In this document: positions 1 through 64,000 of the stretch, piece after piece
How positions within the stretch are numbered: position 1 is the first letter of the stretch
Layout of the letters: each line of letters begins with the position of its first letter
Assembly (NCBI GenBank): GCA_964602895.1
Contig: CAZRTG010000001.1
Location: forward strand, 494 to 64,493
Direction of reading: 5' to 3'
Source: an uncultured Wenzhouxiangellaceae bacterium
Lineage (GTDB): Bacteria > Pseudomonadota > Gammaproteobacteria > Xanthomonadales > SZUA-36
DNA: 64,000 nt
The notes under the pieces: generated by a model
What the model saw: the letters and a program-made list of their open reading frames with translations, nothing else
Told to the model about the DNA's origin: nothing
The model's database searches: none
Position numbers and translations under genes: made by a program

Positions 1-144
1 AGCAATTCGGCCCGGCGCCTGGCCGGCGATCAGAATTCGAGACTTGCTGCTCGCCTGCAGAATGGGATTGGGGCCAAGCGGAAGACCCACACACAGCGTG
101 CAAGCTCTGACAGACTGCAGCAGCGTGGAGAAATCCGCTTCCAT
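1..144 (-). CDS. uracil-DNA glycosylase superfamily protein, N-terminal 48 codons only (gene runs off the left edge)
   Basis: Hand translation of the minus strand from the ATG at 144..142 gives MEADFSTLLQSVRACTLCVGLPLGPNPILQASSKSRILIAGQAPGRIA. The ILIAGQAPG block resembles the G-x-A-P-G motif of family-4/5-type UDGs. It is absent from the ORF track because it has no stop in the window. Confidence 0.45.
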   Translation of the reverse strand, partial: MEADFSTLLQSVRACTLCVGLPLGPNPILQASSKSRILIAGQAPGRIA

Positions 145-234
145 TTGTTCGGGGGTTCTGGCCATCCGGTCAACGGTATCACGATGCCCGGGGACTTTCT
201 GATTGCACAGTCAGGGCCATACGTTTTGAACCGA

Positions 235-1467
235 TCAAGTAACTGCCTGCCGGGTCTGGTACTCCGGCAACAGGAAAGACCGCGTGGTCAGGATCTCCCT
301 GAATACCTCCACCCCTTTTGCAATATCTTCAACGGACAGGAACATTGGCGAGATTCCAAAGCGCAAATAGTGGGGTGCACGAAAATCCCCAATCACGCCC
401 CGCGCTATCAAATTCTGCATGATGGCGTAACCGTGTTCATGCGTATAGGAAATATGTGCGCCGCGTTCCAGCACACTCGGCGGCGAAGCCAACTCAAGGC
501 CAAAGCCACCGCACTCCTGATCAACCTGTTGTTGGAAGACTTCGCTCAACTGCTGCGACTTCTGGAAATATTCCTGCAGATCTACTTCCAGAAACAGATC
601 AACCGCCGCTTCCAACGCGCTTGCCCCTATCACTCCGGGCGTCCCGGTCAACATACGGCGAATGCCTTCGGCAGCAACATAATCATCGGTAAACGCAAAA
701 GGATTGGCATGCCCAAACCAGCCACTCAATGGCTGTTGCATGGCGGCATGATGACGCTCCGCAGCAAAAATAAAGGCCGGCGCTCCGGGACCACCGTTGA
801 GGTGTTTGTAACCACACCCCACTGCAAAATCCACCTTGGCCTGGTTTAAATCCAACGGTACCGCACCGACCGAGTGACTCAAATCCCACACGATTAAAGC
901 GCCAACGTCATGCGTGCGGCGCGTAATTTCAGCCATTGGAAAGACGGCACCGCTGACGTAATGCACGTGTGTCAGGACCACTACTGCGGTTGCATCATCA
1001 ATCGCATCAACCAGGTTCTGCCGTTCTGCCAACTCGATGCGGTGATCCAATGCTGAGTTTTTTGTATAGCCATCGAGGATGTACAAATCGGAAGGAAAAT
1101 TCCGTGGCTCGCTGAGTATCTTGCTTCGATCAGGTCGCAGGTCCGCAGCGGCGGATACCGCTTTATACAGATTAACCGAGGTGCTGTCGCATACCGTGGT
1201 CTCGCCGGGTTTTGCTCCGATCAGCTGCCCGATCTTGTCACCCAGCCGACCGGGTAGCTCATACCAACCGGCAGAGTTCCAACCGCGAATCAGCTGCTCA
1301 CCCCATTCGCTCGCCACCACCGCATTCACCCGGTCACGCACATCACGACTCAAAGGTCCCAACGAGTTACCATTCATGTAAATGACACCTTCGGGCAGCA
1401 GAAACCGCTTCCGTATGGATGCCAGTTTGGTCTTCACATCGTCAGTCACGCTGCAATCACCATTCAA
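235..1467 (-). CDS. kynU: kynureninase
   Basis: 410 aa. The N-terminal block LPEGVIYMNGNSLGP...WGEQLIRGWNSAGW is characteristic of bacterial kynureninases, and the fold is PLP-dependent class V-like. TTG start overlaps the upstream stop (TTGA). Confidence 0.88.
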   Translation of the reverse strand: MNGDCSVTDDVKTKLASIRKRFLLPEGVIYMNGNSLGPLSRDVRDRVNAVVASEWGEQLIRGWNSAGWYELPGRLGDKIGQLIGAKPGETTVCDSTSVNLYKAVSAAADLRPDRSKILSEPRNFPSDLYILDGYTKNSALDHRIELAERQNLVDAIDDATAVVVLTHVHYVSGAVFPMAEITRRTHDVGALIVWDLSHSVGAVPLDLNQAKVDFAVGCGYKHLNGGPGAPAFIFAAERHHAAMQQPLSGWFGHANPFAFTDDYVAAEGIRRMLTGTPGVIGASALEAAVDLFLEVDLQEYFQKSQQLSEVFQQQVDQECGGFGLELASPPSVLERGAHISYTHEHGYAIMQNLIARGVIGDFRAPHYLRFGISPMFLSVEDIAKGVEVFREILTTRSFLLPEYQTRQAVT

Positions 1468-2228
1468 TCCACAATGCCGAACTTGTCTTTGAGTTCCGCG
1501 ATTTCTCTTAACCTTTCCTGGTGTTTTTGCGCTCGAATCTCCTGGTTGCGTATATTTTGATGTTTCAGTGACACGTTGATGAAATCGTGGATCCAGTCAC
1601 CCAATATGAAAGCTTTGGGTGAGTCTGATGAAATGGAATAGGTTTTTCCCGAGCCATCCACTCTCAATTTCATCGGGATATTCATGAGGCATCGATCTGA
1701 ATCGTCAAAAAGAAACAGATTGAATAATTTCATGTTGTCGGAAATTCCCTGTTTTTCTTCGTCGTCAACAAACTTGTACCTGGCTCCATTCAATTCAAAT
1801 TCAAATCGGTTCAAATCATTGATGCTGCTGGCCTTCAGGGTTTTCAGCTCGTACCACTTGCCATCCTGACTGTAAGAATTCAGTAATTGCGGGCTGATGC
1901 GCCGAAAATGACTTTTATAGAGATTCCACAGGTGATATGAAATATCGGTTTCCCAGGCAATTTTCTTTCGATCATTGATGATCTTTTGCAGCCTCTCCAG
2001 TTCGATCTTGCTACTTTCTTCAGTTGTCAAAACTTGAGATTCAGTCGCGAAACCGGACTGTTCTGGCCTGTTTGAATTGCTTTGTTCAACTTCGGGAATG
2101 ATGTGAGGTCGGCTCAAAGCCACACGATTGAGCCGATCGCCGCTTTTCCTTAGCTGTGCGATCGTAATCGCGATTACCACCCCCACAATGAGCACGATCA
2201 CAAGTATGAATACATGTTCACTCGTCAT
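1464..2228 (-). CDS. hypothetical membrane-anchored protein (one N-terminal TM helix, charged/coiled C-terminal part)
   Basis: 254-aa ORF. N-terminus VFILVIVLIVGVVIAITIA is a single TM helix. I recognise no family. The DNA is strongly AT-rich relative to its neighbours. The stop overlaps the kynU start. Confidence 0.6.
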   Translation of the reverse strand: MTSEHVFILVIVLIVGVVIAITIAQLRKSGDRLNRVALSRPHIIPEVEQSNSNRPEQSGFATESQVLTTEESSKIELERLQKIINDRKKIAWETDISYHLWNLYKSHFRRISPQLLNSYSQDGKWYELKTLKASSINDLNRFEFELNGARYKFVDDEEKQGISDNMKLFNLFLFDDSDRCLMNIPMKLRVDGSGKTYSISSDSPKAFILGDWIHDFINVSLKHQNIRNQEIRAQKHQERLREIAELKDKFGIVD

Positions 2229-2467
2229 ACCGGCCCCTTCTCTCAGCTTTCACCAAGATTCTGCCTTGACTGCCGCCCCAAGGCAACCAGCCCAACCGGT
2301 TTTCAATATAAGGTCGAACCCACGCTACTTATAGATTTGTTAGGCTGGACTTCCCAAGATATTGAAGACATTTCCAGCCTTTAAAAAATTACCAACAGTA
2401 TGGGTAACCTCGAATGACCTGCATTGGCTACTTGAGTGCTGGTCGCGCGCTCCCTGTTCCGCTTTGG

Positions 2468-3523
2468 CTAGCGACTCACTCGACCGGAAGCATCACCACC
2501 CATGAGCTTTTTCACTTCATCCACGGAAACACGATTGAAATCGCCCATAATGGAATGCTTCAGGCAACTGGCTGCTACCGCAAATTCCAAAGATTGCTGG
2601 CGGTCAGAGTAGGCATTCAGGCCATAAATCAGCCCGGATGCAAAGCTGTCACCGCCGCCAACCCGGTCAACGATATCGGTGATTTCATAGCGCTGTGACA
2701 GGTGAAAACCGTCAGCATCTCGCAAACAGGCTGACCAACCGTTCTGATCCGCGCTGTTTGATTCGCGTAAGGTTATAGCCATCACGGAAAGATTGGGATA
2801 CAGCTGTAACATCTGCTTACTGAGCTGTTCGTATTTCCCGATATTCAGCTCACCACTGGCTACATCCACATCCGCGCTGACACCCAAAGACTTCTGACAG
2901 TCCTCTTCATTGGCTATACCTACGTCGACGTATTTCACCAGTTCGGACATGACTTCCGGAGCGCTTTTACCGTACTTCCACAGCTTGCCACGGTAATTGA
3001 AATCGCAGGAGACCGTTACGCCACTGGCCCTGGCAGCCTGCACCGCCTCCAGACTCAACTCGGCAGCCGAAGCACTCAATGCCGGGGTAATGCCGGTGAT
3101 ATGAAACCAGCTGGCATCTTTGAAAATGGTCGGCCAGTCAAAGTCGCCTACGCGTGCCTGACACATGGATGAACCGGCGCGATCGTAAATCACTTTGGAG
3201 GCTCGCTGGTTTGCCCCAGCTTCCAGAAAATAGATGCCTACACGCTCGCCACTGCGACGAACATGGCGGGTATCAACCGCGAAACTGCGCAGCTCGCGAA
3301 GCGCCGCATCAGCAATATCGTTGTCAGGCAATGCCGAAACAAAACCTGAATCCAGGCCGTAGTTGGCCAGCGATACAGCAACATTGGCCTCTCCACCACC
3401 AAAACTGGCTTCGAAACCGGATGACTGAAAAAAGCGTTCATGGGCAGGCGACTTCAGTCGCAGCATGATTTCACCGAATGACAGAAATTTTGACACTGCT
3501 TTATCCTCTGACTTGCGCGGCAA
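2468..3523 (-). CDS. kdgK: 2-dehydro-3-deoxygluconokinase (PfkB-family sugar kinase)
   Basis: 351 aa. Contains [13 protein letters not shown] and the PfkB signature DRVGGGDSF. Adjacent to and overlapping eda. Confidence 0.82.
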
Positions 3524-4142
3524 TGACCAGCGCTTCCTTAGCGAGACCGGTTACTGCCTGGTAGTTTTTTGCCTGAATTTCAGCAGCCGGAGTCAACCAG
3601 CTGCCGCCGCAGGCGATGACTGACGGTACGGCCAGATATTCAGCAAGATTGCCCGCTGAAACCCCACCGGTTGGCATAAAACGCATGTTGCGAAATACGG
3701 CTGACAGCGCTTTGAGCATGGCAGTGCCACCCGATAAACCCGCCGGGAAGAATTTGACCACATCCAGGCCCAGGTTCCAGGCCTGCTGCAATTCTGACGC
3801 AGTCGCAATACCGGGAAAGACCGGTATGCCCGCTTGTTGTGCCACCTTGATCACCCCCTCGTCCAATCCTGGAGAAACAATAAAGGCGGCACCCGCAGCC
3901 ACAACCGACTTCGCCTGGTTTGCGGTCAAAACGGTGCCGGCGCCAACTATGGCCGTTGCGACACGGTGTGCAGCAGCCTCCAGGCAGCTGAGGGCTTTGT
4001 CGGTACGCAGAACCACCTCCACCACACTCAGGCCACCGGCAAGCAGTGCTTCTGTTGTTGCGATGGCTGTTGCCTGGTCATCTGCCTGCACCAACGGCAC
4101 AACAGGGGCTGTTTCCAGGCGCTGAGTCAACGAGTTATTCAT
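3501..4142 (-). CDS. eda: 2-dehydro-3-deoxyphosphogluconate (KDPG) aldolase
   Basis: 213 aa. Contains GAGTVL, VKFFPA (Schiff-base Lys context) and PTGGV, all typical of Eda. Confidence 0.88.
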
Positions 4143-4172
4143 GGTTCTGCAAAGCTCCGTATCTCCAGCACA

Positions 4173-4670
4173 TCATATGTAAATGATGATCGTACCCAGT
4201 ACACCATCACAATTGATCAAATTAACGCGTTTATGACGGATCTGATATCCATGCGGCCGCTTTACCAATTCGTGAACATAGGTACCGGCAAACAGGGTTT
4301 GTTTGTCCATGTAGTAGCTGACACACTGAAAATTTGAAGTAACCGTGCAATCACCTGTAGCTTCATCCATCTCCTTGATACGCACATTGGAGATGATATG
4401 GGATGCCCTCACTGTGTATTCTTTGGATGCGGCGCGCGGGTGAACAAAATTCCGCTTGCGGATTTCCATCATCACCCGATCGTCATACATCAAAGAGATG
4501 TGATTGAGCGCGTCCACCTGATCAACGATGGCGGGCATCCAGTAAACTCCGTCTTCAGTGTACAGCTCCAGCCAGGACTCCAGATCCGGATTGTCCAGAA
4601 ATGATGCTTCCTGATAGAGAAAGTCTTCAATGGCTCGCAAAGTTTCAAGATGTTTCATCTGATCCGTCAT
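4173..4670 (-). CDS. aromatic ring-hydroxylating dioxygenase, beta (small) subunit
   Basis: Starts MTDQMKHLETLRAIEDFLYQEASFLD (SnoaL/NTF2-like small-subunit pattern). ATG at 4670 is preceded by GGAGG and lies 1 nt after the alpha-subunit stop. The ORF-track start at 4736 is probably too far upstream. Confidence 0.85.
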   Translation of the reverse strand: MTDQMKHLETLRAIEDFLYQEASFLDNPDLESWLELYTEDGVYWMPAIVDQVDALNHISLMYDDRVMMEIRKRNFVHPRAASKEYTVRASHIISNVRIKEMDEATGDCTVTSNFQCVSYYMDKQTLFAGTYVHELVKRPHGYQIRHKRVNLINCDGVLGTIIIYI

Positions 4671-4671
4671 A

Positions 4672-5979
4672 TCAGGCCACCTCCGAGAGCATGTATTCAC
4701 GCCAGGCGGCGTATTCACTGCGCATATCCAGATCACTGGTGCCGGTATTCGTCAGCCGGTCACCCTGATCGACATCACTGCCGTAATTACGATGCATTTC
4801 CACCCATTCGTTGGCAGGCGAGAGCAAGCCTTGCTGCATACGGCGATAGGCGGTCAGGTCATCAGGCGCAACCATAGAGCCATTGGAATTGATCAGGCGT
4901 GAGTACAGCAGCGTTCGCTGCAACATGGAGTCCGGCGCGCCTTTGAGGCGAAAAGACCAGGTTTCTACAATACATTTATCCACCGCGATGGGGCGCACCA
5001 CCCGTATATTCTGTACCGCAGACTTGATGGTCAGGGAAGGATAATAAAGGGTGTTGTGGGTATTGAACGTCAAAATTTCCCGTGTCCGCTGCTCTCCATA
5101 AGCCTTGATCATCGCTGCTTCGTATTCGGGATCGACACTGTAGTCCGCATGAATACTGCTCTTCCCACCGTCATAGTGATGGCCATAGCGGAACCCGGTA
5201 ATACCCGTGGCTTCAAAATTTTTGTACGAGGCTCCGAATGGCGGAATGATTTCTGCCTCTGCCCGATGTGGTGAATCTTCAGGCAATGTGCTGATGTAAT
5301 CGTTGGCTGCATCGACAATCGATTTATGCACGATCATGGGATGCATGGTGTCGTTCAGGTTTTCGATGAACATTTTCCAGTTGCAATCATGCTCATAGCG
5401 CAACACACCACCGGCGACTTCAACCTCGCCTTCCGGCGAGCGGTCGCAGAGGTTGTCCAGCACGTCACCGGCACCGCCCAGCCAGGTTTTCAAGTCCGGT
5501 GCGTTCGGGTCCATGGTGGCAAAAACAAAACCCCGGTAACTGTCGTACTGGGCCAGCTTCTGCATGCTGTACTGCGGATCATTTTTATCAAAACCGGTAT
5601 TTTTGTAACCCGCCGGATGTGGGACACCTACCAATTTTCCATCCAGGCGATAGCTCCAGCCGTGGTAACAGCAGGTAAATCCAGCGCCGGTATTGCCACA
5701 GGCTGTGTCTACCAGCTTGGCACCTTTGTGACCGCAGCGATTGAACAACACATGTACTTTTTCGTCCCGGTCGCGGACCATGACCACGGGATATTTACCC
5801 AGCTGCAGGCTGATATAGCTGCCTGGTTCAGGCACCTGGCTTTCGTGGCCCACAAAAATCCAGGCCTTGCCCCAGATGCGCTGCATTTCCAGCTCAAAAA
5901 TAGCCGGGTCGGTATAAACCCTGCGGTGTATTTGCGTTGGCTTGACCAGATTCGCAATTTCGTCTTGCGTATAACTCAT
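4672..5979 (-). CDS. Rieske non-haem iron aromatic ring-hydroxylating oxygenase, alpha subunit
   Basis: Rieske motif CGHKG...CCYHGW. Mononuclear-iron motif NDTMHPMIVH. Start chosen at MSYTQDE (GGGAG 8 nt upstream). An alternative in-frame start is at 6042. Confidence 0.88.
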   Translation of the reverse strand: MSYTQDEIANLVKPTQIHRRVYTDPAIFELEMQRIWGKAWIFVGHESQVPEPGSYISLQLGKYPVVMVRDRDEKVHVLFNRCGHKGAKLVDTACGNTGAGFTCCYHGWSYRLDGKLVGVPHPAGYKNTGFDKNDPQYSMQKLAQYDSYRGFVFATMDPNAPDLKTWLGGAGDVLDNLCDRSPEGEVEVAGGVLRYEHDCNWKMFIENLNDTMHPMIVHKSIVDAANDYISTLPEDSPHRAEAEIIPPFGASYKNFEATGITGFRYGHHYDGGKSSIHADYSVDPEYEAAMIKAYGEQRTREILTFNTHNTLYYPSLTIKSAVQNIRVVRPIAVDKCIVETWSFRLKGAPDSMLQRTLLYSRLINSNGSMVAPDDLTAYRRMQQGLLSPANEWVEMHRNYGSDVDQGDRLTNTGTSDLDMRSEYAAWREYMLSEVA

Positions 5980-6055
5980 GCTTCTAACTCCCGAAAAATC
6001 ATCCTGCAGGTTCTGTTCAGCCGCAACCATGGCGGTAAACATTGCCTTCCGTCAT

Positions 6056-6799
6056 TCAAAGTGACAAAGCGCCGATACTCGCTCCGCCACAAACAAAAAG
6101 TGTTTGACCGGTCACAAAACCGTTGTCTTCGGCCGCCAGGAACATCACTGCCCTGGCCACATCATCAGCACGGCCCAAACGTTTCACGGGAATTGAGGCC
6201 GCGATCTGTGCTGCACGCCCACTGTCTTCCGGAATCACCTCCGTAAACATGTCGGTGACTATGGGGCCAGGTGCCACCGCATTCACCGTAATACCGTGCT
6301 CTCCCAGTTCCAGTGCCCAGGTGCGGACCAAGCCGATTTGTGCCGCTTTGCTGGCAGCATAGCCGGTACGGGTTTTAAGCCCCAGCATGCCTCGTGAACC
6401 AATCAATACCACGCGTCCGAAGCAGGCCTTTTTCATGGCGGGCAACACCGCTTGCAACAGCAGCACTGCAGCATGCACATGCAAGCGGTCCATATAGACC
6501 AGGTCATCCACTTTCACGTCTTCGATGAGGTCGGCCCGGATAACGCCTGCGTTATGCACCAACGTGGTCACATCATACTGTTCAGACAGGCCGGCCAGCA
6601 CTGCTTTGGTGGCATCCAGGTCAGACAGGTCCACCGGCACATCGATGAGCCTGTCGTGACTTTTTGCTGCGGGTCGACGGGACAGATTGAGCACCGTATG
6701 ACCCCCCGCCAGGAGATGCTGACAAATGCTTTCACCAATTCCGGCACTGCCGCCCGTGACCAGCGCGACCTTTTGTGCTGCCGATTGTGTGTGACTCAT
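6056..6799 (-). CDS. short-chain dehydrogenase/reductase (candidate cis-diol dehydrogenase of the cluster)
   Basis: 247 aa with VTGGSAGIG, HNAGV and YAASKAA (canonical SDR motifs). ATGA overlap with the upstream gene. Confidence 0.85.
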   Translation of the reverse strand: MSHTQSAAQKVALVTGGSAGIGESICQHLLAGGHTVLNLSRRPAAKSHDRLIDVPVDLSDLDATKAVLAGLSEQYDVTTLVHNAGVIRADLIEDVKVDDLVYMDRLHVHAAVLLLQAVLPAMKKACFGRVVLIGSRGMLGLKTRTGYAASKAAQIGLVRTWALELGEHGITVNAVAPGPIVTDMFTEVIPEDSGRAAQIAASIPVKRLGRADDVARAVMFLAAEDNGFVTGQTLFVCGGASIGALSL

Positions 6800-8055
6800 G
6801 ATGCATTCCTCTCTGCCAGTGCAAGTTCACGTTCCAGGACCATCGGATCCTCACGGTAACGTTTCACCAGGTCTTCGGCTACCGGACCCAAAGTGACATG
6901 TTCAATTCCCTGTTGCAATGCATGCACGACTGCACCCGCCAGGCGCCGGGGAGCGACTTTGGGCGGTGGCACCGATTGCCACCGGCCACCCTCCAGCGGG
7001 CCCGACAAAACAGTGACGAGCTTGATGCCGCTGCCTGCCAGCTCGGCTCGCAGGCACTGACTCAGCGAATAGGCGGCCGCCTGACTGGCTGATGTTGTGC
7101 CAAAATCCGGGCGGTTTGACAAGGCATAAACGGACAGCAGGTTCACCCAGGCACAGGCTCCGGTTTCGCTGTCCGTGCCCCGGGATTTCATGGGCGGGCC
7201 AAAGGCCTGAATCAATCGCAGCAAGCCAAAGTAGTTGATCTCCATTTCATCACGTGCCGTTTCGACTTCCTGCCGGTCCATGCCGCCACCCGGGTGAACA
7301 AACTCGGCGGTATTGATGAGTATGTCTACCTTGTCACCGATCTTTGCAGCCAGTTCGTTGACCGACCGGGTATTGGTCAGATCCAATGGCAGCCATTCCA
7401 CGCCAGGAACAGTGGACAATGCCGCGCTGCCGGAAAAAGGTTGCGAGTTCCCGGCGACACCGACAAAAATACCCAATGCGCCCGCTTTGGCCAGAGCCTG
7501 GGCCATGGCCTGACCGAGTTCGGTACGCCCGTCTGTAATCAAGACACGACGGGATTTGGGGTCACAGGTGAGGGTTCGAAGTTGTTGGTCATCCGCCATG
7601 TTCGGAGTCTCCTGATCGGGCAGGGCAAACAGTACACCCTGTCCGGATTTATCGGTTCTGGCTATCATTTTTACCCTTGCCAACTCGGCCACATCCCCAT
7701 GCACATGTGCCAGCACGGTCGGGCCAACATCCAGTTGCACCGTACCGATACGCCACGGCAAACGCTCACTGAAATAGGCATTGCTGCTGCTGCGCAAAGT
7801 GGTTTCACTGATCAATTGGCCGCCTTCGGGCATTGCTTCCCAACGCAAGTCCATTGACCAGCATTTAGGGCAGATTTCGCGGGCTGGGTAGCTTACATAG
7901 CCACAGGCTTCACAGCGCTGTAACTTGAACAGACCTTCGGCTGCGGCAGTGGTGAAAACCAGCGCCTGGCGACTGCGCCTGAATGGTGGCACGCTGGTCT
8001 GCCCGATGCGTTCTTGCGGACTTTTGCGGGGCGGTCGTTGCAGCGGCTCGGTCAT
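6796..8055 (-). CDS. fusion protein: DUF35-type Zn-ribbon/OB-fold domain plus degenerate SDR-like domain
   Basis: N-terminal CEACGYVSYPAREICPKCWS zinc ribbon followed by an OB-fold-like segment (DUF35 architecture). The C-terminal about 250 aa is SDR-like, but its motifs read TDGRTELG, NTAE and TSASQ instead of TGxxxGxG, NNAG and YxxxK. Confidence 0.72.
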   Translation of the reverse strand: MTEPLQRPPRKSPQERIGQTSVPPFRRSRQALVFTTAAAEGLFKLQRCEACGYVSYPAREICPKCWSMDLRWEAMPEGGQLISETTLRSSSNAYFSERLPWRIGTVQLDVGPTVLAHVHGDVAELARVKMIARTDKSGQGVLFALPDQETPNMADDQQLRTLTCDPKSRRVLITDGRTELGQAMAQALAKAGALGIFVGVAGNSQPFSGSAALSTVPGVEWLPLDLTNTRSVNELAAKIGDKVDILINTAEFVHPGGGMDRQEVETARDEMEINYFGLLRLIQAFGPPMKSRGTDSETGACAWVNLLSVYALSNRPDFGTTSASQAAAYSLSQCLRAELAGSGIKLVTVLSGPLEGGRWQSVPPPKVAPRRLAGAVVHALQQGIEHVTLGPVAEDLVKRYREDPMVLERELALAERNAS

Positions 8056-9179
8056 GTGTTTGCCCCTGCAAGTATGGCGGCTGCAGTACAGAGTCCGCGG
8101 TCAAAATTGATCATGCCAAAGCCGGAGACTGCTGCAATTCGGGCATCCGGCACCGCATTGTTGATGGCGGCCCCGGTGAGTTGCCGTATAGCCTCAACCA
8201 GGCCCAGGAATCCACCCGCTGCCCCAGCCTGGCCAACCGAAAGCTGCCCTCCGGAGGTGTTATGTGGAAAGCTGCCATCGAAGGTAAAACTGTTTTGCTG
8301 GATGAACTCGCTGGCACCGCCTTTTTCACAAAAACCCAGGTCTTCGAATTGCATCACACTGATAACCGGGTAATCATCGTAGGTCTGCAGCAGATCGACC
8401 TGTTCAGGCTGGATGTCGGCCATGCTCCAGAATTCGTCCCTGTCCAGTGCCCAGCCACCACGAAGCTGAATGGGGTCATCGGGGAATGCATTGTGGCGCT
8501 CAATCGTTGAAAGGATACGCACAAACGGCAGACCGCGGTCTTTGGCCACATCCTCGCGCATCACCAAAAAGCCTTCTGCTCCAGCGCAGGGCATGACACA
8601 GTCAAACAGGGTGATGGGGTCGGCAATACTGCGTGCGCCAAGGTACTGCTCTGTAGTCAGGCGCGACTTCATCAGGGCCGGCTCATAACACAGTGCATTT
8701 TCCCTCTGGGCCACACACAAACGCGCAAAATCTTCCCGTTGAGTGCCGTAAAGTCGCATATGCTCGCGTGTCATCAGGGCAAAACTGGCATTGGGGCCAC
8801 CAGCGCCATACGGGAAGGACGCATCCTGGGAAAATCGGCTGAAGCTCGCCAACATGGTCCGAAATGAATCCACATGGTTCGTATCTCCAGCCACACAGGC
8901 AACGATTTCAGCGTCACCGCTTTGCACCGCCCGTGCGGCGCGGCGCAGGGAAACAATACCGCTGGCTCCGCCCGTAGGAATATGATCCAACCAGCGTGTG
9001 GTCAGACCAAAATGCTGTGTAAGTCCGACTGCCGTGTCCGGAAACAGGGAAAACGAAGCTGCACAAAAACCATCAAAATCACCCGGAGTGAAGCCAGAAG
9101 CCTGAGCCAGGCCTGATAAAGCCCGTGCAATCCACCAGTGTGCCGGCTTTACCGAATAGCGCTCATAGGGAATACTCAC
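8052..9179 (-). CDS. thiolase-like protein, SCP-x / lipid-transfer type (usual partner of DUF35)
   Basis: 375 aa with thiolase-fold blocks (GGASGIVSLRRAARAVQSGDAEIVACVAGD, HNTSGGQLS). Start uncertain: the GTG is 17 nt from AAGGAG, and the in-frame upstream peptide GVVLTTP also looks thiolase-like. Confidence 0.75.
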   Translation of the reverse strand: MSIPYERYSVKPAHWWIARALSGLAQASGFTPGDFDGFCAASFSLFPDTAVGLTQHFGLTTRWLDHIPTGGASGIVSLRRAARAVQSGDAEIVACVAGDTNHVDSFRTMLASFSRFSQDASFPYGAGGPNASFALMTREHMRLYGTQREDFARLCVAQRENALCYEPALMKSRLTTEQYLGARSIADPITLFDCVMPCAGAEGFLVMREDVAKDRGLPFVRILSTIERHNAFPDDPIQLRGGWALDRDEFWSMADIQPEQVDLLQTYDDYPVISVMQFEDLGFCEKGGASEFIQQNSFTFDGSFPHNTSGGQLSVGQAGAAGGFLGLVEAIRQLTGAAINNAVPDARIAAVSGFGMINFDRGLCTAAAILAGANT

Positions 9180-9235
9180 GGGAGTGGTTAATACGACTCC
9201 TTCATAAGACTGGCGGCGATGGTGTGCAGGCTTGC

Positions 9236-10855
9236 TTATGATGGCGGTCTCTTTTTGAAACTTCTCAAATCCAGTACCTGCCCCAAATCCAGCTTTTCCC
9301 GTGCCAGTCGTTTTACTTCTGCACGGCTGACTTTCTGTGAGGCGGTCAAAGGCAAGTCGGCGACAAATTCGATATAGGCGGGAAGTTTAAAATAGCTCAA
9401 AAGCGCCATGGAGTGATCAAAAATCTCCCTGGCCAGCTTCGTATCCGGTTCAACATCGTCCGCCAGCACAACAAACGCAAACACCTCGTCACCGCGCATT
9501 TCATCGGGCACGGCGGTAACGGCACAGTTGCGCACAGCCGGGTGGCGCAGCAGTGCTGCTTCAACTTCGACAGCAGCAATGTTCTCACCGCTGCGCCGTA
9601 TCACATTTTTCTGCCGATCCACGAAAAACAAAGAGCCATCAGGCCCCTGCCGAACGATATCGCCGGTATGCCACCATCCACCGGCCCAACCCTGTTCGGT
9701 GGCTGAGCTGTCTTTGTAATACCCACTGAAAAAGCCCTTGCGTGGATGTGTGCCTTTGGCTCGCACCAACAACTCCCCATCAGCACCTTCCGGGACCTCA
9801 TTTCCATCGCTGTCGCTGATGCGCAACTGCATGGATGGAATCGGTTTGCCGATGCAGCGTTGCCCGACATGCCTGGGCTCCGAACGGGCAACTGTCATGG
9901 CTGCGCCGCCGGTTTCCGTCATGGCCCATGCTTCGATCAGGGGAAAGCCAAAGCGCTCTTCAAACACTTGCTGATGGCGGGGATCCGAGCCGGCGCCGAA
10001 GCCAAACTTCACCTGCTTGCTGAAATCATCGCTGTGCTGTGGCGGCAATGTTAGAAGAATGGCTGGCATGACTCCCAGATAGTGGATCACTGTGGCCCTC
10101 TCTTCACGAACGGTTTGCCACCAGGTTTTTGGATGAAAGCGATCCAGCTGAATCACACAGCCGCCACACATGAGCATCGCCATGAATGATGTAGCCAGTG
10201 CATTCATGTGATTCGGAGGCAGCGGTGTGAGCAAGCGATCACTGGAGTCGATAGCACATAAATCACCAAGCCGGTTGTATTCATGGCCCATGATGAGAAA
10301 GTATTCATTGGACAACATGCAGCCCTTGGGCTTGCCGGTGGTACCTGAGGTATACAGCAATGCAACTTCGGTGGAGTGGTCTCCCACGGGTTCAGCCAAT
10401 TCTCCATCACCCTGCAAATCGGCCGCTGAAATGAAGCGCAACGGTGCAGAACCAAAAGACGCATGTGCCAGTCGTGCAAGGTGCTCGTCGATACCGGTAA
10501 CCAGGCAACTGTCGCTGTGATCCAGAACGTAGTGCAGTTCCTGATCACTACCTCCCATATTCAACGGGACAATACTGACCCCCAGCGCGTTGAGGGCCAA
10601 TAAATGCAGATACACCTCAACCCGGCTGTCAAAAGCGAGCGCCACTCGCTGGCCACTACGAATTCCCTGAGCCTGGTAACCTTTCCGCAAATCATTCACT
10701 GCCGAAACCGCTGCCGCATAGGTATATTCAATCGCTTGCGGTGAATAGTTTTTTGTGGCCACAGCAGGCGCACGTAGAAAGGGCCTTTCACCGTGTGTTT
10801 CGGCCACTATCGAAAAGGCGGCAAATAGGGATGGTTGATGGATTAACTCAGTCAC
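9236..10855 (-). CDS. AMP-dependent acyl-CoA synthetase/ligase
   Basis: 539 aa. AMP-binding motif LLYTSGTTGKPKG, plus the GWWHTGD and RSGENI blocks. Confidence 0.9.
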   Translation of the reverse strand: MTELIHQPSLFAAFSIVAETHGERPFLRAPAVATKNYSPQAIEYTYAAAVSAVNDLRKGYQAQGIRSGQRVALAFDSRVEVYLHLLALNALGVSIVPLNMGGSDQELHYVLDHSDSCLVTGIDEHLARLAHASFGSAPLRFISAADLQGDGELAEPVGDHSTEVALLYTSGTTGKPKGCMLSNEYFLIMGHEYNRLGDLCAIDSSDRLLTPLPPNHMNALATSFMAMLMCGGCVIQLDRFHPKTWWQTVREERATVIHYLGVMPAILLTLPPQHSDDFSKQVKFGFGAGSDPRHQQVFEERFGFPLIEAWAMTETGGAAMTVARSEPRHVGQRCIGKPIPSMQLRISDSDGNEVPEGADGELLVRAKGTHPRKGFFSGYYKDSSATEQGWAGGWWHTGDIVRQGPDGSLFFVDRQKNVIRRSGENIAAVEVEAALLRHPAVRNCAVTAVPDEMRGDEVFAFVVLADDVEPDTKLAREIFDHSMALLSYFKLPAYIEFVADLPLTASQKVSRAEVKRLAREKLDLGQVLDLRSFKKRPPS

Positions 10856-11072
10856 AGTTGCATATCTCTAATAATCTTGATCAAGCAGTTCTCAGGTTGA
10901 GGCCCACTATTTTTATGTATATTTTTATGAATAATGTATACACAAACTATCATCCCGACCGGGTACTGACAAGCGACCCACAAAACACTTTTGATCGTCA
11001 GCCAAACTACCCTTGGACAGCGTTCTGATAATCAACAGCCTGATGTCTGGCTGGAACGTTTACCGGACCCAG

Positions 11073-11570
11073 TCAGGATTGAACTCCGGGGATGGCCTCC
11101 TCTACCTTCTGGAGTGTCTCCTCCAGGCTGCGGGTGAGCGACTTGATCTGCGATTCGGATGAACCTGAAAGCAAGTTGGAAATGATTCGATCGTAATCCT
11201 GATGCATTTTGTCCCATAACCGGCGCCCGGCGGCAGAAATGGTTACTGACTGTATGCGCCGATCCTTTTTGGACGTGACTTTCTTTACCAAACCATCCTG
11301 CTCCAGACGCCTGACAACGCCGGTAATATTACCTTTACTGACTCGCAACATAAGAGCAAGGTCACCCATGGTGACACCCGATTTGTTCATGGCAAGTGCT
11401 GTCAGCACATCGTAACGAGGCAGGCTGGAATTATATTCCTGGGCGATGTGCTGCATCAGGACCCTTTCAATACTGCTGAAGGATCTCAATAAGGCAAACC
11501 AGGCTCGCAGGTGATGCGCTTCTGTGGGTATCGAATCCAAAACTTTATCGAACAAGGCTGCTTGTGACAT
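11073..11570 (-). CDS. MarR-family transcriptional regulator
   Basis: 165 aa. Winged-helix block LPRYDVLTALAMN...MGDLALMLRVSKGNITGVVRRLEQDGLV. Confidence 0.88.
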   Translation of the reverse strand: MSQAALFDKVLDSIPTEAHHLRAWFALLRSFSSIERVLMQHIAQEYNSSLPRYDVLTALAMNKSGVTMGDLALMLRVSKGNITGVVRRLEQDGLVKKVTSKKDRRIQSVTISAAGRRLWDKMHQDYDRIISNLLSGSSESQIKSLTRSLEETLQKVEEAIPGVQS

Positions 11571-11600
11571 TGGTTTTTTCTCAGCTCATTGGAATTGAAA

Positions 11601-13088
11601 TTATAGTTTGCATACGACTGACTTTAACTCAGTAAAGGCCAATAAACCTTCATAACCGTTTTCCCGCCCCCAACCTGATTGTTTGTATCCCCCAAATGGC
11701 ACGGCCATATCGGGTATTCCATGACAGTTGATCCAGACCAACCCGGCCCGTACTCCAGCTGCCATGCGGTGCGCTTTTGACACGTTCTCAGTCCAGATAC
11801 TGGCCGCCAGACCAAAGCGGGTGTCGTTGCCCAAAGCAAGCCCTTCATGCATATCGGCGATTTTCGTGGCCGCCAGAACCGGACCAAAAATTTCCTCCCG
11901 GACCACAGACATGGTCTGATCCACATCCTGCAAAACAGTGGGCTCCATGAAATAACCCTGCCCGTTGTGCATCCTGTTGCCGCCCGTTGCCACTTTGCCA
12001 CCTTGCGCTTTGCCGGACTCCACTGCTTGTAAAACGCTTTGCAAATGCGTTTCTGAAATCAACGGCCCCATGGTTGAGCCGGGCTCATGCGCCGGCCCTA
12101 CCACCAGGTTCTGCGCATAACTGACAATACCATCAAGCACTTCCTGATAAACCGGAGCTTCGACATACAGCCTGGACCCGGCAACGCAAACCTGCCCTGA
12201 ATTCGAGAATATGGCTTCGGCTGCACCCGGGATGGCCTCATCCAGATTGGCATCTTTCAAAATAATAACCGGCGATTTACCACCCAACTCCAGAGTCAAT
12301 TTCTTGAGATCATCCAGCGCCACATTGCCGATGCTCTTTCCCGTATCGGTAGAACCGGTAAAAGAAATCTTGGCAATATCAGGATGACTGACCATCGCCG
12401 CTCCTACCTCTTTGCCAACCCCGGTAACCAAATTGACCACGCCATCAGGAATACCCGCTTCGGTCATCAGTTCAGCCAGTCGCAGCGTGCTTAAAGGTGT
12501 TTTCTCATCCGGCTTGATAACACAACAACAACCTGCTGCAAGCGCAGGTGCCAGTTTCCATGACGCCTGTACCAGGGGGCCATTGGACGGGACGATCAAA
12601 CCGACCACACCAATGGGTTCACGCAGGGTGTAAACATGAAACTCGCCCACCGGCGCCAACGACATCTGCTTGGTGCTGCCTTCCAGCTTGGTACACCAGC
12701 CTGCATGATAACGGAAGCACTCAGCCGCAAAGGGTACTTCACCGTTGCGTGCAGCCGCATGCAGCTTGCCGGCATTGAGCATTTCCAATTCAGCCAATTC
12801 ATCCACATGGGCTTCGATCAACTCGGCAATCCGCAACAGGATGCGGCTTTTCTCAGCCGGTGGCTTCAGTCGCCAGCGCCCATCGTCAAAAGCTGCCCGG
12901 GCTGACCGGCTCGCCCGATCCACATCCTGGCTGCTACAGGCCTGTAGTTCAGCCAGGGGCAGGCCGGTTGAGGGATTGATCAGCTTCAGAACCGCATCGG
13001 CCGTGCCTGGGCCAGCCTGGCCATCCAGATGCAAACCGTTACGTCGGGTCAAAAATTCCTGTACGGCTTTGCTGATTTCATAGTTCAT
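11601..13088 (-). CDS. NAD(P)-dependent aldehyde dehydrogenase (paralogue 1)
   Basis: Contains ELGGKSPVII, catalytic-Cys block GQVCVAGSRLYV, and EEIFGPV. Start set at MNYEISK (GGAGA upstream). The ORF-track start is 13109. Confidence 0.9.
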   Translation of the reverse strand: MNYEISKAVQEFLTRRNGLHLDGQAGPGTADAVLKLINPSTGLPLAELQACSSQDVDRASRSARAAFDDGRWRLKPPAEKSRILLRIAELIEAHVDELAELEMLNAGKLHAAARNGEVPFAAECFRYHAGWCTKLEGSTKQMSLAPVGEFHVYTLREPIGVVGLIVPSNGPLVQASWKLAPALAAGCCCVIKPDEKTPLSTLRLAELMTEAGIPDGVVNLVTGVGKEVGAAMVSHPDIAKISFTGSTDTGKSIGNVALDDLKKLTLELGGKSPVIILKDANLDEAIPGAAEAIFSNSGQVCVAGSRLYVEAPVYQEVLDGIVSYAQNLVVGPAHEPGSTMGPLISETHLQSVLQAVESGKAQGGKVATGGNRMHNGQGYFMEPTVLQDVDQTMSVVREEIFGPVLAATKIADMHEGLALGNDTRFGLAASIWTENVSKAHRMAAGVRAGLVWINCHGIPDMAVPFGGYKQSGWGRENGYEGLLAFTELKSVVCKL

Positions 13089-13175
13089 GGTTAACGGTCT
13101 CCGCCGCACGCAAATGTTTCATTTTGGGAGGCTCTGATTAATTCAGAGTTTCCTTGGCACATGGATGTGACAATA

Positions 13176-13202
13176 TTTTCAATGATTGTAAATCATTGAA
13201 AA
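13176..13202. promoter_or_regulatory. perfect 12-bp inverted repeat TTTTCAATGATT-gta-AATCATTGAAAA, candidate operator upstream of the ALDH-marR operon
   Basis: Read directly from the sequence. It lies about 90-115 nt upstream of the ALDH start in an AT-rich intergenic region. Confidence 0.4.
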
Positions 13203-13275
13203 TGAAGCCAAACAAAAACCCCGCTTTTTGTTTGGCGTGCTCCAAGAATTCATGGATGAATTATTCAGAGCCTCC

Positions 13276-14403
13276 TCAGGATTCAAGATAGCGTCTCAGC
13301 GCATCGATTACAGCCTCATTGTCGCTGTCTGTACCGACGGTGATGCGCAGAAGCCTTTCATTGTTACCGGGCCTTGGGATGATGCCATTGTCTTCCAGGA
13401 ATGCAGCCGCCGCCGTTGCCGTTTTGCCGGGCAAATCACCAAAATCCAACAGGTAGAAATTGGTCACGCTGGGAACAATCGTGATACCCAGCCTGGCAAA
13501 TTCCTGCTGGAATCTCACCTGCCATTTGGAATTGTGCCGCCGACTGAGCTCCACGTGCTCGCTGTCAGCAATGGCGGCGGTGGCCGCAGCCAGTGCAGGC
13601 ACACTGGCGTTGAAAGGTGTACGCAAACGATTAATGACCTCGATGATGGCTGCCGGGCCATAGGCCCACCCGATACGCAAGCCTGCCAGGCCGTGAATCT
13701 TGGAAAATGTACGGGTCATAACTACATTATCGTGCGACTCTACCCAGGCAATACCTTCTTCGTACTCGTCGTTTACAACATACTCCGCATAGGCGCCATC
13801 AACGATGATCAACACATCATTCGGTACATTGTTGATCAGGCGTTCCATTTCGGATCGAGGCAACCAGGTCCCGGTTGGGTTATTCGGGTTTGCCACCGAA
13901 ATCAAGCGGGTACGCTCCGTTATGCGCTCCAAAATGGCATCAACATCGACAGTAAAACGGGTTTCAGGTGCCAAAACGATGTCTGCACCTTGCCCCTTGC
14001 CGTAAATGGAGCACATGACGAAATGATTTTCCGACAGCAGAAGCTCGTCACCTTCACCCACATAGCAACGAATGAGCAGGCCTATGATTTCCTCCGAGCC
14101 ATTGCCACAAACAATCCGGCTGGGGTCGATTCCATATGCCTGGCCAATCGCTTCCCGTAACTCAGCCTGTGTACCATCAGGGTATCGATGAATGCTTTCT
14201 GCTGCCTGAAGATACGCATTGAGCGCGGCCTGTCCGGGACCAAAGCAACTTTCGTTGCTGGAGAGTTTGATCGTTTTACCTTTGCCCGGAATTTTGCTTT
14301 TGCCTTGCTTGTATTGGGCAAAGGTTTCCATTCGAGCCAGGGGACGTGGCGGACCCGGGTTTGGTCTGATGTCTGAAGTTTTTTCTGAGTGTATGCGTGT
14401 CAT
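13276..14403 (-). CDS. class-II (HisC-like) PLP aminotransferase (paralogue 1)
   Basis: Contains KLSSNESCFGP, the PLP-lysine block TRTFSKIHGLAGLRIGWAY, and RTPFN. It is not in a his operon. Confidence 0.82.
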   Translation of the reverse strand: MTRIHSEKTSDIRPNPGPPRPLARMETFAQYKQGKSKIPGKGKTIKLSSNESCFGPGQAALNAYLQAAESIHRYPDGTQAELREAIGQAYGIDPSRIVCGNGSEEIIGLLIRCYVGEGDELLLSENHFVMCSIYGKGQGADIVLAPETRFTVDVDAILERITERTRLISVANPNNPTGTWLPRSEMERLINNVPNDVLIIVDGAYAEYVVNDEYEEGIAWVESHDNVVMTRTFSKIHGLAGLRIGWAYGPAAIIEVINRLRTPFNASVPALAAATAAIADSEHVELSRRHNSKWQVRFQQEFARLGITIVPSVTNFYLLDFGDLPGKTATAAAAFLEDNGIIPRPGNNERLLRITVGTDSDNEAVIDALRRYLES

Positions 14404-14468
14404 GCTCTGACTCCCTGGTCGAATTCACATTCGGGATGTACAGCAGAGTATACAGCCTGAATAAATTG

Positions 14469-14482
14469 GTTTATGTATAAAC
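14469..14482. promoter_or_regulatory. palindromic operator-like motif GTTTATGTATAAAC (copy 1 of 4)
   Basis: Read directly. Located in the divergent aminotransferase / ManD intergenic region. Confidence 0.5.
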
Positions 14483-14582
14483 ATTATAACCTGAACCTGC
14501 TCGTGTTTGAAATGTGCAGGATGTTCGATATCCACCTGATGGGTTCGCACACAGACAGCGGCCCATAGTGGATTTTTTAAAA

Positions 14583-14596
14583 GTTTATATATAAAC
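14583..14596. promoter_or_regulatory. palindromic operator-like motif GTTTATATATAAAC (copy 2 of 4, perfect palindrome)
   Basis: Read directly. It lies 86 nt upstream of the ManD-type gene start and contains a TATAAA -10-like hexamer. Confidence 0.5.
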
Positions 14597-14681
14597 TGGT
14601 TTGCCGCGCATCGCGGGCGCAGTTGTCTGCAGATGCCGTGAGAATAGTGCAACCGGGATGGTGGAAAGGCGATACCCTGAA

Positions 14682-15890
14682 ATGAAAATTACCGAAGTGA
14701 AAGTCATAGTAACCTGCCCTGATCGCAACTTTGTGACGGTGAAAATCCTTACTGACGAAGGCGTCCATGGTATAGGTGATGCAACCCTGAACGGCCGGGA
14801 ACTGGCGGTTGCAAGCTATCTGCAGGATCATATTGCTCCCTGTCTGATCGGTCGTGACCCACAGCAGAGCGAAGACATCTGGCAATACCTCTATCGTGGT
14901 GCTTACTGGCGTCGTGGTCCGGTCACCATGACAGCGATTGCAGGCATCGATACCGCTTTGTGGGATATCAAAGCCAAGATTGCCGGGTTGCCTCTGTACC
15001 AGTTGCTGGGGGGGCGTTCCCGCAACGGTGTTATGGTTTACGGCCACGCGAATGGTGACGACATATCTGAAACCTGCGACGAAGTGGCGCGGTATCGGGA
15101 GCTGGGTTACAAAGCCGTTCGGGCACAATGCGGCATACCGGGTCTGGACAGCACTTACGGGGTTTCCGAGGACAAAATGTTCTATGAGCCTGCTGATGGT
15201 GACATGCCTACTGAAAATACCTGGTCTACGGAACGCTACATCGATCATGTACCCAAACTGTTCGACAGGCTGCGTGAACAGTTCGGCTTTGACCTGCATC
15301 TGTTGCACGATGTGCATCACAGGCTAACCCCCATCGAGGCGGCCCGGGTCGGCAAATCGCTGGAAGAATATCGTTTGTTCTGGCTGGAAGATGCGGTTCC
15401 GGCTGAGAATCAGGAAGGTTTTCGGCTGATTCGTCAGCACACCGTGACACCCCTGGCCGTGGGCGAAGTATTCAACACCATCTGGGACAGTAAAACCCTG
15501 ATCGAAGAACAGTTGATTGACTATATCCGCAGCACCGTAGTGCATGCCGGCGGTATTACCCATCTACGCCGGATTGCCGACTTCGCGGCCCTGTACCACA
15601 TCAAGACCGGCTGTCATGGCGCGACGGATCTGTCACCGGTGTGTATGGGTGCGGCGCTGCATTTTGATACCTGGGTGCCCAACTTTGGCATTCAGGAATA
15701 CATGCGGCACACCGAGGCTACAGACGAGGTGTTCCCACACGACTACCGATTCGAAGACGGTTATTTGCTGGCTGGCGAAACACCTGGCCACGGAGTGGAT
15801 ATCGATGAATCCCTCGCAGCCAAATACCCTTACAAACGTGCCTACCTGCCGGTAAACCGGCTGCAGGATGGCACCATGTGGCATTGGTAA
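14682..15890 (+). CDS. enolase-superfamily dehydratase, D-mannonate dehydratase (ManD) subgroup
   Basis: [40 protein letters not shown]... and [11 protein letters not shown] are typical of the ManD subgroup. Start set at ATG 14682; the ORF-track start at 14601 lies in the promoter region. Confidence 0.82.
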
Positions 15891-15917
15891 ACATTCAAAG
15901 TGGAGGTTCCGGAATTA

Positions 15918-17501
15918 ATGGCAGATTACGACGTAATTATTGCGGGTGGAGGTCACAACGGCCTGATTTGTGCAGCCGTACTGGTGGGTAGTGGCTTGAA
16001 TGTGCTGGTGCTTGAGCGTAATGACTGGGTGGGTGGCGGCGTACTGACCCGGGAACTGACCTTGCCGGGCTTCAAACATGACCCGTTCGGTTCTTCACAT
16101 GTCTGGATACATTTGAACCCCGCATTCAGGAAACTCAAACCAGAGTTGGAAAAGCATGGTTTGAAATATATCTGGTCTGACGACCACATCACCGGTCACC
16201 CCAACAAGTATGAAGGCCAGGGCATCATTGTCTACAAAGATGTCGATAAAACCTGCGACACCATAGCCGAGTATTCACGTGCAGATGCGCGTCGTTACCG
16301 CGAGATTTACGAAGAATTCGGCGATATCCAGGACGGTGTGGTGAAAGGCATGTTCGCACCACCCGCTCCGCCCAGCTACATGTACCAGGGTCTGGAACGC
16401 AACCCCGAAGGCCTCAGTCGTTTGCGTGATTACCAGCTCAGTTCACGGCAATTTACGCTGGAGAACTTCGAGAACGATCACGTACGCGCCTTCATCCTGG
16501 GTTGGGCCATGGCACCACAAACCTTGCCCGATCAACTGGGAACGGCAGCAGGGTTCTATGTGATGATCCCCAGCATTCACTATTTTGGCCAATCCATACC
16601 CGAAGGCGGCAGCGGCATGCTGGCAGTTGCCATGCAGCGCTACATCGAGGCCAATGGCGGTACCGTACGCACCGGAGCAACGGTCAGCAGCTTTATTGCT
16701 GAAGGCGGTGTTTGTAAGGGCGTCAGGCTGGAAACCGGTGAAGAAATTCTGGCCGGTAAAGCCGTGGTCAGTGGGTTGGACCCATACCAGACCTATTTGA
16801 AGGGTTTCAAGGATAATGAACTGCCAGCCGGTTTCAAGGATATGGTGCGCAAGTTCAAATTTGGCGATATCACCATTGCCCGGGTGCACTATGCACTGCA
16901 TGAAGCACCGGACTTCAAAGCCGGCGCTGACATGAACAAAACGGCATTTCAGCGGATTTTCGGTACCGTGGCGGATATCGACAAACAGTATCTGGAAATT
17001 GCAGCGCAACAGAAGCCGACCGATCCGTTCCTGTGGACCGCTGCCTGGACCACCATGGATCCGACCCGTGCGCCGGACGGCAAACATACACTCATCATGG
17101 ATACCTTTGTGCCGGTAGACCTGGCCAGTGGCGAAGACTGGGAAGCCATCGGACCCGCCTACTGCCGTGATGTGCTGCTGAAACAGTTACAGAATTACAC
17201 TACCAATATGACCGCCGATAACATCATGGCAGAGTATGTAGAAACCGGACCCAGTCTGGAACGTGCCAACAAATGCTTCCATCGTGGCGTCACCACGGGC
17301 GGCGAACGCACTTTGGCTCAGATGGGTGCCTTCCGACCGTTTCCGAATTATTCAGACTACCGCGGACCATTGAAGAAGCTGTACATGACCGGCCCTTCCT
17401 GCCACCCCGGTGGCGGCATTTGTGGCATGGGTACCATTACTGCAGATGAAATTCTGCTTGACCTCGGCGTTCGTGAAGAAGACGACGATTTTGATTTTTA
17501 G
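15918..17501 (+). CDS. FAD-dependent oxidoreductase, phytoene-desaturase/amine-oxidase (CrtI-like) family (paralogue 1 of 3)
   Basis: Dinucleotide fold DVIIAGGGHNGL. Blocks PGFKHD, DVDKTC, PPSY and GPSCHPGGGI are shared with the ORFs at 37756 and 44645. GGAGG lies 10 nt upstream of ATG 15918. Confidence 0.82.
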   Translation: MADYDVIIAGGGHNGLICAAVLVGSGLNVLVLERNDWVGGGVLTRELTLPGFKHDPFGSSHVWIHLNPAFRKLKPELEKHGLKYIWSDDHITGHPNKYEGQGIIVYKDVDKTCDTIAEYSRADARRYREIYEEFGDIQDGVVKGMFAPPAPPSYMYQGLERNPEGLSRLRDYQLSSRQFTLENFENDHVRAFILGWAMAPQTLPDQLGTAAGFYVMIPSIHYFGQSIPEGGSGMLAVAMQRYIEANGGTVRTGATVSSFIAEGGVCKGVRLETGEEILAGKAVVSGLDPYQTYLKGFKDNELPAGFKDMVRKFKFGDITIARVHYALHEAPDFKAGADMNKTAFQRIFGTVADIDKQYLEIAAQQKPTDPFLWTAAWTTMDPTRAPDGKHTLIMDTFVPVDLASGEDWEAIGPAYCRDVLLKQLQNYTTNMTADNIMAEYVETGPSLERANKCFHRGVTTGGERTLAQMGAFRPFPNYSDYRGPLKKLYMTGPSCHPGGGICGMGTITADEILLDLGVREEDDDFDF

Positions 17502-17563
17502 CCAATTGCAATTTCAGCATGAGTTGATTTGGCCGAACCACACCTATTGATCAGGAAAAAGAT

Positions 17564-18718
17564 ATGAAACAAGCACGCATAGACCCGTATACCGCACTGA
17601 TTGTGCAACCTGAAGTTACTGTCGTAAGCGATCGCGAAGGGATCCAGAAAAACCTCGATCGCATCAAAAACCTGATCCACTTTGGTGTGGGCTATTTCTG
17701 GGAAGTGCCTGTACGCCTGGTGGTGCTGCCGGAATATTTCATGCAGGGCGTGGGAACACCTGGCAAGGGTGAAACCGGCATTGCAGACGCCATGAAGAAA
17801 GCCGTGACCATCCCCGGCCCGGAAATCGACCAACTGGGTGAAATCGCCCAGCAGTACGGCATGTATATCTGTGGCGGTGGCGTCATGGAAAAAGTACCTG
17901 AATTCCCGGATCGCTGGTTCAATACCAACTTCATCGTTGGCCCATCCGGCGACGTGGTGTTGAAATACCACAAGTGGCACATCCCGGCTTCCGTCGGCCT
18001 GGGTACCAGCCCACACGATATTTTTGACGAGTATTGCGAGAAACTGGGCGGCGACATCAAGGATCTTTTCCCGGTGATTGATACCGAGATTGGCAAATTG
18101 GGTACCATGACCTGCCATGATGGCTGCACACCGGAAGTATCCCGCGCACTGGGCTACAACGGTGCGGAAATCATCTGCCACCCGGGCGCCATTCAGGAAG
18201 TCGAAGGTGTAAGCGAACCCTGGGACTTCTGGATGTTCACCCGTCGTACCCGTGCCCATGACAACATGGCCTATCTGCTGGGTTCCAACTGGGGATCGGT
18301 GAACTACGACTACTATCCAAAGGCTTTTTGCCCTGGTCGTTCCTTCGCCATCGATTACACCGGCATGGTGATGCGCGAAGCACCTTATCCAGCAGAACAG
18401 GTCCTGGCTTGCACTATCGATATTGAAGCACTGCGCCAGTACCGCACACGCACCAACCACAATTGCTGGGTAGACATGCGTACCGAAGGTTTCCGGCAGA
18501 TGTATGAAAAGCCCATCTATCCGCCCAACCGATTCCCAAGTGGCAGCCCGCCCCAATCACTGACTGAGAAAATTACGATTTGCAAAGAGGTATTTGACGA
18601 CCTTTATGCCCGTGGGCAGTTCACGCCACCGGCTGGCTTTGCGCCCGAGGATATTTCCAAACTGTTGCAAAAGCGTATTGACTACGCTCACTCAACCGGC
18701 CGTTTACGCAAAAGCTGA
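17564..18718 (+). CDS. carbon-nitrogen hydrolase (nitrilase superfamily, amidase-like branch) (paralogue 1 of 2)
   Basis: Candidate Glu-Lys-Cys triad in VLPEYF, KYHKWH and GTMTCHDG. 384 aa with a C-terminal extension. Confidence 0.82.
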   Translation: MKQARIDPYTALIVQPEVTVVSDREGIQKNLDRIKNLIHFGVGYFWEVPVRLVVLPEYFMQGVGTPGKGETGIADAMKKAVTIPGPEIDQLGEIAQQYGMYICGGGVMEKVPEFPDRWFNTNFIVGPSGDVVLKYHKWHIPASVGLGTSPHDIFDEYCEKLGGDIKDLFPVIDTEIGKLGTMTCHDGCTPEVSRALGYNGAEIICHPGAIQEVEGVSEPWDFWMFTRRTRAHDNMAYLLGSNWGSVNYDYYPKAFCPGRSFAIDYTGMVMREAPYPAEQVLACTIDIEALRQYRTRTNHNCWVDMRTEGFRQMYEKPIYPPNRFPSGSPPQSLTEKITICKEVFDDLYARGQFTPPAGFAPEDISKLLQKRIDYAHSTGRLRKS

Positions 18719-18735
18719 ATGAACAGGAAAACGCC

Positions 18736-18993
18736 ATGAAGGTCAGAAGCAAACTCGCCGATATTGATTTTGTATTTGGCAGATTCGAATACAAAAAAGA
18801 TCACTTGATTGTGCATTCAGATCCTGACCAGGCCATGCAAAGCAAAGTCTACGTCAGCCCGGATGATGTTCTATCCGGGCTGGCAAAGGCACTGGTGAAT
18901 CCCATGGTGTGGGTCTATTTTCTGGGCTTTCCGTTTTTCCTGATTCGTTATCGCCGCCGTCACCGTGCCAAACAAAAAAATACCGGCCGATAG
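18736..18993 (+). CDS. conserved 85-aa tail-anchored small protein (paralogue 1 of 2)
   Basis: AGGAAA SD 6 nt upstream. Soluble N-terminal about 50 aa, then a hydrophobic FLGFPFF helix and a polybasic tail RYRRRHRAKQK. A paralogue sits at 36214..36471 in the same position after the second C-N hydrolase. Confidence 0.7.
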   Translation: MKVRSKLADIDFVFGRFEYKKDHLIVHSDPDQAMQSKVYVSPDDVLSGLAKALVNPMVWVYFLGFPFFLIRYRRRHRAKQKNTGR

Positions 18994-19125
18994 CCCCATC
19001 TCCGGCGCTGAATCGGGCCGTTGCCCTTGCATTGGGATGTGGCATTTCACCAGTTCCGGAACGTGTACGGCACACATCAGTTTGCTGACCGGACTTTGAC
19101 AAGGTGCCCTGATTACAGATATTCT

Positions 19126-19139
19126 GTTTACATATAAAC
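19126..19139. promoter_or_regulatory. palindromic operator-like motif GTTTACATATAAAC (copy 3 of 4)
   Basis: Read directly. It lies 71 nt upstream of the TPP-enzyme start. Confidence 0.5.
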
Positions 19140-19209
19140 TATCCTGCCTGGCAAGCAAAACCAAACCAAGCTCGTCAGAATTTCAATCGACATTTTCTGG
19201 TAAAGCACT

Positions 19210-20853
19210 ATGAACAAAATAACCGGCGCCGATGCGATTGTTGAATCGCTAATCGCAAACGATGTAGAAACAGTATTCGGCCTGCCTGGCGGTCAACTGG
19301 ACCACTTATTCGATTCCATTTATCGTGCGGGTGACAAAATAAATTTGATCCACACTCGTCACGAGCAAGGCGCCGCATACATGGCCTTCGGCTATGCACA
19401 AAGCACGGGTAAACCGGGTGTTTATGCCGTGGTGCCCGGGCCTGGCTTGTTGAACTCAAGCGCTGCCCTGTGTACGGCCTGGGCCTGCAACTCGCCGGTC
19501 ATGGCACTGTGCGGCCAGGTGCACCTGGCAGGTATCGACAGCGGCTATGGCCACCTGCATGAAATTCCCGACCAACTCGGCATGATTCGCCATATCACCA
19601 AATGGGCAGAACGCATCAATCATCCTGCCGATACGCCAAAAATAATGCAGCAGGCGTTCAGCGAGCTTCAGTCCGGCCGGCCCAGACCGGTAGAAGTTGA
19701 AATGCCCATGGATGTCATGGGCGCAGAGGCCATGGTTGCAAGCACTGCAAAAGCTTCGCTTGATGCACCGCCGCCCATCGATCCGGATCAGATCAAAGCT
19801 GCAGTAGAAATTTTGCTTGCGGCCAAACGGCCCATGATTGTGATCGGCTCGGGCGCATTGGATGCAGGCAAAGAGTTACTCGCAATTGCCGAGCGTTTGC
19901 AAGCACCCGTAATGTCAAAGCGCAAAGGCAAAGGCGTTGTTTCTGACGAAAACTACCTCAGCCAAAACCTCGTGGCAGGCCACACTCTGTGGGGCCAGTG
20001 CGATGCCGTGCTGGCTGTAGGTACCCGCCTGAAGATGCCTTTGACCATGTGGGGCAAAGACGATGACCTGAAGCTGGTGAGAGTGGATATTGATCCGGTA
20101 GAACTCAATCGAATCTGCACAGCCGAAGTGGGCATAGTGGGAGACGCTGCTACGGTGCTGAACGCGTTGCTGAAAGAGCTGGAAAAAAGTGGCACAAAGC
20201 GAGCCAGCCGGGAGCAGGAACTGAGTGAGTTGAAAGCTACGACAGGTAAAACCATGCGCGAAAAGATCGGGCCGCAGATGGCCTATCTGGATGTTATTCG
20301 CACCGCCTTACCTCGGGATGGCTATTTTATTGATGAAGTTACTCAGGTAGGTTTTGCCTCATGGTCGGGCTTCCCGGTATATGAACCGCGGCATTTTATT
20401 TCGGCCTGTCAACAGGGCACTCTGGGTTACGGCTTCGCCACCGCATTGGGCGTGGCTGCAGCACATCCTGATAAAGCCGTCGTACAGGTCAGTGGCGATG
20501 GTGGTTTCATGTTTACCATGCAGGAGTTGTCAACCGCGGTTCACTATCAACTGAACCTGGTTACGATTATCTTCAATGACAACACCTTCACCAATGTGCA
20601 GCGCCAGCAGGATGAGTGGTTTGATGGACGTCGTATCTGCTCCGACCTGACCAATCCGGATTTTGTGAAAATGACAGAGAGTTTTGGTGCCAGCGCTTAT
20701 CGGGTCAATTCCCCCGCTGAACTGGCCAAAATTCTGCCTGCCGCATTCAACGAACAGGGGCCGACTATTATTGAAGTCAGTCTGACTGAAAGGATGCCAA
20801 CGCCATGGCAATTCATATTGATGGAGCAGAACCGGAAGTCGCTGTGTCCCTGA
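19210..20853 (+). CDS. thiamine-pyrophosphate-dependent enzyme (acetolactate-synthase/2-oxoacid-decarboxylase family) (paralogue 1)
   Basis: 547 aa. TPP-binding motif SGDGGFMF...IFNDNTF. N-terminal Pyr domain GADAIVESLIANDVETVFGLPGG. No ilvN/ilvH-type small subunit nearby. Confidence 0.88.
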   Translation: MNKITGADAIVESLIANDVETVFGLPGGQLDHLFDSIYRAGDKINLIHTRHEQGAAYMAFGYAQSTGKPGVYAVVPGPGLLNSSAALCTAWACNSPVMALCGQVHLAGIDSGYGHLHEIPDQLGMIRHITKWAERINHPADTPKIMQQAFSELQSGRPRPVEVEMPMDVMGAEAMVASTAKASLDAPPPIDPDQIKAAVEILLAAKRPMIVIGSGALDAGKELLAIAERLQAPVMSKRKGKGVVSDENYLSQNLVAGHTLWGQCDAVLAVGTRLKMPLTMWGKDDDLKLVRVDIDPVELNRICTAEVGIVGDAATVLNALLKELEKSGTKRASREQELSELKATTGKTMREKIGPQMAYLDVIRTALPRDGYFIDEVTQVGFASWSGFPVYEPRHFISACQQGTLGYGFATALGVAAAHPDKAVVQVSGDGGFMFTMQELSTAVHYQLNLVTIIFNDNTFTNVQRQQDEWFDGRRICSDLTNPDFVKMTESFGASAYRVNSPAELAKILPAAFNEQGPTIIEVSLTERMPTPWQFILMEQNRKSLCP

Positions 20854-20940
20854 CCTGAAGCAGGTAACGCGATACGACTCCGGCAACTCGTTGACGATCC
20901 GTTAAAAGCCGTCTGAACTACCATAAATCAGGAGTTCCCC

Positions 20941-22074
20941 ATGCCCTTGATCTCCGCCGATAATGTGTTCGCCATGGGTACCATCCTGTTCGGATTGGCG
21001 TACCTGGGTTTCTGGATCGACAAACATCCGATTGGGAAGAAAACCTCCGGGGTTGTTTGGGTACTGGTTGCCGGCATGATCCTGTCGAATTTCCAGATCA
21101 TCCCTTACCACTCCCCTGCCTACGACTTTGTTGGCAACTATATGGTTTCCCTGGCGATCCCGTTGTTATTGTTCAAGGCTGACCTGCGTAAAATCATCAA
21201 GGAAAGCGGCAAGGTCATGATCACGTTCCTGGTTGCCACTGCAGCTACAGTAATCGGTGCAGTGGCCGGGTTTTTCCTGATTGACCTCGGTGAAATAGGC
21301 GCTAAAGTTGCTGGCGTATATACCGGCGGCTATGTCGGTGGCGCAGTAAACTTCCTTGCTGTATCACAGGTTGTGGGCATGTCCGAAGCCGAGTTCACCA
21401 CAGCTATCAGTGCCAGCAGCTTCGTCAGCATTCTGGCCCTTATGATGCTGATTGCCATTCCATCCATTCGTTGGATAGTCAAATTCCTGCCGTTAGCCCG
21501 CACCGAATCTTTGACAGAACAAGAGAAACAGGCCCTGCAAGCAGAGAAGCGTCCAACGGTCCGCTTGCGTCATATTACCGGCGTTTTGACGCTCAGCTTC
21601 GGCATTTGTGCCATATCGGCTGCCATTGGTGATTTCACCGGACACCCGCAGTACAACATTCTTTACGTCACCATCCTCACCCTGGTGGTAGCCAATATGT
21701 TTCCGCAGGTCATGGCCAAACTCGAGGGTGAGTTCGAGCTGGGCATGATATTCATGTACCTGTTTTTTGCCATGGTGGGCTCCAGCACCAACTTCTCTGA
21801 TTTTGCGGGTGCCGCTTTTACTTTATTCCTCTACGGCATGTTGATCATTGTCATCCATATCACCATCGTACTTTTGGTGGCAAAACTGCTGAAAGTTGAC
21901 CTGGCAGAGGCGATCGTCGCATCGGGTGCCGCACTGGTGGGCCCTGCAGTTACCGCAGCCATCGCCATTTCCCAGGGCTGGAGGACACTGGTCACGCCAG
22001 CCATCATGGTGGGTATTTTTGGATATGTGATTGGTACGTTTATCGGTGTCGCAGTGACATCATTCCTGACCTGA
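20941..22074 (+). CDS. polytopic inner-membrane protein (DUF819-like)
   Basis: 377 aa with about 10-12 hydrophobic segments. The family assignment is from memory of the DUF819/YjcL pattern only. Confidence 0.55.
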   Translation: MPLISADNVFAMGTILFGLAYLGFWIDKHPIGKKTSGVVWVLVAGMILSNFQIIPYHSPAYDFVGNYMVSLAIPLLLFKADLRKIIKESGKVMITFLVATAATVIGAVAGFFLIDLGEIGAKVAGVYTGGYVGGAVNFLAVSQVVGMSEAEFTTAISASSFVSILALMMLIAIPSIRWIVKFLPLARTESLTEQEKQALQAEKRPTVRLRHITGVLTLSFGICAISAAIGDFTGHPQYNILYVTILTLVVANMFPQVMAKLEGEFELGMIFMYLFFAMVGSSTNFSDFAGAAFTLFLYGMLIIVIHITIVLLVAKLLKVDLAEAIVASGAALVGPAVTAAIAISQGWRTLVTPAIMVGIFGYVIGTFIGVAVTSFLT

Positions 22075-22126
22075 ATAGTCACTGTTTTCTTTATGCCTGT
22101 AATAATCTAACCGGGTGTTATCTTTT

Positions 22127-22900
22127 ATGAGTGAAACCAGGAAAGTTGCAATCGTTACCGGTGCCGGTTCTGGTATAGGTAAAGCCTGCGCAATCCGACT
22201 GTCTGAAGCGGGTATGCGCGTCGCCGTTACCGATATCAGATCAGCCTCAGCCGAAACCACTGCGCAGCAGATCATTCAGGCTGGCGGCCAGGCCCTGTAC
22301 TTCCGGCACGATGTAGCTGATGAGTCAGCCTCCCACAAACTGGTACAGGAGCTGATTGCCCAATGGGGCCGGGTCGACGTGCTGGTAGCCAATGCCGGAG
22401 TGCAAATAGCCGGCAGCCTGCTGGCCACGACCGAAAGTGACTGGGACAAAATCCTGGCGGTAAACCTGAAAGGCGTAGCCTATTGCTGCAAGGCGGTGAT
22501 TCCGGCGATGCAGCAACAGGGTTCCGGCTCTCTCGTCCTTGTTTCTTCCGTCAACGCGGTGGTTGGTTCCACCGGCATGGCCGTGTACGACATGAGCAAG
22601 GCAGGTGTGTTGGCGCTGATGCGCAACCTGGCCGTGGAGCACGGCTTGCAGGGTATTCGAGTCAATGCAGTCTCTCCGGGCAATACCCTGACCGAGTTCC
22701 ACCTGGACAAAATGATGGCGGAAGGCATCACGACGGAGCAGATAGAGGAAATGACCCAGGGCTATGGCTTGTTGGGCCGGGTTGCCCGTCCACAGGAAAT
22801 TGCCAATGCGGTGTGTTTTCTGGCGGGTGATCAGTCCTCTTTTATCACCGGACACAATTTAATCGTTGATGGCGGCTTTTCCATAACCGGCCGTAATTAG
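22127..22900 (+). CDS. short-chain dehydrogenase/reductase
   Basis: Contains VTGAGSGIGKA, ANAGV and YDMSKAG. ATG at 22127; the ORF-track GTG start is at 22115. Confidence 0.85.
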   Translation: MSETRKVAIVTGAGSGIGKACAIRLSEAGMRVAVTDIRSASAETTAQQIIQAGGQALYFRHDVADESASHKLVQELIAQWGRVDVLVANAGVQIAGSLLATTESDWDKILAVNLKGVAYCCKAVIPAMQQQGSGSLVLVSSVNAVVGSTGMAVYDMSKAGVLALMRNLAVEHGLQGIRVNAVSPGNTLTEFHLDKMMAEGITTEQIEEMTQGYGLLGRVARPQEIANAVCFLAGDQSSFITGHNLIVDGGFSITGRN

Positions 22901-22909
22901 GAATTCATA

Positions 22910-23911
22910 ATGGCTGAAAAGATCTGCTTGGGAATATTGGGTACCGGCAACATGGCGCGTGCTTTTGCCTTGGGTTTACAGCACGCGCCCGCGGTTGATC
23001 TGGTGGCTGTTGCGTCACGTACCAATGAATCCGCTGAAGCGTTTGCGGGCGAGTTCAATACAGTCCGATATTTTTCAGACTACCGGCAGCTGGCAGCGGA
23101 ACCGGATATCGATCTGATTTACATCGCAACACCGCATTCCTGCCATATGGAAAACAGCCTGATGTGCCTGGATGCCGGCAAGGCTGTGCTGTGTGAAAAG
23201 CCCTTTACGATCAATGCGGCGCAAGCCCGGGTCGTCATAGAAAGTGCCCGGGAGAAAGGCCTGTTTCTGATGGAGGCCATGTGGAGCCGCTACATTCCGG
23301 CCATGGTGAAGCTGCGTGAATTGTTGTCTCGGAAGGTCATCGGTGATGTACAAATCATGCTGGCTGGCGGTGCTTTCATGCCGCCTTTTGATCCGAATGC
23401 CTATTTGTTTCGACCGGACCTGGGTGGAGGTGTGCTGCTGGATGCAGGTGTGTATCTGGTTTCCATCGCGTCCATGGTGCTGGGAACACCCAACAGGATC
23501 CTCGCCACCGGTAGCCTGGGCCCGTCCGGTGTGGATGACCATGACGCCTTCATTCTGCAACATGACAACGGTGCCATTGCCTCCTGCTATGTGTCATTGC
23601 GAGCCAGTGCCTCCCCGGAAATCACCCTGTTGGGTGACCGCGGCAAGCTGCAGGTACATGCCCCCCTGTTCGCACCGCCCCGTTTGACGCTCAGTCTTTC
23701 TGGCAAAGCGGACGAGGTAATGGACTTTCCTTTTGCAGGTAATGGCTATCAGTTTGAGGCCCAGGAGGCCGCTGAATGCCTGCTGGCGGGTAGCCTTGAA
23801 AGCAGCATCATGCCGCTGGATGAGACCCTGACCGTCATGCAAACCATGGATGAAATTCGCCAACAATTTCATCTCAGATATCCCATGGAACTTCAGATGG
23901 GGAAAAATTGA
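22910..23911 (+). CDS. Gfo/Idh/MocA-family NAD(P)-dependent oxidoreductase
   Basis: N-terminal GILGTGNMARAF Rossmann motif and the EKP block (CEKPFT). Confidence 0.85.
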   Translation: MAEKICLGILGTGNMARAFALGLQHAPAVDLVAVASRTNESAEAFAGEFNTVRYFSDYRQLAAEPDIDLIYIATPHSCHMENSLMCLDAGKAVLCEKPFTINAAQARVVIESAREKGLFLMEAMWSRYIPAMVKLRELLSRKVIGDVQIMLAGGAFMPPFDPNAYLFRPDLGGGVLLDAGVYLVSIASMVLGTPNRILATGSLGPSGVDDHDAFILQHDNGAIASCYVSLRASASPEITLLGDRGKLQVHAPLFAPPRLTLSLSGKADEVMDFPFAGNGYQFEAQEAAECLLAGSLESSIMPLDETLTVMQTMDEIRQQFHLRYPMELQMGKN

Positions 23912-23924
23912 TGTGGAGAATTAA

Positions 23925-24800
23925 ATGGCTGTAGTAATCATCACCGGATCAAACAGCGGCTTTGGCTTTGAAGGAGCATTAGCATTTGCCCGCAACGGCG
24001 ACACGGTCTACGCCAGTATGCGCAATACCCATAAATCCGAGCCCCTGTTGACCGCGGCACAGGCTGAAGGCCTGACCCTTCACATCAAAACGCTGGATGT
24101 GACTCAACCGGACACTTTTCCGGCTTTTCTGCAGGAGATCGCAGATGAAGCAGGCCAAATCGATGTACTGGTCAACAATGCCGGCATGGTAATAGCCGGG
24201 GCGCTGGAAGATGTTCCTGAAGCCGATTTACGTACCGTAATGGAAACCAATTTTTTCGGCCCCCTGCTGTTGACCCGAGCGGTTTTGCCCATCATGCGCG
24301 AACAAGGCAAGGGCACGATCATCATGATGAGCTCACTTTCCGGAGTGGCGGGCTTGCCTGGCGATTTGCCTTATTCAGCCAGTAAATTTGCCCTCGAAGG
24401 TGCGACTGAATGCCTCCGCCATGAGGTGGATCGTTTTGGCATCAAAGTGGCTTTGGTTGAAGCCGGCATGTACTCCACCGGAATTTTTGACTCCGCCCTG
24501 GAAAACGATGCCGTACTGCCTGCTGATTATCCAAAGGATTCGCCCTATCGCCTGCTGGTCGAGAACAAATTGCAAAGCGTACGGCAAAGCCTTGGCAAAG
24601 CCTTCCACCCCCGCATTGTCGGTGACCTGTTTGTCGCCATCGCGCAGTCAGATGGCAGCCGGTTACGCTGGCAGGCTGATGAAGTGGCTACTCATGTGAT
24701 CGGGGCCATGTTGGGTCATGATGACAAAGGCCGTGATGAGTTCCTGCGCATGGCCTCCGGGACCGACTGGTGGAGCGAGGGCAAAGACCATGCGGAGTAG
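23925..24800 (+). CDS. short-chain dehydrogenase/reductase
   Basis: Contains ITGSNSGFG, NNAGM and YSASKFAL. Confidence 0.85.
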   Translation: MAVVIITGSNSGFGFEGALAFARNGDTVYASMRNTHKSEPLLTAAQAEGLTLHIKTLDVTQPDTFPAFLQEIADEAGQIDVLVNNAGMVIAGALEDVPEADLRTVMETNFFGPLLLTRAVLPIMREQGKGTIIMMSSLSGVAGLPGDLPYSASKFALEGATECLRHEVDRFGIKVALVEAGMYSTGIFDSALENDAVLPADYPKDSPYRLLVENKLQSVRQSLGKAFHPRIVGDLFVAIAQSDGSRLRWQADEVATHVIGAMLGHDDKGRDEFLRMASGTDWWSEGKDHAE

Positions 24801-25203
24801 ACTGGCTCACGTTTGCATCGAAACAGCCGATCTGGAAGCTACCGAAACATTTTATCGTGCCCTGGGCTTGCAGCGGCGTTTTGATTTCCACAATCAGCAC
24901 GGTGACCTGGTGGGCTTCTATCTGGCCTTCAGCAACAATACTTTTGTAGAGGTTATCAAAGTCAAAAAGCCCAGGCCGGAAGGAGCAGTCCGGCACTTTG
25001 CAATTGAAGTGGACAATGTTGACAGCTGGTTCGAACGGTTGAAGCAACAGGGTATCAATGCCACCGAAAAGGAATTTGCCGGTGATGACAACTGGATGAT
25101 TACCTGCACGGATCCGAACGGGATTTTTATCGAGCTGCAACAATACACTGACAAAAGCATGCAAAAGATCGGTGGCAGTTGCAAAGTCAACTACCTGCCC
25201 TGA
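24790..25203 (+). CDS. VOC/glyoxalase-family protein
   Basis: RLAHVCIETADLEATETFYRALGL is typical of glyoxalase/bleomycin-resistance folds. ATG 24790 overlaps the preceding stop. Confidence 0.78.
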   Translation: MRSRLAHVCIETADLEATETFYRALGLQRRFDFHNQHGDLVGFYLAFSNNTFVEVIKVKKPRPEGAVRHFAIEVDNVDSWFERLKQQGINATEKEFAGDDNWMITCTDPNGIFIELQQYTDKSMQKIGGSCKVNYLP

Positions 25204-26453
25204 AGCCCGGACCTCAACCATCCGGGCTGCCTGTGTCCAACACATTGGTCAACAAGAGTAGGCACAAGAGCAGCTTCAGATTGCTCGTGGTGCTTGCGGT
25301 AAGCAGTTCGCTGGCGCCTTTCTCCATGGACTTTTTCGCCCCTGCGATGCCAGACGCCACCCGCGACCTCGCAGCATCGGTGGACGCTGTCCAGTCCACC
25401 CTGTACGTGTTTCTCGTTGGCTATGCTCTTGCGCCATTCATCTGGGGCGCATTGGCAGATCGTATAGGCAGACGCAAAGTCATGCTGGCAGGGCTTGGCG
25501 TGTACATCATCGCCTCGCTGGGCTGCTTCCTGGCCACAGGCATAGCGGGGTTGGCTTTCATGCGGATGCTACAGGGCATAGGTGCAGCCTGCGGCGTTGT
25601 GCTCGCCCGTACAGTGCTCCGGGACATTCACGGCCCCGGCGGGGCAACCAAAGCCATCTCCAGTATGTACATGATCATGGTATGGATTCCCATTTCAGCA
25701 CCCGTTCTGGGAGGTTACCTGAGCTCACACCTTAACTGGAGAATCAGCTTTCTGATCATGGCCCTGCTGGCTCTGCTCACACTGATCGGCAGCCTGTTGT
25801 GGCAAACGGAAACCAAACCACTGCCCTCTGCAGCAAACTACTCACCATCAATGACAAAGAGCTGGATCTCCATACTTTCAAACAGCGTCTTTTTACGTCA
25901 TTCTCTGGCGAATACCTTTTGCCTTACCACCATGTTGTTGTTTCTGGCGAACTACAGTTTTCTGCTGGAAAAATATTACCAGCTTGGTGCCCGTGAAAGT
26001 GGCTACATACTGGCCACCTTCAACGCCAGCCTTTCCGCCGGTGTGTATCTTGCCCGGGTGGTGGTTACAGCTTTGGGTGTAGAAAAAAGCATTCAAACCG
26101 GGCTGGTTATGGCGTTCACCGGTTGGCTGGGTTTGGTCGGCGCCAATCTGGGGCCTCCATCGCCCGGTCTTTCTCTGATCGTGATTGCACTGGCTTGCCT
26201 GGGTACCGGTATGGTGATCAGCCTAACCATCGGACAGGCACTGGTACCGTTCAGCCACACCACGGGTACCGCATCAGCACTTTTTATCTGTCTGCAGTCG
26301 ATAGGTTCGGCACTTATCGCCTTCCTGGTCGGGCGCTATCTTGAGAGCACGTTGGTGTCCTTATCCATCATGTTGGCGTTTTGCTCGCTGTTGGCCTTGC
26401 TCAGCATATTATTGATTGGCAAGCCTCAAACCGTGTCACCAAAAATCCGCTAA
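25179..26453 (+). CDS. MFS transporter (Bcr/CflA-like drug:H+ antiporter type)
   Basis: 12-TM profile. GALADRIGRRKVM is MFS motif A. Start uncertain (ATG 25179 or GTG 25233). Confidence 0.82.
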   Translation: MQSQLPALKPGPQPSGLPVSNTLVNKSRHKSSFRLLVVLAVSSSLAPFSMDFFAPAMPDATRDLAASVDAVQSTLYVFLVGYALAPFIWGALADRIGRRKVMLAGLGVYIIASLGCFLATGIAGLAFMRMLQGIGAACGVVLARTVLRDIHGPGGATKAISSMYMIMVWIPISAPVLGGYLSSHLNWRISFLIMALLALLTLIGSLLWQTETKPLPSAANYSPSMTKSWISILSNSVFLRHSLANTFCLTTMLLFLANYSFLLEKYYQLGARESGYILATFNASLSAGVYLARVVVTALGVEKSIQTGLVMAFTGWLGLVGANLGPPSPGLSLIVIALACLGTGMVISLTIGQALVPFSHTTGTASALFICLQSIGSALIAFLVGRYLESTLVSLSIMLAFCSLLALLSILLIGKPQTVSPKIR

Positions 26454-26524
26454 TGTGAAGGATTAGAAAATATACATTGTGAACGCAATTCCGAGCAGGA
26501 AGACTGTTAAGCCATAAACCACTT

Positions 26525-26552
26525 TTGACATTGAAAATGGTTTAGGTATAAA
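26525..26552 (+). promoter_or_regulatory. sigma70-type promoter candidate for the TonB-dependent receptor (-35 TTGACA, 16-nt spacer, -10 TATAAA)
   Basis: The hexamers were read directly at 26525-26530 and 26547-26552. Confidence 0.55.
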
Positions 26553-26553
26553 C
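26540..26553. promoter_or_regulatory. palindromic operator-like motif GTTTAGGTATAAAC (copy 4 of 4), overlapping the -10 hexamer
   Basis: Read directly. Confidence 0.5.
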
Positions 26554-26679
26554 TTTAAATTGTGAAAGGTTGTGAATGACGGTGTTCAACCTGTTTTTGA
26601 ACAGCCTCTGAATCAACATTACAACAGACTCTGTTAAAGAGCCGCCAGTTCCAGTCAGCCCAACTCGGAGACCCACTCG

Positions 26680-28974
26680 ATGAACAAATTTTTTCCGTTG
26701 TCGAAGTTATCATCCCTCACGCTTGCCTCCTTTATTCTTATTCCACTCACCAGTGTTGCCCAAACTGCAGACGACGGTGCCCTGATGCTGGAAGAGGTAG
26801 TTGTAACCGCCCAGCGACGCGAAGAGTCATTGCAGGACGTTCCGATCAGTATCTCCGTATTTGGCAATGAGCAATTGGTCAAAACCAATATAACCACTGC
26901 TGCCCAATATTTGGTAATGACCCCCAATGTCGGCTACTCGGAAGACGGTGAAGGCGGCAGCCGCAGCATCAATATCGCTATTCGCGGCGTCAGCAACGTA
27001 ACCCTGGATGGTGTGGCCTCTGCCAACTCCATCGGTTACTACATTGATGAATTGTCTGTTGGCGCCATGGCGCAGGGCACGATTAACCCCCAATTGCAGG
27101 ATATAGAACAGATTGAGGTTCTGCGTGGCCCACAGGGCACCTACTACGGTCGTAACGCAGTCGGTGGTGCACTCAACATTACGACCGTCAAACCCAACGA
27201 CGAATTTTATTTTGAAGGTTCTCTGACGGGCGCAAATTTTGGTACCTTTGGCGCCGAAGCGATAATCAACGTTCCATTCAGTGACCGATTTATGGCACGC
27301 GGCGTATTTGCTTATGAAGAGTCTGATACCCCAATCAAAAATGTGAATGAACTGGGTAATGACCCTTTTTATGAATACACCACAGGTCGTGTCTCTTTCC
27401 GCGCTCTGCCGACAGACAATGTGACCATGGATCTGTCAGTCACCGTCACAAACGAAGATGAAGGTGGCGACATCGCCATTCCGTCGGGCATAGTCGATCT
27501 TGATACGCAATCCATTTTTGGCTTCGGCCCCTATGATGCCATCGATACCGGCCTGGGCTTCTATCCGACCAATGATGATCGAATCGACCGGGATACCATC
27601 GAAGCGAACAATAAAGACTTCACCATTATCAATGGTCGCATCAATTGGGATCTGGGCAATGTGCAGCTGACGTCGGTCACTGGCTATATCGACAGTACAT
27701 TCTTCCGCCAATCCGATCTGGATGGTATTTCTTTGACGATCGGACCATTGCCGTTACGACGTGAAAATGATTACGACGCAAAAACCTGGAGCCAGGAATT
27801 CCGTCTGATGTCCAGTGGTGACTCCAAGACAGACTGGACCATTGGTGCCATTTATATCGACGATGACATCAACCGCGCAAATCAGATTCAAATCATGCCG
27901 AAGGATGCACCGAGCGGTGAAGAAATTGGCTATATCAATAACGACGTGCAGAATTTCGGATTCAAGAGTACCGCTGTATTTGGTGAAGCGACCATTCCGG
28001 TAGTCGGTAATTTCGATTTGACTGTTGGTGCCCGTTTCTCACAGGATAAAGTTTCCGCCACTGCTTTCGACACAAGACAAACACAGCCCTTATCCGGTAG
28101 CGAAACGTTTAAAGACTTTTCACCCAGATTGGTATTGCGCCACTTGACCGATACTACAACCTGGTACGGCTCTGTTTCAAAGGGTTACAAATCCGGCGGC
28201 GTGGACGTTTCCGGTGCTTCCAGAACACAACCGGCCCCATTTGAATCGGAAGAATTGTGGAACTATGAAGTAGGTTTTAAAACACAGTTTGCGGGTGGTA
28301 GAACTACACTTTCCGGTGCCGTTTTCTACCTCGACTGGTCAGACTTCCAGGTTCAAACCATGCGCCTGGATGACCCGAACGATATCGGCTCATCAATCTC
28401 CACCACCCAGAACGCAGACTCTGCCAGTTCCAAAGGCGCGGAACTGGAGTTCAGCACTCTGCTGACACCTGGCCTTGTGTGGACCGCTAACGTCGGTTAT
28501 GTAGATGCTCAATTTGATGACTATAAAGACGCAGCCTTGCGTGGCGAAACCAACGGCATTCCTAACATGCTCGATGTTTCAGGTCAGCCGCTGCCCAGAA
28601 CGCCTGAGTGGACCTTCAGTACTGCTTTGCAGTATGACTGGGACATTGGCACCAATAGCGCTTATGTACGCGGTGAATATGCCTTTACTGACAACCAGTA
28701 CAGCGATATTGAAGCCATCGGCTCACTGGTCGGTGAAACCGTCAATGGTGATCCGTTCGTACTGCCTTCCTTCCCGTACCAGATACCGGACTACTCAGTA
28801 GTCAACCTGTTCGCAGGGCTTGAAGGTGACCGTTACCGCATCGTGGCCTTTATGAAAAATGCCCTGGACGAGCAGTACTACACCGGTACTGCAGACAACT
28901 TTGGTGCCGCGGGTATCCGCTTGAGACCGCACTTCCGTGAGTTTGGCATCAAGGTTACATTCAAGACAAACTAG
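26680..28974 (+). CDS. TonB-dependent outer-membrane receptor
   Basis: Signal peptide, TonB-box/plug start LEEVVVTAQRREESLQDVPISISV, a long beta-barrel with alternating pattern, 764 aa. Confidence 0.9.
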   Translation: MNKFFPLSKLSSLTLASFILIPLTSVAQTADDGALMLEEVVVTAQRREESLQDVPISISVFGNEQLVKTNITTAAQYLVMTPNVGYSEDGEGGSRSINIAIRGVSNVTLDGVASANSIGYYIDELSVGAMAQGTINPQLQDIEQIEVLRGPQGTYYGRNAVGGALNITTVKPNDEFYFEGSLTGANFGTFGAEAIINVPFSDRFMARGVFAYEESDTPIKNVNELGNDPFYEYTTGRVSFRALPTDNVTMDLSVTVTNEDEGGDIAIPSGIVDLDTQSIFGFGPYDAIDTGLGFYPTNDDRIDRDTIEANNKDFTIINGRINWDLGNVQLTSVTGYIDSTFFRQSDLDGISLTIGPLPLRRENDYDAKTWSQEFRLMSSGDSKTDWTIGAIYIDDDINRANQIQIMPKDAPSGEEIGYINNDVQNFGFKSTAVFGEATIPVVGNFDLTVGARFSQDKVSATAFDTRQTQPLSGSETFKDFSPRLVLRHLTDTTTWYGSVSKGYKSGGVDVSGASRTQPAPFESEELWNYEVGFKTQFAGGRTTLSGAVFYLDWSDFQVQTMRLDDPNDIGSSISTTQNADSASSKGAELEFSTLLTPGLVWTANVGYVDAQFDDYKDAALRGETNGIPNMLDVSGQPLPRTPEWTFSTALQYDWDIGTNSAYVRGEYAFTDNQYSDIEAIGSLVGETVNGDPFVLPSFPYQIPDYSVVNLFAGLEGDRYRIVAFMKNALDEQYYTGTADNFGAAGIRLRPHFREFGIKVTFKTN

Positions 28975-29013
28975 TATCAGGTAGTACCCCGAGCATAATG
29001 ATCTGTGCCTGTT

Positions 29014-29055
29014 ACCGGGTTGGTAAGTTTAAACACTTCCAACCCGGTTTTTTTT
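29014..29055 (+). terminator. rho-independent terminator after the TonB-dependent receptor
   Basis: 10-bp stem ACCGGGTTGG / CCAACCCGGT followed by seven T residues. Confidence 0.7.
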
Positions 29056-29190
29056 ACCTTCCGAAAATACCAAAGCTGTTTTCAGGCTGGCTTGAATTAT
29101 GTGCCCGGCAGGTACTTGGTGATGCGCACAACACTACACCATACGCTGTAAGCTGTAGTGTGCTGACATGCTGTTAAGTGGAACACGATC

Positions 29191-30261
29191 ATGAAGCAAT
29201 TGCAGATTAAATGGCTAGGCGGAGTCCTGTTGTTGTGCAGCACTGCAGTGATGGCCGCCAACAATCCCGTAGACGAGAACTGGTGGCCCGGCGAATTTGG
29301 CGCTGAAGATCAACGTGGCGCAGTAAATTACATTACTCCGAAGAAGCGCCTGGAAGCCGTTAAATTGGTTAAGCAAGGCAAAACCCTGACCTTGGGCATG
29401 CCCTATCACAACGGCATGCCGCTGGTCCCCGGCCGCACTTACAGCCTGATGATACCGGGTGCCGGCAAGCCCATGCACGGTCCCGCCCCCTGGCAGGGAG
29501 AGGAGTTCAAACACACCTTCAACGATGAGTTTCTTGTCTCAGAGCTTGGGCAGGTTGGCAGCCAGTTCGATGGCCCCGGACATCCCATGATCTGGGTGGC
29601 CGGGCAGGAAGGTTGGAAAGAGGGCAACTACCTCTATAACGGTCGCCGTTTTGAAGACTATGGCCACGGTCGGGGTTTACAGGTCAACGGCGTGGAACAT
29701 GTCGCAGAGGTGGGGTTTTTCACACGCGGCATCCTGATCGATATGCCCGTATTGAAAGGTGTAAAACGCTTACAGAAAGGTGAGGAGATCACCGTTACCG
29801 ATTTCAAGCAGGCCCTGAAGCAGCAGAATATCGATAACGCCAGCCAGGGGGATGTGGTACTGATTCGTACCGGCTGGATTCAACTGTGGAAGAGCTACCT
29901 GGATGAGACAGGGCACATCACCGGCTCGGCGGAAGAGGTGTACGCCGCCAATCAGGAATTCATGTCCGGAGAGCCTGGCGTGTCGGCCGAGCTTTGCGAA
30001 TACCTTGCTCAAAGAAAAATATCCATGCTGGTGACGGACCAGGGAGCTGTGGAGCCACTGGGTGGTGAAAATCAATCTCCTGACGCACCCTTCGGCTATT
30101 GCCACATGAACCTGCTGGTACGTCGGGGCATTTATCTGTTTGAGAGCCTGGATATGGAAGCTTTATCCCGTGAAAAAGCATATGAATTTCTTTTCACCTG
30201 GGCACCATTGAAACTGGTTGGCGCAACCGGTTCTCCTGGCAATCCCATTGTGGCTTGGTAA
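29191..30261 (+). CDS. secreted cyclase-family (arylformamidase-like) protein
   Basis: Signal peptide LLLCSTAVMAAN. Overall pattern of the putative-cyclase family, but the metal motif (FDGPGHPM) is divergent. Confidence 0.5.
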   Translation: MKQLQIKWLGGVLLLCSTAVMAANNPVDENWWPGEFGAEDQRGAVNYITPKKRLEAVKLVKQGKTLTLGMPYHNGMPLVPGRTYSLMIPGAGKPMHGPAPWQGEEFKHTFNDEFLVSELGQVGSQFDGPGHPMIWVAGQEGWKEGNYLYNGRRFEDYGHGRGLQVNGVEHVAEVGFFTRGILIDMPVLKGVKRLQKGEEITVTDFKQALKQQNIDNASQGDVVLIRTGWIQLWKSYLDETGHITGSAEEVYAANQEFMSGEPGVSAELCEYLAQRKISMLVTDQGAVEPLGGENQSPDAPFGYCHMNLLVRRGIYLFESLDMEALSREKAYEFLFTWAPLKLVGATGSPGNPIVAW

Positions 30262-30266
30262 AGATC

Positions 30267-31793
30267 ATGACTCATCCTGAAAAGCAACTGCTTCGTTTAC
30301 ACCCCGATGACAATGTGGCGCTGGCCAGACAGCAACTGCCAGCAGGAGAGGCTGGTCCAGGCTTCAAACCCGTCACGGAAATTCCGGCACTACACAAAGT
30401 TGCTTTGACCGATATCCCGGTTGGTGGTCGTATCATCAAATATCAACAAACCATCGGCATAGCCTCACAGCCTATCCGCGCCGGGGAGCACGTACATAGC
30501 CATAACTGTGTGGTTGCCAGCATCAACAAGAACTATGCTTTTGACACTTTGGTAAAACCAACCGACTACATACCGGTGGATCAACAGGCTGCATTCCAGG
30601 GGTACAGACGTGCGAACGGTAAGATCGGTACACGAAATTATCTGGGCATACTGACTTCAGTCAATTGCTCCGGTACGGTGGCGCATCAGGTTGCAAACGC
30701 CATCAATAACTCGGCTGAGTTACCCGCGCAAGCCAATATCGATGGTGCGGTGGCGCTGGTGCACGGCACCGGCTGCGGTATGCGCGGCAGCGGTGACGGT
30801 TTCGATAATCTCAAACGCATTCTTCGCGGCTATGCACTGCACCCGAATTTTGGTGGTGTTGTATTGATCGGACTGGGCTGTGAAGTCATGCAGATCAACG
30901 CGCTACTGGCCGAATTCCAGATGGAGGAGTCTGACACGTTACGCTATCTGACAATACAGGAAGCAGGTGGCACTCGGGCAGCCATAGCCAATGGTATGGC
31001 GTTGCTACAGGAAATGTTGCCTGTCGTTGGCAAAGCGCAACGAGAAAGCTGTCCGGCCAGCGAGCTGACGTTGGCATTGCAGTGCGGCGGCTCCGATGCC
31101 CTGTCAGGGGTTACGGCCAATCCCGCACTGGGCGCCGCCGTTGACCGGCTGGTCCGGGAAGGCGGGACCGCCATTCTGTCGGAAACACCGGAAATTTATG
31201 GTGCCGAACACCTTTTGATCAAACGTGCCCGTGATCGATCTGTCGCAGACGCGCTGATAGAGCGCATCGAGTGGTGGGAAAAATACACCCGTGCCACCGG
31301 TGATGAACTGGACAATAACCCGTCGCCGGGAAACAAGATGGGTGGCCTGACCACCATTCTCGAAAAATCCCTGGGTGCAGTGGCAAAGGGTGGCAGTACC
31401 GAACTCTGCGGGGTGTATCGATATGGCGAGATCGTTGATCGCAAGGGCCTGGTTTTTATGGACAGCCCCGGCTTTGACCCGGCCTCGGTTACCGGTCAGG
31501 TAGCTTCCGGGGCGAATGTGATTTGCTTTACCACAGGCCGCGGTTCTGCCTTCGGCTTCAAGCCCGTGCCTTCTTTAAAGCTCACCACCAACACTCCCAT
31601 TTTCCAACGCATGAATGAGGATATGGACATCAACTGCGGCGATATCGTCGATGGATTGATTGACGTGCAGGGCAAGGGTGAGGAGATTTTCCAGGCTGTT
31701 CTGAATGTGGCTTCAGGGCAAAAAACCAAAAGTGAATTGTTGGATTATGGCAGTAATGAATTCACCCCCTGGCAAATCGGGGCGGTCGTTTAA
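30267..31793 (+). CDS. UxaA-family sugar-acid dehydratase (altronate/galactarate dehydratase-like) with N-terminal SAF domain
   Basis: The HPDDNVALA SAF start and the Cys-containing blocks NCSGTVA, GTGCG, GLGCE are as in UxaA/GarD. Confidence 0.78.
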   Translation: MTHPEKQLLRLHPDDNVALARQQLPAGEAGPGFKPVTEIPALHKVALTDIPVGGRIIKYQQTIGIASQPIRAGEHVHSHNCVVASINKNYAFDTLVKPTDYIPVDQQAAFQGYRRANGKIGTRNYLGILTSVNCSGTVAHQVANAINNSAELPAQANIDGAVALVHGTGCGMRGSGDGFDNLKRILRGYALHPNFGGVVLIGLGCEVMQINALLAEFQMEESDTLRYLTIQEAGGTRAAIANGMALLQEMLPVVGKAQRESCPASELTLALQCGGSDALSGVTANPALGAAVDRLVREGGTAILSETPEIYGAEHLLIKRARDRSVADALIERIEWWEKYTRATGDELDNNPSPGNKMGGLTTILEKSLGAVAKGGSTELCGVYRYGEIVDRKGLVFMDSPGFDPASVTGQVASGANVICFTTGRGSAFGFKPVPSLKLTTNTPIFQRMNEDMDINCGDIVDGLIDVQGKGEEIFQAVLNVASGQKTKSELLDYGSNEFTPWQIGAVV

Positions 31794-31865
31794 AGCGCGA
31801 AGAGCACTCCGGCCTGGTGAAATGCTTTCGATTTAATTCTTACTGAACTCCAAGGAAACTCTGAA

Positions 31866-33056
31866 TTATTCAGAATTTTCCTGATTCAGCAATCCCCGCC
31901 TGGCCAGATTGGTCATCAATGCCGTAAGGCCAAACTGCCACTTCGGCGCTTCGTCTGACCAGGTGACTTTATTGACCAGGCTACCCAACTGCGCGGATGC
32001 AACCGTTACCACATCACCGGGCTTATGGGTAAAGCCCTGTCCTGCTTCGCCTCTGTCCTGTGTGGGCGCAATCAGCGAACCCAGATACAGGGCAAAACCA
32101 TCCGGATACTGGTGATTGCTGCCCATGGTTTGTGCCACCAGATCCAAAGGATCACGGGTCATCAGTTCCATGCTGCTTGCCTCGGTAAACCGGAACCCGT
32201 CTTCACCACTGACCTGCAGGGAAACCCGGGCCTGACGCACCGAAGACATATCGAAACCGTCGTCAAAAACCCGTACAAAAGGGCCGATACTGGCTGAGGC
32301 ATTGTTGTCCTTGCCCTTGCCCAGCAACAGCGCACTGCGGCCTTCAAAATCTCGCAGATTGACATCATTACCCAGGCTGGCACCCACCACTTGCTGCTGA
32401 CTGTTACACACCAGCACGACCTCCGGCTCCGGATTGTTCCACGCCGAATCACGACGGATGCCGACCCAATCACCCCAACCTATGGCCGACAGCGTGGCGG
32501 CCTTGGTGAACACCTCGGCATCGGGACCTATGGCGACTTCCAGGTATTGAGACCACATGCCTTTCGCGATCAGTTGCTGCTTGAGTTCGGCAGCCTGTTC
32601 GCTACCTGGCTGCACTTCCGCCAGTAAATTCCCAAAGGAGGCCTGCAGACTGGCGCGTATGCGTTCAGCAGCGTGCAGGTCACCCGCCGCCTGTTCTTCA
32701 ACCACCCGTTCCATCACCGATACCGCAAAGGTCACACCACAGGCCTTGATGCATTGCAGATCGATAGGCGTTAACAGCTTCAAGCCCCGCCTGGCTGCTT
32801 CCCAGCTCAGGCCATCGAGAACCTCTGTTGCCTTGCCCAGCTTCGTGCCTTTGAAAGTGCGCAGCTGGCTGGCCACATCGGGTAATTCAAACAATTGGGA
32901 TACGGTAGCGGCTAAACCACTGATGTCGTACATCACCGAATCGATCACCACTACAGGCACAGGGCCTGATGCCGCATTGCTCCAGACGCGCCCTACCAGC
33001 AAGGCATCAGCGACGTCTTCAGGCAAGAGGCGAGACAGGGGGTTTGAACGGCTCAT
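31866..33056 (-). CDS. fumarylacetoacetate hydrolase (FAH)-family protein
   Basis: C-terminal catalytic-domain pattern GNDVNLRDFEGRSALLLGKGKD...IGPF. 396 aa. Confidence 0.65.
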   Translation of the reverse strand: MSRSNPLSRLLPEDVADALLVGRVWSNAASGPVPVVVIDSVMYDISGLAATVSQLFELPDVASQLRTFKGTKLGKATEVLDGLSWEAARRGLKLLTPIDLQCIKACGVTFAVSVMERVVEEQAAGDLHAAERIRASLQASFGNLLAEVQPGSEQAAELKQQLIAKGMWSQYLEVAIGPDAEVFTKAATLSAIGWGDWVGIRRDSAWNNPEPEVVLVCNSQQQVVGASLGNDVNLRDFEGRSALLLGKGKDNNASASIGPFVRVFDDGFDMSSVRQARVSLQVSGEDGFRFTEASSMELMTRDPLDLVAQTMGSNHQYPDGFALYLGSLIAPTQDRGEAGQGFTHKPGDVVTVASAQLGSLVNKVTWSDEAPKWQFGLTALMTNLARRGLLNQENSE

Positions 33057-33069
33057 AACGGCACCTTGC

Positions 33070-33873
33070 TCAATGCTCCAACACCTGTGAAAGAAAACGC
33101 TTCACCCGGTCGTTCGCGGGTGCATCAAAAAACTGATCCGGTGCACAATCTTCAACGATGCAGCCTTCATCCATAAACAACACACGATTGGCAACCCGTC
33201 GTGCAAAGGTCATTTCATGGGTGACGCAGACCATGGTCATGCCGGATTGTGCCAGCGCAATCATGGTTTCCAACACCTCGCCAATGGTCTCCGGGTCCAG
33301 AGCCGACGTAGGCTCGTCAAACAGCATCATGCCGGGCTCCATGCACAGGGCACGGGCTATGGCAACACGTTGCTGTTGGCCACCCGACATCTGTGCCGGA
33401 TACTTGGCGCCAAAGCCCGTCAGCTTGACCTTGTCCAGATAATAGTTGGCCCGATCGATCGCAACCGCGTTGGGGCACTTGTGTACCACCCGCGGTGCCA
33501 ATGTGAGGTTTTCCAGTACGGTCAGATGCGGGAACAAATTGAATTGCTGAAATACCATGCCGACGTTCTGCCGCATCAAGCGAATTTCTTTTGCCGTCCG
33601 GGCTTCCTTGCCCTGTACTTTCAGACTGCCGGATTGGTGTTTTTCCAGTGCGTTGATGCAACGTATCAGAGTGGATTTACCGGAACCGGACGGCCCGCAA
33701 ATCACCACCTTTTCACCGGTATGAATCTGCAGGTTGATGTCTTTCAATACATGCAGGTCACCGTACCACTTGTTCAAACCGGTGATCTGTACCTGCGGTA
33801 CGTTCCCTGCTGCATCAGGTTGCTGGTCTTGCATCTGCATGTTCAAAACTCCACTCTGGACCTTGAGGCTCAT
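33070..33873 (-). CDS. polar amino-acid ABC transporter ATP-binding protein (AapP/GlnQ-like)
   Basis: Walker A GPSGSGKST, signature MSGGQQQR, Walker B MLFDEPTSALD. ATGA overlap with the upstream SDR gene. Confidence 0.9.
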   Translation of the reverse strand: MSLKVQSGVLNMQMQDQQPDAAGNVPQVQITGLNKWYGDLHVLKDINLQIHTGEKVVICGPSGSGKSTLIRCINALEKHQSGSLKVQGKEARTAKEIRLMRQNVGMVFQQFNLFPHLTVLENLTLAPRVVHKCPNAVAIDRANYYLDKVKLTGFGAKYPAQMSGGQQQRVAIARALCMEPGMMLFDEPTSALDPETIGEVLETMIALAQSGMTMVCVTHEMTFARRVANRVLFMDEGCIVEDCAPDQFFDAPANDRVKRFLSQVLEH

Positions 33874-34733
33874 TCTACCGACGACTTGTCTCCCGCTACC
33901 CACCACGCAATATCGGCCAGGCGTGTAATCAGTGTCTGACGCTCGATGTCGTCCAGGCCAGTCAATACTTCCTGCATCAACAAAGCCTTTTCGCCAACAA
34001 TGTAACGAAACTCCGGTGCATCATCTGTGGCGATCTGCCGAATCAATGCAGCCACTTCCTTTGGGTCCCCGCCTTCGGCCACCGACTCACGAACCTTGTC
34101 GAAACGAAAAGCCAGCAGTGCATGATAGGGTGAATCAACCGCAATCCCGGCAGGCATGGTCATCTTGTGCCCGATATCGGTTCTAAAGGCGCTGGGGCAA
34201 ACCACGGATACCTGGATACCGAAACGATGAACTTCATATTTCATGGCTTCAAATGCGATTTCCAGTGCCGCCTTGCTGGCGCAATAGGCCCCGTCAATAA
34301 CGCGCCCCACCATGGAACCGATGGATGAAACGGTGATGATACGGCCCCATTGGCGCTCACGCATGGCGGGCAATACCGCTCTGGCCATGTTGATGGCACC
34401 AAAAAAATTGGTTTCAAACACCTGTCTGAAATCACCATCGGGCATATCTTCCATGGCGCCCAGCAAATGGATCCCGGCATTGTTGACCAGCACATCGATC
34501 CGCCCATGGTCGGTCAGCACCGCGGCCACACACTGCCGGATGGATTTCTGATGGGTGACATCCAGCGCGCGAACATCCAGGTTTTCATCTGCAGTAAAAT
34601 TGCTTTTGGTCGGGTCCCGCATGGTGGCAATCACCTGATCACCCGCCTGCAGGAATTCACGCACGCACAACTCACCAAAGCCGGAACTGCAACCCGTAAT
34701 CAGAACCACTCTCCGGTCTGGCCCAAGGCTCAT
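33870..34733 (-). CDS. short-chain dehydrogenase/reductase
   Basis: Contains ITGCSSGFG, NNAGI and YCASKAAL. The start at MSLGPDRR overlaps the ALDH stop (ATGA). Confidence 0.85.
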   Translation of the reverse strand: MSLGPDRRVVLITGCSSGFGELCVREFLQAGDQVIATMRDPTKSNFTADENLDVRALDVTHQKSIRQCVAAVLTDHGRIDVLVNNAGIHLLGAMEDMPDGDFRQVFETNFFGAINMARAVLPAMRERQWGRIITVSSIGSMVGRVIDGAYCASKAALEIAFEAMKYEVHRFGIQVSVVCPSAFRTDIGHKMTMPAGIAVDSPYHALLAFRFDKVRESVAEGGDPKEVAALIRQIATDDAPEFRYIVGEKALLMQEVLTGLDDIERQTLITRLADIAWWVAGDKSSVE

Positions 34734-36217
34734 TGCAAACTCACAACCACAGACTTCAATTCCATGTACTGCTCCATGCCTTCCCAACCATTCTCACGCC
34801 CCCAACCGGAAAGCTTGTAGCCCCCAAACGGGATGGCCGGGTCAGCAACCGCATGGCAGTTGATCCACACCAGGCCCGCCTGTACCTGGGCGGCAAGGCG
34901 GTGTCCGCGCGCCAGGTTCCGGGTCCAGATACTGGCTGCCAGGCCGTACTCGGTGTCGTTGGCGCGCTCCATCACTTCGCTGGTATCATTGAATTTCATG
35001 GCGCAAACCACCGGGCCAAAAATCTCCTCACGTACCACGGTCATGCTGTGGTCCACATCAGCCAGAACCGTTGGTCGCATGAAATAACCGTTCTGATCCA
35101 GGCGCTTGCCACCTGCAACGACCCGTGCGCCCTGGCCATGACCGTGCTCGACCATGGACAAGACTCGATTCAACTGCTTTTTTGATACCAGCGGACCCAT
35201 TTGGGTCTGCTCATTCAGCCCGGGCCCCACGCGCATGTCGTTGGCTATTTTGGCTATGCCAGCCAACACCTCATCGTAAACCGCCGCTTCGATATACAAG
35301 CGCGAACCGGCAATGCACACCTGCCCGGCATTGAAGAAAATCGCATTGGCCGCAGCCGGAATCGCCCGCTCCAGATCGGCATCGGCACAAATAATCACCG
35401 GGGATTTACCACCCAGTTCGAGTGATATTTTTTTCAGGTTACCACCGGAGTTCCGCACAATTTGCTGGCCAACTTCGGTAGAGCCGGTAAAGGCGATTTT
35501 GCGAATCCCATGGTGAGCACACATGGCTGCGCCAGCGGTATGGCCATAGCCGGGAATGATGTTCGCCACGCCTGCCGGAACGCCCGCTTCCAGCAACAGC
35601 TGGCCCATATACAAAGCGGTCAGTGGTGTTTCCTCAGCCGGTTTGAAAACCGTTGTGCAGCCTGCAGCCAGTGCCGGTGCCAGCTTCCAGGAAGCAGACA
35701 CAATTGGCCCGTTCCACGGTACGATTTGCCCCACCACACCGATGGGTTCGCGCCGGGTGTATGCATGAAAATCAGACGGGGAAGAGGATACCTGCGGGGT
35801 TTTGCCTTCAATCTTGGTACACAGGCCGGCATAGTGGCGGAAAGTCTTTGCTGCGGCCGGAACATCTCCGGCAATTGAGGCACTCAAGGGCTTGCCATTT
35901 TCCAACGTATTCAACCGCGCCAGGTCGCCAACATGCTCTTCCAGCAATTCGGCAACGCGCCAGAGTATTTTACTGCGTTCATAAGGCGTGATCCCGGTCC
36001 AGGCACCGTTCTGGAAGGCATCCGATGCCGCTGTTACAGCCGCATCCACCTCAGCCTGACCGGCTGCCGCCACCGATGCAATAACCGTTTCAGTGGCGGG
36101 ATCAATCACCTCAATCTGTTCACCCGACTCCGCCTGCACCCATTCGCCACCAATCAGCATGGGGCGGCTGGCAGCGAGAAACTTATCAAGCGACTGCGCC
36201 TTGGACGACTGGCTCAC
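34730..36217 (-). CDS. NAD(P)-dependent aldehyde dehydrogenase (paralogue 2)
   Basis: Contains ELGGKSPVII, GQVCIAGSRLYI and EEIFGPV. Confidence 0.9.
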   Translation of the reverse strand: MSQSSKAQSLDKFLAASRPMLIGGEWVQAESGEQIEVIDPATETVIASVAAAGQAEVDAAVTAASDAFQNGAWTGITPYERSKILWRVAELLEEHVGDLARLNTLENGKPLSASIAGDVPAAAKTFRHYAGLCTKIEGKTPQVSSSPSDFHAYTRREPIGVVGQIVPWNGPIVSASWKLAPALAAGCTTVFKPAEETPLTALYMGQLLLEAGVPAGVANIIPGYGHTAGAAMCAHHGIRKIAFTGSTEVGQQIVRNSGGNLKKISLELGGKSPVIICADADLERAIPAAANAIFFNAGQVCIAGSRLYIEAAVYDEVLAGIAKIANDMRVGPGLNEQTQMGPLVSKKQLNRVLSMVEHGHGQGARVVAGGKRLDQNGYFMRPTVLADVDHSMTVVREEIFGPVVCAMKFNDTSEVMERANDTEYGLAASIWTRNLARGHRLAAQVQAGLVWINCHAVADPAIPFGGYKLSGWGRENGWEGMEQYMELKSVVVSLQ

Positions 36218-36471
36218 GGGCGGCCACCTTTTTTCTGCGGCTTGCCTTTGAACTTGCCGAACCAGTAAACAAAGGGAAAACTCAAAACAAAGCGAAACGC
36301 AGCGCCGCTACTGAAAATTGCCTTGGCAATCGTCATGGCGTCTTCAGGTGTGATGTGCACCTTGGTAGCCATGGATTTGGTTGGGTCGTTCAGTACCACG
36401 ATGCCATGCTTTGTTTTCTCAATGCGATGCACCTCAAAATCCAGTTCTACCAGTTTGCTGACCACCTTCAC
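36214..36471 (-). CDS. conserved 85-aa tail-anchored small protein (paralogue 2 of 2)
   Basis: Same length and architecture as 18736..18993. Shared residues: MKV-SKL, DF, DP, M--KV, P-D, AKA, L-FPF, and a basic tail KFKGKPQKKGGRP. Confidence 0.7.
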   Translation of the reverse strand: MKVVSKLVELDFEVHRIEKTKHGIVVLNDPTKSMATKVHITPEDAMTIAKAIFSSGAAFRFVLSFPFVYWFGKFKGKPQKKGGRP

Positions 36472-36539
36472 TGCATTTTGCTCCTTTATTGCCCGTTACG
36501 TTCAGACCATTGCCTGAACGCAATACCTGTCTGACCCTA

Positions 36540-37697
36540 TCAGTCCTTACGCAAAGTACCCATTTTGTGCGCATGGGCTACCCGCTGTTCAAGCTCACCC
36601 GACATCTGTTCCGGGGTCATGCCGGCAGGCGGCGTGAAGGTGCCCTGCGCATACAACCGGTCCAGCGCCAACTTGGCACCTTCGATTTTATCGGTCAGAT
36701 TGCGTGGCGGCTTGCCAACCGGGAACGTATTGGGCGGGTAAATGGGCTTTTCATACATTTCCGCAAATATTTCCGTACGCATATCCACCCAGGTGTTATG
36801 CGCAATACGTGAACGGTGCTCCCGCAAGGCCTCGATATCAATGGGTGCCGCCAGTACCTGCTCGGCAGGATAGGGGGCAATCCGGTTGACCACGCCAATG
36901 TAATCGATAATCAACGAGTGGCCGGGGCAGAATGCTTTCGGATAATAATCATAGTCACAGGTGCCCCAGTTGGAACCCAACAGGTAACACATGTTGTCAT
37001 GGGCACGGGCACGCCGGGTGAAGGTCCAGAAATCCCAGGGATCGGAAATGCCTTCAAACGACTGGTTCGCAGTGGGATGGCAAATTACTTCAGCGCCGTT
37101 ATAAGCCAGTGCACGGGAAATTTCCGGTGTGGCGCCATCGTGACAGGTCATGGTGCCCAACTTGCCAATTTCGGTGTCCACTACCGGGAAGCGGCTTTTC
37201 AGATCGGCGCCGTATACCGGACCGTATTCGGCAATCATGTCATGCGGGCTGGTGCCCAGACCAATATAGGCCGGCACATGCCACTTGTGGTATTTGAGAA
37301 TGACATCGCCATCGGGGCCTATGATAAAAGCGGTATTGAACCAGCGATCCGGGAATTCAGGCAGCTTCTCAATTACACCACCACCGGCAATGTACATGCC
37401 ATACTGTTTGGCTTTCTGGCCCAGAATTTCGGTCTCGGGTCCGGGAATGGTAATGGCCTTTTTCATAAAGCCTTCCAGACCGTCCTCACCTTTACCTGGA
37501 GTGGTCACACCCTGCAGGAAATATTCAGGCAACACCGCCAACCGGGCCGGTAATTCCCAGTAATAGCCCACACCAAAGTCGATCATATTGCACACCCGGT
37601 TCAGGTTGACCATGATGTCATCCCGGTTCTGGGCAATTTTCACTGCGGGCTGGATTACAAGTCCTGTATAGGTTTTGATTCTGCTAGCCATAATCAT
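36540..37697 (-). CDS. carbon-nitrogen hydrolase (nitrilase superfamily) (paralogue 2 of 2)
   Basis: Shares long identical runs with 17564..18718: FPDRWFNT, LKYHKWH, DTEIGKLGTMTCHDG, YYPKAFCPG, EKPIYPPN, FTPPAG. Start set at MIMASR (AAGGA upstream). The ORF-track start is 37784. Confidence 0.82.
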   Translation of the reverse strand: MIMASRIKTYTGLVIQPAVKIAQNRDDIMVNLNRVCNMIDFGVGYYWELPARLAVLPEYFLQGVTTPGKGEDGLEGFMKKAITIPGPETEILGQKAKQYGMYIAGGGVIEKLPEFPDRWFNTAFIIGPDGDVILKYHKWHVPAYIGLGTSPHDMIAEYGPVYGADLKSRFPVVDTEIGKLGTMTCHDGATPEISRALAYNGAEVICHPTANQSFEGISDPWDFWTFTRRARAHDNMCYLLGSNWGTCDYDYYPKAFCPGHSLIIDYIGVVNRIAPYPAEQVLAAPIDIEALREHRSRIAHNTWVDMRTEIFAEMYEKPIYPPNTFPVGKPPRNLTDKIEGAKLALDRLYAQGTFTPPAGMTPEQMSGELEQRVAHAHKMGTLRKD

Positions 37698-37755
37698 TCT
37701 ATTCCTTAATAAATTGAGCGTTTGGGTATTCAGTTCCTGAGTATTAAAAAACCGG

Positions 37756-39315
37756 TCACATTGCCATGTCTTCCAGCATTTCATTGGCCGTCACCATGCC
37801 CATGGCAGATATACCGCCACCGGGGTGACAGGAGGCTCCGGTCAGATAGAAGTTTTTCAAAGGACCGCGATACTGTGAATAGCCGGGCATGGGGCGAAAG
37901 TAGCCTGACTGCGACAAAGTCCGTTCGCCACCGGTAGTAGAACCACCAATCAGACAGGCATTGGCCCGTTCAATACTGATGGGCGTATCAATATACTCGC
38001 CAAGGATGTTTTCGGGACCCATATTGCTGGTGTACTCGCGCAATTTGCTCAACACCAGAGCGGCATATTCGTCTTTGATATCGTCCCAGCTCTCACCACT
38101 CTCCAGCCGGTTCGGCACAAAGGTGTCGATGATCAGCGTGTGTTTGCCCTCGGGAGCACGGCTGGGATCCTGCAAGGTCCAGCAAGCCGTCCAGATAAAA
38201 GGATTGCGCGGCGGTACGCCCAGTGTGATATCGGCAAAATGTTCACGGGTGGCATCCACCGAATAGAAAATCCGCTGGAAACTGGTCTGGCTCATCTCTT
38301 CGCCATTGAGAAACTTGGGCGCCTCATTGAGTGCATAGTGCGCGCGAAACACGCCGATATCGCCGAATGAAAAGGCTTTGGCCATACGCGGTATCGATTC
38401 GTCCAGGTGTTCCTCGTCTATCAGCTTGAGGAAATTCTGTTTCGGATCCAGTGAGCTGACTACCGCTTTGCCTGCATACAGCTCACGGCCATCTTCCAGA
38501 CGCACGCCGCGGGCCTTTCCGTCTTCAACCAGGATTTTTTCCACACCACTGCCGGTCAGCACCTGACCCTTGCGATCGCGTACATAGGCGGCCAGGGCTT
38601 CTGCCAACATCTGGCTGCCGCCTTTGGGTATGGCCTGGCCGTAAACGTGTATGCCCGGGATCATGATGTAGAACGTCTGGCCCACAGCCTCCTGATCCGG
38701 TCCGATTTGCGGTGCCAGCGCCCAACCCAGGATGACGTTTTTAACTTCGGGATGCCGGAAATTTTCCTCGACAAAAGCACGAGCACTGAGATTGTAGTCA
38801 CGCAGCATCTTCAGGCCTTCGGTACTTTTCTCCATCACCATGGGCAGATAGCTGGGCGGTACCGGCGTAGAAAACATGCCTTTGATAAAGCCGTCTTTGA
38901 TTTCAATAAAGCCATCAAAAATTTCCCGATAGCGTTTGGCATCTGCTTCGGAGTACCGGGCAATGCTGGCACAGGTTTTGTCGACATCCCTGTAAATAAT
39001 GATGCCGGGGCCTTGCCTGGTTGGGTGACCGGTAATCTTGTCATCGGCCCAGATGTACTCCAGACCATAAGCCTCGAGATCGGGCATGATTTCCTTGAAG
39101 TAGGGGTTGGCATGCAGCCAAACGTGGCTGGAACCGTACAGGTCATGCTTGAAGCCCGGTAGCGTGACTTCACGGGTACCGGTGGCGCCACCCAACCAGG
39201 TATTTTTTTCGACGACGATGGTGGTCAATCCGGCCTTGGCCAGGCTGGCACTGCAGGCCAGACCATTGTGCCCACCACCAATGATAATGACGTCAGCGTC
39301 TGCGACGTTGCTCAT
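37756..39315 (-). CDS. FAD-dependent oxidoreductase, CrtI/amine-oxidase-like (paralogue 2 of 3)
   Basis: Contains DVIIIGGGHNGL, PGFKHD, DVDKTC, PPSY and GASCHPGGGI. Start at MSNVADAD (GGAGA upstream). Confidence 0.82.
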   Translation of the reverse strand: MSNVADADVIIIGGGHNGLACSASLAKAGLTTIVVEKNTWLGGATGTREVTLPGFKHDLYGSSHVWLHANPYFKEIMPDLEAYGLEYIWADDKITGHPTRQGPGIIIYRDVDKTCASIARYSEADAKRYREIFDGFIEIKDGFIKGMFSTPVPPSYLPMVMEKSTEGLKMLRDYNLSARAFVEENFRHPEVKNVILGWALAPQIGPDQEAVGQTFYIMIPGIHVYGQAIPKGGSQMLAEALAAYVRDRKGQVLTGSGVEKILVEDGKARGVRLEDGRELYAGKAVVSSLDPKQNFLKLIDEEHLDESIPRMAKAFSFGDIGVFRAHYALNEAPKFLNGEEMSQTSFQRIFYSVDATREHFADITLGVPPRNPFIWTACWTLQDPSRAPEGKHTLIIDTFVPNRLESGESWDDIKDEYAALVLSKLREYTSNMGPENILGEYIDTPISIERANACLIGGSTTGGERTLSQSGYFRPMPGYSQYRGPLKNFYLTGASCHPGGGISAMGMVTANEMLEDMAM

Positions 39316-39522
39316 GTATGAGTCTCCACTGCGATCAGGTTGCCAATTAAAGCGCGGTATGCAGGCGGGGATGTAACGGGTTGCCACTTGCGACACGCCT
39401 CATTGTGCTGATCCATCGTGCCGTCTGGCGTGCAGAATCGTCAAACCAAACTTTCTCATACAAAGCATGAAATATGACGGCCGCACCGGGCACTGCCAGG
39501 CAATCAGTCCTGCGGGCTGTAC

Positions 39523-40614
39523 TCAGCGCACACCCGGAGAACGATTGTTGTGTTCCAGGAAGGCGCTGTAACGTGACATGCCAAAGCAGAATGTCCAATA
39601 AATCAGGGCGACAAACAGATAGCCGGTCGCTCGCGCAGAAGATGAGTGCCACTCGGGGTCGCCCGATACGGCCTGCACCATACCCAGCAGGTCAAACAAC
39701 CCGATAATGACCAGCAAGGACGTTTCCTTGAACAGGCCAATGATGATATTGGTAATTTGTGGCGTTGAGATATTCAGGGCCTGCGGCAGGATCACGTGCA
39801 GATAACCCGAACTCCGCTTCAAACCCAAGGCGCGGGTCGCATCAAACTGACCGGCCGGCAAGGCACGCAAGGCCCCCCGCACGGCTTCGGCAATATGACA
39901 ACTCATCAGGATGGACAAAGCCACCAGTGCACGAAGCAGCTTGTCGATTTCATATTCCTTGGGCAAAAACAGCGGCAGCATGATAACCGCCACAAACAAC
40001 ACCACCAGGGTGGGCACGCTGCGCCAGACCTCAACCCAGGTACCGGCCAGCATGCGAATAACCGGAATACGCGATTCCCTTCCAAGCGCCAACAGGATGC
40101 CTGTGGGCAGTGCAAACACAAAGGCGAATACACCAATTACCAGGGTCAGGAACAAACCGCCCCAACTGCCTGTTTCCACCTTGCTCAAACCCAGCACACC
40201 ACCCGAGAACAATGCCACCGCTACAAAGGGATAAACCGCAATGAACAGCGTGATCCAGATGGCTTTGCCTTTAACGCGCGGAATCATGATGGGTACCATC
40301 AGGGCGAGGCCGATAGCCAACCCCACATTGACCCGCCAGCGTTCTGCTTCCGGATAACCGCCGTACATCAACTGGTCAAAACGCTGGGCAATAAACGGCC
40401 AACAGGCTCCTGCTTTGTCCGGACAGGCACTGCCACCCGTCCCGCTCCAATAGGCATCAATGACGGTCCACTGCAGCACAGGCCACAGCAGTACCGCAGC
40501 CACCATCAGCCCCAGCAAACTGATGGCAGGCCGCCAGAAGCGCGTTATTAAAACCCCGAAATCCACAGGGCGGGCTCTGACCTTTGGTAAATTCCTGTTG
40601 CTGGCTTCAGACAT
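39523..40614 (-). CDS. amino-acid ABC transporter permease (AapM-like)
   Basis: 363 aa, multi-TM, with an EAA-loop-like block AEAVRGALRALPAGQFDATRALG. Confidence 0.85.
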   Translation of the reverse strand: MSEASNRNLPKVRARPVDFGVLITRFWRPAISLLGLMVAAVLLWPVLQWTVIDAYWSGTGGSACPDKAGACWPFIAQRFDQLMYGGYPEAERWRVNVGLAIGLALMVPIMIPRVKGKAIWITLFIAVYPFVAVALFSGGVLGLSKVETGSWGGLFLTLVIGVFAFVFALPTGILLALGRESRIPVIRMLAGTWVEVWRSVPTLVVLFVAVIMLPLFLPKEYEIDKLLRALVALSILMSCHIAEAVRGALRALPAGQFDATRALGLKRSSGYLHVILPQALNISTPQITNIIIGLFKETSLLVIIGLFDLLGMVQAVSGDPEWHSSSARATGYLFVALIYWTFCFGMSRYSAFLEHNNRSPGVR

Positions 40615-40623
40615 GATCGCGTT

Positions 40624-41784
40624 TCAAACCAGGTCGAAGCGGTTGTAATGGCGATTGACCAGGCCCATCAGCCAGATCCCCACCAATGACACCAGGGAAT
40701 AAACCGAGAAAGTCAGAAACATGATTTCAACCGGCCGGCCGACAATGTTATTGGTCGTACCCACCATCACCGACACAATCTCCGGATAACCCACCGCAGC
40801 GCCCAAAGAAGTTGACTTGAAGATGTTCAGGTACACCGTGGTCATGGGCGGTATGATGACGCGCATGGCCTGCGGTGCAACCACGGTGCGCATGATGGTT
40901 GTTGCCGAAAGGCCCAAAGAACGTGCCGCCTCCCATTGGCCTTTGGGCACCGCGTTAAAGCCGGCACGAAATACTTCTGCTACCGAGCTGGCGTTATACA
41001 TCGAAAGGCCCAGTATCAGTGCGCCCAGCTCCGGTGTAATCACCCAGCCGGACACATAGCCGAACTTCTGCAGTTCCGGTTGTGACCATAAAGTAGCGTT
41101 GCTGAACCAGATCACCACTGCAATCAGCCAGGCCAGAGCTGCCAGACGCCTGAGCCAGGCTGACCGGGGCAAGACCTGCGCCTGCCGGCGTCGATACCAC
41201 TTCAGCAACAGGCTTGCAATCGCAAGCGTTGCCAACGCCATGCCAAAAATCAGTTCTGCCGTACTGACCGACCAGCTCATACGCGGCAAAAACAGGCCGC
41301 GGTTATTGAGAAAAACCTGTTCTCCGAATTGCCAGCTTTGAGCCGAGGCAGGCAGGGATCGCAGCACCACGTAATACCAGAAGAAAACCTGCAGTAATGC
41401 CGGGATATTACGGAATGTCTCGACAAAGACCAGGCCCAAAGCCCTGAAGAACCAGTCGCCACTGATGCGGCACAGGGCCACCAGCAAACCGATCACCGTA
41501 GACAAGGCAATAGACAGAACCGCCAGCAATATGGTGTTACAAATGGCGATCGCAAACGCCATGTAAACGGGCGAATCCGATGAATACGCGAACAGGGTCT
41601 GGTTGATATCAAATCCCGCCCGTTTCTGCAGAAAATCAAAGCCGGACTGAACACCCAGGCGGTCCAGGTTTTCCAGTGTGGTCTGAGCAATACCTGTCAA
41701 TAGCCAGAAAATGCCGAACAACACGAGAGCCTGAATGGCCCAGGTGCGGACCAGACTCCAGGACGGTTGGTAGCGCGGTTTCAT
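40624..41784 (-). CDS. amino-acid ABC transporter permease (AapQ-like)
   Basis: 386 aa, multi-TM, with an EAA-loop-like block AEVFRAGFNAVPKGQWEAARSLG. Confidence 0.85.
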   Translation of the reverse strand: MKPRYQPSWSLVRTWAIQALVLFGIFWLLTGIAQTTLENLDRLGVQSGFDFLQKRAGFDINQTLFAYSSDSPVYMAFAIAICNTILLAVLSIALSTVIGLLVALCRISGDWFFRALGLVFVETFRNIPALLQVFFWYYVVLRSLPASAQSWQFGEQVFLNNRGLFLPRMSWSVSTAELIFGMALATLAIASLLLKWYRRRQAQVLPRSAWLRRLAALAWLIAVVIWFSNATLWSQPELQKFGYVSGWVITPELGALILGLSMYNASSVAEVFRAGFNAVPKGQWEAARSLGLSATTIMRTVVAPQAMRVIIPPMTTVYLNIFKSTSLGAAVGYPEIVSVMVGTTNNIVGRPVEIMFLTFSVYSLVSLVGIWLMGLVNRHYNRFDLV

Positions 41785-41800
41785 GAGCGGACGAAACCCA

Positions 41801-42448
41801 TCAGACCGGCTTCAAAGCCTTGTTCAGCGCCTGGTTCAGCCCGGCAATCACTGCAGTAACAGAGCTGTTTGGGAGTATCATTTGCCACCAGTCCTTCAAT
41901 ACCGGATGTTGCAATCTGAAGTCGGCTTGTCCCTGGCGGGCAAGAAAAAGATCCAGATAAAAGCAGGCCGGAATCAGGGCGCAATCCGCCAGATTCAGAT
42001 CATCACCGCACACATAGGAGCCCTGTCCGGACAAGCTTTCCAGACCGGAAAGTGTCTGGTGCAACTCAGCCAACAGGCCAGGCAAGGCAGCATCACCCGC
42101 TTGCAAAGCACGCAGGCGAAACATCAGGGGATACAGGTACAGATCAACTGCTCGAATGAACGCCCGTATGCGGGCTGTTGCAAGTGCGTCTTTCCCACGC
42201 ATGCCGGGCTCCGGATAACAGTCTTCAAGGTATTCAGCAATGGCACCGGATTCGACAATGCTATCCGTTCCAACCAGTAGAATTGGCGTTTTGGAAAAGG
42301 GATTCAGGGCTCCATGTTCGGCCGGAGTGGTGCCGGCATCCGGGAACTGCGTATCGATTTTCAGCCCTTTGTGCCAAATCTGGATATGCAAACGCGCTGC
42401 AAAAGGTGACGTAGGCAAGGCAATCAGCTGCAGCTTTTCCATGGTCAT
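41801..42448 (-). CDS. glutathione S-transferase family protein
   Basis: Thioredoxin-like N-domain (LIALPTSPFAARL ... PILLVGTDSIVESGAIAEYLED) plus a helical C-domain. Confidence 0.78.
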   Translation of the reverse strand: MTMEKLQLIALPTSPFAARLHIQIWHKGLKIDTQFPDAGTTPAEHGALNPFSKTPILLVGTDSIVESGAIAEYLEDCYPEPGMRGKDALATARIRAFIRAVDLYLYPLMFRLRALQAGDAALPGLLAELHQTLSGLESLSGQGSYVCGDDLNLADCALIPACFYLDLFLARQGQADFRLQHPVLKDWWQMILPNSSVTAVIAGLNQALNKALKPV

Positions 42449-43542
42449 GCTTCGGCCTGCATATACTCGGTAATTTTGGCCAGAAAGACTTCATTTTCAT
42501 GCGCTGCCCCCACCGTTACCCGCAGGCAATCGCCGGGTCCGGAGACGCCGGTAGGCCGTAATAATATCCCGTTCTCAGTCAGAAACTTTGCAGCACCCAG
42601 AGCGGTGTGGCCCCGGGTTTCCGGTATTTGCATCAGCAGGAAATTGGTTACGCTGGGCGGTACCTGAATACCGAGGTCCATCAAATGCGCACGCATGCGC
42701 TCACGCCAACTGATGGTGTGATCACGTACCATATCGGCAAATTCATCATCCTGCATGGCCGCTGCCGCAGCCACCTGTGCCGGCCAATTGGTATTAAAAG
42801 GTGTTCTGATGCGCTGGATGGCGTTGACCACGCCAGCAGGTGCATACGCCCAGCCGATACGGGTTCCCGCCAGGCCATATAATTTGGAAAATGTACGGGT
42901 CATGATCACGTTTTGTGAACCACGAACCAACTCAAGGCCACTGTCGAAATCAGCTTCCACCACATAATCCGCGTAGGCACCGTCCAACAGCAACAATACC
43001 GTGGCAGGCAAGCCGGCATGCAAACGCCGGATCTCGTTTGCCGTGAGGTAAGTCCCGGTTGGATTGTTCGGATTCGCTACCGCAACGATACGGGTCTTGT
43101 CGGTTACCGCAGCAAGAATATTGTCAACACTCTGGTCCCAGCCTTGCTCGGCAGCGACAACCACTTTTGCACCCTGGGCAAGAGCATGTATTCGCGTCAT
43201 TACAAAACCGTTTTCGCTTACCAACACCTCATCGCCAGGATCAACAAAGGTGCGGATCGCCAACAGAATCAATTCTTCACTGCCATTGCCGCAAACGATG
43301 CGCTCTTCCTCAATACCGAATTTTTCTGCAATGACCTTGCGTAAAGCAGATTGCGTACCATCGGGATAACGGTGCAAGCTTTCCACTGCTTGCCTGAACG
43401 ATTCCCGGGCACGCGGGCTGGGCCCGAAGGGTGACTCGTTGGAAGAAAGCTTGATGGGGTCGGCAACACCGACTATGGCGCTTTTACCCTGAACATAGGC
43501 CGGACAACTGTCCAGCGCCTTGCGGGGAATCGGATGGCTCAA
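42445..43542 (-). CDS. class-II (HisC-like) PLP aminotransferase (paralogue 2)
   Basis: Contains KLSSNESPFGP, TRTFSKLYGLAGTRIGWAY and RTPFN. Confidence 0.82.
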   Translation of the reverse strand: MSHPIPRKALDSCPAYVQGKSAIVGVADPIKLSSNESPFGPSPRARESFRQAVESLHRYPDGTQSALRKVIAEKFGIEEERIVCGNGSEELILLAIRTFVDPGDEVLVSENGFVMTRIHALAQGAKVVVAAEQGWDQSVDNILAAVTDKTRIVAVANPNNPTGTYLTANEIRRLHAGLPATVLLLLDGAYADYVVEADFDSGLELVRGSQNVIMTRTFSKLYGLAGTRIGWAYAPAGVVNAIQRIRTPFNTNWPAQVAAAAAMQDDEFADMVRDHTISWRERMRAHLMDLGIQVPPSVTNFLLMQIPETRGHTALGAAKFLTENGILLRPTGVSGPGDCLRVTVGAAHENEVFLAKITEYMQAEA

Positions 43543-43595
43543 AACGAGTACTCCTTAACAAAACCTGTAAAACTGAGTCAGTCTGCGGCGAAGAA

Positions 43596-44618
43596 TTAAC
43601 GGAACGGCAGGGCAAACATCAAGCCCCCGTCTTTCCACAAGCGGTTGGGACCTCGTTTCAGCCCAATCGGGGCAAGATTCCGCTCCCACATATCTTCATA
43701 ATTTCCCACCAGACGAATGATGTCGTAGGCCCAGTCGTTGGATAAACCCAGAACTGCGCCAAAGTCACCGTATACGCCCAACAAGCGCTGCACTTCCCGG
43801 TTACCGGACTCTTTGCGCTGTTGTTCAACATTGGCCTGGTTTATGCCGTGCTGTTCGGCCAGTAAACGGATATTGAATGACCATAAAACAATGTCGTGCC
43901 AGCGCGAGTCGTTCTGCCGTACCAACGGCCCCTGAGGCTCATTGGAGATGGTTTCTTCAAGTATCATGTGTGAATCGGGGTCGTACATGCCGGCCATGCG
44001 TGTGGATAAAGCGGCACGCTGCATGGTTAAAGCATCGCAGCGATCGGCTTCGTAAGCTTCCATCGCCTTGTCTGTATCGTTAAAAGTGATCAGCTGATAA
44101 TCGAGGCCTATACTTTCAAAAAGATCGGCCAGGTTTTGTTCCAGCGTTGTGCCCTGGGCCACACAGATCGTGGCTCCGGCCAGATCTGCAACTTTGCTGA
44201 CGTCTTTGTCCTTTCGCACCATGAAGCCCTGGCCGTCATAAAAATAGATACCGGCATAATCCAGGCCCAGTGAGGTATCGCGCAAATAGGACCAGGTCGC
44301 GCCTGCAGGAAACAGGTCGATGGCACCGGATTGCAATAGGGTAAACCCGGTTTGAGGTGTAGCCAGCACATATTCGACTTTGAGTTCGCCAAACACTGCA
44401 GCGGCGATTGTTTTACAGTGATCCACTTCAAATCCGGCCCGCTCACCCCGGGCGTTCAGATAGCTGAAACCCACACCCGACTCGGTAATACCGCATTTCA
44501 GAAAACCGCGTGCCCGGACCTCATCCAGCGTGTCCGCACCAACCCAGGGTGTCGCCAACGTTGTGACAACAGCCAACAACCAACCTAACTGCTTCGCTCT
44601 TGCGACAGGTGTAGCCAT
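43596..44618 (-). CDS. amino-acid ABC transporter periplasmic substrate-binding protein (AapJ-like)
   Basis: Signal peptide plus a type-3 SBP pattern. 340 aa, matching the AapJ size class. Confidence 0.82.
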   Translation of the reverse strand: MATPVARAKQLGWLLAVVTTLATPWVGADTLDEVRARGFLKCGITESGVGFSYLNARGERAGFEVDHCKTIAAAVFGELKVEYVLATPQTGFTLLQSGAIDLFPAGATWSYLRDTSLGLDYAGIYFYDGQGFMVRKDKDVSKVADLAGATICVAQGTTLEQNLADLFESIGLDYQLITFNDTDKAMEAYEADRCDALTMQRAALSTRMAGMYDPDSHMILEETISNEPQGPLVRQNDSRWHDIVLWSFNIRLLAEQHGINQANVEQQRKESGNREVQRLLGVYGDFGAVLGLSNDWAYDIIRLVGNYEDMWERNLAPIGLKRGPNRLWKDGGLMFALPFR

Positions 44619-44644
44619 ATTTCTATGTCCTTGGCAAAGGTCGA

Positions 44645-46207
44645 TTAAAATTCATCCTCCAACATCCCGAAATCTTTCAGCATTTCATGAGCTGTAATCA
44701 CGCCCATGCCACTGATACCGCCTCCCGGGTGACAGGACGGGCCTGCCAGATACATTTTCTCCAGCGGACCACGGTACTGCGAATAGCCGGGAAACGGCCG
44801 GAAATAGCCTAACTGGGCCAGGGTACGTTCGCCACCCGATGGCACACCACCCACAAAACAGGGATTGTGCGCTTCCATGTCTTCGGGCGAATGCGAGAAG
44901 GTTGCAATGATATTGTCATCCGACATATTGGTGGTGTAATTGCGCAGCGTTTTGACCAGTTCTTTGGAGTACTCGTCCTTGATGTCGGACCAACTGCCGC
45001 TGGCCAGTTTGCTGGGCACAAAAGTATCAATCATGAACGTGTGCTTGCCTTCGGGTGCCCGCGATGGGTCACGCAAGCTCCAGCAGTGGCCGTGCACCGG
45101 CGGTGTTGCCGAAGGCTTACCCACACTGAGCTCGGCAAAATGCCGGTCGATATCTTTCATGCTGGTGATGGTGCGCTGGAACGGCGCTTTGCTGATGTTC
45201 TCGCTACCAATATAGTGCGGTGCTTCATGCAGGGCGAAATGCACGCGGAATGAGGCAACATCACCAAAAGTGAAGTTCTCTACCTGTTTGCGGAAACCCG
45301 GATCGAGTTGCTCCTGATCCATCAACTTGAGGAAAGTCTGTTGTGGCTCCAGTGCACTGACCACACCCCTGCTGGCGGTGATCTCGGTACCGTCTTCGAG
45401 GCGGATACCTTTGGCCACACCTCCATCCGTCAGTATTTTGGCCACCGGACTGTTGGTCAGGACCTTACCGCCATTGGCATTGACGTATTTGGCAAGCGCA
45501 TTGGGCAGCGCGATGCTGCCACCTTTCGGTATGGCCTGCCCGTACACGTGGATGGCCGGAATCATGATATAGAAAATATTTCCGGCACCCTGCTGGGTGG
45601 GTTTGATATTGGGTCCCAGAGCCCATGAGGTCAGAAAGGCCTGTATGTGCGGGTTCTCGAAATTCTCCAACACAAAGGCACGTGCACTGAGGCTGTAATT
45701 GCGCAGCATCTTCAGGCCTTCAGTACTGTTTTCCATTGCCGCCGGCAAATAGCTGGGCGGCGATGGCGGGGTGAACATGTTCCTGGTAAAGCCATCCTTG
45801 ATTTCTACAAAGCCATCGTAGATCTCACGATAGCGGGCGGCATCTTTTCTGGAATACTCTGCGATGCTGTCACAGGTTTTGTCCAGGTCACGATAGACAA
45901 TAACCCCGGGACCTTCCTCCATGGGATGACCCATGACCTCATCTTCACCCCATAGGTATTCAAGGCCGTACTTTTCCAACTCGGGCATCAGGTCCTGAAT
46001 GTAGGGATTGGCATGAATCCAGACATGGTTTGAACCGAATAGATCGTGTTTGAAGCCCGGTACGGTCAGTTCCCGGGTGACGGCGCCGCCCCCGACCCAG
46101 TCGTTGCGTTCAGCCACCAGCGTGCGCAAACCGGCACGACACAATACCGCGGCACAGGCCAGGGCGTTATGACCGCCACCGGCAATGACTACATCATAAT
46201 CAGACAT
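44645..46207 (-). CDS. FAD-dependent oxidoreductase, CrtI/amine-oxidase-like (paralogue 3 of 3)
   Basis: Contains DVVIAGGGHNAL, PGFKHD, DLDKTC, PPSY and GPSCHPGGGI. Confidence 0.82.
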   Translation of the reverse strand: MSDYDVVIAGGGHNALACAAVLCRAGLRTLVAERNDWVGGGAVTRELTVPGFKHDLFGSNHVWIHANPYIQDLMPELEKYGLEYLWGEDEVMGHPMEEGPGVIVYRDLDKTCDSIAEYSRKDAARYREIYDGFVEIKDGFTRNMFTPPSPPSYLPAAMENSTEGLKMLRNYSLSARAFVLENFENPHIQAFLTSWALGPNIKPTQQGAGNIFYIMIPAIHVYGQAIPKGGSIALPNALAKYVNANGGKVLTNSPVAKILTDGGVAKGIRLEDGTEITASRGVVSALEPQQTFLKLMDQEQLDPGFRKQVENFTFGDVASFRVHFALHEAPHYIGSENISKAPFQRTITSMKDIDRHFAELSVGKPSATPPVHGHCWSLRDPSRAPEGKHTFMIDTFVPSKLASGSWSDIKDEYSKELVKTLRNYTTNMSDDNIIATFSHSPEDMEAHNPCFVGGVPSGGERTLAQLGYFRPFPGYSQYRGPLEKMYLAGPSCHPGGGISGMGVITAHEMLKDFGMLEDEF

Positions 46208-46218
46208 ACGAAGACTAC

Positions 46219-47880
46219 CTATTCAGCGTTTTGTGACTGGAGCATGCGATTGGAGCGGTTTTCGCCCAACAACAGGAACTTCCAGGGAAAGTCGGTTTTT
46301 CCGAGCGGCATTTCGATCACCACCGGGCCATCCTGCTCAAAGCCAAGACGGATTTTTTCTTCCAGTTCTTCAACTGAGTTTGCGGTATAGCCGGTGGCGC
46401 CAAAACTCTCGGCCATGGCAGCAAAATCCGGGTTGGTCAGATCGGTGCCAATTACGCGGCCACCAAAGCGCTTGGTCTGTGCGCGGGCCACATTGGTGTA
46501 AGCACCATCATTGAAAACGATAATGACCATATTGAGCTTGTAGCGGACTGCGGTAGCCAATTCACCACAATGGAACAGGAATCCGCCGTCACCGCTCAGC
46601 GCTATGACCTTTTTCTCGGGGTTGGCTACTTTCACCCCGATGGCCGTGGGCAAGCCATAACCCAGGTTACCGGCATAACCGCTGGTGATCAGCGTACGCG
46701 GTGCATATACGGGATAACCGTACCAGGAGGCATAGCCCACCTGGGTGATTTCATCCACCAGAATGCCATCATCGGACAAAGCTTCCCGAATCACGCCCAG
46801 TATCGATAACTGGGGCTGCACGTGATCGGAGAACTCCTGGCGCATTTCCTGCTGGAATGCCTTCAGTTCCTGTTCACGGGACGGTCTTGGTGGCAGCTGT
46901 CTGGAAACCAGAGTGGCCAGCAAAGCGGCAACCGAAGGAGCCGCATCGCCGACGATGCCCACATCGGGTTTGGATATCCGGCCAATTTCGGTGGGGTCGA
47001 TATCAATGTGTATGGTTTTCAGATTGACGTCCGTGCCCCAGTGCATACGCGGGTACTTGAAGCGCGTGCCAATGGCGATCGCCACATCAACTTCCGGCCA
47101 CATGCGATGCCCCGCCGGGAAGCTGTGTGCCAGATAATGCTTATCGCTGAGCACACCACGCCCGCCTCGCTGGGACACGACGGGCGCCTGCAGCAGTTCG
47201 GCCAGTTGACGAATTTCTTCACAGGCATGGATCGCCCCGGTTCCCACCAGAATCATGGGCTTTTTGGCACCGGCCAGTAATTTGGCCGCCTGTTCGATCA
47301 ATTCCGGATTGGCCACCACGGTTTCGGGATGATCAACGGGTTCCAGCATCTCGACTTCAGCCTCTTCCGACATGATGTCCAGCGCCATTTCCAACGAAAC
47401 CGGGCGCCTGCGGCCGGTGGTGAGTTGCCTGAAGGCTTCCTTCACTGCTTCAGGCGCATGGGATGGGTGCTCCACTCTTGTGGCCCATTTGGTCATGCGT
47501 TGCAATATACCCAGTTGATCAGGAACATCATGCAGGTAGCCCACACCTCTGCCGATGCCATTGGAGGGCACCTGGCCCGTCAAACAGAGCACCGGCTCAT
47601 TGCAGGCGTAGGCAGTGCTCAATGCGGCAGCAGAATTCAACACACCCGGTCCAGGCACTACGGTATAAACGCCTACTTTGCCAGTAGAGCGGGCATAGCC
47701 AAAGGCCATATAGGCGGCGCCCTGCTCGCTGCGGGTGGTGATCAGGTTGATGTCTTCACCTTTGGCGTACAGGGCGTCAAACAGCTCATAGGTCTGTCCA
47801 CCGGGAATGCCGAAGATCGTGTCAACTCCGTGATTCAACACGGAATCCATCAAGGCCTTTCCGCCCTTCAATTTGGCCAT
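46219..47880 (-). CDS. thiamine-pyrophosphate-dependent enzyme (paralogue 2)
   Basis: Contains SGDGGFLF...VFNDGAY. Start at MAKLKGGK preceded by GAGGAG. The ORF-track start at 47991 is probably too long. Confidence 0.88.
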   Translation of the reverse strand: MAKLKGGKALMDSVLNHGVDTIFGIPGGQTYELFDALYAKGEDINLITTRSEQGAAYMAFGYARSTGKVGVYTVVPGPGVLNSAAALSTAYACNEPVLCLTGQVPSNGIGRGVGYLHDVPDQLGILQRMTKWATRVEHPSHAPEAVKEAFRQLTTGRRRPVSLEMALDIMSEEAEVEMLEPVDHPETVVANPELIEQAAKLLAGAKKPMILVGTGAIHACEEIRQLAELLQAPVVSQRGGRGVLSDKHYLAHSFPAGHRMWPEVDVAIAIGTRFKYPRMHWGTDVNLKTIHIDIDPTEIGRISKPDVGIVGDAAPSVAALLATLVSRQLPPRPSREQELKAFQQEMRQEFSDHVQPQLSILGVIREALSDDGILVDEITQVGYASWYGYPVYAPRTLITSGYAGNLGYGLPTAIGVKVANPEKKVIALSGDGGFLFHCGELATAVRYKLNMVIIVFNDGAYTNVARAQTKRFGGRVIGTDLTNPDFAAMAESFGATGYTANSVEELEEKIRLGFEQDGPVVIEMPLGKTDFPWKFLLLGENRSNRMLQSQNAE

Positions 47881-48171
47881 AGGGGAATTCTCCTCAATGC
47901 GGTACGCTGACTGCCGGACTGCGGTACGCAAATTGTCTAACTGCGGGGCGCAGATGATAAACTTACAGGGACAGAACTTAGTGAAGTTCATTGAACACTA
48001 CAAACGAAAGATATTGATGATTGCCATTAGGCCCCTGATGTCAGACCCGGACTCTGACCTTTGATTTTCATTACCCACTGCTTTAGCCAGCAGGTTGTGG
48101 TTTGTGTCGTATCTCTCCAGGGGCCGAGGTGGAATGTCACTTTGAAAGGTATTCGCTAACAGGACTCATTC

Positions 48172-49107
48172 GTGCAAAACCCATCATCACCACGTCGATT
48201 ACCCCCTTTGAACGCCGTACGGGCTTTTGAAGCAGCTGCACGGTATTGCAGTTTCACACGTGCAGCCGATGAACTTTTTGTAACCCAGGGTGCGGTCAGC
48301 CACCAGGTGAAGCTGCTGGAAGAGTGGTTTGGATTTCTGCTTTTTGATCGCCACAAGCGTGATCTGCAGCTGACCCGAAAAGGCGAGGAATATCTGCCGG
48401 CGGTGCGCATCATGTTGAATGATCTGCACAATGCCACGCGCACTTTGCTGGATGAGGACAATGAGCGACTGTTGTGTGTCTCGGTCGCCGAATCATTTGC
48501 CGTGAACTGGTTGATCAATCGATTGGGAAGCTTTGCGAAACAGCATCCCGACCTCGATATACGTTTGGCTTCGCAGAACCAGATTGACGACCTCGGCAAC
48601 GTCATCGGTGAAGAAGGCCCGAATTGGGTTGACCTCAGAATCCGCTATGGTCGGGGCAAATGGCCTGGTCTGCACATCACCAAACTCTTCGATGAAGAGG
48701 TGTTTCCAGTCTGCAGCCCGGACCTGATCCAGCCGGACAAACCCATTTCCAGCCTGGATGATCTGGCCAACTACACACTGATCCACGACGACATGCAGAT
48801 GTCATGGGAGTCCTGGGTACGGTCGGTGGGTTATTCCCAGGCAATCAGTTCCAGAGGTCCCAAATTCAGCCACTCTCACATGGCAATACAGGCCGCTCTC
48901 AATGGTGAGGGCATCGTATTGGGACGCAGTGTTTTGACTCTGGATTTCCTGAAAACCGGGCAGTTGGTCCGTCCTTTGCCAATATCCGTTCCTGCCGAAC
49001 ACTCCTATTTTCTCCTTTGTCAGGAACGCATGATTGGCGATGCCAAAGTCAAAGCGTTTACTGCCTGGTTGCAGAAAGAAGCGAAAGAATTCACCGCTAG
49101 CCAGTAG
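48172..49107 (+). CDS. LysR-family transcriptional regulator (GcvA-like)
   Basis: HTH block LPPLNAVRAFEAAARYCSFTRAADELFVTQGAVSHQVKLLE. GTG start with AGGA 7 nt upstream. Divergent from the 47880-33070 operon. Confidence 0.9.
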   Translation: MQNPSSPRRLPPLNAVRAFEAAARYCSFTRAADELFVTQGAVSHQVKLLEEWFGFLLFDRHKRDLQLTRKGEEYLPAVRIMLNDLHNATRTLLDEDNERLLCVSVAESFAVNWLINRLGSFAKQHPDLDIRLASQNQIDDLGNVIGEEGPNWVDLRIRYGRGKWPGLHITKLFDEEVFPVCSPDLIQPDKPISSLDDLANYTLIHDDMQMSWESWVRSVGYSQAISSRGPKFSHSHMAIQAALNGEGIVLGRSVLTLDFLKTGQLVRPLPISVPAEHSYFLLCQERMIGDAKVKAFTAWLQKEAKEFTASQ

Positions 49108-50371
49108 CGGGAGTCTGCTTTGCAGGGCTGACCACGTCCCGCAACAGGCGCATGTCTGCACTGCCGGGCGACTGGTGAATGCGCAGATCAAAATCACCAA
49201 CGATTGCGTAAATGTGATCAAAAATATCGCTTTGGATCTGCTCGTATTCTGCCCAGGCCGTGGTGTTGGTAAAGGCGTAGATTTCCATAGGAACACCTTT
49301 ATCTTCAGCTGCCAGCTGCCGCACCATCAAAGTCATGTCCTGATGAATACCCGGGTGCACCTTCAGGTAACTGACCAGATAAGCCCGTAAAGTACCGAGA
49401 TTGGTTAATCGCCGGCCATTGATCTTCAGCTCCATATTGAAATTTCCGGACTGATTGTACGATTCCAGCTCCTGTTCTTTTTCAGTCAGATAAGGCGCCA
49501 GCAGACTGGCCTTGTTGAGCCGGTCGATCAATTCCTGATCCATGAATTTCACACTGGTCACATCAATATAAACGGCGCGCTTGATCCGGCGGCCACCCGA
49601 CCGGGTCATGCCCTGCCAGTTCTTGAAGGAGCCAGAAATCAATGCATAGGTGGGAATGGTGGTAATGGTTTTGTCCCAGTTCTGTACCTTGACCGTGGTC
49701 AGTCCGATTTCAATCACATCTCCGTCTGCCCCGTAGGTGGGCATCTCCAGCCAATCACCTACCCTGAGCATGTTGTTGGATGAGAGCTGGATCCCCGCCA
49801 CGAAACCCAGGATGGGGTCCTTGAAAACCAGCATGACGACCGCCGTCATTGCACCCAACCCGCTGATGATCAGCAACGGCGAGCGATCCACAATGATGGA
49901 CACCATCAACACGATTGCGATGACGGCAAAAAGCAGTTTCAATGCCTGGATGAAACCCTGCACGGGTAAATTCTGTGAACGCCGGCTTCGGGTCGTGATG
50001 TAGGCAAAAGCGTCCAACAGCGCAAACACGGTCAGCAACAGGAACAGAACGATGCTCAACAGGGCCGTTGTTTGCAGAAAGATCCGCAGCAAAGAATCCG
50101 GATTCAACCAGAGCACCGCCTGCAGATAGACAATAAAGCTCTGAACCGTGAAGGCCAGCCGGCTGAACAGCTTTTCCTTGAACAACACCACTCGCCAGGT
50201 CTTCTGACGGCGATGCGTCATCTTCCTGACCAGGCCGCTTAAAACACGGTGCAACAACCAGTGAACCACCAGGGCAGTAAGAACAATAACCGCCAGCACC
50301 CCCAGGGCTATTTGAACCTGGGTAAGCTCAACTCCCCACTGGGAGAGTAAATTCTTGATGAAATTTCTCAT
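49097..50371 (-). CDS. MscS-family mechanosensitive channel
   Basis: N-terminal TM helices, then the conserved MscS beta-domain block VGDWLEMPTYGADGDVIEIGLTTVKVQNWDKT. Confidence 0.85.
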   Translation of the reverse strand: MRNFIKNLLSQWGVELTQVQIALGVLAVIVLTALVVHWLLHRVLSGLVRKMTHRRQKTWRVVLFKEKLFSRLAFTVQSFIVYLQAVLWLNPDSLLRIFLQTTALLSIVLFLLLTVFALLDAFAYITTRSRRSQNLPVQGFIQALKLLFAVIAIVLMVSIIVDRSPLLIISGLGAMTAVVMLVFKDPILGFVAGIQLSSNNMLRVGDWLEMPTYGADGDVIEIGLTTVKVQNWDKTITTIPTYALISGSFKNWQGMTRSGGRRIKRAVYIDVTSVKFMDQELIDRLNKASLLAPYLTEKEQELESYNQSGNFNMELKINGRRLTNLGTLRAYLVSYLKVHPGIHQDMTLMVRQLAAEDKGVPMEIYAFTNTTAWAEYEQIQSDIFDHIYAIVGDFDLRIHQSPGSADMRLLRDVVSPAKQTPATG

Positions 50372-50542
50372 GGCGACATTATCCTACAAACAAGCGACTT
50401 GGGCTTGGGCAAGACACTCCTGCCTATTTTCTAGGAATTTGTACCCGTACCTGCAATTGGCGCACAGGGATATGTGCAGTCGCACTCTCCAACACTCTAT
50501 ATTTTTCGTAAAACACTCAGTAGCGAATGGCTATCAACATTG

Positions 50543-52582
50543 TTACGGCCATAAAACTGCCGAGCTATTCCCTGTGGAATCCTTGGCCATGGCGATTATG
50601 CCCATTTGAGAGAGGTGGGATTCTGACCCTGCCAACCCGGAGTTTGACCAACGCGCGGTCCAGTTCATGTTAGACCTGATTACCGGAACCCGTTGCCCGT
50701 TCACATACACACGGAGGTCGATCGCTGACGCCGTTGATACATTGTTATCCGCAATTCCCGGAGCAAGTGTTCCGGTTATGATCAGTTCGGATGAGTTCAT
50801 TTCCTGGCTGACGCTCTCGATTGTGACATGGGGTGGTTTCTTTTGGTTGCGTATCTCAGGCCGTTGAAAAGTGCCTGTCAGAGAAATCGTTTCGTCAGGT
50901 AACGCAGGGGTTGAAACGGGAAGGACTCGCGCTTGCAGGACGGATTCGATGGCCGCGCCAAGTCGTAGCAATTTCTGTTCATCGAAGCGTTTGCCGACGA
51001 TGGTCAGACCCACAGGATAAACAACATCGGGTGACCCAGCGGCCTTATCAACATAGCCCATGGGAATGAAAAGTCCGGGGACACCGAGTTCGTTCAGGTA
51101 GTTAAACCCGTATAGCGGATCAGCATCGACATCACTGCTGGCGGGAAACAAAAGAGCATCAATTTTATGTTGATCCATCCAGCCTCCGAACAACGGACCA
51201 TCGGCCAGTGCCGCAGCATTGCGCAAGGCGTCACTCGCGGGAGAACTGGTGATTTCTAGACCCCTACCGTCGCGGAGAGCCTCGAAACGTTCCCTGAATC
51301 CCTGACCGTTTATCAGTGCCAGAACATCAAGCATGCGATCGGCCGGATCGCCGCACCAACCGCGGCAGAATTTTTCGAAAGCCCAGGCGAAGACGCGAAT
51401 ATTGGCAAGGGCGACACGAGCCGCATAAATGTCCTCGGCCTCAGGCCCAGCGTCGGAAACATCTCGATCTTCGTACCAGGTGTCGTCCAGAACCTGATCG
51501 ACCGGAACGTCGATTTCAATAACTCTGGCCCCGGCACTAATGAGTTTCTCCCGGGTCACGGCAAAGACATCCAGTATCGGTTGCCCAGGTGAGAGATAGG
51601 CCGGCGGAGCAGATTTTTGTGCTGCCAGACGCTCTGGGAATGCAAAGGTTACGCCATGCAGGATGTCAGATGTATCATCTATGGGCGGTGGCATATAGCT
51701 TGCCGGTCTACGTTCCATCATAGGCGGAAGAAACGGTTCCAAAAAGTTTTCCGGATCCTGAGCAACCACCACATCGAGCACCAGGGCTAGATCCCGTACT
51801 GTTCGCGCCATCGGACCAACAACGTCGAATAATGGGTCAGCCGGGCAGATTCCGGCTGTTGAAATCAGTCCCAACGTAGGTCGAATCGAGACAATATTGT
51901 TTCGCGAAGCGGGCATTCTCAAGGAGCCCGCAGTGTCGGTGCCAAAAGATAGCCCGGTCAGACTTGCAGTCACGGCCACCGCAGAGCCGCCGCTGCTGCC
52001 GCTTACGATCTCGGAGCCATAGGGATTGGTGATCGCTCCGAAAGCTTCGGAAACACCGGTCATATCACCGGCAAAACTGTCCAGATTGGCTTTGCCCATG
52101 ACGATGGCGCCCGCCTGACGCATTTTGGCAACGAGGAAAGCATCCTCAACCGGCATCATGTTTTTCCACGCTTTCATTCCCACCGATGTTGGCAGGCCGA
52201 ACACATTAATTGAATCCTTGAACAGGACGGGAATGCCATGCAGTGGACCGAGCAGGATGCCGTCAGCGCGTAATTTGTCCGCGCGTGCTGCCTCCTGCAG
52301 CAGGCCGGGATTGAGAACCGGAACGGCATTCAGCTCTGGTCCATTATGGTCGTAGGCAAAGATGCGATTGAGGTAAAGGGCCGTGAGTTCGACGCTGCTG
52401 AGAGCGCCGGAAGCCATGGCGGTCTGAAGCTGTTCCAGCGAAGCTGTGCTGAGGGTTATGGTTGTGTTTTCTGTTTGCTTTTGAACTGTCTGATCGGGGA
52501 CAGTTTGTGATATGGCTGTAGTCGCCATGATGGCGAAGGCCACGCCAGCCAATAATTGAATTCCAAATGTCGTGACCTTCAT
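50543..52582 (-). CDS. secreted amidase-signature (AS) family amidase with a long C-terminal extension
   Basis: Signal peptide. AS motif GSSGGSAVAV with upstream GLPTSVG. 679 aa, compared with about 480-500 aa for typical AS amidases. Confidence 0.82.
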   Translation of the reverse strand: MKVTTFGIQLLAGVAFAIMATTAISQTVPDQTVQKQTENTTITLSTASLEQLQTAMASGALSSVELTALYLNRIFAYDHNGPELNAVPVLNPGLLQEAARADKLRADGILLGPLHGIPVLFKDSINVFGLPTSVGMKAWKNMMPVEDAFLVAKMRQAGAIVMGKANLDSFAGDMTGVSEAFGAITNPYGSEIVSGSSGGSAVAVTASLTGLSFGTDTAGSLRMPASRNNIVSIRPTLGLISTAGICPADPLFDVVGPMARTVRDLALVLDVVVAQDPENFLEPFLPPMMERRPASYMPPPIDDTSDILHGVTFAFPERLAAQKSAPPAYLSPGQPILDVFAVTREKLISAGARVIEIDVPVDQVLDDTWYEDRDVSDAGPEAEDIYAARVALANIRVFAWAFEKFCRGWCGDPADRMLDVLALINGQGFRERFEALRDGRGLEITSSPASDALRNAAALADGPLFGGWMDQHKIDALLFPASSDVDADPLYGFNYLNELGVPGLFIPMGYVDKAAGSPDVVYPVGLTIVGKRFDEQKLLRLGAAIESVLQARVLPVSTPALPDETISLTGTFQRPEIRNQKKPPHVTIESVSQEMNSSELIITGTLAPGIADNNVSTASAIDLRVYVNGQRVPVIRSNMNWTARWSNSGLAGSESHLSQMGIIAMAKDSTGNSSAVLWP

Positions 52583-52703
52583 TTCGCGGAGACTCCTTTT
52601 TCAAACTTGTGATGATGTTAGGGGAAAGCAGCCGCTATATACAGTGAGGCTATTAGTTCCAACGTAATTTAGCGCATAAGGGTGCATAAAGGGGGCGGTG
52701 CAT

Positions 52704-52754
52704 AAAGGGGACGGGGCAAATTAATTCGTATTAATTTGCCCCGTCCCCTTTTTT
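52704..52754. repeat. hairpin element copy 1: perfect 19-bp stem GGGGACGGGGCAAATTAAT, 4-nt loop, A-tract/T-tract flanks
   Basis: Read directly. It is preceded at 52672-52703 by degenerate tandem copies of GCATAA(A)GGGG. It sits in a divergent promoter region, so it terminates neither flanking gene. Confidence 0.9.
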
Positions 52755-52796
52755 CCTTGGATAATGAAGTTTTAGTGATGTGAAGCAGGAATACCG

Positions 52797-54242
52797 TTGA
52801 GTCTGTCGTTTGCCACCCTCGTTCAATTACGCAAGAGCCATCCTGGCTGGCGCTTGTTGTTGGCTGACCACGCTGCCCTGATTGCCAGCTTCCTGCAGCA
52901 CACCTTCATCGAGTCGAATGTTCGGGTCATGTCTCAGCCGGAGCTGGAATTGCGTCTGGAGGACTTGCTGTTCCAGCTACGGGAGACCGAGGGCGAGGGC
53001 ACTTTTCCCCGCAGTGCTCGTGACTACCTTGACGACTGGGCACAAACGGATCGCGGCTGGTTGCGCAAATTCTATCCACCCGGATCGGATGAGGCTCACT
53101 TTGACCTCACACCCGCCACTGAGAAGGCCATTGCCTGGCTCGAATCGCTGGCACAGCGGGCTTTTGTAGGCACCGAATCACGTTTGATGACGGTATTTGA
53201 GCTGCTGCGTCAGATGGTTGCCGGCAGTGAAACCGATGCCGCCAGTCGAATTGAAGAACTGGAGCAGCGACGGGATGAAATTGACCGCGAAATTGAACGT
53301 GTCCGAGCGGGCGAAATCAGCGTGCTGGACGATACCGCGCTGCGGGATCGCTTCCAGCAGGCCAGCAGCACGGCCAGAGAACTGCTCAGTGACTTCCGCG
53401 AGGTCGAACACAACTTCCGCCAGCTGGATTTACAGGTGCGCGAGCAGATCGCCCGTTGGGAAGGCCGCAAGGGTGAACTGTTGGGGAAAATCCTGGGCGA
53501 GCGGGATAATATTGCTGACTCGGACCAGGGCCGCAGTTTCCGGGCCTTCTGGGATTTTCTGATGGCACCGGCGAGTCAGGATGAATTGACCGAGCTGTTG
53601 CAAAAGGTGTTCGAGCTCGAAGCCGTGAGCAGCCTCAATATTGATGGCCGTTTCAAGCGCATCCACTTTGACTGGCTCGAAGCCGGCGAGCATACCCAGC
53701 GCACCGTGGCGCGGTTGTCACAACAGTTGCGCCGTTACCTGGACGATCAAGCCTACCTTGAGAACAAACGCATCATGCAACTGCTTGACGGGATCTCAGC
53801 CCGGGCGCTGGCCATTCGCGAGCAGTTGCCTGGCGGTGTTTTTTTTACCCTGGCCGCCTCGTCCCCGACGATACAACTGCCAATGGAGCGTCCGCTCTAC
53901 AACCCGCCGCTGAAACCCGTGCTGGATACCATGATCGCCATGGCTGATATCAGTGATATTGATACCGAAGCCCTATATGATCAGGTCGCTATCGACAAGC
54001 CCCTGCTAAAAGCGCAAATCCGCCAACTGTTGCAACAACGCTCCCAGGTTACGCTCGCAGAAGTGGTGGGCAAACACCCCTTGCAGCACGGACTGGCGGA
54101 ACTGGTTGCGTATCTGACCCTTGCAAGCGAGGAGAAGCATGCTTTGTTTGATGATGACCACCCGGAACAGATTGGCTGGCATGACCCTGATGGCCTGCTG
54201 CGCCAGGCCAGGCTGCCCCGTGTGATATTTTCCAGGCCATGA
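52797..54242 (+). CDS. jetA: Wadjet JetA (MksF-like kleisin, DUF3375-type)
   Basis: 481 aa and the first gene of the four-gene operon. TTG start with AGGA 7 nt upstream. The N-terminal pattern LRKSHPGWRLLLADHAALIASFLQHTF and the helical/charged middle are typical of DUF3375 proteins as I recall them. Confidence 0.8.
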   Translation: MSLSFATLVQLRKSHPGWRLLLADHAALIASFLQHTFIESNVRVMSQPELELRLEDLLFQLRETEGEGTFPRSARDYLDDWAQTDRGWLRKFYPPGSDEAHFDLTPATEKAIAWLESLAQRAFVGTESRLMTVFELLRQMVAGSETDAASRIEELEQRRDEIDREIERVRAGEISVLDDTALRDRFQQASSTARELLSDFREVEHNFRQLDLQVREQIARWEGRKGELLGKILGERDNIADSDQGRSFRAFWDFLMAPASQDELTELLQKVFELEAVSSLNIDGRFKRIHFDWLEAGEHTQRTVARLSQQLRRYLDDQAYLENKRIMQLLDGISARALAIREQLPGGVFFTLAASSPTIQLPMERPLYNPPLKPVLDTMIAMADISDIDTEALYDQVAIDKPLLKAQIRQLLQQRSQVTLAEVVGKHPLQHGLAELVAYLTLASEEKHALFDDDHPEQIGWHDPDGLLRQARLPRVIFSRP

Positions 54243-54841
54243 ATTCAAACCCCAACACCCAGGACAACCGCTTGTCACTGCTGCTGATTGCGCTTATGAA
54301 AGGTGTGTTATATCAGGAGCAGGACGCCAAACTCTGGCAACATCTGCTTGAACTCCAGGCAAGGGTGCGCGACTACGTTGCTGTGCTGGGGCTTGAACTG
54401 ATGCTTGACGAAGCCGAAGGCTATGCCTGGCTGCGCAGTCGCCCTGTCGAAGAGAATGAGACCGAGCTTCCGCGACTGGTGGGCCGGCGTCAGCTGTCCT
54501 ATCCGGTGAGTCTGCTGATCGCGCTGCTGCGGCGTAAATTGGCGGAGTTCGACGCGGGTGGTGGTGACACAAGGCTGATTTTGTCGCGGGATGATATCGT
54601 CGAACTGATGCGAACCTTTCTGCCGCCAGGTTCGACTGAGGCGCGTTTGGTTGATCAGATCGAGGCGCATATCAACAAGGTGGTTGAGCTTGGCTTTGTC
54701 CGACGATTGCGTGGTCAGGAACAGATGGTCGAAGTGCGACGTATACTCAAGGCCTTTGTCGACGCCCAGTGGCTCAATGAATTTGACGCCCGGCTGGCGA
54801 CCTATCAGACACAACTGTCCAACGATGAGGAAACGGACTGA
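54239..54841 (+). CDS. jetB: Wadjet JetB (MksE-like KITE subunit, DUF4194-type)
   Basis: 200 aa. LLLIALMKGVLYQEQDAKLWQHLL...VRDYVAVLGLELMLDEAEGYAWLR matches the DUF4194 pattern. ATGA overlap with jetA. Confidence 0.82.
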   Translation: MNSNPNTQDNRLSLLLIALMKGVLYQEQDAKLWQHLLELQARVRDYVAVLGLELMLDEAEGYAWLRSRPVEENETELPRLVGRRQLSYPVSLLIALLRRKLAEFDAGGGDTRLILSRDDIVELMRTFLPPGSTEARLVDQIEAHINKVVELGFVRRLRGQEQMVEVRRILKAFVDAQWLNEFDARLATYQTQLSNDEETD

Positions 54842-57800
54842 TGCAGGAAGGCTTACTGGATTTCGCTTCCAGCGATGAGCTGGCCGGATTCCGTCTGCAT
54901 CGGCTTGAAGTCTACAACTGGGGCACCTTCGATCAGCGGGTATGGACACTGGACCCCAAAGGTGAAAACAGCTTGCTGACTGGCGACATTGGCTCCGGCA
55001 AGTCGACTCTGGTGGATGCCATCACCACCCTGCTGGTTCCGGCGCAGCGCGTCGCCTATAACAAGGCTGCCGGTGCCGAGTCACGCGAGCGCACTTTGCG
55101 CTCTTATGTGCTTGGCTACTTCAAGTCCGAGCGCAGCGAAAGCGGCCATGCAGCCAAACCCGTTGCCCTGCGCGACCAAAACAATTTCTCCATCATTCTG
55201 GGGGTTTTTCGCAACACCGGTTACGACCAGGACGTGACCCTCGCTCAGGTCTTCTGGAGCAGGGACAGCAGTGGCCAGCCATCGCGATTTTATATCGTTG
55301 CGGATCAGATACTGAGCATTGCCACCGATTTTGCCGATTTTGGCAACGACATCAAACAGCTGCGCAAACGGCTGCGTGAGCGGGCCGGTATTGAAGGGCC
55401 TTTCGACAGTTTTCCACCCTATGAAGCCGCCTTTCGCAGGCGCTTTGGTATCGACAATGCCCAAGCCCTGGAGTTGTTCCATCAGACCGTATCAATGAAG
55501 TCAGTCGGCAACCTCACCGACTTTGTGCGCGAGCACATGCTTGAGGTGTTCGAAGTCGAGCCACGAATTGAGGCCCTGATCAGTCACTTTGAGGATCTCA
55601 ACCGCGCTCACGAAGCGGTACTCAAAGCACGTGACCAGGTCGAACGCCTGACACCCCTGGTACAGGATTGTGAGCGCCACCGCAAAGTCGCCGAACAGAG
55701 TCGCTATTGGCGCGATTGTCGCGACGGTTTGCGGTTCTACTTCGCCGGACTGAAAGCCGGTTTGCTCGACAAGCGCCAGATCAGGCTGAAAGATGAAGCC
55801 GAGCGATTGCGTACCCGCGCCGCGCAACAGGCCGAACTACGGCGGCGTCAGTTGGGTGATCGGGACCAGCTCAAGAGCGCCATTGCTGCCAATGGGGGTG
55901 ACCGCCTGGAACGGCTCAAGACCGAAATCGGCGCACGCCATTCAGAATTACAAAAACGCCGCACACGCGCTGACCGATACGCCGAGTTGGCCGACCGCCT
56001 TGAACTGCCCCGCGTCACATCGCTCGATCAATTTCTCAACAATCGCAGTAGCGTGCAACAACGCCTGGCCACGACCGATGAGCGCGAAACGGAACTGCAG
56101 AACAGCAGCGTTGACCAGGCTGTTGAACTGCGGCGCCTGAAAGCCGACCACAGCGCTCTCGACACCGAACTGACCTCGTTGCGTCAGCGCCGCAGTAATA
56201 TCGAAGCACGTCAGATCCAGATTCGCCGCCTGTTGTGTGATGCACTCGGGCTGGACGAGGCCGAAATGCCATTTGTCGGCGAACTGCTGCAGGTGCGTGA
56301 GTCTGAATCCGCCTGGGAAGGTGTGGCTGAAAGGCTGTTACACAATTTCAGTCTGTCACTGTTGGTGCCCGATCCGCATTACGCAGCCGTTGCCGAATGG
56401 GTTGATCGCACGCAGCTCCAGGGCCGCTTGGTGTACTACCGTGTACGCTCCGATCACAGGGCCGCACCGGCAGCAGATACCCAACCCGACTCGCTGGTAC
56501 ACAAGCTTGATATCAAGCCGGACAGCGAATTCTACTCCTGGCTGGAGCAGGAGTTGGTCAGGCGCTTTGACTATGTTTGCTGCGACTCGCTGGAGCGTTT
56601 CCGTCGGGAACATCGTGCGGTGACTCTGGCCGGCCAGGTCAAAACCGGCGGGCAGCGCCACGAAAAGGATGATCGGCACCGGCTTGATGATCGCAGCCGT
56701 TATGTATTGGGCTGGAGCAATGAGGCCAAAATCGCCGCATTGCAAAATCGATCGCAAGGACTGGAGCAGGAGATCCAGGCTGCAGCCGATCGCCTGGCTA
56801 TCGCGCAGCGCCACATTCGTGAGCTCAGCGAAGAGAAATCCAGTCTCGTGCAAATTGAAATGTTTATCGATTTTGATGAACTTGACTGGCAGCAGTTGGC
56901 CCGCAGCATTGCCGACCTGGAAGCGGACCGGGCTGCTCTGGAAGCCAGCTCGGATACACTGAAAACCCTCAACGCCCAGTTGCTTGCGCTGGAAGATGAC
57001 ATGGCCAAGGCCGAACAGCATCTTATGGCGCTGAATAACGATCTGGCACGCAACGATGAAAAGCAGGCCCAGGTCAGTGCCCAGCTTGAAGACTGCCACG
57101 AACAACTCGCTGCCTGTACTGAAGAAGTCCGTGCCGGTCTCGATGCCGAACTGGAACCACTGCGTGCCCGGGCGCTGGGCGAGCATCTGTTGACGGTGGA
57201 ATCCTGCGACAACCGGGAACGCGAAATGCGCGAGTGGTTGCAAGCCAGGATCGACACTTCAGATAAACGTATGCAACGACTGGAGCAGAGCATAGTCGCC
57301 GCCATGCAGGATTACCGTCACGCGTACCCACTGGACACCCAGGAGGTCGACGCCCGTCTCGAAGCTGCTGACGAGTACGGTCAGATGCTGGAGCAACTAA
57401 AGGCGGACGATCTGCCGCGTTTTGCCAAGCGCTTCAAGGCATTACTGAACGAGAATACGATTCGTGAGGTAGCCGGATTTCAGTCCAAGCTCAAAAGTGA
57501 GCGCCAGATCATCCAGGAGCGTATCGACCGCATCAACCAGTCGCTGGCTGATATCGAATACAACCCCGGACGCTATATCGTGCTTGAAGCCCAGGCCAAC
57601 CAGGACGCCGAAATTCGTGACTTCCAACAGCAACTGCGCGCCTGCACTGAAGGCACTTTCACCGGTACGGAAGAAGAAAATTATGCCGAAACCAAGTTCC
57701 TGCAAGTCAAGGAGATCATTGATCGCTTGCGCGGCCGTGAAGGCACCACGGAGCTGGACCGGCGCTGGACCCGCAAGGTTACTGATGTGCGCAACTGGTA

Positions 57801-58215
57801 TCAGTTTGCAGCCTCGGAACGATGGCAACACGACGGCAGTGAATACGAACACTACACGGATTCCGGTGGCAAGTCGGGTGGCCAAAAGGAGAAGCTGGCC
57901 TACACCGTGCTCGCTGCCAGCCTGGCTTACCAGTTCGGTCTTGAATGGGGCGCTGTGCGCTCACGCAGCTTCCGTTTTGTAGTGATCGACGAAGCTTTTG
58001 GCCGCGGTTCCGATGAATCGGCACGTTACGGCCTGGAACTGTTCAAACGTTTGCATCTGCAACTGTTGATTGTCACACCGCTACAGAAAATCCATATCAT
58101 CGAACCGTTTGTTGCCAACGTCGGCTTTGTGCACAACCCTGATGGCCGCGACTCACAACTGCGCAACCTCAGCATTCAGGAATACCGCGCCGAACGAGAA
58201 GCACGTTCGGCATGA
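54841..58215 (+). CDS. jetC: Wadjet JetC (MksB/MukB-like SMC ATPase)
   Basis: 1124 aa. N-terminal Walker A GDIGSGKST. About 700 aa of Glu/Arg/Leu-rich coiled coil. C-terminal signature-like SGGQKE and Walker B FVVIDEAF. The start overlaps the jetB stop. Confidence 0.88.
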   Translation: MQEGLLDFASSDELAGFRLHRLEVYNWGTFDQRVWTLDPKGENSLLTGDIGSGKSTLVDAITTLLVPAQRVAYNKAAGAESRERTLRSYVLGYFKSERSESGHAAKPVALRDQNNFSIILGVFRNTGYDQDVTLAQVFWSRDSSGQPSRFYIVADQILSIATDFADFGNDIKQLRKRLRERAGIEGPFDSFPPYEAAFRRRFGIDNAQALELFHQTVSMKSVGNLTDFVREHMLEVFEVEPRIEALISHFEDLNRAHEAVLKARDQVERLTPLVQDCERHRKVAEQSRYWRDCRDGLRFYFAGLKAGLLDKRQIRLKDEAERLRTRAAQQAELRRRQLGDRDQLKSAIAANGGDRLERLKTEIGARHSELQKRRTRADRYAELADRLELPRVTSLDQFLNNRSSVQQRLATTDERETELQNSSVDQAVELRRLKADHSALDTELTSLRQRRSNIEARQIQIRRLLCDALGLDEAEMPFVGELLQVRESESAWEGVAERLLHNFSLSLLVPDPHYAAVAEWVDRTQLQGRLVYYRVRSDHRAAPAADTQPDSLVHKLDIKPDSEFYSWLEQELVRRFDYVCCDSLERFRREHRAVTLAGQVKTGGQRHEKDDRHRLDDRSRYVLGWSNEAKIAALQNRSQGLEQEIQAAADRLAIAQRHIRELSEEKSSLVQIEMFIDFDELDWQQLARSIADLEADRAALEASSDTLKTLNAQLLALEDDMAKAEQHLMALNNDLARNDEKQAQVSAQLEDCHEQLAACTEEVRAGLDAELEPLRARALGEHLLTVESCDNREREMREWLQARIDTSDKRMQRLEQSIVAAMQDYRHAYPLDTQEVDARLEAADEYGQMLEQLKADDLPRFAKRFKALLNENTIREVAGFQSKLKSERQIIQERIDRINQSLADIEYNPGRYIVLEAQANQDAEIRDFQQQLRACTEGTFTGTEEENYAETKFLQVKEIIDRLRGREGTTELDRRWTRKVTDVRNWYQFAASERWQHDGSEYEHYTDSGGKSGGQKEKLAYTVLAASLAYQFGLEWGAVRSRSFRFVVIDEAFGRGSDESARYGLELFKRLHLQLLIVTPLQKIHIIEPFVANVGFVHNPDGRDSQLRNLSIQEYRAEREARSA

Positions 58216-59384
58216 ATCGCTGGACCACCGCCGATGACCTGCGTGGTCAATTGCTTAAATTGTGGAACCGGGGACGCTTGCTGGCCGATCCTGAAATTCT
58301 TCCGTTGCGTTTGCCACTGCGAGGCCCACAGGCAGGCGAGCTCGGTGCCCGTTTCGCCGCCGTCCGCGACTGGGTGCAATTGTGGGCACAACAGGAAGAG
58401 CAAAAGGGTTTGACTGTCGAGTGGCGCGAAGTCAACTACCGCGAGATCGGCCGCAATCGGCTACCTGCAGCGGTATTGTTTCAACAGCGTGATCAGGCCT
58501 TGGCTTATATCGGCAAACGCCAGTCGGGACGTGATTTTGATCGTTTGCAAGAGCAGATATTGCCATTGTTTCCCGAATTGCGGGATTGGTTGGTGCGTAA
58601 ACCGTTGCAAGCATTGGAACTGAAAGAACAGTGGCCGCGCCTGCTGATGGTATTGGATTGGCTTCGTGCACACCCACGACCTGGCCTGTACATCCGCCAG
58701 ATCGAACTACCCGGTGTTGATACCAAATTTATCGAAGGTCACCGAAAGGTGTTGGCCGAGTTGTTGGATGGTGTGCTCGAACCGGCGCACATCGACTTTG
58801 CAGCGCGAGGCATTTCCAGTTTCGAACAGCGCTACGGTTTTCGCGCCAAGCCGGCGCAGATTCGTTTCCGATTGCTTGATAGCAGGCTGTATGTGCAAAG
58901 CTTGAGTGACTTGCAAATTCCTCTGGAAGACTTTGCCCGGCTTGAGTTTCCGGTCGAGCGGGTATTTATTACCGAGAACGATATCAATGGCCTGGCTTTC
59001 CCCGACTTTCCAAATTCATTGGTGGTCTTTGGCCTGGGTTATGGGCTTGACAGCCTGAAGGGCGCGAACTGGCTGGCGAGCACTGATATTCACTATTGGG
59101 GTGATATTGACAGTCATGGATTCGCCATGCTCGATCAATTGCGCAGTTATTTCCCGCACGCCAGCTCACTGTTGATGGATCGACCCACTCTGCTGGCCCA
59201 CGAAGCCCTTTGGGGTTCTGAATCCATCCCAACGCGCAAGCCCTTGCTGCGACTAAAGCCTGAAGAACAGGCGCTGTATCAGGATCTTAGCCTGGACCGA
59301 ATTGCTCCATCGCTGCGTCTCGAACAGGAACGGATTGGAATCGCCTATTTGCAACAAGCCCTCCACGTACTTAATGGTACTTAA
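58212..59384 (+). CDS. jetD: Wadjet JetD (MksG-like, DUF3322 + Toprim-like DUF2220 nuclease subunit)
   Basis: 390 aa. Toprim-like acidic motifs ITENDING and HYWGDIDSHGFAML. ATGA overlap with jetC. Confidence 0.85.
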   Translation: MNRWTTADDLRGQLLKLWNRGRLLADPEILPLRLPLRGPQAGELGARFAAVRDWVQLWAQQEEQKGLTVEWREVNYREIGRNRLPAAVLFQQRDQALAYIGKRQSGRDFDRLQEQILPLFPELRDWLVRKPLQALELKEQWPRLLMVLDWLRAHPRPGLYIRQIELPGVDTKFIEGHRKVLAELLDGVLEPAHIDFAARGISSFEQRYGFRAKPAQIRFRLLDSRLYVQSLSDLQIPLEDFARLEFPVERVFITENDINGLAFPDFPNSLVVFGLGYGLDSLKGANWLASTDIHYWGDIDSHGFAMLDQLRSYFPHASSLLMDRPTLLAHEALWGSESIPTRKPLLRLKPEEQALYQDLSLDRIAPSLRLEQERIGIAYLQQALHVLNGT

Positions 59385-59428
59385 AGGGGACGGGGCAAAT
59401 TAATTCAAATTAATTTGCCCCGTCCCCT
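59383..59428. repeat. hairpin element copy 2 (perfect 20-bp stem); also a plausible bidirectional terminator between jetD and parE
   Basis: Read directly. The stem sequence is identical to copy 1. The element begins inside the jetD TAA stop codon. Confidence 0.9.
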
Positions 59429-59434
59429 ATTTCC

Positions 59435-59486
59435 TCGCAGTTGATGGGTGTCCGAGCTTTTCGCAGTTGATGGGTGTCCGGACTTT
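59435..59486. repeat. tandem direct repeat, 2 x 26 bp (TCGCAGTTGATGGGTGTCCG-AGCTTT / -GACTTT)
   Basis: Read directly; 24 of 26 positions are identical. It lies between hairpin copy 2 and the parE stop. Confidence 0.85.
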
Positions 59487-59492
59487 TCGTTT

Positions 59493-59819
59493 TTAACGAA
59501 TCAGGCGACGTTCAAGCAATGAAGGTATATCCCTGCGGCCATCCAGGATGCAATGAACGAAAACGTCCTGTCGGGTTATCTCGTAGATGACACGATAGGG
59601 TTTGAAGTGAACCTCTCTGTAGCTTGATACGCCGATTCGTTCCAGTTCGGGTGGAATATGTCCTCGCTCGGGCAGATTGGTTAACCGTGAGCACAAAGAC
59701 TCCAACTGATTCAACACATGATCTGCATTCTCTATGCAGTCATTGAGAACAATGTAGCGGTAGATATCAACCAGATCCTGTTCTGCGTCCTCGACAATTC
59801 GGACACGATAGTTTTTCAC
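59493..59819 (-). CDS. parE: type II toxin, RelE/ParE family
   Basis: 108 aa. The pattern A--DL--I--YI ... PERG ... YR-V-FKPYRVIY-I----V-V--IL-GRRD is typical of ParE-type toxins. GTG start abuts the antitoxin stop. Confidence 0.82.
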   Translation of the reverse strand: MKNYRVRIVEDAEQDLVDIYRYIVLNDCIENADHVLNQLESLCSRLTNLPERGHIPPELERIGVSSYREVHFKPYRVIYEITRQDVFVHCILDGRRDIPSLLERRLIR

Positions 59820-60101
59820 TCAGCCAGTTACCTGCCGTGTTTGCTTACGAACATCAGAAAAGGCCTTTTTAAGGGGTTTGCTGCGACCTTCCTGGATACT
59901 TTTCGAGCTTTGGGCCAACATCTTGAGCAGCGCCAAAGATTCCTGGGTTTGCTCATAGCTGACAATATCCTGGAGCACAGCCCTGACTTCGCCATTTTGT
60001 GTTATCACCATGGCCTGCCGTCCTTCACTGACATCCCGTAGAGCTTCGGCAGTGTGACTTTTCAAGTAGCTGATGGGCCTGACCGATTTGCTCAGCTTCA
60101 T
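59820..60101 (-). CDS. type II antitoxin, Phd/YefM family
   Basis: 93 aa. N-terminal ISYLKSHTAEALRDVSEGRQAMVITQNGEVRAVLQDIVSYEQ is the Phd/YefM fold pattern. Confidence 0.82.
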   Translation of the reverse strand: MKLSKSVRPISYLKSHTAEALRDVSEGRQAMVITQNGEVRAVLQDIVSYEQTQESLALLKMLAQSSKSIQEGRSKPLKKAFSDVRKQTRQVTG

Positions 60102-60122
60102 GATCTGTATTCCTTCGTTGGG

Positions 60123-60135
60123 TTAGTAGTACTAA
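60123..60135. promoter_or_regulatory. palindrome TTAGTA-G-TACTAA, candidate autoregulatory operator of the phd-parE promoter
   Basis: Read directly. It lies 22-34 nt upstream of the antitoxin start. An adjacent TATATT (minus strand) is -10-like. Confidence 0.4.
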
Positions 60136-60192
60136 ATATAGTCCTTATTTGGGTCTGTTGCCATGCGCAACGAGAAATGGCTGAAGTACAAC

Positions 60193-60218
60193 AGGCCGCC
60201 CCGGCAGGGAGGCGGCCT
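60193..60218 (-). terminator. possible terminator hairpin after the DUF1254/DUF1214 gene
   Basis: 8-bp GC-rich stem AGGCCGCC / GGCGGCCT. The downstream U-tract is weak. Confidence 0.35.
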
Positions 60219-60277
60219 GAGTGCATGTGAGGTAGTCAAGTAGCCTATTTCGCCACGACGGAGCCCGGTGATTCGGC

Positions 60278-61804
60278 TCAGTTAACCGGCTCGACTTCAC
60301 CCGGCCGCCAGGTCTTGTTGAACCAGGCCTCCTCTGGCCCGTAAAGCCGCAGAGCTACACTCCAGCCCTTGCCCGGCACCGTCTGTGCCCAGTTGGACTC
60401 ATGGCCCTTGGGCGCAGTCGGCCCGAACCAGACATCCACCGATCCGTCCGAGTTAACCACAACTCCCTTCTTTTGGCTGCCGATGCTCGGGAATTGCTGG
60501 TCGGTTTGTAGCATGGAGCGGGTCTGGTTGTCGTAGACCACGAACGACCAGAAATCTTTGGCCGGGATGTTCGGCGGCAGATGCACCTTGTAGGTTTTGT
60601 TGCCATCGAGCGGCGCGCCACTGGAATCGGTTGCTGCGATCGCGTATTGCGAACCCTTGCCCACCAGCTTCAAGGACATCGCCGGGGTGATCCCGGTGGC
60701 ATAGTAAAGGAAGTGGACCATGGCATCGGTGTTGTCCACGCCCGGCTGCGACTGGAACTTGTAGTTGCCGCCGATAAAACCCTGGAACCAGGCACTGCCC
60801 GGATAATAGGCAACGTCCTTGTCGGGGTACTTGAATACCAGTGCGCGCGCGGTGGCATCGCCGACTGCTGCCGCTTCAGTGAGGATCTGCTTCATCCGTG
60901 CATCGGGATTGAAGGTTTTGCCTTTCTCGATGCCCAAAGCGGCCAGTTGGCCCAGGATCTCCGGGCTGAAAGCGTCGTTGGGCTCGTACTGGACGATCTC
61001 ATTGATGTCCTCATAGAACTTGTAGGTGCTGGCACCGATGGTGTTGAAGTGCTTGCCGGAGGCATTGATGAATTTCATTGGCGGCGGGTTGCCGGCATCT
61101 TTCAGTCTATAAATCCTGGCGTACTTCTTGGTCGCTGCCACCGCCGGAGCGGTGCTGCCGTTCTCGAGGAAACCGCGCCAGAACACCAGATTGCCGTAGG
61201 TTTGGGTGTGGTAGACAAAATAGCCTTCCGGTACATCGCCCTCGTAGCCAGGCGGGAGCAGCAGGTATTTGCCGCCCTGGCCCTTGTCGGGACCCACCCG
61301 GCCGAAATCCGCCACGTAATGGAACCAGTGGTCGTCGATGACGCCAAGCACGTCCGGTGGCGTCTCCAACACGACCGGACCATCCTTCACATCCACCCAC
61401 ATCACGCTGTAGATGCTTTCGGTATTGGGCGTGAGGAAAAGCGACTTGGAATCCATCAGGCTTTCGAACAGCGCCACCGACTGGTTATCGTTCACGCCAA
61501 TGCTGGCCAGACCCTGACGCAGACCTTCGGTCGAGCCGCCAGGCATCGCTGCGAGAAAGACGTTTACGCCACGCTGGAAGGCCAGGTTGTCGTAGACCTT
61601 CTGCACCGTTTCGTCGGTCGGGAAACCGTCGTGGAACTTCAAGGTACCGATGCGTGTTTCCACGGTATCCGGCGTGGTGATCTCCGCCGGTATCGGGGTG
61701 GTCATCTTCATCTTTGGCGCGTCCTGCGCTGTTGCGATACCTGCCGTCAACGCACAGGCAAACACAGTGGCCAGAACAGCCATGGTTTTCATGGGGGTTT
61801 GCAT
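60278..61804 (-). CDS. secreted DUF1254/DUF1214 domain protein
   Basis: Signal peptide MKTMAVLATVFACALTAGIATAQ. The two-domain pattern is recalled from DUF1254-DUF1214 proteins. Start at MQTPMK (GGAGAA upstream). Confidence 0.65.
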   Translation of the reverse strand: MQTPMKTMAVLATVFACALTAGIATAQDAPKMKMTTPIPAEITTPDTVETRIGTLKFHDGFPTDETVQKVYDNLAFQRGVNVFLAAMPGGSTEGLRQGLASIGVNDNQSVALFESLMDSKSLFLTPNTESIYSVMWVDVKDGPVVLETPPDVLGVIDDHWFHYVADFGRVGPDKGQGGKYLLLPPGYEGDVPEGYFVYHTQTYGNLVFWRGFLENGSTAPAVAATKKYARIYRLKDAGNPPPMKFINASGKHFNTIGASTYKFYEDINEIVQYEPNDAFSPEILGQLAALGIEKGKTFNPDARMKQILTEAAAVGDATARALVFKYPDKDVAYYPGSAWFQGFIGGNYKFQSQPGVDNTDAMVHFLYYATGITPAMSLKLVGKGSQYAIAATDSSGAPLDGNKTYKVHLPPNIPAKDFWSFVVYDNQTRSMLQTDQQFPSIGSQKKGVVVNSDGSVDVWFGPTAPKGHESNWAQTVPGKGWSVALRLYGPEEAWFNKTWRPGEVEPVN

Positions 61805-62024
61805 AGTGTCTTCTCCGATTAATCTACGATATCGCTGGTGATGCATTCAATGTCGGTTGCCAACCCACAGGTTGTTGTATCCCGATCTTCTTGTCCCATC
61901 CACACTGCCGCCAGCAACAGCAATTATACAGAGCAGGTAATTGAGCCCACTTGTTTATTTGTGACACACTGTGCCGACTGGTACTGCTTGGCTGCAGTTC
62001 TGGCTGGCAATACAGACGCATCGG

Positions 62025-63107
62025 ATGTCAATGATTCAGACCAGACTATCATCACCCATTACGCGCGCGACCGGCGTCGTTCCGGGCGGCTATGACCGTG
62101 TTGCATCGACGATGGCGTTGGTGCCGTTGCTGGAGCAATTCGGGGTGGGCCTGGACAGTTTGCTGGCCGAATCCGGATTGCCAATTGGCCTGTTCGATCA
62201 TCCCGACAACCTGATTCCCTTCAGGGAAGGCACCCGCCTGCTTGGGCTTTGTGCAGACCGTACCGGATGCCCGCACTTTGGCCTGCTGATAGGTGATGGG
62301 ACGCCGTTGGAGGCCTACGGCATCGTGAGCGAATTGATGAAGTGCGCGGCGGACGTACGGTCCGCACTGCAACTGATGTGCCGATTCATGACGCTCGCCG
62401 ACGGAGGCGGGTTGCTGATGCTGTCCGAAACCCGGCAGTTCGCCCGTTTCAGTTATTCGGTCTACGAACCGGGTGTCGAGCGTACCGAGGTGCTCGGCGA
62501 CATCGTCCTGGGCGTGTCGTGCAACGTGCTACGCGCACTTTGTGGCAGCAAGTGGCAGCCGCACGAAATTCTCTTTTCGCGTAGCCGACCGATCGACATC
62601 CGACCCTACGCCGAGACCCTTAAAGCACCCTTGCGCTTCGATGTCGAACAATCTGCAGTGGTGTTCGAGCGCTCGTGGCTGGATGCTCCGCTAGCCACAG
62701 CCAATCCTGCTCGATTGCACAGCCTTGAGGCCAAAGCCCGTGCGTTGGAAGCCAGTGAAACGGGTGATCTGGTTGCGCAAGTGCGTCGTGTCGTGCGCCG
62801 ACAACTACTGACTGGAACCTGTTCGATGCAATCCATTGCCAACGAGTTGGGTATGCACCGACGCACCCTGGACAGGAAACTGCATCCCTTTGAAGTCACA
62901 TTCAAAACGCTGAGTGACGAGATCCGCTATGAAGTATCGCGTCAACTCCTGGCCGATACCGCGATGCCGGTGACCGCGATCTCACAAAGCCTCCACTACG
63001 CCGACCCCAGTGCGTTCACGCACGCATTCCGTCGGTGGTCAGGCACCACACCCACACAATGGCGCGAATCCGTAAAGGGGACGGGAAAAGGGGACGGGAT
63101 AAATTAA
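62025..63107 (+). CDS. AraC-family transcriptional regulator (N-terminal AraC-type ligand-binding domain, C-terminal double HTH)
   Basis: C-terminal block IANELGMHRRTLDRKL ... ISQSLHYADPSAFTHAFRRWSGTTPTQWR. The start is uncertain (62025/62031/62118). The last 11 codons and the stop are encoded by hairpin element copy 3. Confidence 0.85.
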   Translation: MSMIQTRLSSPITRATGVVPGGYDRVASTMALVPLLEQFGVGLDSLLAESGLPIGLFDHPDNLIPFREGTRLLGLCADRTGCPHFGLLIGDGTPLEAYGIVSELMKCAADVRSALQLMCRFMTLADGGGLLMLSETRQFARFSYSVYEPGVERTEVLGDIVLGVSCNVLRALCGSKWQPHEILFSRSRPIDIRPYAETLKAPLRFDVEQSAVVFERSWLDAPLATANPARLHSLEAKARALEASETGDLVAQVRRVVRRQLLTGTCSMQSIANELGMHRRTLDRKLHPFEVTFKTLSDEIRYEVSRQLLADTAMPVTAISQSLHYADPSAFTHAFRRWSGTTPTQWRESVKGTGKGDGIN

Positions 63108-63136
63108 TCCGGATTAATTTGCCCCGTCCCCTCTTT
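63074..63136. repeat. hairpin element copy 3 (21-bp arms, 19/21 paired, left half-arm AAAGGGGACGGG duplicated)
   Basis: Read directly. GGGGACGGGATAAATTAATCC / GGATTAATTTGCCCCGTCCCC. Confidence 0.88.
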
Positions 63137-63154
63137 CCATGAATCTTAAGTTTA

Positions 63155-63203
63155 TGGCGCGCCCGACAAGATTCGAACTTGTGACCCCTGCCTTCGGAGG
63201 GCA
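63155..63203 (-). tRNA. truncated tRNA-Arg(CCG): 3' 49 nt only (anticodon arm to CCA); att-site-like remnant
   Basis: The reverse complement reads TGCC-CTCCGAA-GGCAG-GGGTC-ACAAG-TTCGAAT-CTTGT-CGGGCGC-G-CCA. This gives an anticodon loop with CCG, a perfect T-arm, the acceptor 3' strand and CCA. No D-arm or 5' acceptor strand follows on the 5' side. Confidence 0.7.
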
Positions 63204-63330
63204 TTTTTTCCTGTTTTCTATTCAAGAACATAGATAGCTATCTATATGTTTTTATTCTGTATAAATCTGACAATATCGGCTATTATCTACCCAAGGTGGC
63301 TAAACTTTCACTTGGGTTGCACTTGCAAAC

Positions 63331-64000
63331 ATGCCGAAGCGATCAAAAACAAGAATCTCTGACAAAACTGTAAAGCGTAAACCAACCGACCGGCCACAAG
63401 AGTTCCGGGACTGTGACCTTCGTGGTTTCATTCTCAGAATCGAACCAACGGGAACCAAGACTTTTTACTGCGAGTGGGCAAGGGGTAAGAGGAGCCGGAT
63501 CGGTGATGCCAGCCTAATGACCCTGGAATTTGCCAGGGATACTGCGCGAACTCGAATTAATGAAGCAAAGAATGGCGAAGTTCCGGAACCTCAAATTCGA
63601 TCCCGCATTCCAACACTGAAAAGATTGATGGACGATCACTATCGTGATTGGGCAGAGACTCACCAAAAATCAGGCAAAGCCAATTGCAAACGCACAAACG
63701 CTGCTTTCAGTGAGTTCCTCTCTACCAGGATTGACAAAATTTCTCCTTGGCAGATCGACAAGTGGAAATCTGAACGAAAGAAGTCGGGCACAACTCCAGC
63801 AACAATAAATAGGGATCTACGTGGGCTTCGGGCAGCTTTAAACAAGGCTGTAGAGTGGAATTTGGTTAAAAGCAACCCGATCCGTTCCGTCAAGCTACTT
63901 AAAGGTGCGGATATTCCACGGGTGCGCTACTTATCAACGGAAGAGGAAAAGCGGCTAATGAAGGCGTTGGACGCAAGAGAGGTCAGAAAAAGGACAAAGC
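63331..64000 (+). CDS. int: tyrosine recombinase/integrase (P4-type, N-terminal arm-binding plus core-binding domains), 5' part only
   Basis: Hand translation gives MPKRSKTRISDKTVKRKPTDRPQEFRDCDLRGFILRIEPTGTKTFYCEW...TINRDLRGLRAALNKAVEWNLVKSNPIRSVK...RYLSTEEEKRL. The frame stays open to the window edge, so it is missing from the ORF track. Confidence 0.82.
   Translation, partial: MPKRSKTRISDKTVKRKPTDRPQEFRDCDLRGFILRIEPTGTKTFYCEWARGKRSRIGDASLMTLEFARDTARTRINEAKNGEVPEPQIRSRIPTLKRLMDDHYRDWAETHQKSGKANCKRTNAAFSEFLSTRIDKISPWQIDKWKSERKKSGTTPATINRDLRGLRAALNKAVEWNLVKSNPIRSVKLLKGADIPRVRYLSTEEEKRLMKALDAREVRKRTK

Follow-up and report, generated by a model that had tools for sequence, protein, structure and literature searches.

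Wadjet systems restrict small circular DNA through ATP-dependent loop extrusion and cleavage by JetD (10.1101/2022.10.04.510915, PMC10889018). The MksBEFG system of Corynebacterium glutamicum defends the cell against plasmids, its nuclease being MksG (PMC10123090). Several contacts and catalytic residues have been mapped in these complexes. F919 of E. coli JetC, the 'larynx' phenylalanine, fits into the aCAP pocket of JetD and is required in vivo (10.1101/2023.11.03.565488), and an E248A mutant of E. coli JetD is cleavage-deficient. In characterised type I systems, an IFDR motif in the N-terminal tail of JetB is reported to contact the JetD aCAP (PMC10586767; 10.1101/2025.03.10.642339). Type II Wadjet possesses a tandem KITE (10.1101/2025.03.10.642339).

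The operon described here occupies positions 52797-59384 of the window, i.e. the whole 64-kb stretch of DNA that was analysed. Its four genes and their order are those of the type I Wadjets of E. coli GF4-3 (8as8, 8bfn, 8q72) and P. aeruginosa PA14 (8dk1-3, 7til). Sequence identity to these systems is low; the Walker A, signature and Walker B motifs of JetC are the same, and equivalents of F919 and E248 as well as the JetD DxD motif are present. JetD also shares the arm-CAP and Toprim architecture of C. glutamicum MksG (8b7f), which belongs to a plasmid-defence system. This comparison, which concerns JetD and MksG, yields only 23% identity in the structural alignment, and the host of MksG is an actinobacterium. 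With high confidence, we identify the four genes as an intact type I Wadjet operon (JetABCD; alias MksBEFG, EptABCD), the proposed mechanism being taken from characterised homologues (10.1101/2022.10.04.510915, PMC10889018, PMC10123090, PMC10586767).

Results

The genes jetA, jetB, jetC and jetD lie next to each other on the plus strand, in this order, and stop and start codons overlap at all three junctions. jetA (52797-54242) starts with TTG and codes for a kleisin subunit of 481 aa, jetB (54239-54841) for a KITE subunit of 200 aa, jetC (54841-58215) for an SMC ATPase of 1124 aa and jetD (58212-59384) for a Toprim nuclease of 390 aa. The overlaps read ATGA between jetA and jetB (54239-54242), TGATG between jetB and jetC (54839-54843) and ATGA between jetC and jetD (58212-58215). 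All four reading frames are full length and free of frameshifts and premature stops.

The initial annotation had listed four coupled genes of exactly these sizes, had named the operon a Wadjet, most consistent with type I by size, and had assigned the first two products to DUF3375 and DUF4194. Coordinates, lengths and junctions were reproduced, and Pfam, PADLOC and solved structures agree on the identity. The Pfam matches of all four proteins are far above the gathering scores, and each protein matches solved JetA, JetB, JetC, JetD or MksG chains in the PDB. PADLOC holds separate models for type II and type III Wadjet. At E<=0.01, its Jet hits comprised only the type I models JetA1, JetB1, JetC1 and JetD1, each matched nearly end to end, and no type II or III profile, which bears out the type assignment. 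An NCBIfam scan gave no equivalog match for JetA, JetB or JetD, i.e. three of the four proteins, and therefore provides no curated equivalog support.

DUF3375 (PF11855, 2.4e-158) covers residues 11-478 of JetA and profile positions 2-474 of 474. The protein also matches PADLOC JetA1 (5.7e-218) and the solved JetA chain 8q72_E (4.3e-22), and it spans the same nWHD-bundle-cWHD arrangement as the type I JetA of E. coli GF4-3 and P. aeruginosa PA14. JetB is recognised by DUF4194 (PF13835, 1.2e-47), by MksE (PF21980, 3.2e-20) and by PADLOC JetB1 (1.1e-94). Its 200 aa hold one domain, a single KITE according to Pfam, unlike the tandem form of type II. The match to the solved JetB chain 8dk1_E is weak (5.8e-05) and begins at chain residue 57-62. 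Compared with the 249-250 aa of its E. coli GF4-3 and P. aeruginosa PA14 counterparts, JetB is a short form without the N-terminal ~37-40 residues, where the IFDR motif is reported to lie; 200 aa is the maximum length of the reading frame, and an upstream extension is impossible. The short form is common among relatives (198-200 aa in L007, L008 and L069, see below). In an alignment of 122 sequences comprising JetB and its relatives, the motif [ILVMF]F[DE]R was not found within the first 70 residues. The N-terminal IFDR tail is a sub-architecture of the E. coli GF4-3 and PA14 kind and does not define Wadjet.

JetC carries the Pfam domains AAA_29 (6.2e-26, residues 19-79) and SbcC_Walker_B (8e-25, residues 979-1069). 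It matches PADLOC JetC1 with E=0 over residues 3-1122 of 1124 and can be aligned along its whole length with solved JetC (8dk2_C, 2e-70 over 17-1113; 8as8_A, 3.7e-60). All three motifs pointed out at first are there, namely Walker A GDIGSGKST (K54), the signature SGGQKE (1012-1017, S1012) and Walker B FVVIDEAF (D1050/E1051), and they align with solved heads as a split ABC/SMC head. Signature and Walker B align with the solved JetC heads, and the glutamate is kept where the 8dk1 construct has glutamine. The intervening stretch had been described as about 700 aa of coiled coil; coiled coils are indeed found, but according to the end-to-end alignment to solved JetC the stretch also includes the hinge. 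F940 is aligned to the larynx residue F919 of E. coli JetC (8as8/9qxt).

JetD combines DUF3322 (PF11795, 1.1e-56) with JetD_C (PF09983, 8.8e-54), corresponding to arm-CAP and Toprim, and matches PADLOC JetD1 (1.2e-143). In the PDB, MksG (8b7f) was the best match by sequence (2.7e-27), the JetD(E248A) chain 8q72_M was also found, and the matches to the JetD structures of E. coli GF4-3 and P. aeruginosa PA14 were weak (7e-13 and 5e-12). The acidic motifs initially read as Toprim-like, ITENDING (E255) and YWGDIDSHGF (D298/D300, the DxD), are present in a protein that Pfam assigns to JetD_C, and E255 is aligned to E248 of E. coli JetD. E255, D298 and D300 are invariant across 33 homologues. An AF2 model of JetD, a fold prediction that had been recommended as a check, is of high confidence (pLDDT 92.4), and its best Foldseek matches are MksG 8b7f (2.5e-21, TM 0.59-0.62), 7til and 8q72.

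Uncharacterised Wadjet operons of environmental Gammaproteobacteria were available for comparison. JetD of the L069-type strain is 96% identical, those of L007 and L008 reach 75-77%, and that of Marinobacterium iners P0031 reaches 60%. L069, a second strain from a separate sequencing run, has the same operon with intact genes at 96.7% identity. In L007 and L008, nucleotide homology (77-78%) is confined to 52809-59345 and the flanks are unrelated. Their operon occupies a different chromosomal site (tadA-mltF-purL), the REP palindromes are absent there, and unrelated toxin-antitoxin modules adjoin it. jetC of L007 is split into ORFs of 779 and 329 aa. An empty site was sought via the neighbouring amidase gene; the closest relative, L068 (63%), is rearranged relative to the window and therefore permits no before/after comparison of the Wadjet site.

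The only promoter match found for jetABCD is a weak one at 52736-52765 on the plus strand. This sigma-70-like sequence, TTGCCC-18-GATAAT, agrees with the consensus in 9 of 12 positions and would serve as the jetA promoter. Its -35 lies inside the right arm of a REP-type palindrome, H1 (52697-52753), located in the intergenic region between the divergent amidase gene and jetA. The -10 GATAAT, a GGAA ribosome-binding site and the TTG start all have aligned counterparts in the jetA leaders of L007 and L008, both of which keep the same TTG. H1 has a perfect 22-bp stem and a 4-nt loop, and its RNA fold reaches −40.4 kcal/mol (z −5.6). Partial arm copies are found just upstream, at 52680-52706. A second palindrome, H2 (59376-59432), is situated directly after the jetD stop, between the convergent genes jetD and parE. 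With folds of −36.8 and −36.4 kcal/mol on the two strands, H2 is probably a bidirectional terminator that ends jetABCD transcription. The contig of the 96.7% identical strain L069 breaks within H2. The third copy, H3 (63080-63136), overlaps the 3′ end of an AraC-family gene (stop 63107); miRNA matches obtained on H3 with Rfam at a relaxed threshold were dismissed as generic hairpin matches.

The hairpins had been called identical and had been taken to bracket an accessory block. H1 and H2 are nearly so, with 91% identity over 57 nt and identical arms, but their loops differ, and they mark no special boundary. The arm sequence matches the window six times, as against 0.02 matches expected by chance, and the palindrome family occurs in 58 metagenome contigs and 3 genome loci. 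When 185k species genomes were scanned for the arm, only six single hits resulted; three were due to chance, and three represent the same palindrome in Gammaproteobacteria/Lysobacterales MAGs. The hairpins are thus a dispersed REP-type family scattered through the lineage; their occurrence in many unrelated contexts rules them out as Wadjet-specific elements or island boundaries. The family resembles REP/REPIN and RAYT systems in its short, highly structured intergenic palindromes with many dispersed copies, which often break assemblies, and in a Y1 transposase gene with a copy on either side. This gene was found in L024 (7927-8655) between palindromes at 7128-7163 and 8641-8676. Its product (Y1_Tnp 4.3e-13) has the motifs NHIHML (HUH) and YRYIELNP (Tyr) and is a candidate RAYT of the IS200-like type; no RAYT was found among the ORFs scanned in the window. 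In contrast to REP/REPIN, the centre and outer stem of the palindromes vary yet remain self-complementary, and the arms often occur as nested or partial copies. Integron attC sites were ruled out, as the hairpins are perfect short palindromes, lack the R″/R′ core sites of attC and are associated with a Y1 transposase. The arm sequence AAAGGGGACGGGGCAAATTAA was absent from Rfam and from the literature searched.

Next to H2, outside the Wadjet operon, lies a type II toxin-antitoxin pair on the minus strand (59493-60101). Pfam identifies this pair, mentioned in the initial annotation as a neighbour, as phd-parE (ParE_toxin 2.1e-17, PhdYeFM_antitox 1.2e-13). A pair that travels with Wadjet was ruled out, ParE/Phd of L008 and HigB of L007 being unrelated to the pair in the window. 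The tRNA att remnant postulated further downstream is sub-threshold. A fragment resembling the 3′ two-thirds of tRNA-Arg(CCG) was identified by eye at 63155-63203 on the minus strand from its anticodon loop, T-arm, acceptor 3′ strand and CCA, and probably represents an att repeat. The Rfam tRNA model scored 21.9 bits at 63158-63229 on the minus strand, below its gathering score of 29; nothing in the window reached gathering score in Rfam, and ARAGORN called no tRNA, the remnant included. The 64-kb window holds no second copy of the fragment that could act as att partner, and therefore gives no evidence that Wadjet is part of an integrase island. The neighbouring integrase itself exists: the N-terminal part of a tyrosine integrase (63333-64000, plus strand; Arm-DNA-bind_3 1.8e-08, Int_N 1.2e-06, Phage_int_SAM_5) accounts for 223 aa before the gene runs off the end of the window. 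Its island extends away from Wadjet.

Discussion

Judged by their characterised homologues, the jetABCD genes would be expressed and their products would have ATPase activity, extrude DNA loops and restrict plasmids. In the SMC motor, JetA as the kleisin would close a JetC dimer that carries a JetB dimer, and two motors would be linked via the N-termini of JetA. Once loaded onto DNA, the complex is expected to extrude loops driven by ATP. If the DNA is a small closed circle, the motors would collide and stall, and the stalled complex would bend the leftover DNA. A JetD dimer, docked on the JetC head via its arm-CAP domain, could then cleave the bent DNA with its Toprim active site, so that incoming plasmids would be destroyed and the chromosome spared. 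The missing N-terminal tail of JetB, the weakness of the only promoter match, with its -35 inside a palindrome, and the NCBIfam result weigh against this reading. The locus is an ordinary, routine copy of a well-described system. It places one further intact type I Wadjet, from an uncultured sediment-type gammaproteobacterium, beside the thousands already catalogued, adds nothing new on the mechanism of the family and is of modest practical value.

Operons of this kind have historically been described as MksBEF condensins (reference 35 of PMC10586767). A MksBEF- or MukBEF-like condensin for chromosome organisation, in which the fourth gene supplies an accessory factor and no defence nuclease, would agree with this description, with the MksE match of JetB and with weak SMC_prok_B hits of JetC in NCBIfam (4.2e-11), which are far below the cut-off. 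We nevertheless regard it as very unlikely, since JetD is complete, has an intact Toprim site and is translationally coupled, and since close relatives harbour the operon at different loci, which is unexpected for a core system of chromosome organisation. Moreover, MksBEFG of C. glutamicum serves plasmid defence with MksG as nuclease (PMC10123090). The chance that the 1124-aa protein has no relation to Wadjet and is instead an SMC-like ATPase of repair or defence, of the RecN/SbcC/Rad50 or Lamassu type, is negligible. The name of its C-terminal Pfam match, SbcC_Walker_B, the label 'SbcCD C subunit-like' of homologues in plasmid records and weak PADLOC LmuB hits (3.7e-13) might suggest such a protein. 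The LmuB match, however, is partial and restricted to the coiled coil, as opposed to the practically complete JetC1 match, and the full-length alignment to solved JetC and the presence of JetA, JetB and JetD partners argue against it. Pfam, PADLOC and solved-structure matches refute such an ATPase.

The type I Wadjet operon might also be silent or decaying in this host, for instance if a REP insertion removed the native -35, and immunity would then be absent. H1 sits where the relatives keep a conserved leader upstream of the -10, the promoter match is poor, and the split jetC of L007 indicates that decay occurs in this clade. Against this stand four uninterrupted full-length reading frames, the retention of -10, ribosome-binding site and TTG start, catalytic residues that are all intact, and the intact genes of the strain L069, which was sequenced in a different run. 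A silent operon thus appears quite unlikely.

The intact type I Wadjet is at the same time a clean representative of the sub-lineage with short JetB. Neither the PDB hits nor the literature searched contained a structure or an assay of a member. This large sub-lineage might license JetD without the N-terminal IFDR contact of JetB.

As a self-contained accessory module, the operon has a copy of a REP-type palindrome of the host on each side, and Wadjet marks the region from 52.7 to 63.1 kb as variable, accessory DNA. Homology to the relatives ends about 50 nt or less from either palindrome, and the relatives hold the operon elsewhere without palindromes. For these two reasons, the 6.7-kb operon might have been relocated or captured en bloc via its bounding REP palindromes, e.g. 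by RAYT-related or REP-REP recombination. We consider this quite unlikely; if true, REP/RAYT repeats would be junctions for shuffling defence modules. The REP/RAYT family, itself new to Rfam and the searched literature, explains assembly breaks in these metagenomes.

A type I Wadjet operon with conserved catalytic residues

The jetABCD operon comprises jetA (52797-54242, 481 aa, TTG start), jetB (54239-54841, 200 aa), jetC (54841-58215, 1124 aa) and jetD (58212-59384, 390 aa), all on the plus strand. Sizes, strand and overlapping codons are exactly those given in the initial annotation, and every motif it quoted from the 1124-aa and 390-aa proteins was found. The gene junctions read ATGA, TGATG and ATGA, indicating that all three are translationally coupled. 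Upstream of jetA, a GGAA ribosome-binding site precedes the TTG start, and the -35 region of a weak promoter match is supplied by the right arm of the REP-type palindrome H1. Relatives share the -10 region, the ribosome-binding site and the TTG start.

Profile searches placed all four proteins in the Jet/Mks families, as had been proposed. Pfam assigned JetA to DUF3375 over its full length (2.4e-158), JetB to DUF4194 (1.2e-47) and MksE, JetC to AAA_29 and SbcC_Walker_B, and JetD to DUF3322 and JetD_C. The Jet models of PADLOC matched nearly end to end and were type I in every case (JetA1, 5.7e-218; JetB1, 1.1e-94; JetC1, E=0, residues 3-1122; JetD1, 1.2e-143), which bears out the earlier type I assignment. 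A scan of NCBIfam returned no equivalog match for JetA, JetB or JetD and exclusively sub-threshold SMC matches for JetC. Among PDB entries, JetC matched its P. aeruginosa and E. coli counterparts over the whole length (2e-70 and 3.7e-60), JetD matched MksG of C. glutamicum (2.7e-27) as well as the two JetD proteins of known structure, and JetA and JetB matched the solved JetA and JetB chains. Judged from its sequence, this is a typical type I Wadjet operon and apparently a functional one. The family is already described, and the locus adds one further type I copy.

Besides gene content, the analysis shows the critical residues and the fold. JetC carries Walker A K54, the signature S1012-GGQKE and Walker B D1050/E1051; the aligned counterparts of signature and Walker B in solved JetC are SGGEKE and LDEAF, and the Walker B glutamate is kept here, whereas the 8dk1 construct has glutamine at the same place. 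F940 of JetC aligns with E. coli F919, which enters a hydrophobic pocket of the JetD arm-CAP domain (aCAP) and is needed in vivo (10.1101/2023.11.03.565488). The JetD residue E255, within ITENDING, corresponds in the alignment to E248 of E. coli, where the alanine mutant E248A is cleavage-deficient. Neither E255 nor the DxD pair (D298/D300) varies across 33 homologues (52-77% identity). The Toprim-like fold anticipated for JetD was recovered in a confident AlphaFold2 model (mean pLDDT 92.4, pTM 0.72), whose only strong PDB matches were MksG 8b7f (2.5e-21), JetD 7til and the JetD fragment in 8q72.

By homology, the locus should act like characterised type I Wadjet systems (10.1101/2022.10.04.510915, PMC10889018, 10.1101/2023.11.03.565488, PMC10123090, PMC10586767). 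Two JetA-bridged JetC2-JetB2 motors would dimerise, extrude DNA and stall against one another on a small circle, and the leftover DNA would be bent and then cut by a JetD dimer. Expression and activity of jetABCD are what we infer from this homology.

A short JetB without the N-terminal tail

JetB of E. coli and P. aeruginosa is 249-250 aa long, and the alignment of the 200-aa JetB begins at their residue 57-62; the ORF has no room for a longer reading. It therefore lacks the N-terminal tail in which characterised type I systems carry the IFDR motif, reported to contact the JetD aCAP (PMC10586767; 10.1101/2025.03.10.642339). An exhaustive search over 1.84 billion representatives yielded 197 JetB representatives at E<=1e-30, among which short JetBs predominate, which makes this a common, uncharacterised sub-lineage rather than a quirk of this locus. 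Across 122 aligned sequences (this JetB plus listed matches of 185-290 aa), a median of 12 residues precedes the first helix, and no sequence has an IFDR-like motif among its first 70 residues. For a Wadjet with a short JetB, searches of the PDB and the literature yielded neither a solved structure nor an assay. Since the validated JetC phenylalanine contact is conserved, a different mechanism is not expected. The short-JetB lineage may recruit JetD independently of the JetB tail; this is unproven and unlikely to alter the picture of the Wadjet family.

REP-type palindromes around the operon

A palindrome whose stem pairs perfectly over 21-22 bp (AAAGGGGACGGGGCAAATTAA-loop-TTAATTTGCCCCGTCCCCTTT; folding energy -35 to -40 kcal/mol) occurs at 52697-52753 (H1, upstream of jetA), 59376-59432 (H2) and 63080-63136 (H3), with no other copy in the window. 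The initial annotation had taken these hairpins for identical brackets of an accessory block. However, H1 and H2 are 91% identical, with the same arms but different loops, and the element is dispersed rather than specific to the locus. Three Gammaproteobacteria/Lysobacterales MAGs have one copy each, which in L002 and L004 lies directly 3' of stop codons between convergent genes, and the element is also present in 58 metagenome contigs (L010-L067). Eleven of the 67 tabulated copies lie <=70 nt from a locus end, as expected of a multicopy repeat that breaks assemblies, and a contig from a 96.7%-identical strain (L069) breaks within H2. The mid-arm is constant. The centre and outer stem vary without losing self-complementarity, and partial or nested copies of the arms are common. 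Contig L024 (7128-8676) has a 242-aa ORF between two copies; its product matches an IS200-like Y1 transposase domain (4.3e-13) and shows the HUH and Tyr motifs NHIHML and YRYIELNP, respectively. Copies flanking a Y1 transposase gene are the arrangement that defines REP elements with their RAYT. The hairpins are copies of a lineage-wide REP/RAYT repeat, a family absent from Rfam and whose sequence was not found in a literature search.

H2 lies directly 3' of the jetD stop codon between convergent genes and is most simply read as a bidirectional terminator. The operon may have been captured through REP elements, an unproven reading that is unlikely to alter the picture of the Wadjet family.

Partial arm copies flank palindromes, or elements are nested, at L063 ~3990-4080, in L018, L023 and L041, and at 52680-52706 and 63068-63092 of the window; in L063 a whole element sits between both arms of an outer one. 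Loop centres are often palindromic restriction-like hexamers (GTCGAC, GCCGGC, GTTAAC, CGGCCG). Together, these features suggest self-targeted insertion or fold-back copying. ORFs running into the palindrome share a C-terminal tail that its left arm encodes, as in an AraC regulator (window 63080-63107, ...KGDGIN*) and the RAYT-like protein (L024 8641-8655, ...KGDGAN*), so the repeat appears to have replaced or extended native gene 3' ends. Between H2 and the parE stop codon, a 26-nt unit (TCGCAGTTGATGGGTGTCCGAGCTTT) is tandemly duplicated at 59435-59486 in perfect register with 92% identity.

Genomic setting

The setting is that of an accessory operon. In the relatives L007 and L008 (JetD 75-77% identical), it lies at a different site (tadA-mltF-purL) without the palindromes, and nucleotide homology to them is limited to 52809-59345. 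Tetranucleotide composition is modestly atypical at 52-64 kb (L1 distance 0.20-0.22 versus 0.12-0.17 elsewhere). Plasmid-borne JetD relatives are <=52% identical, the best listed residing on very large replicons (0.48-2.05 Mb).

To the right of the operon follow a ParE/Phd toxin-antitoxin pair (59493-60101), a DUF1254/DUF1214 protein, the AraC regulator and H3. After H3, a tRNA-Arg(CCG)-like 3' fragment occupies 63155-63203 on the minus strand; its Rfam score is sub-threshold (21.9 bits), ARAGORN did not call it, and the window holds no second copy. Next to it is the N-terminus of a tyrosine integrase whose gene runs past the window end (64000). The fragment is probably the border of an integrated element situated past the window; judging by its orientation, the integrase island would run to the right and away from Wadjet. 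The operon adjoins this island and nothing places it inside. The remainder of the window holds catabolic and transport genes.

A type II toxin-antitoxin pair lies directly beside the operon at all three Wadjet loci examined: HigB/HTH in L007 (3546-4234), ParE/Phd in L008 (3793-4516) and the ParE/Phd pair here. As the pairs are mutually unrelated, the association is recurrent yet independent. In L007 (6632-10004; JetD 75% identical), jetC was called as 779- and 329-aa ORFs, reflecting either a pseudogene or an assembly frameshift error. Elsewhere in the window, two paralogous catabolic sets (13276-20853 and 36540-47991) each encode a class I/II aminotransferase, a flavin amine oxidase, a CN-hydrolase and a TPP-dependent enzyme in differing order and orientation, which suggests either parallel pathways or a segment duplicated long ago.
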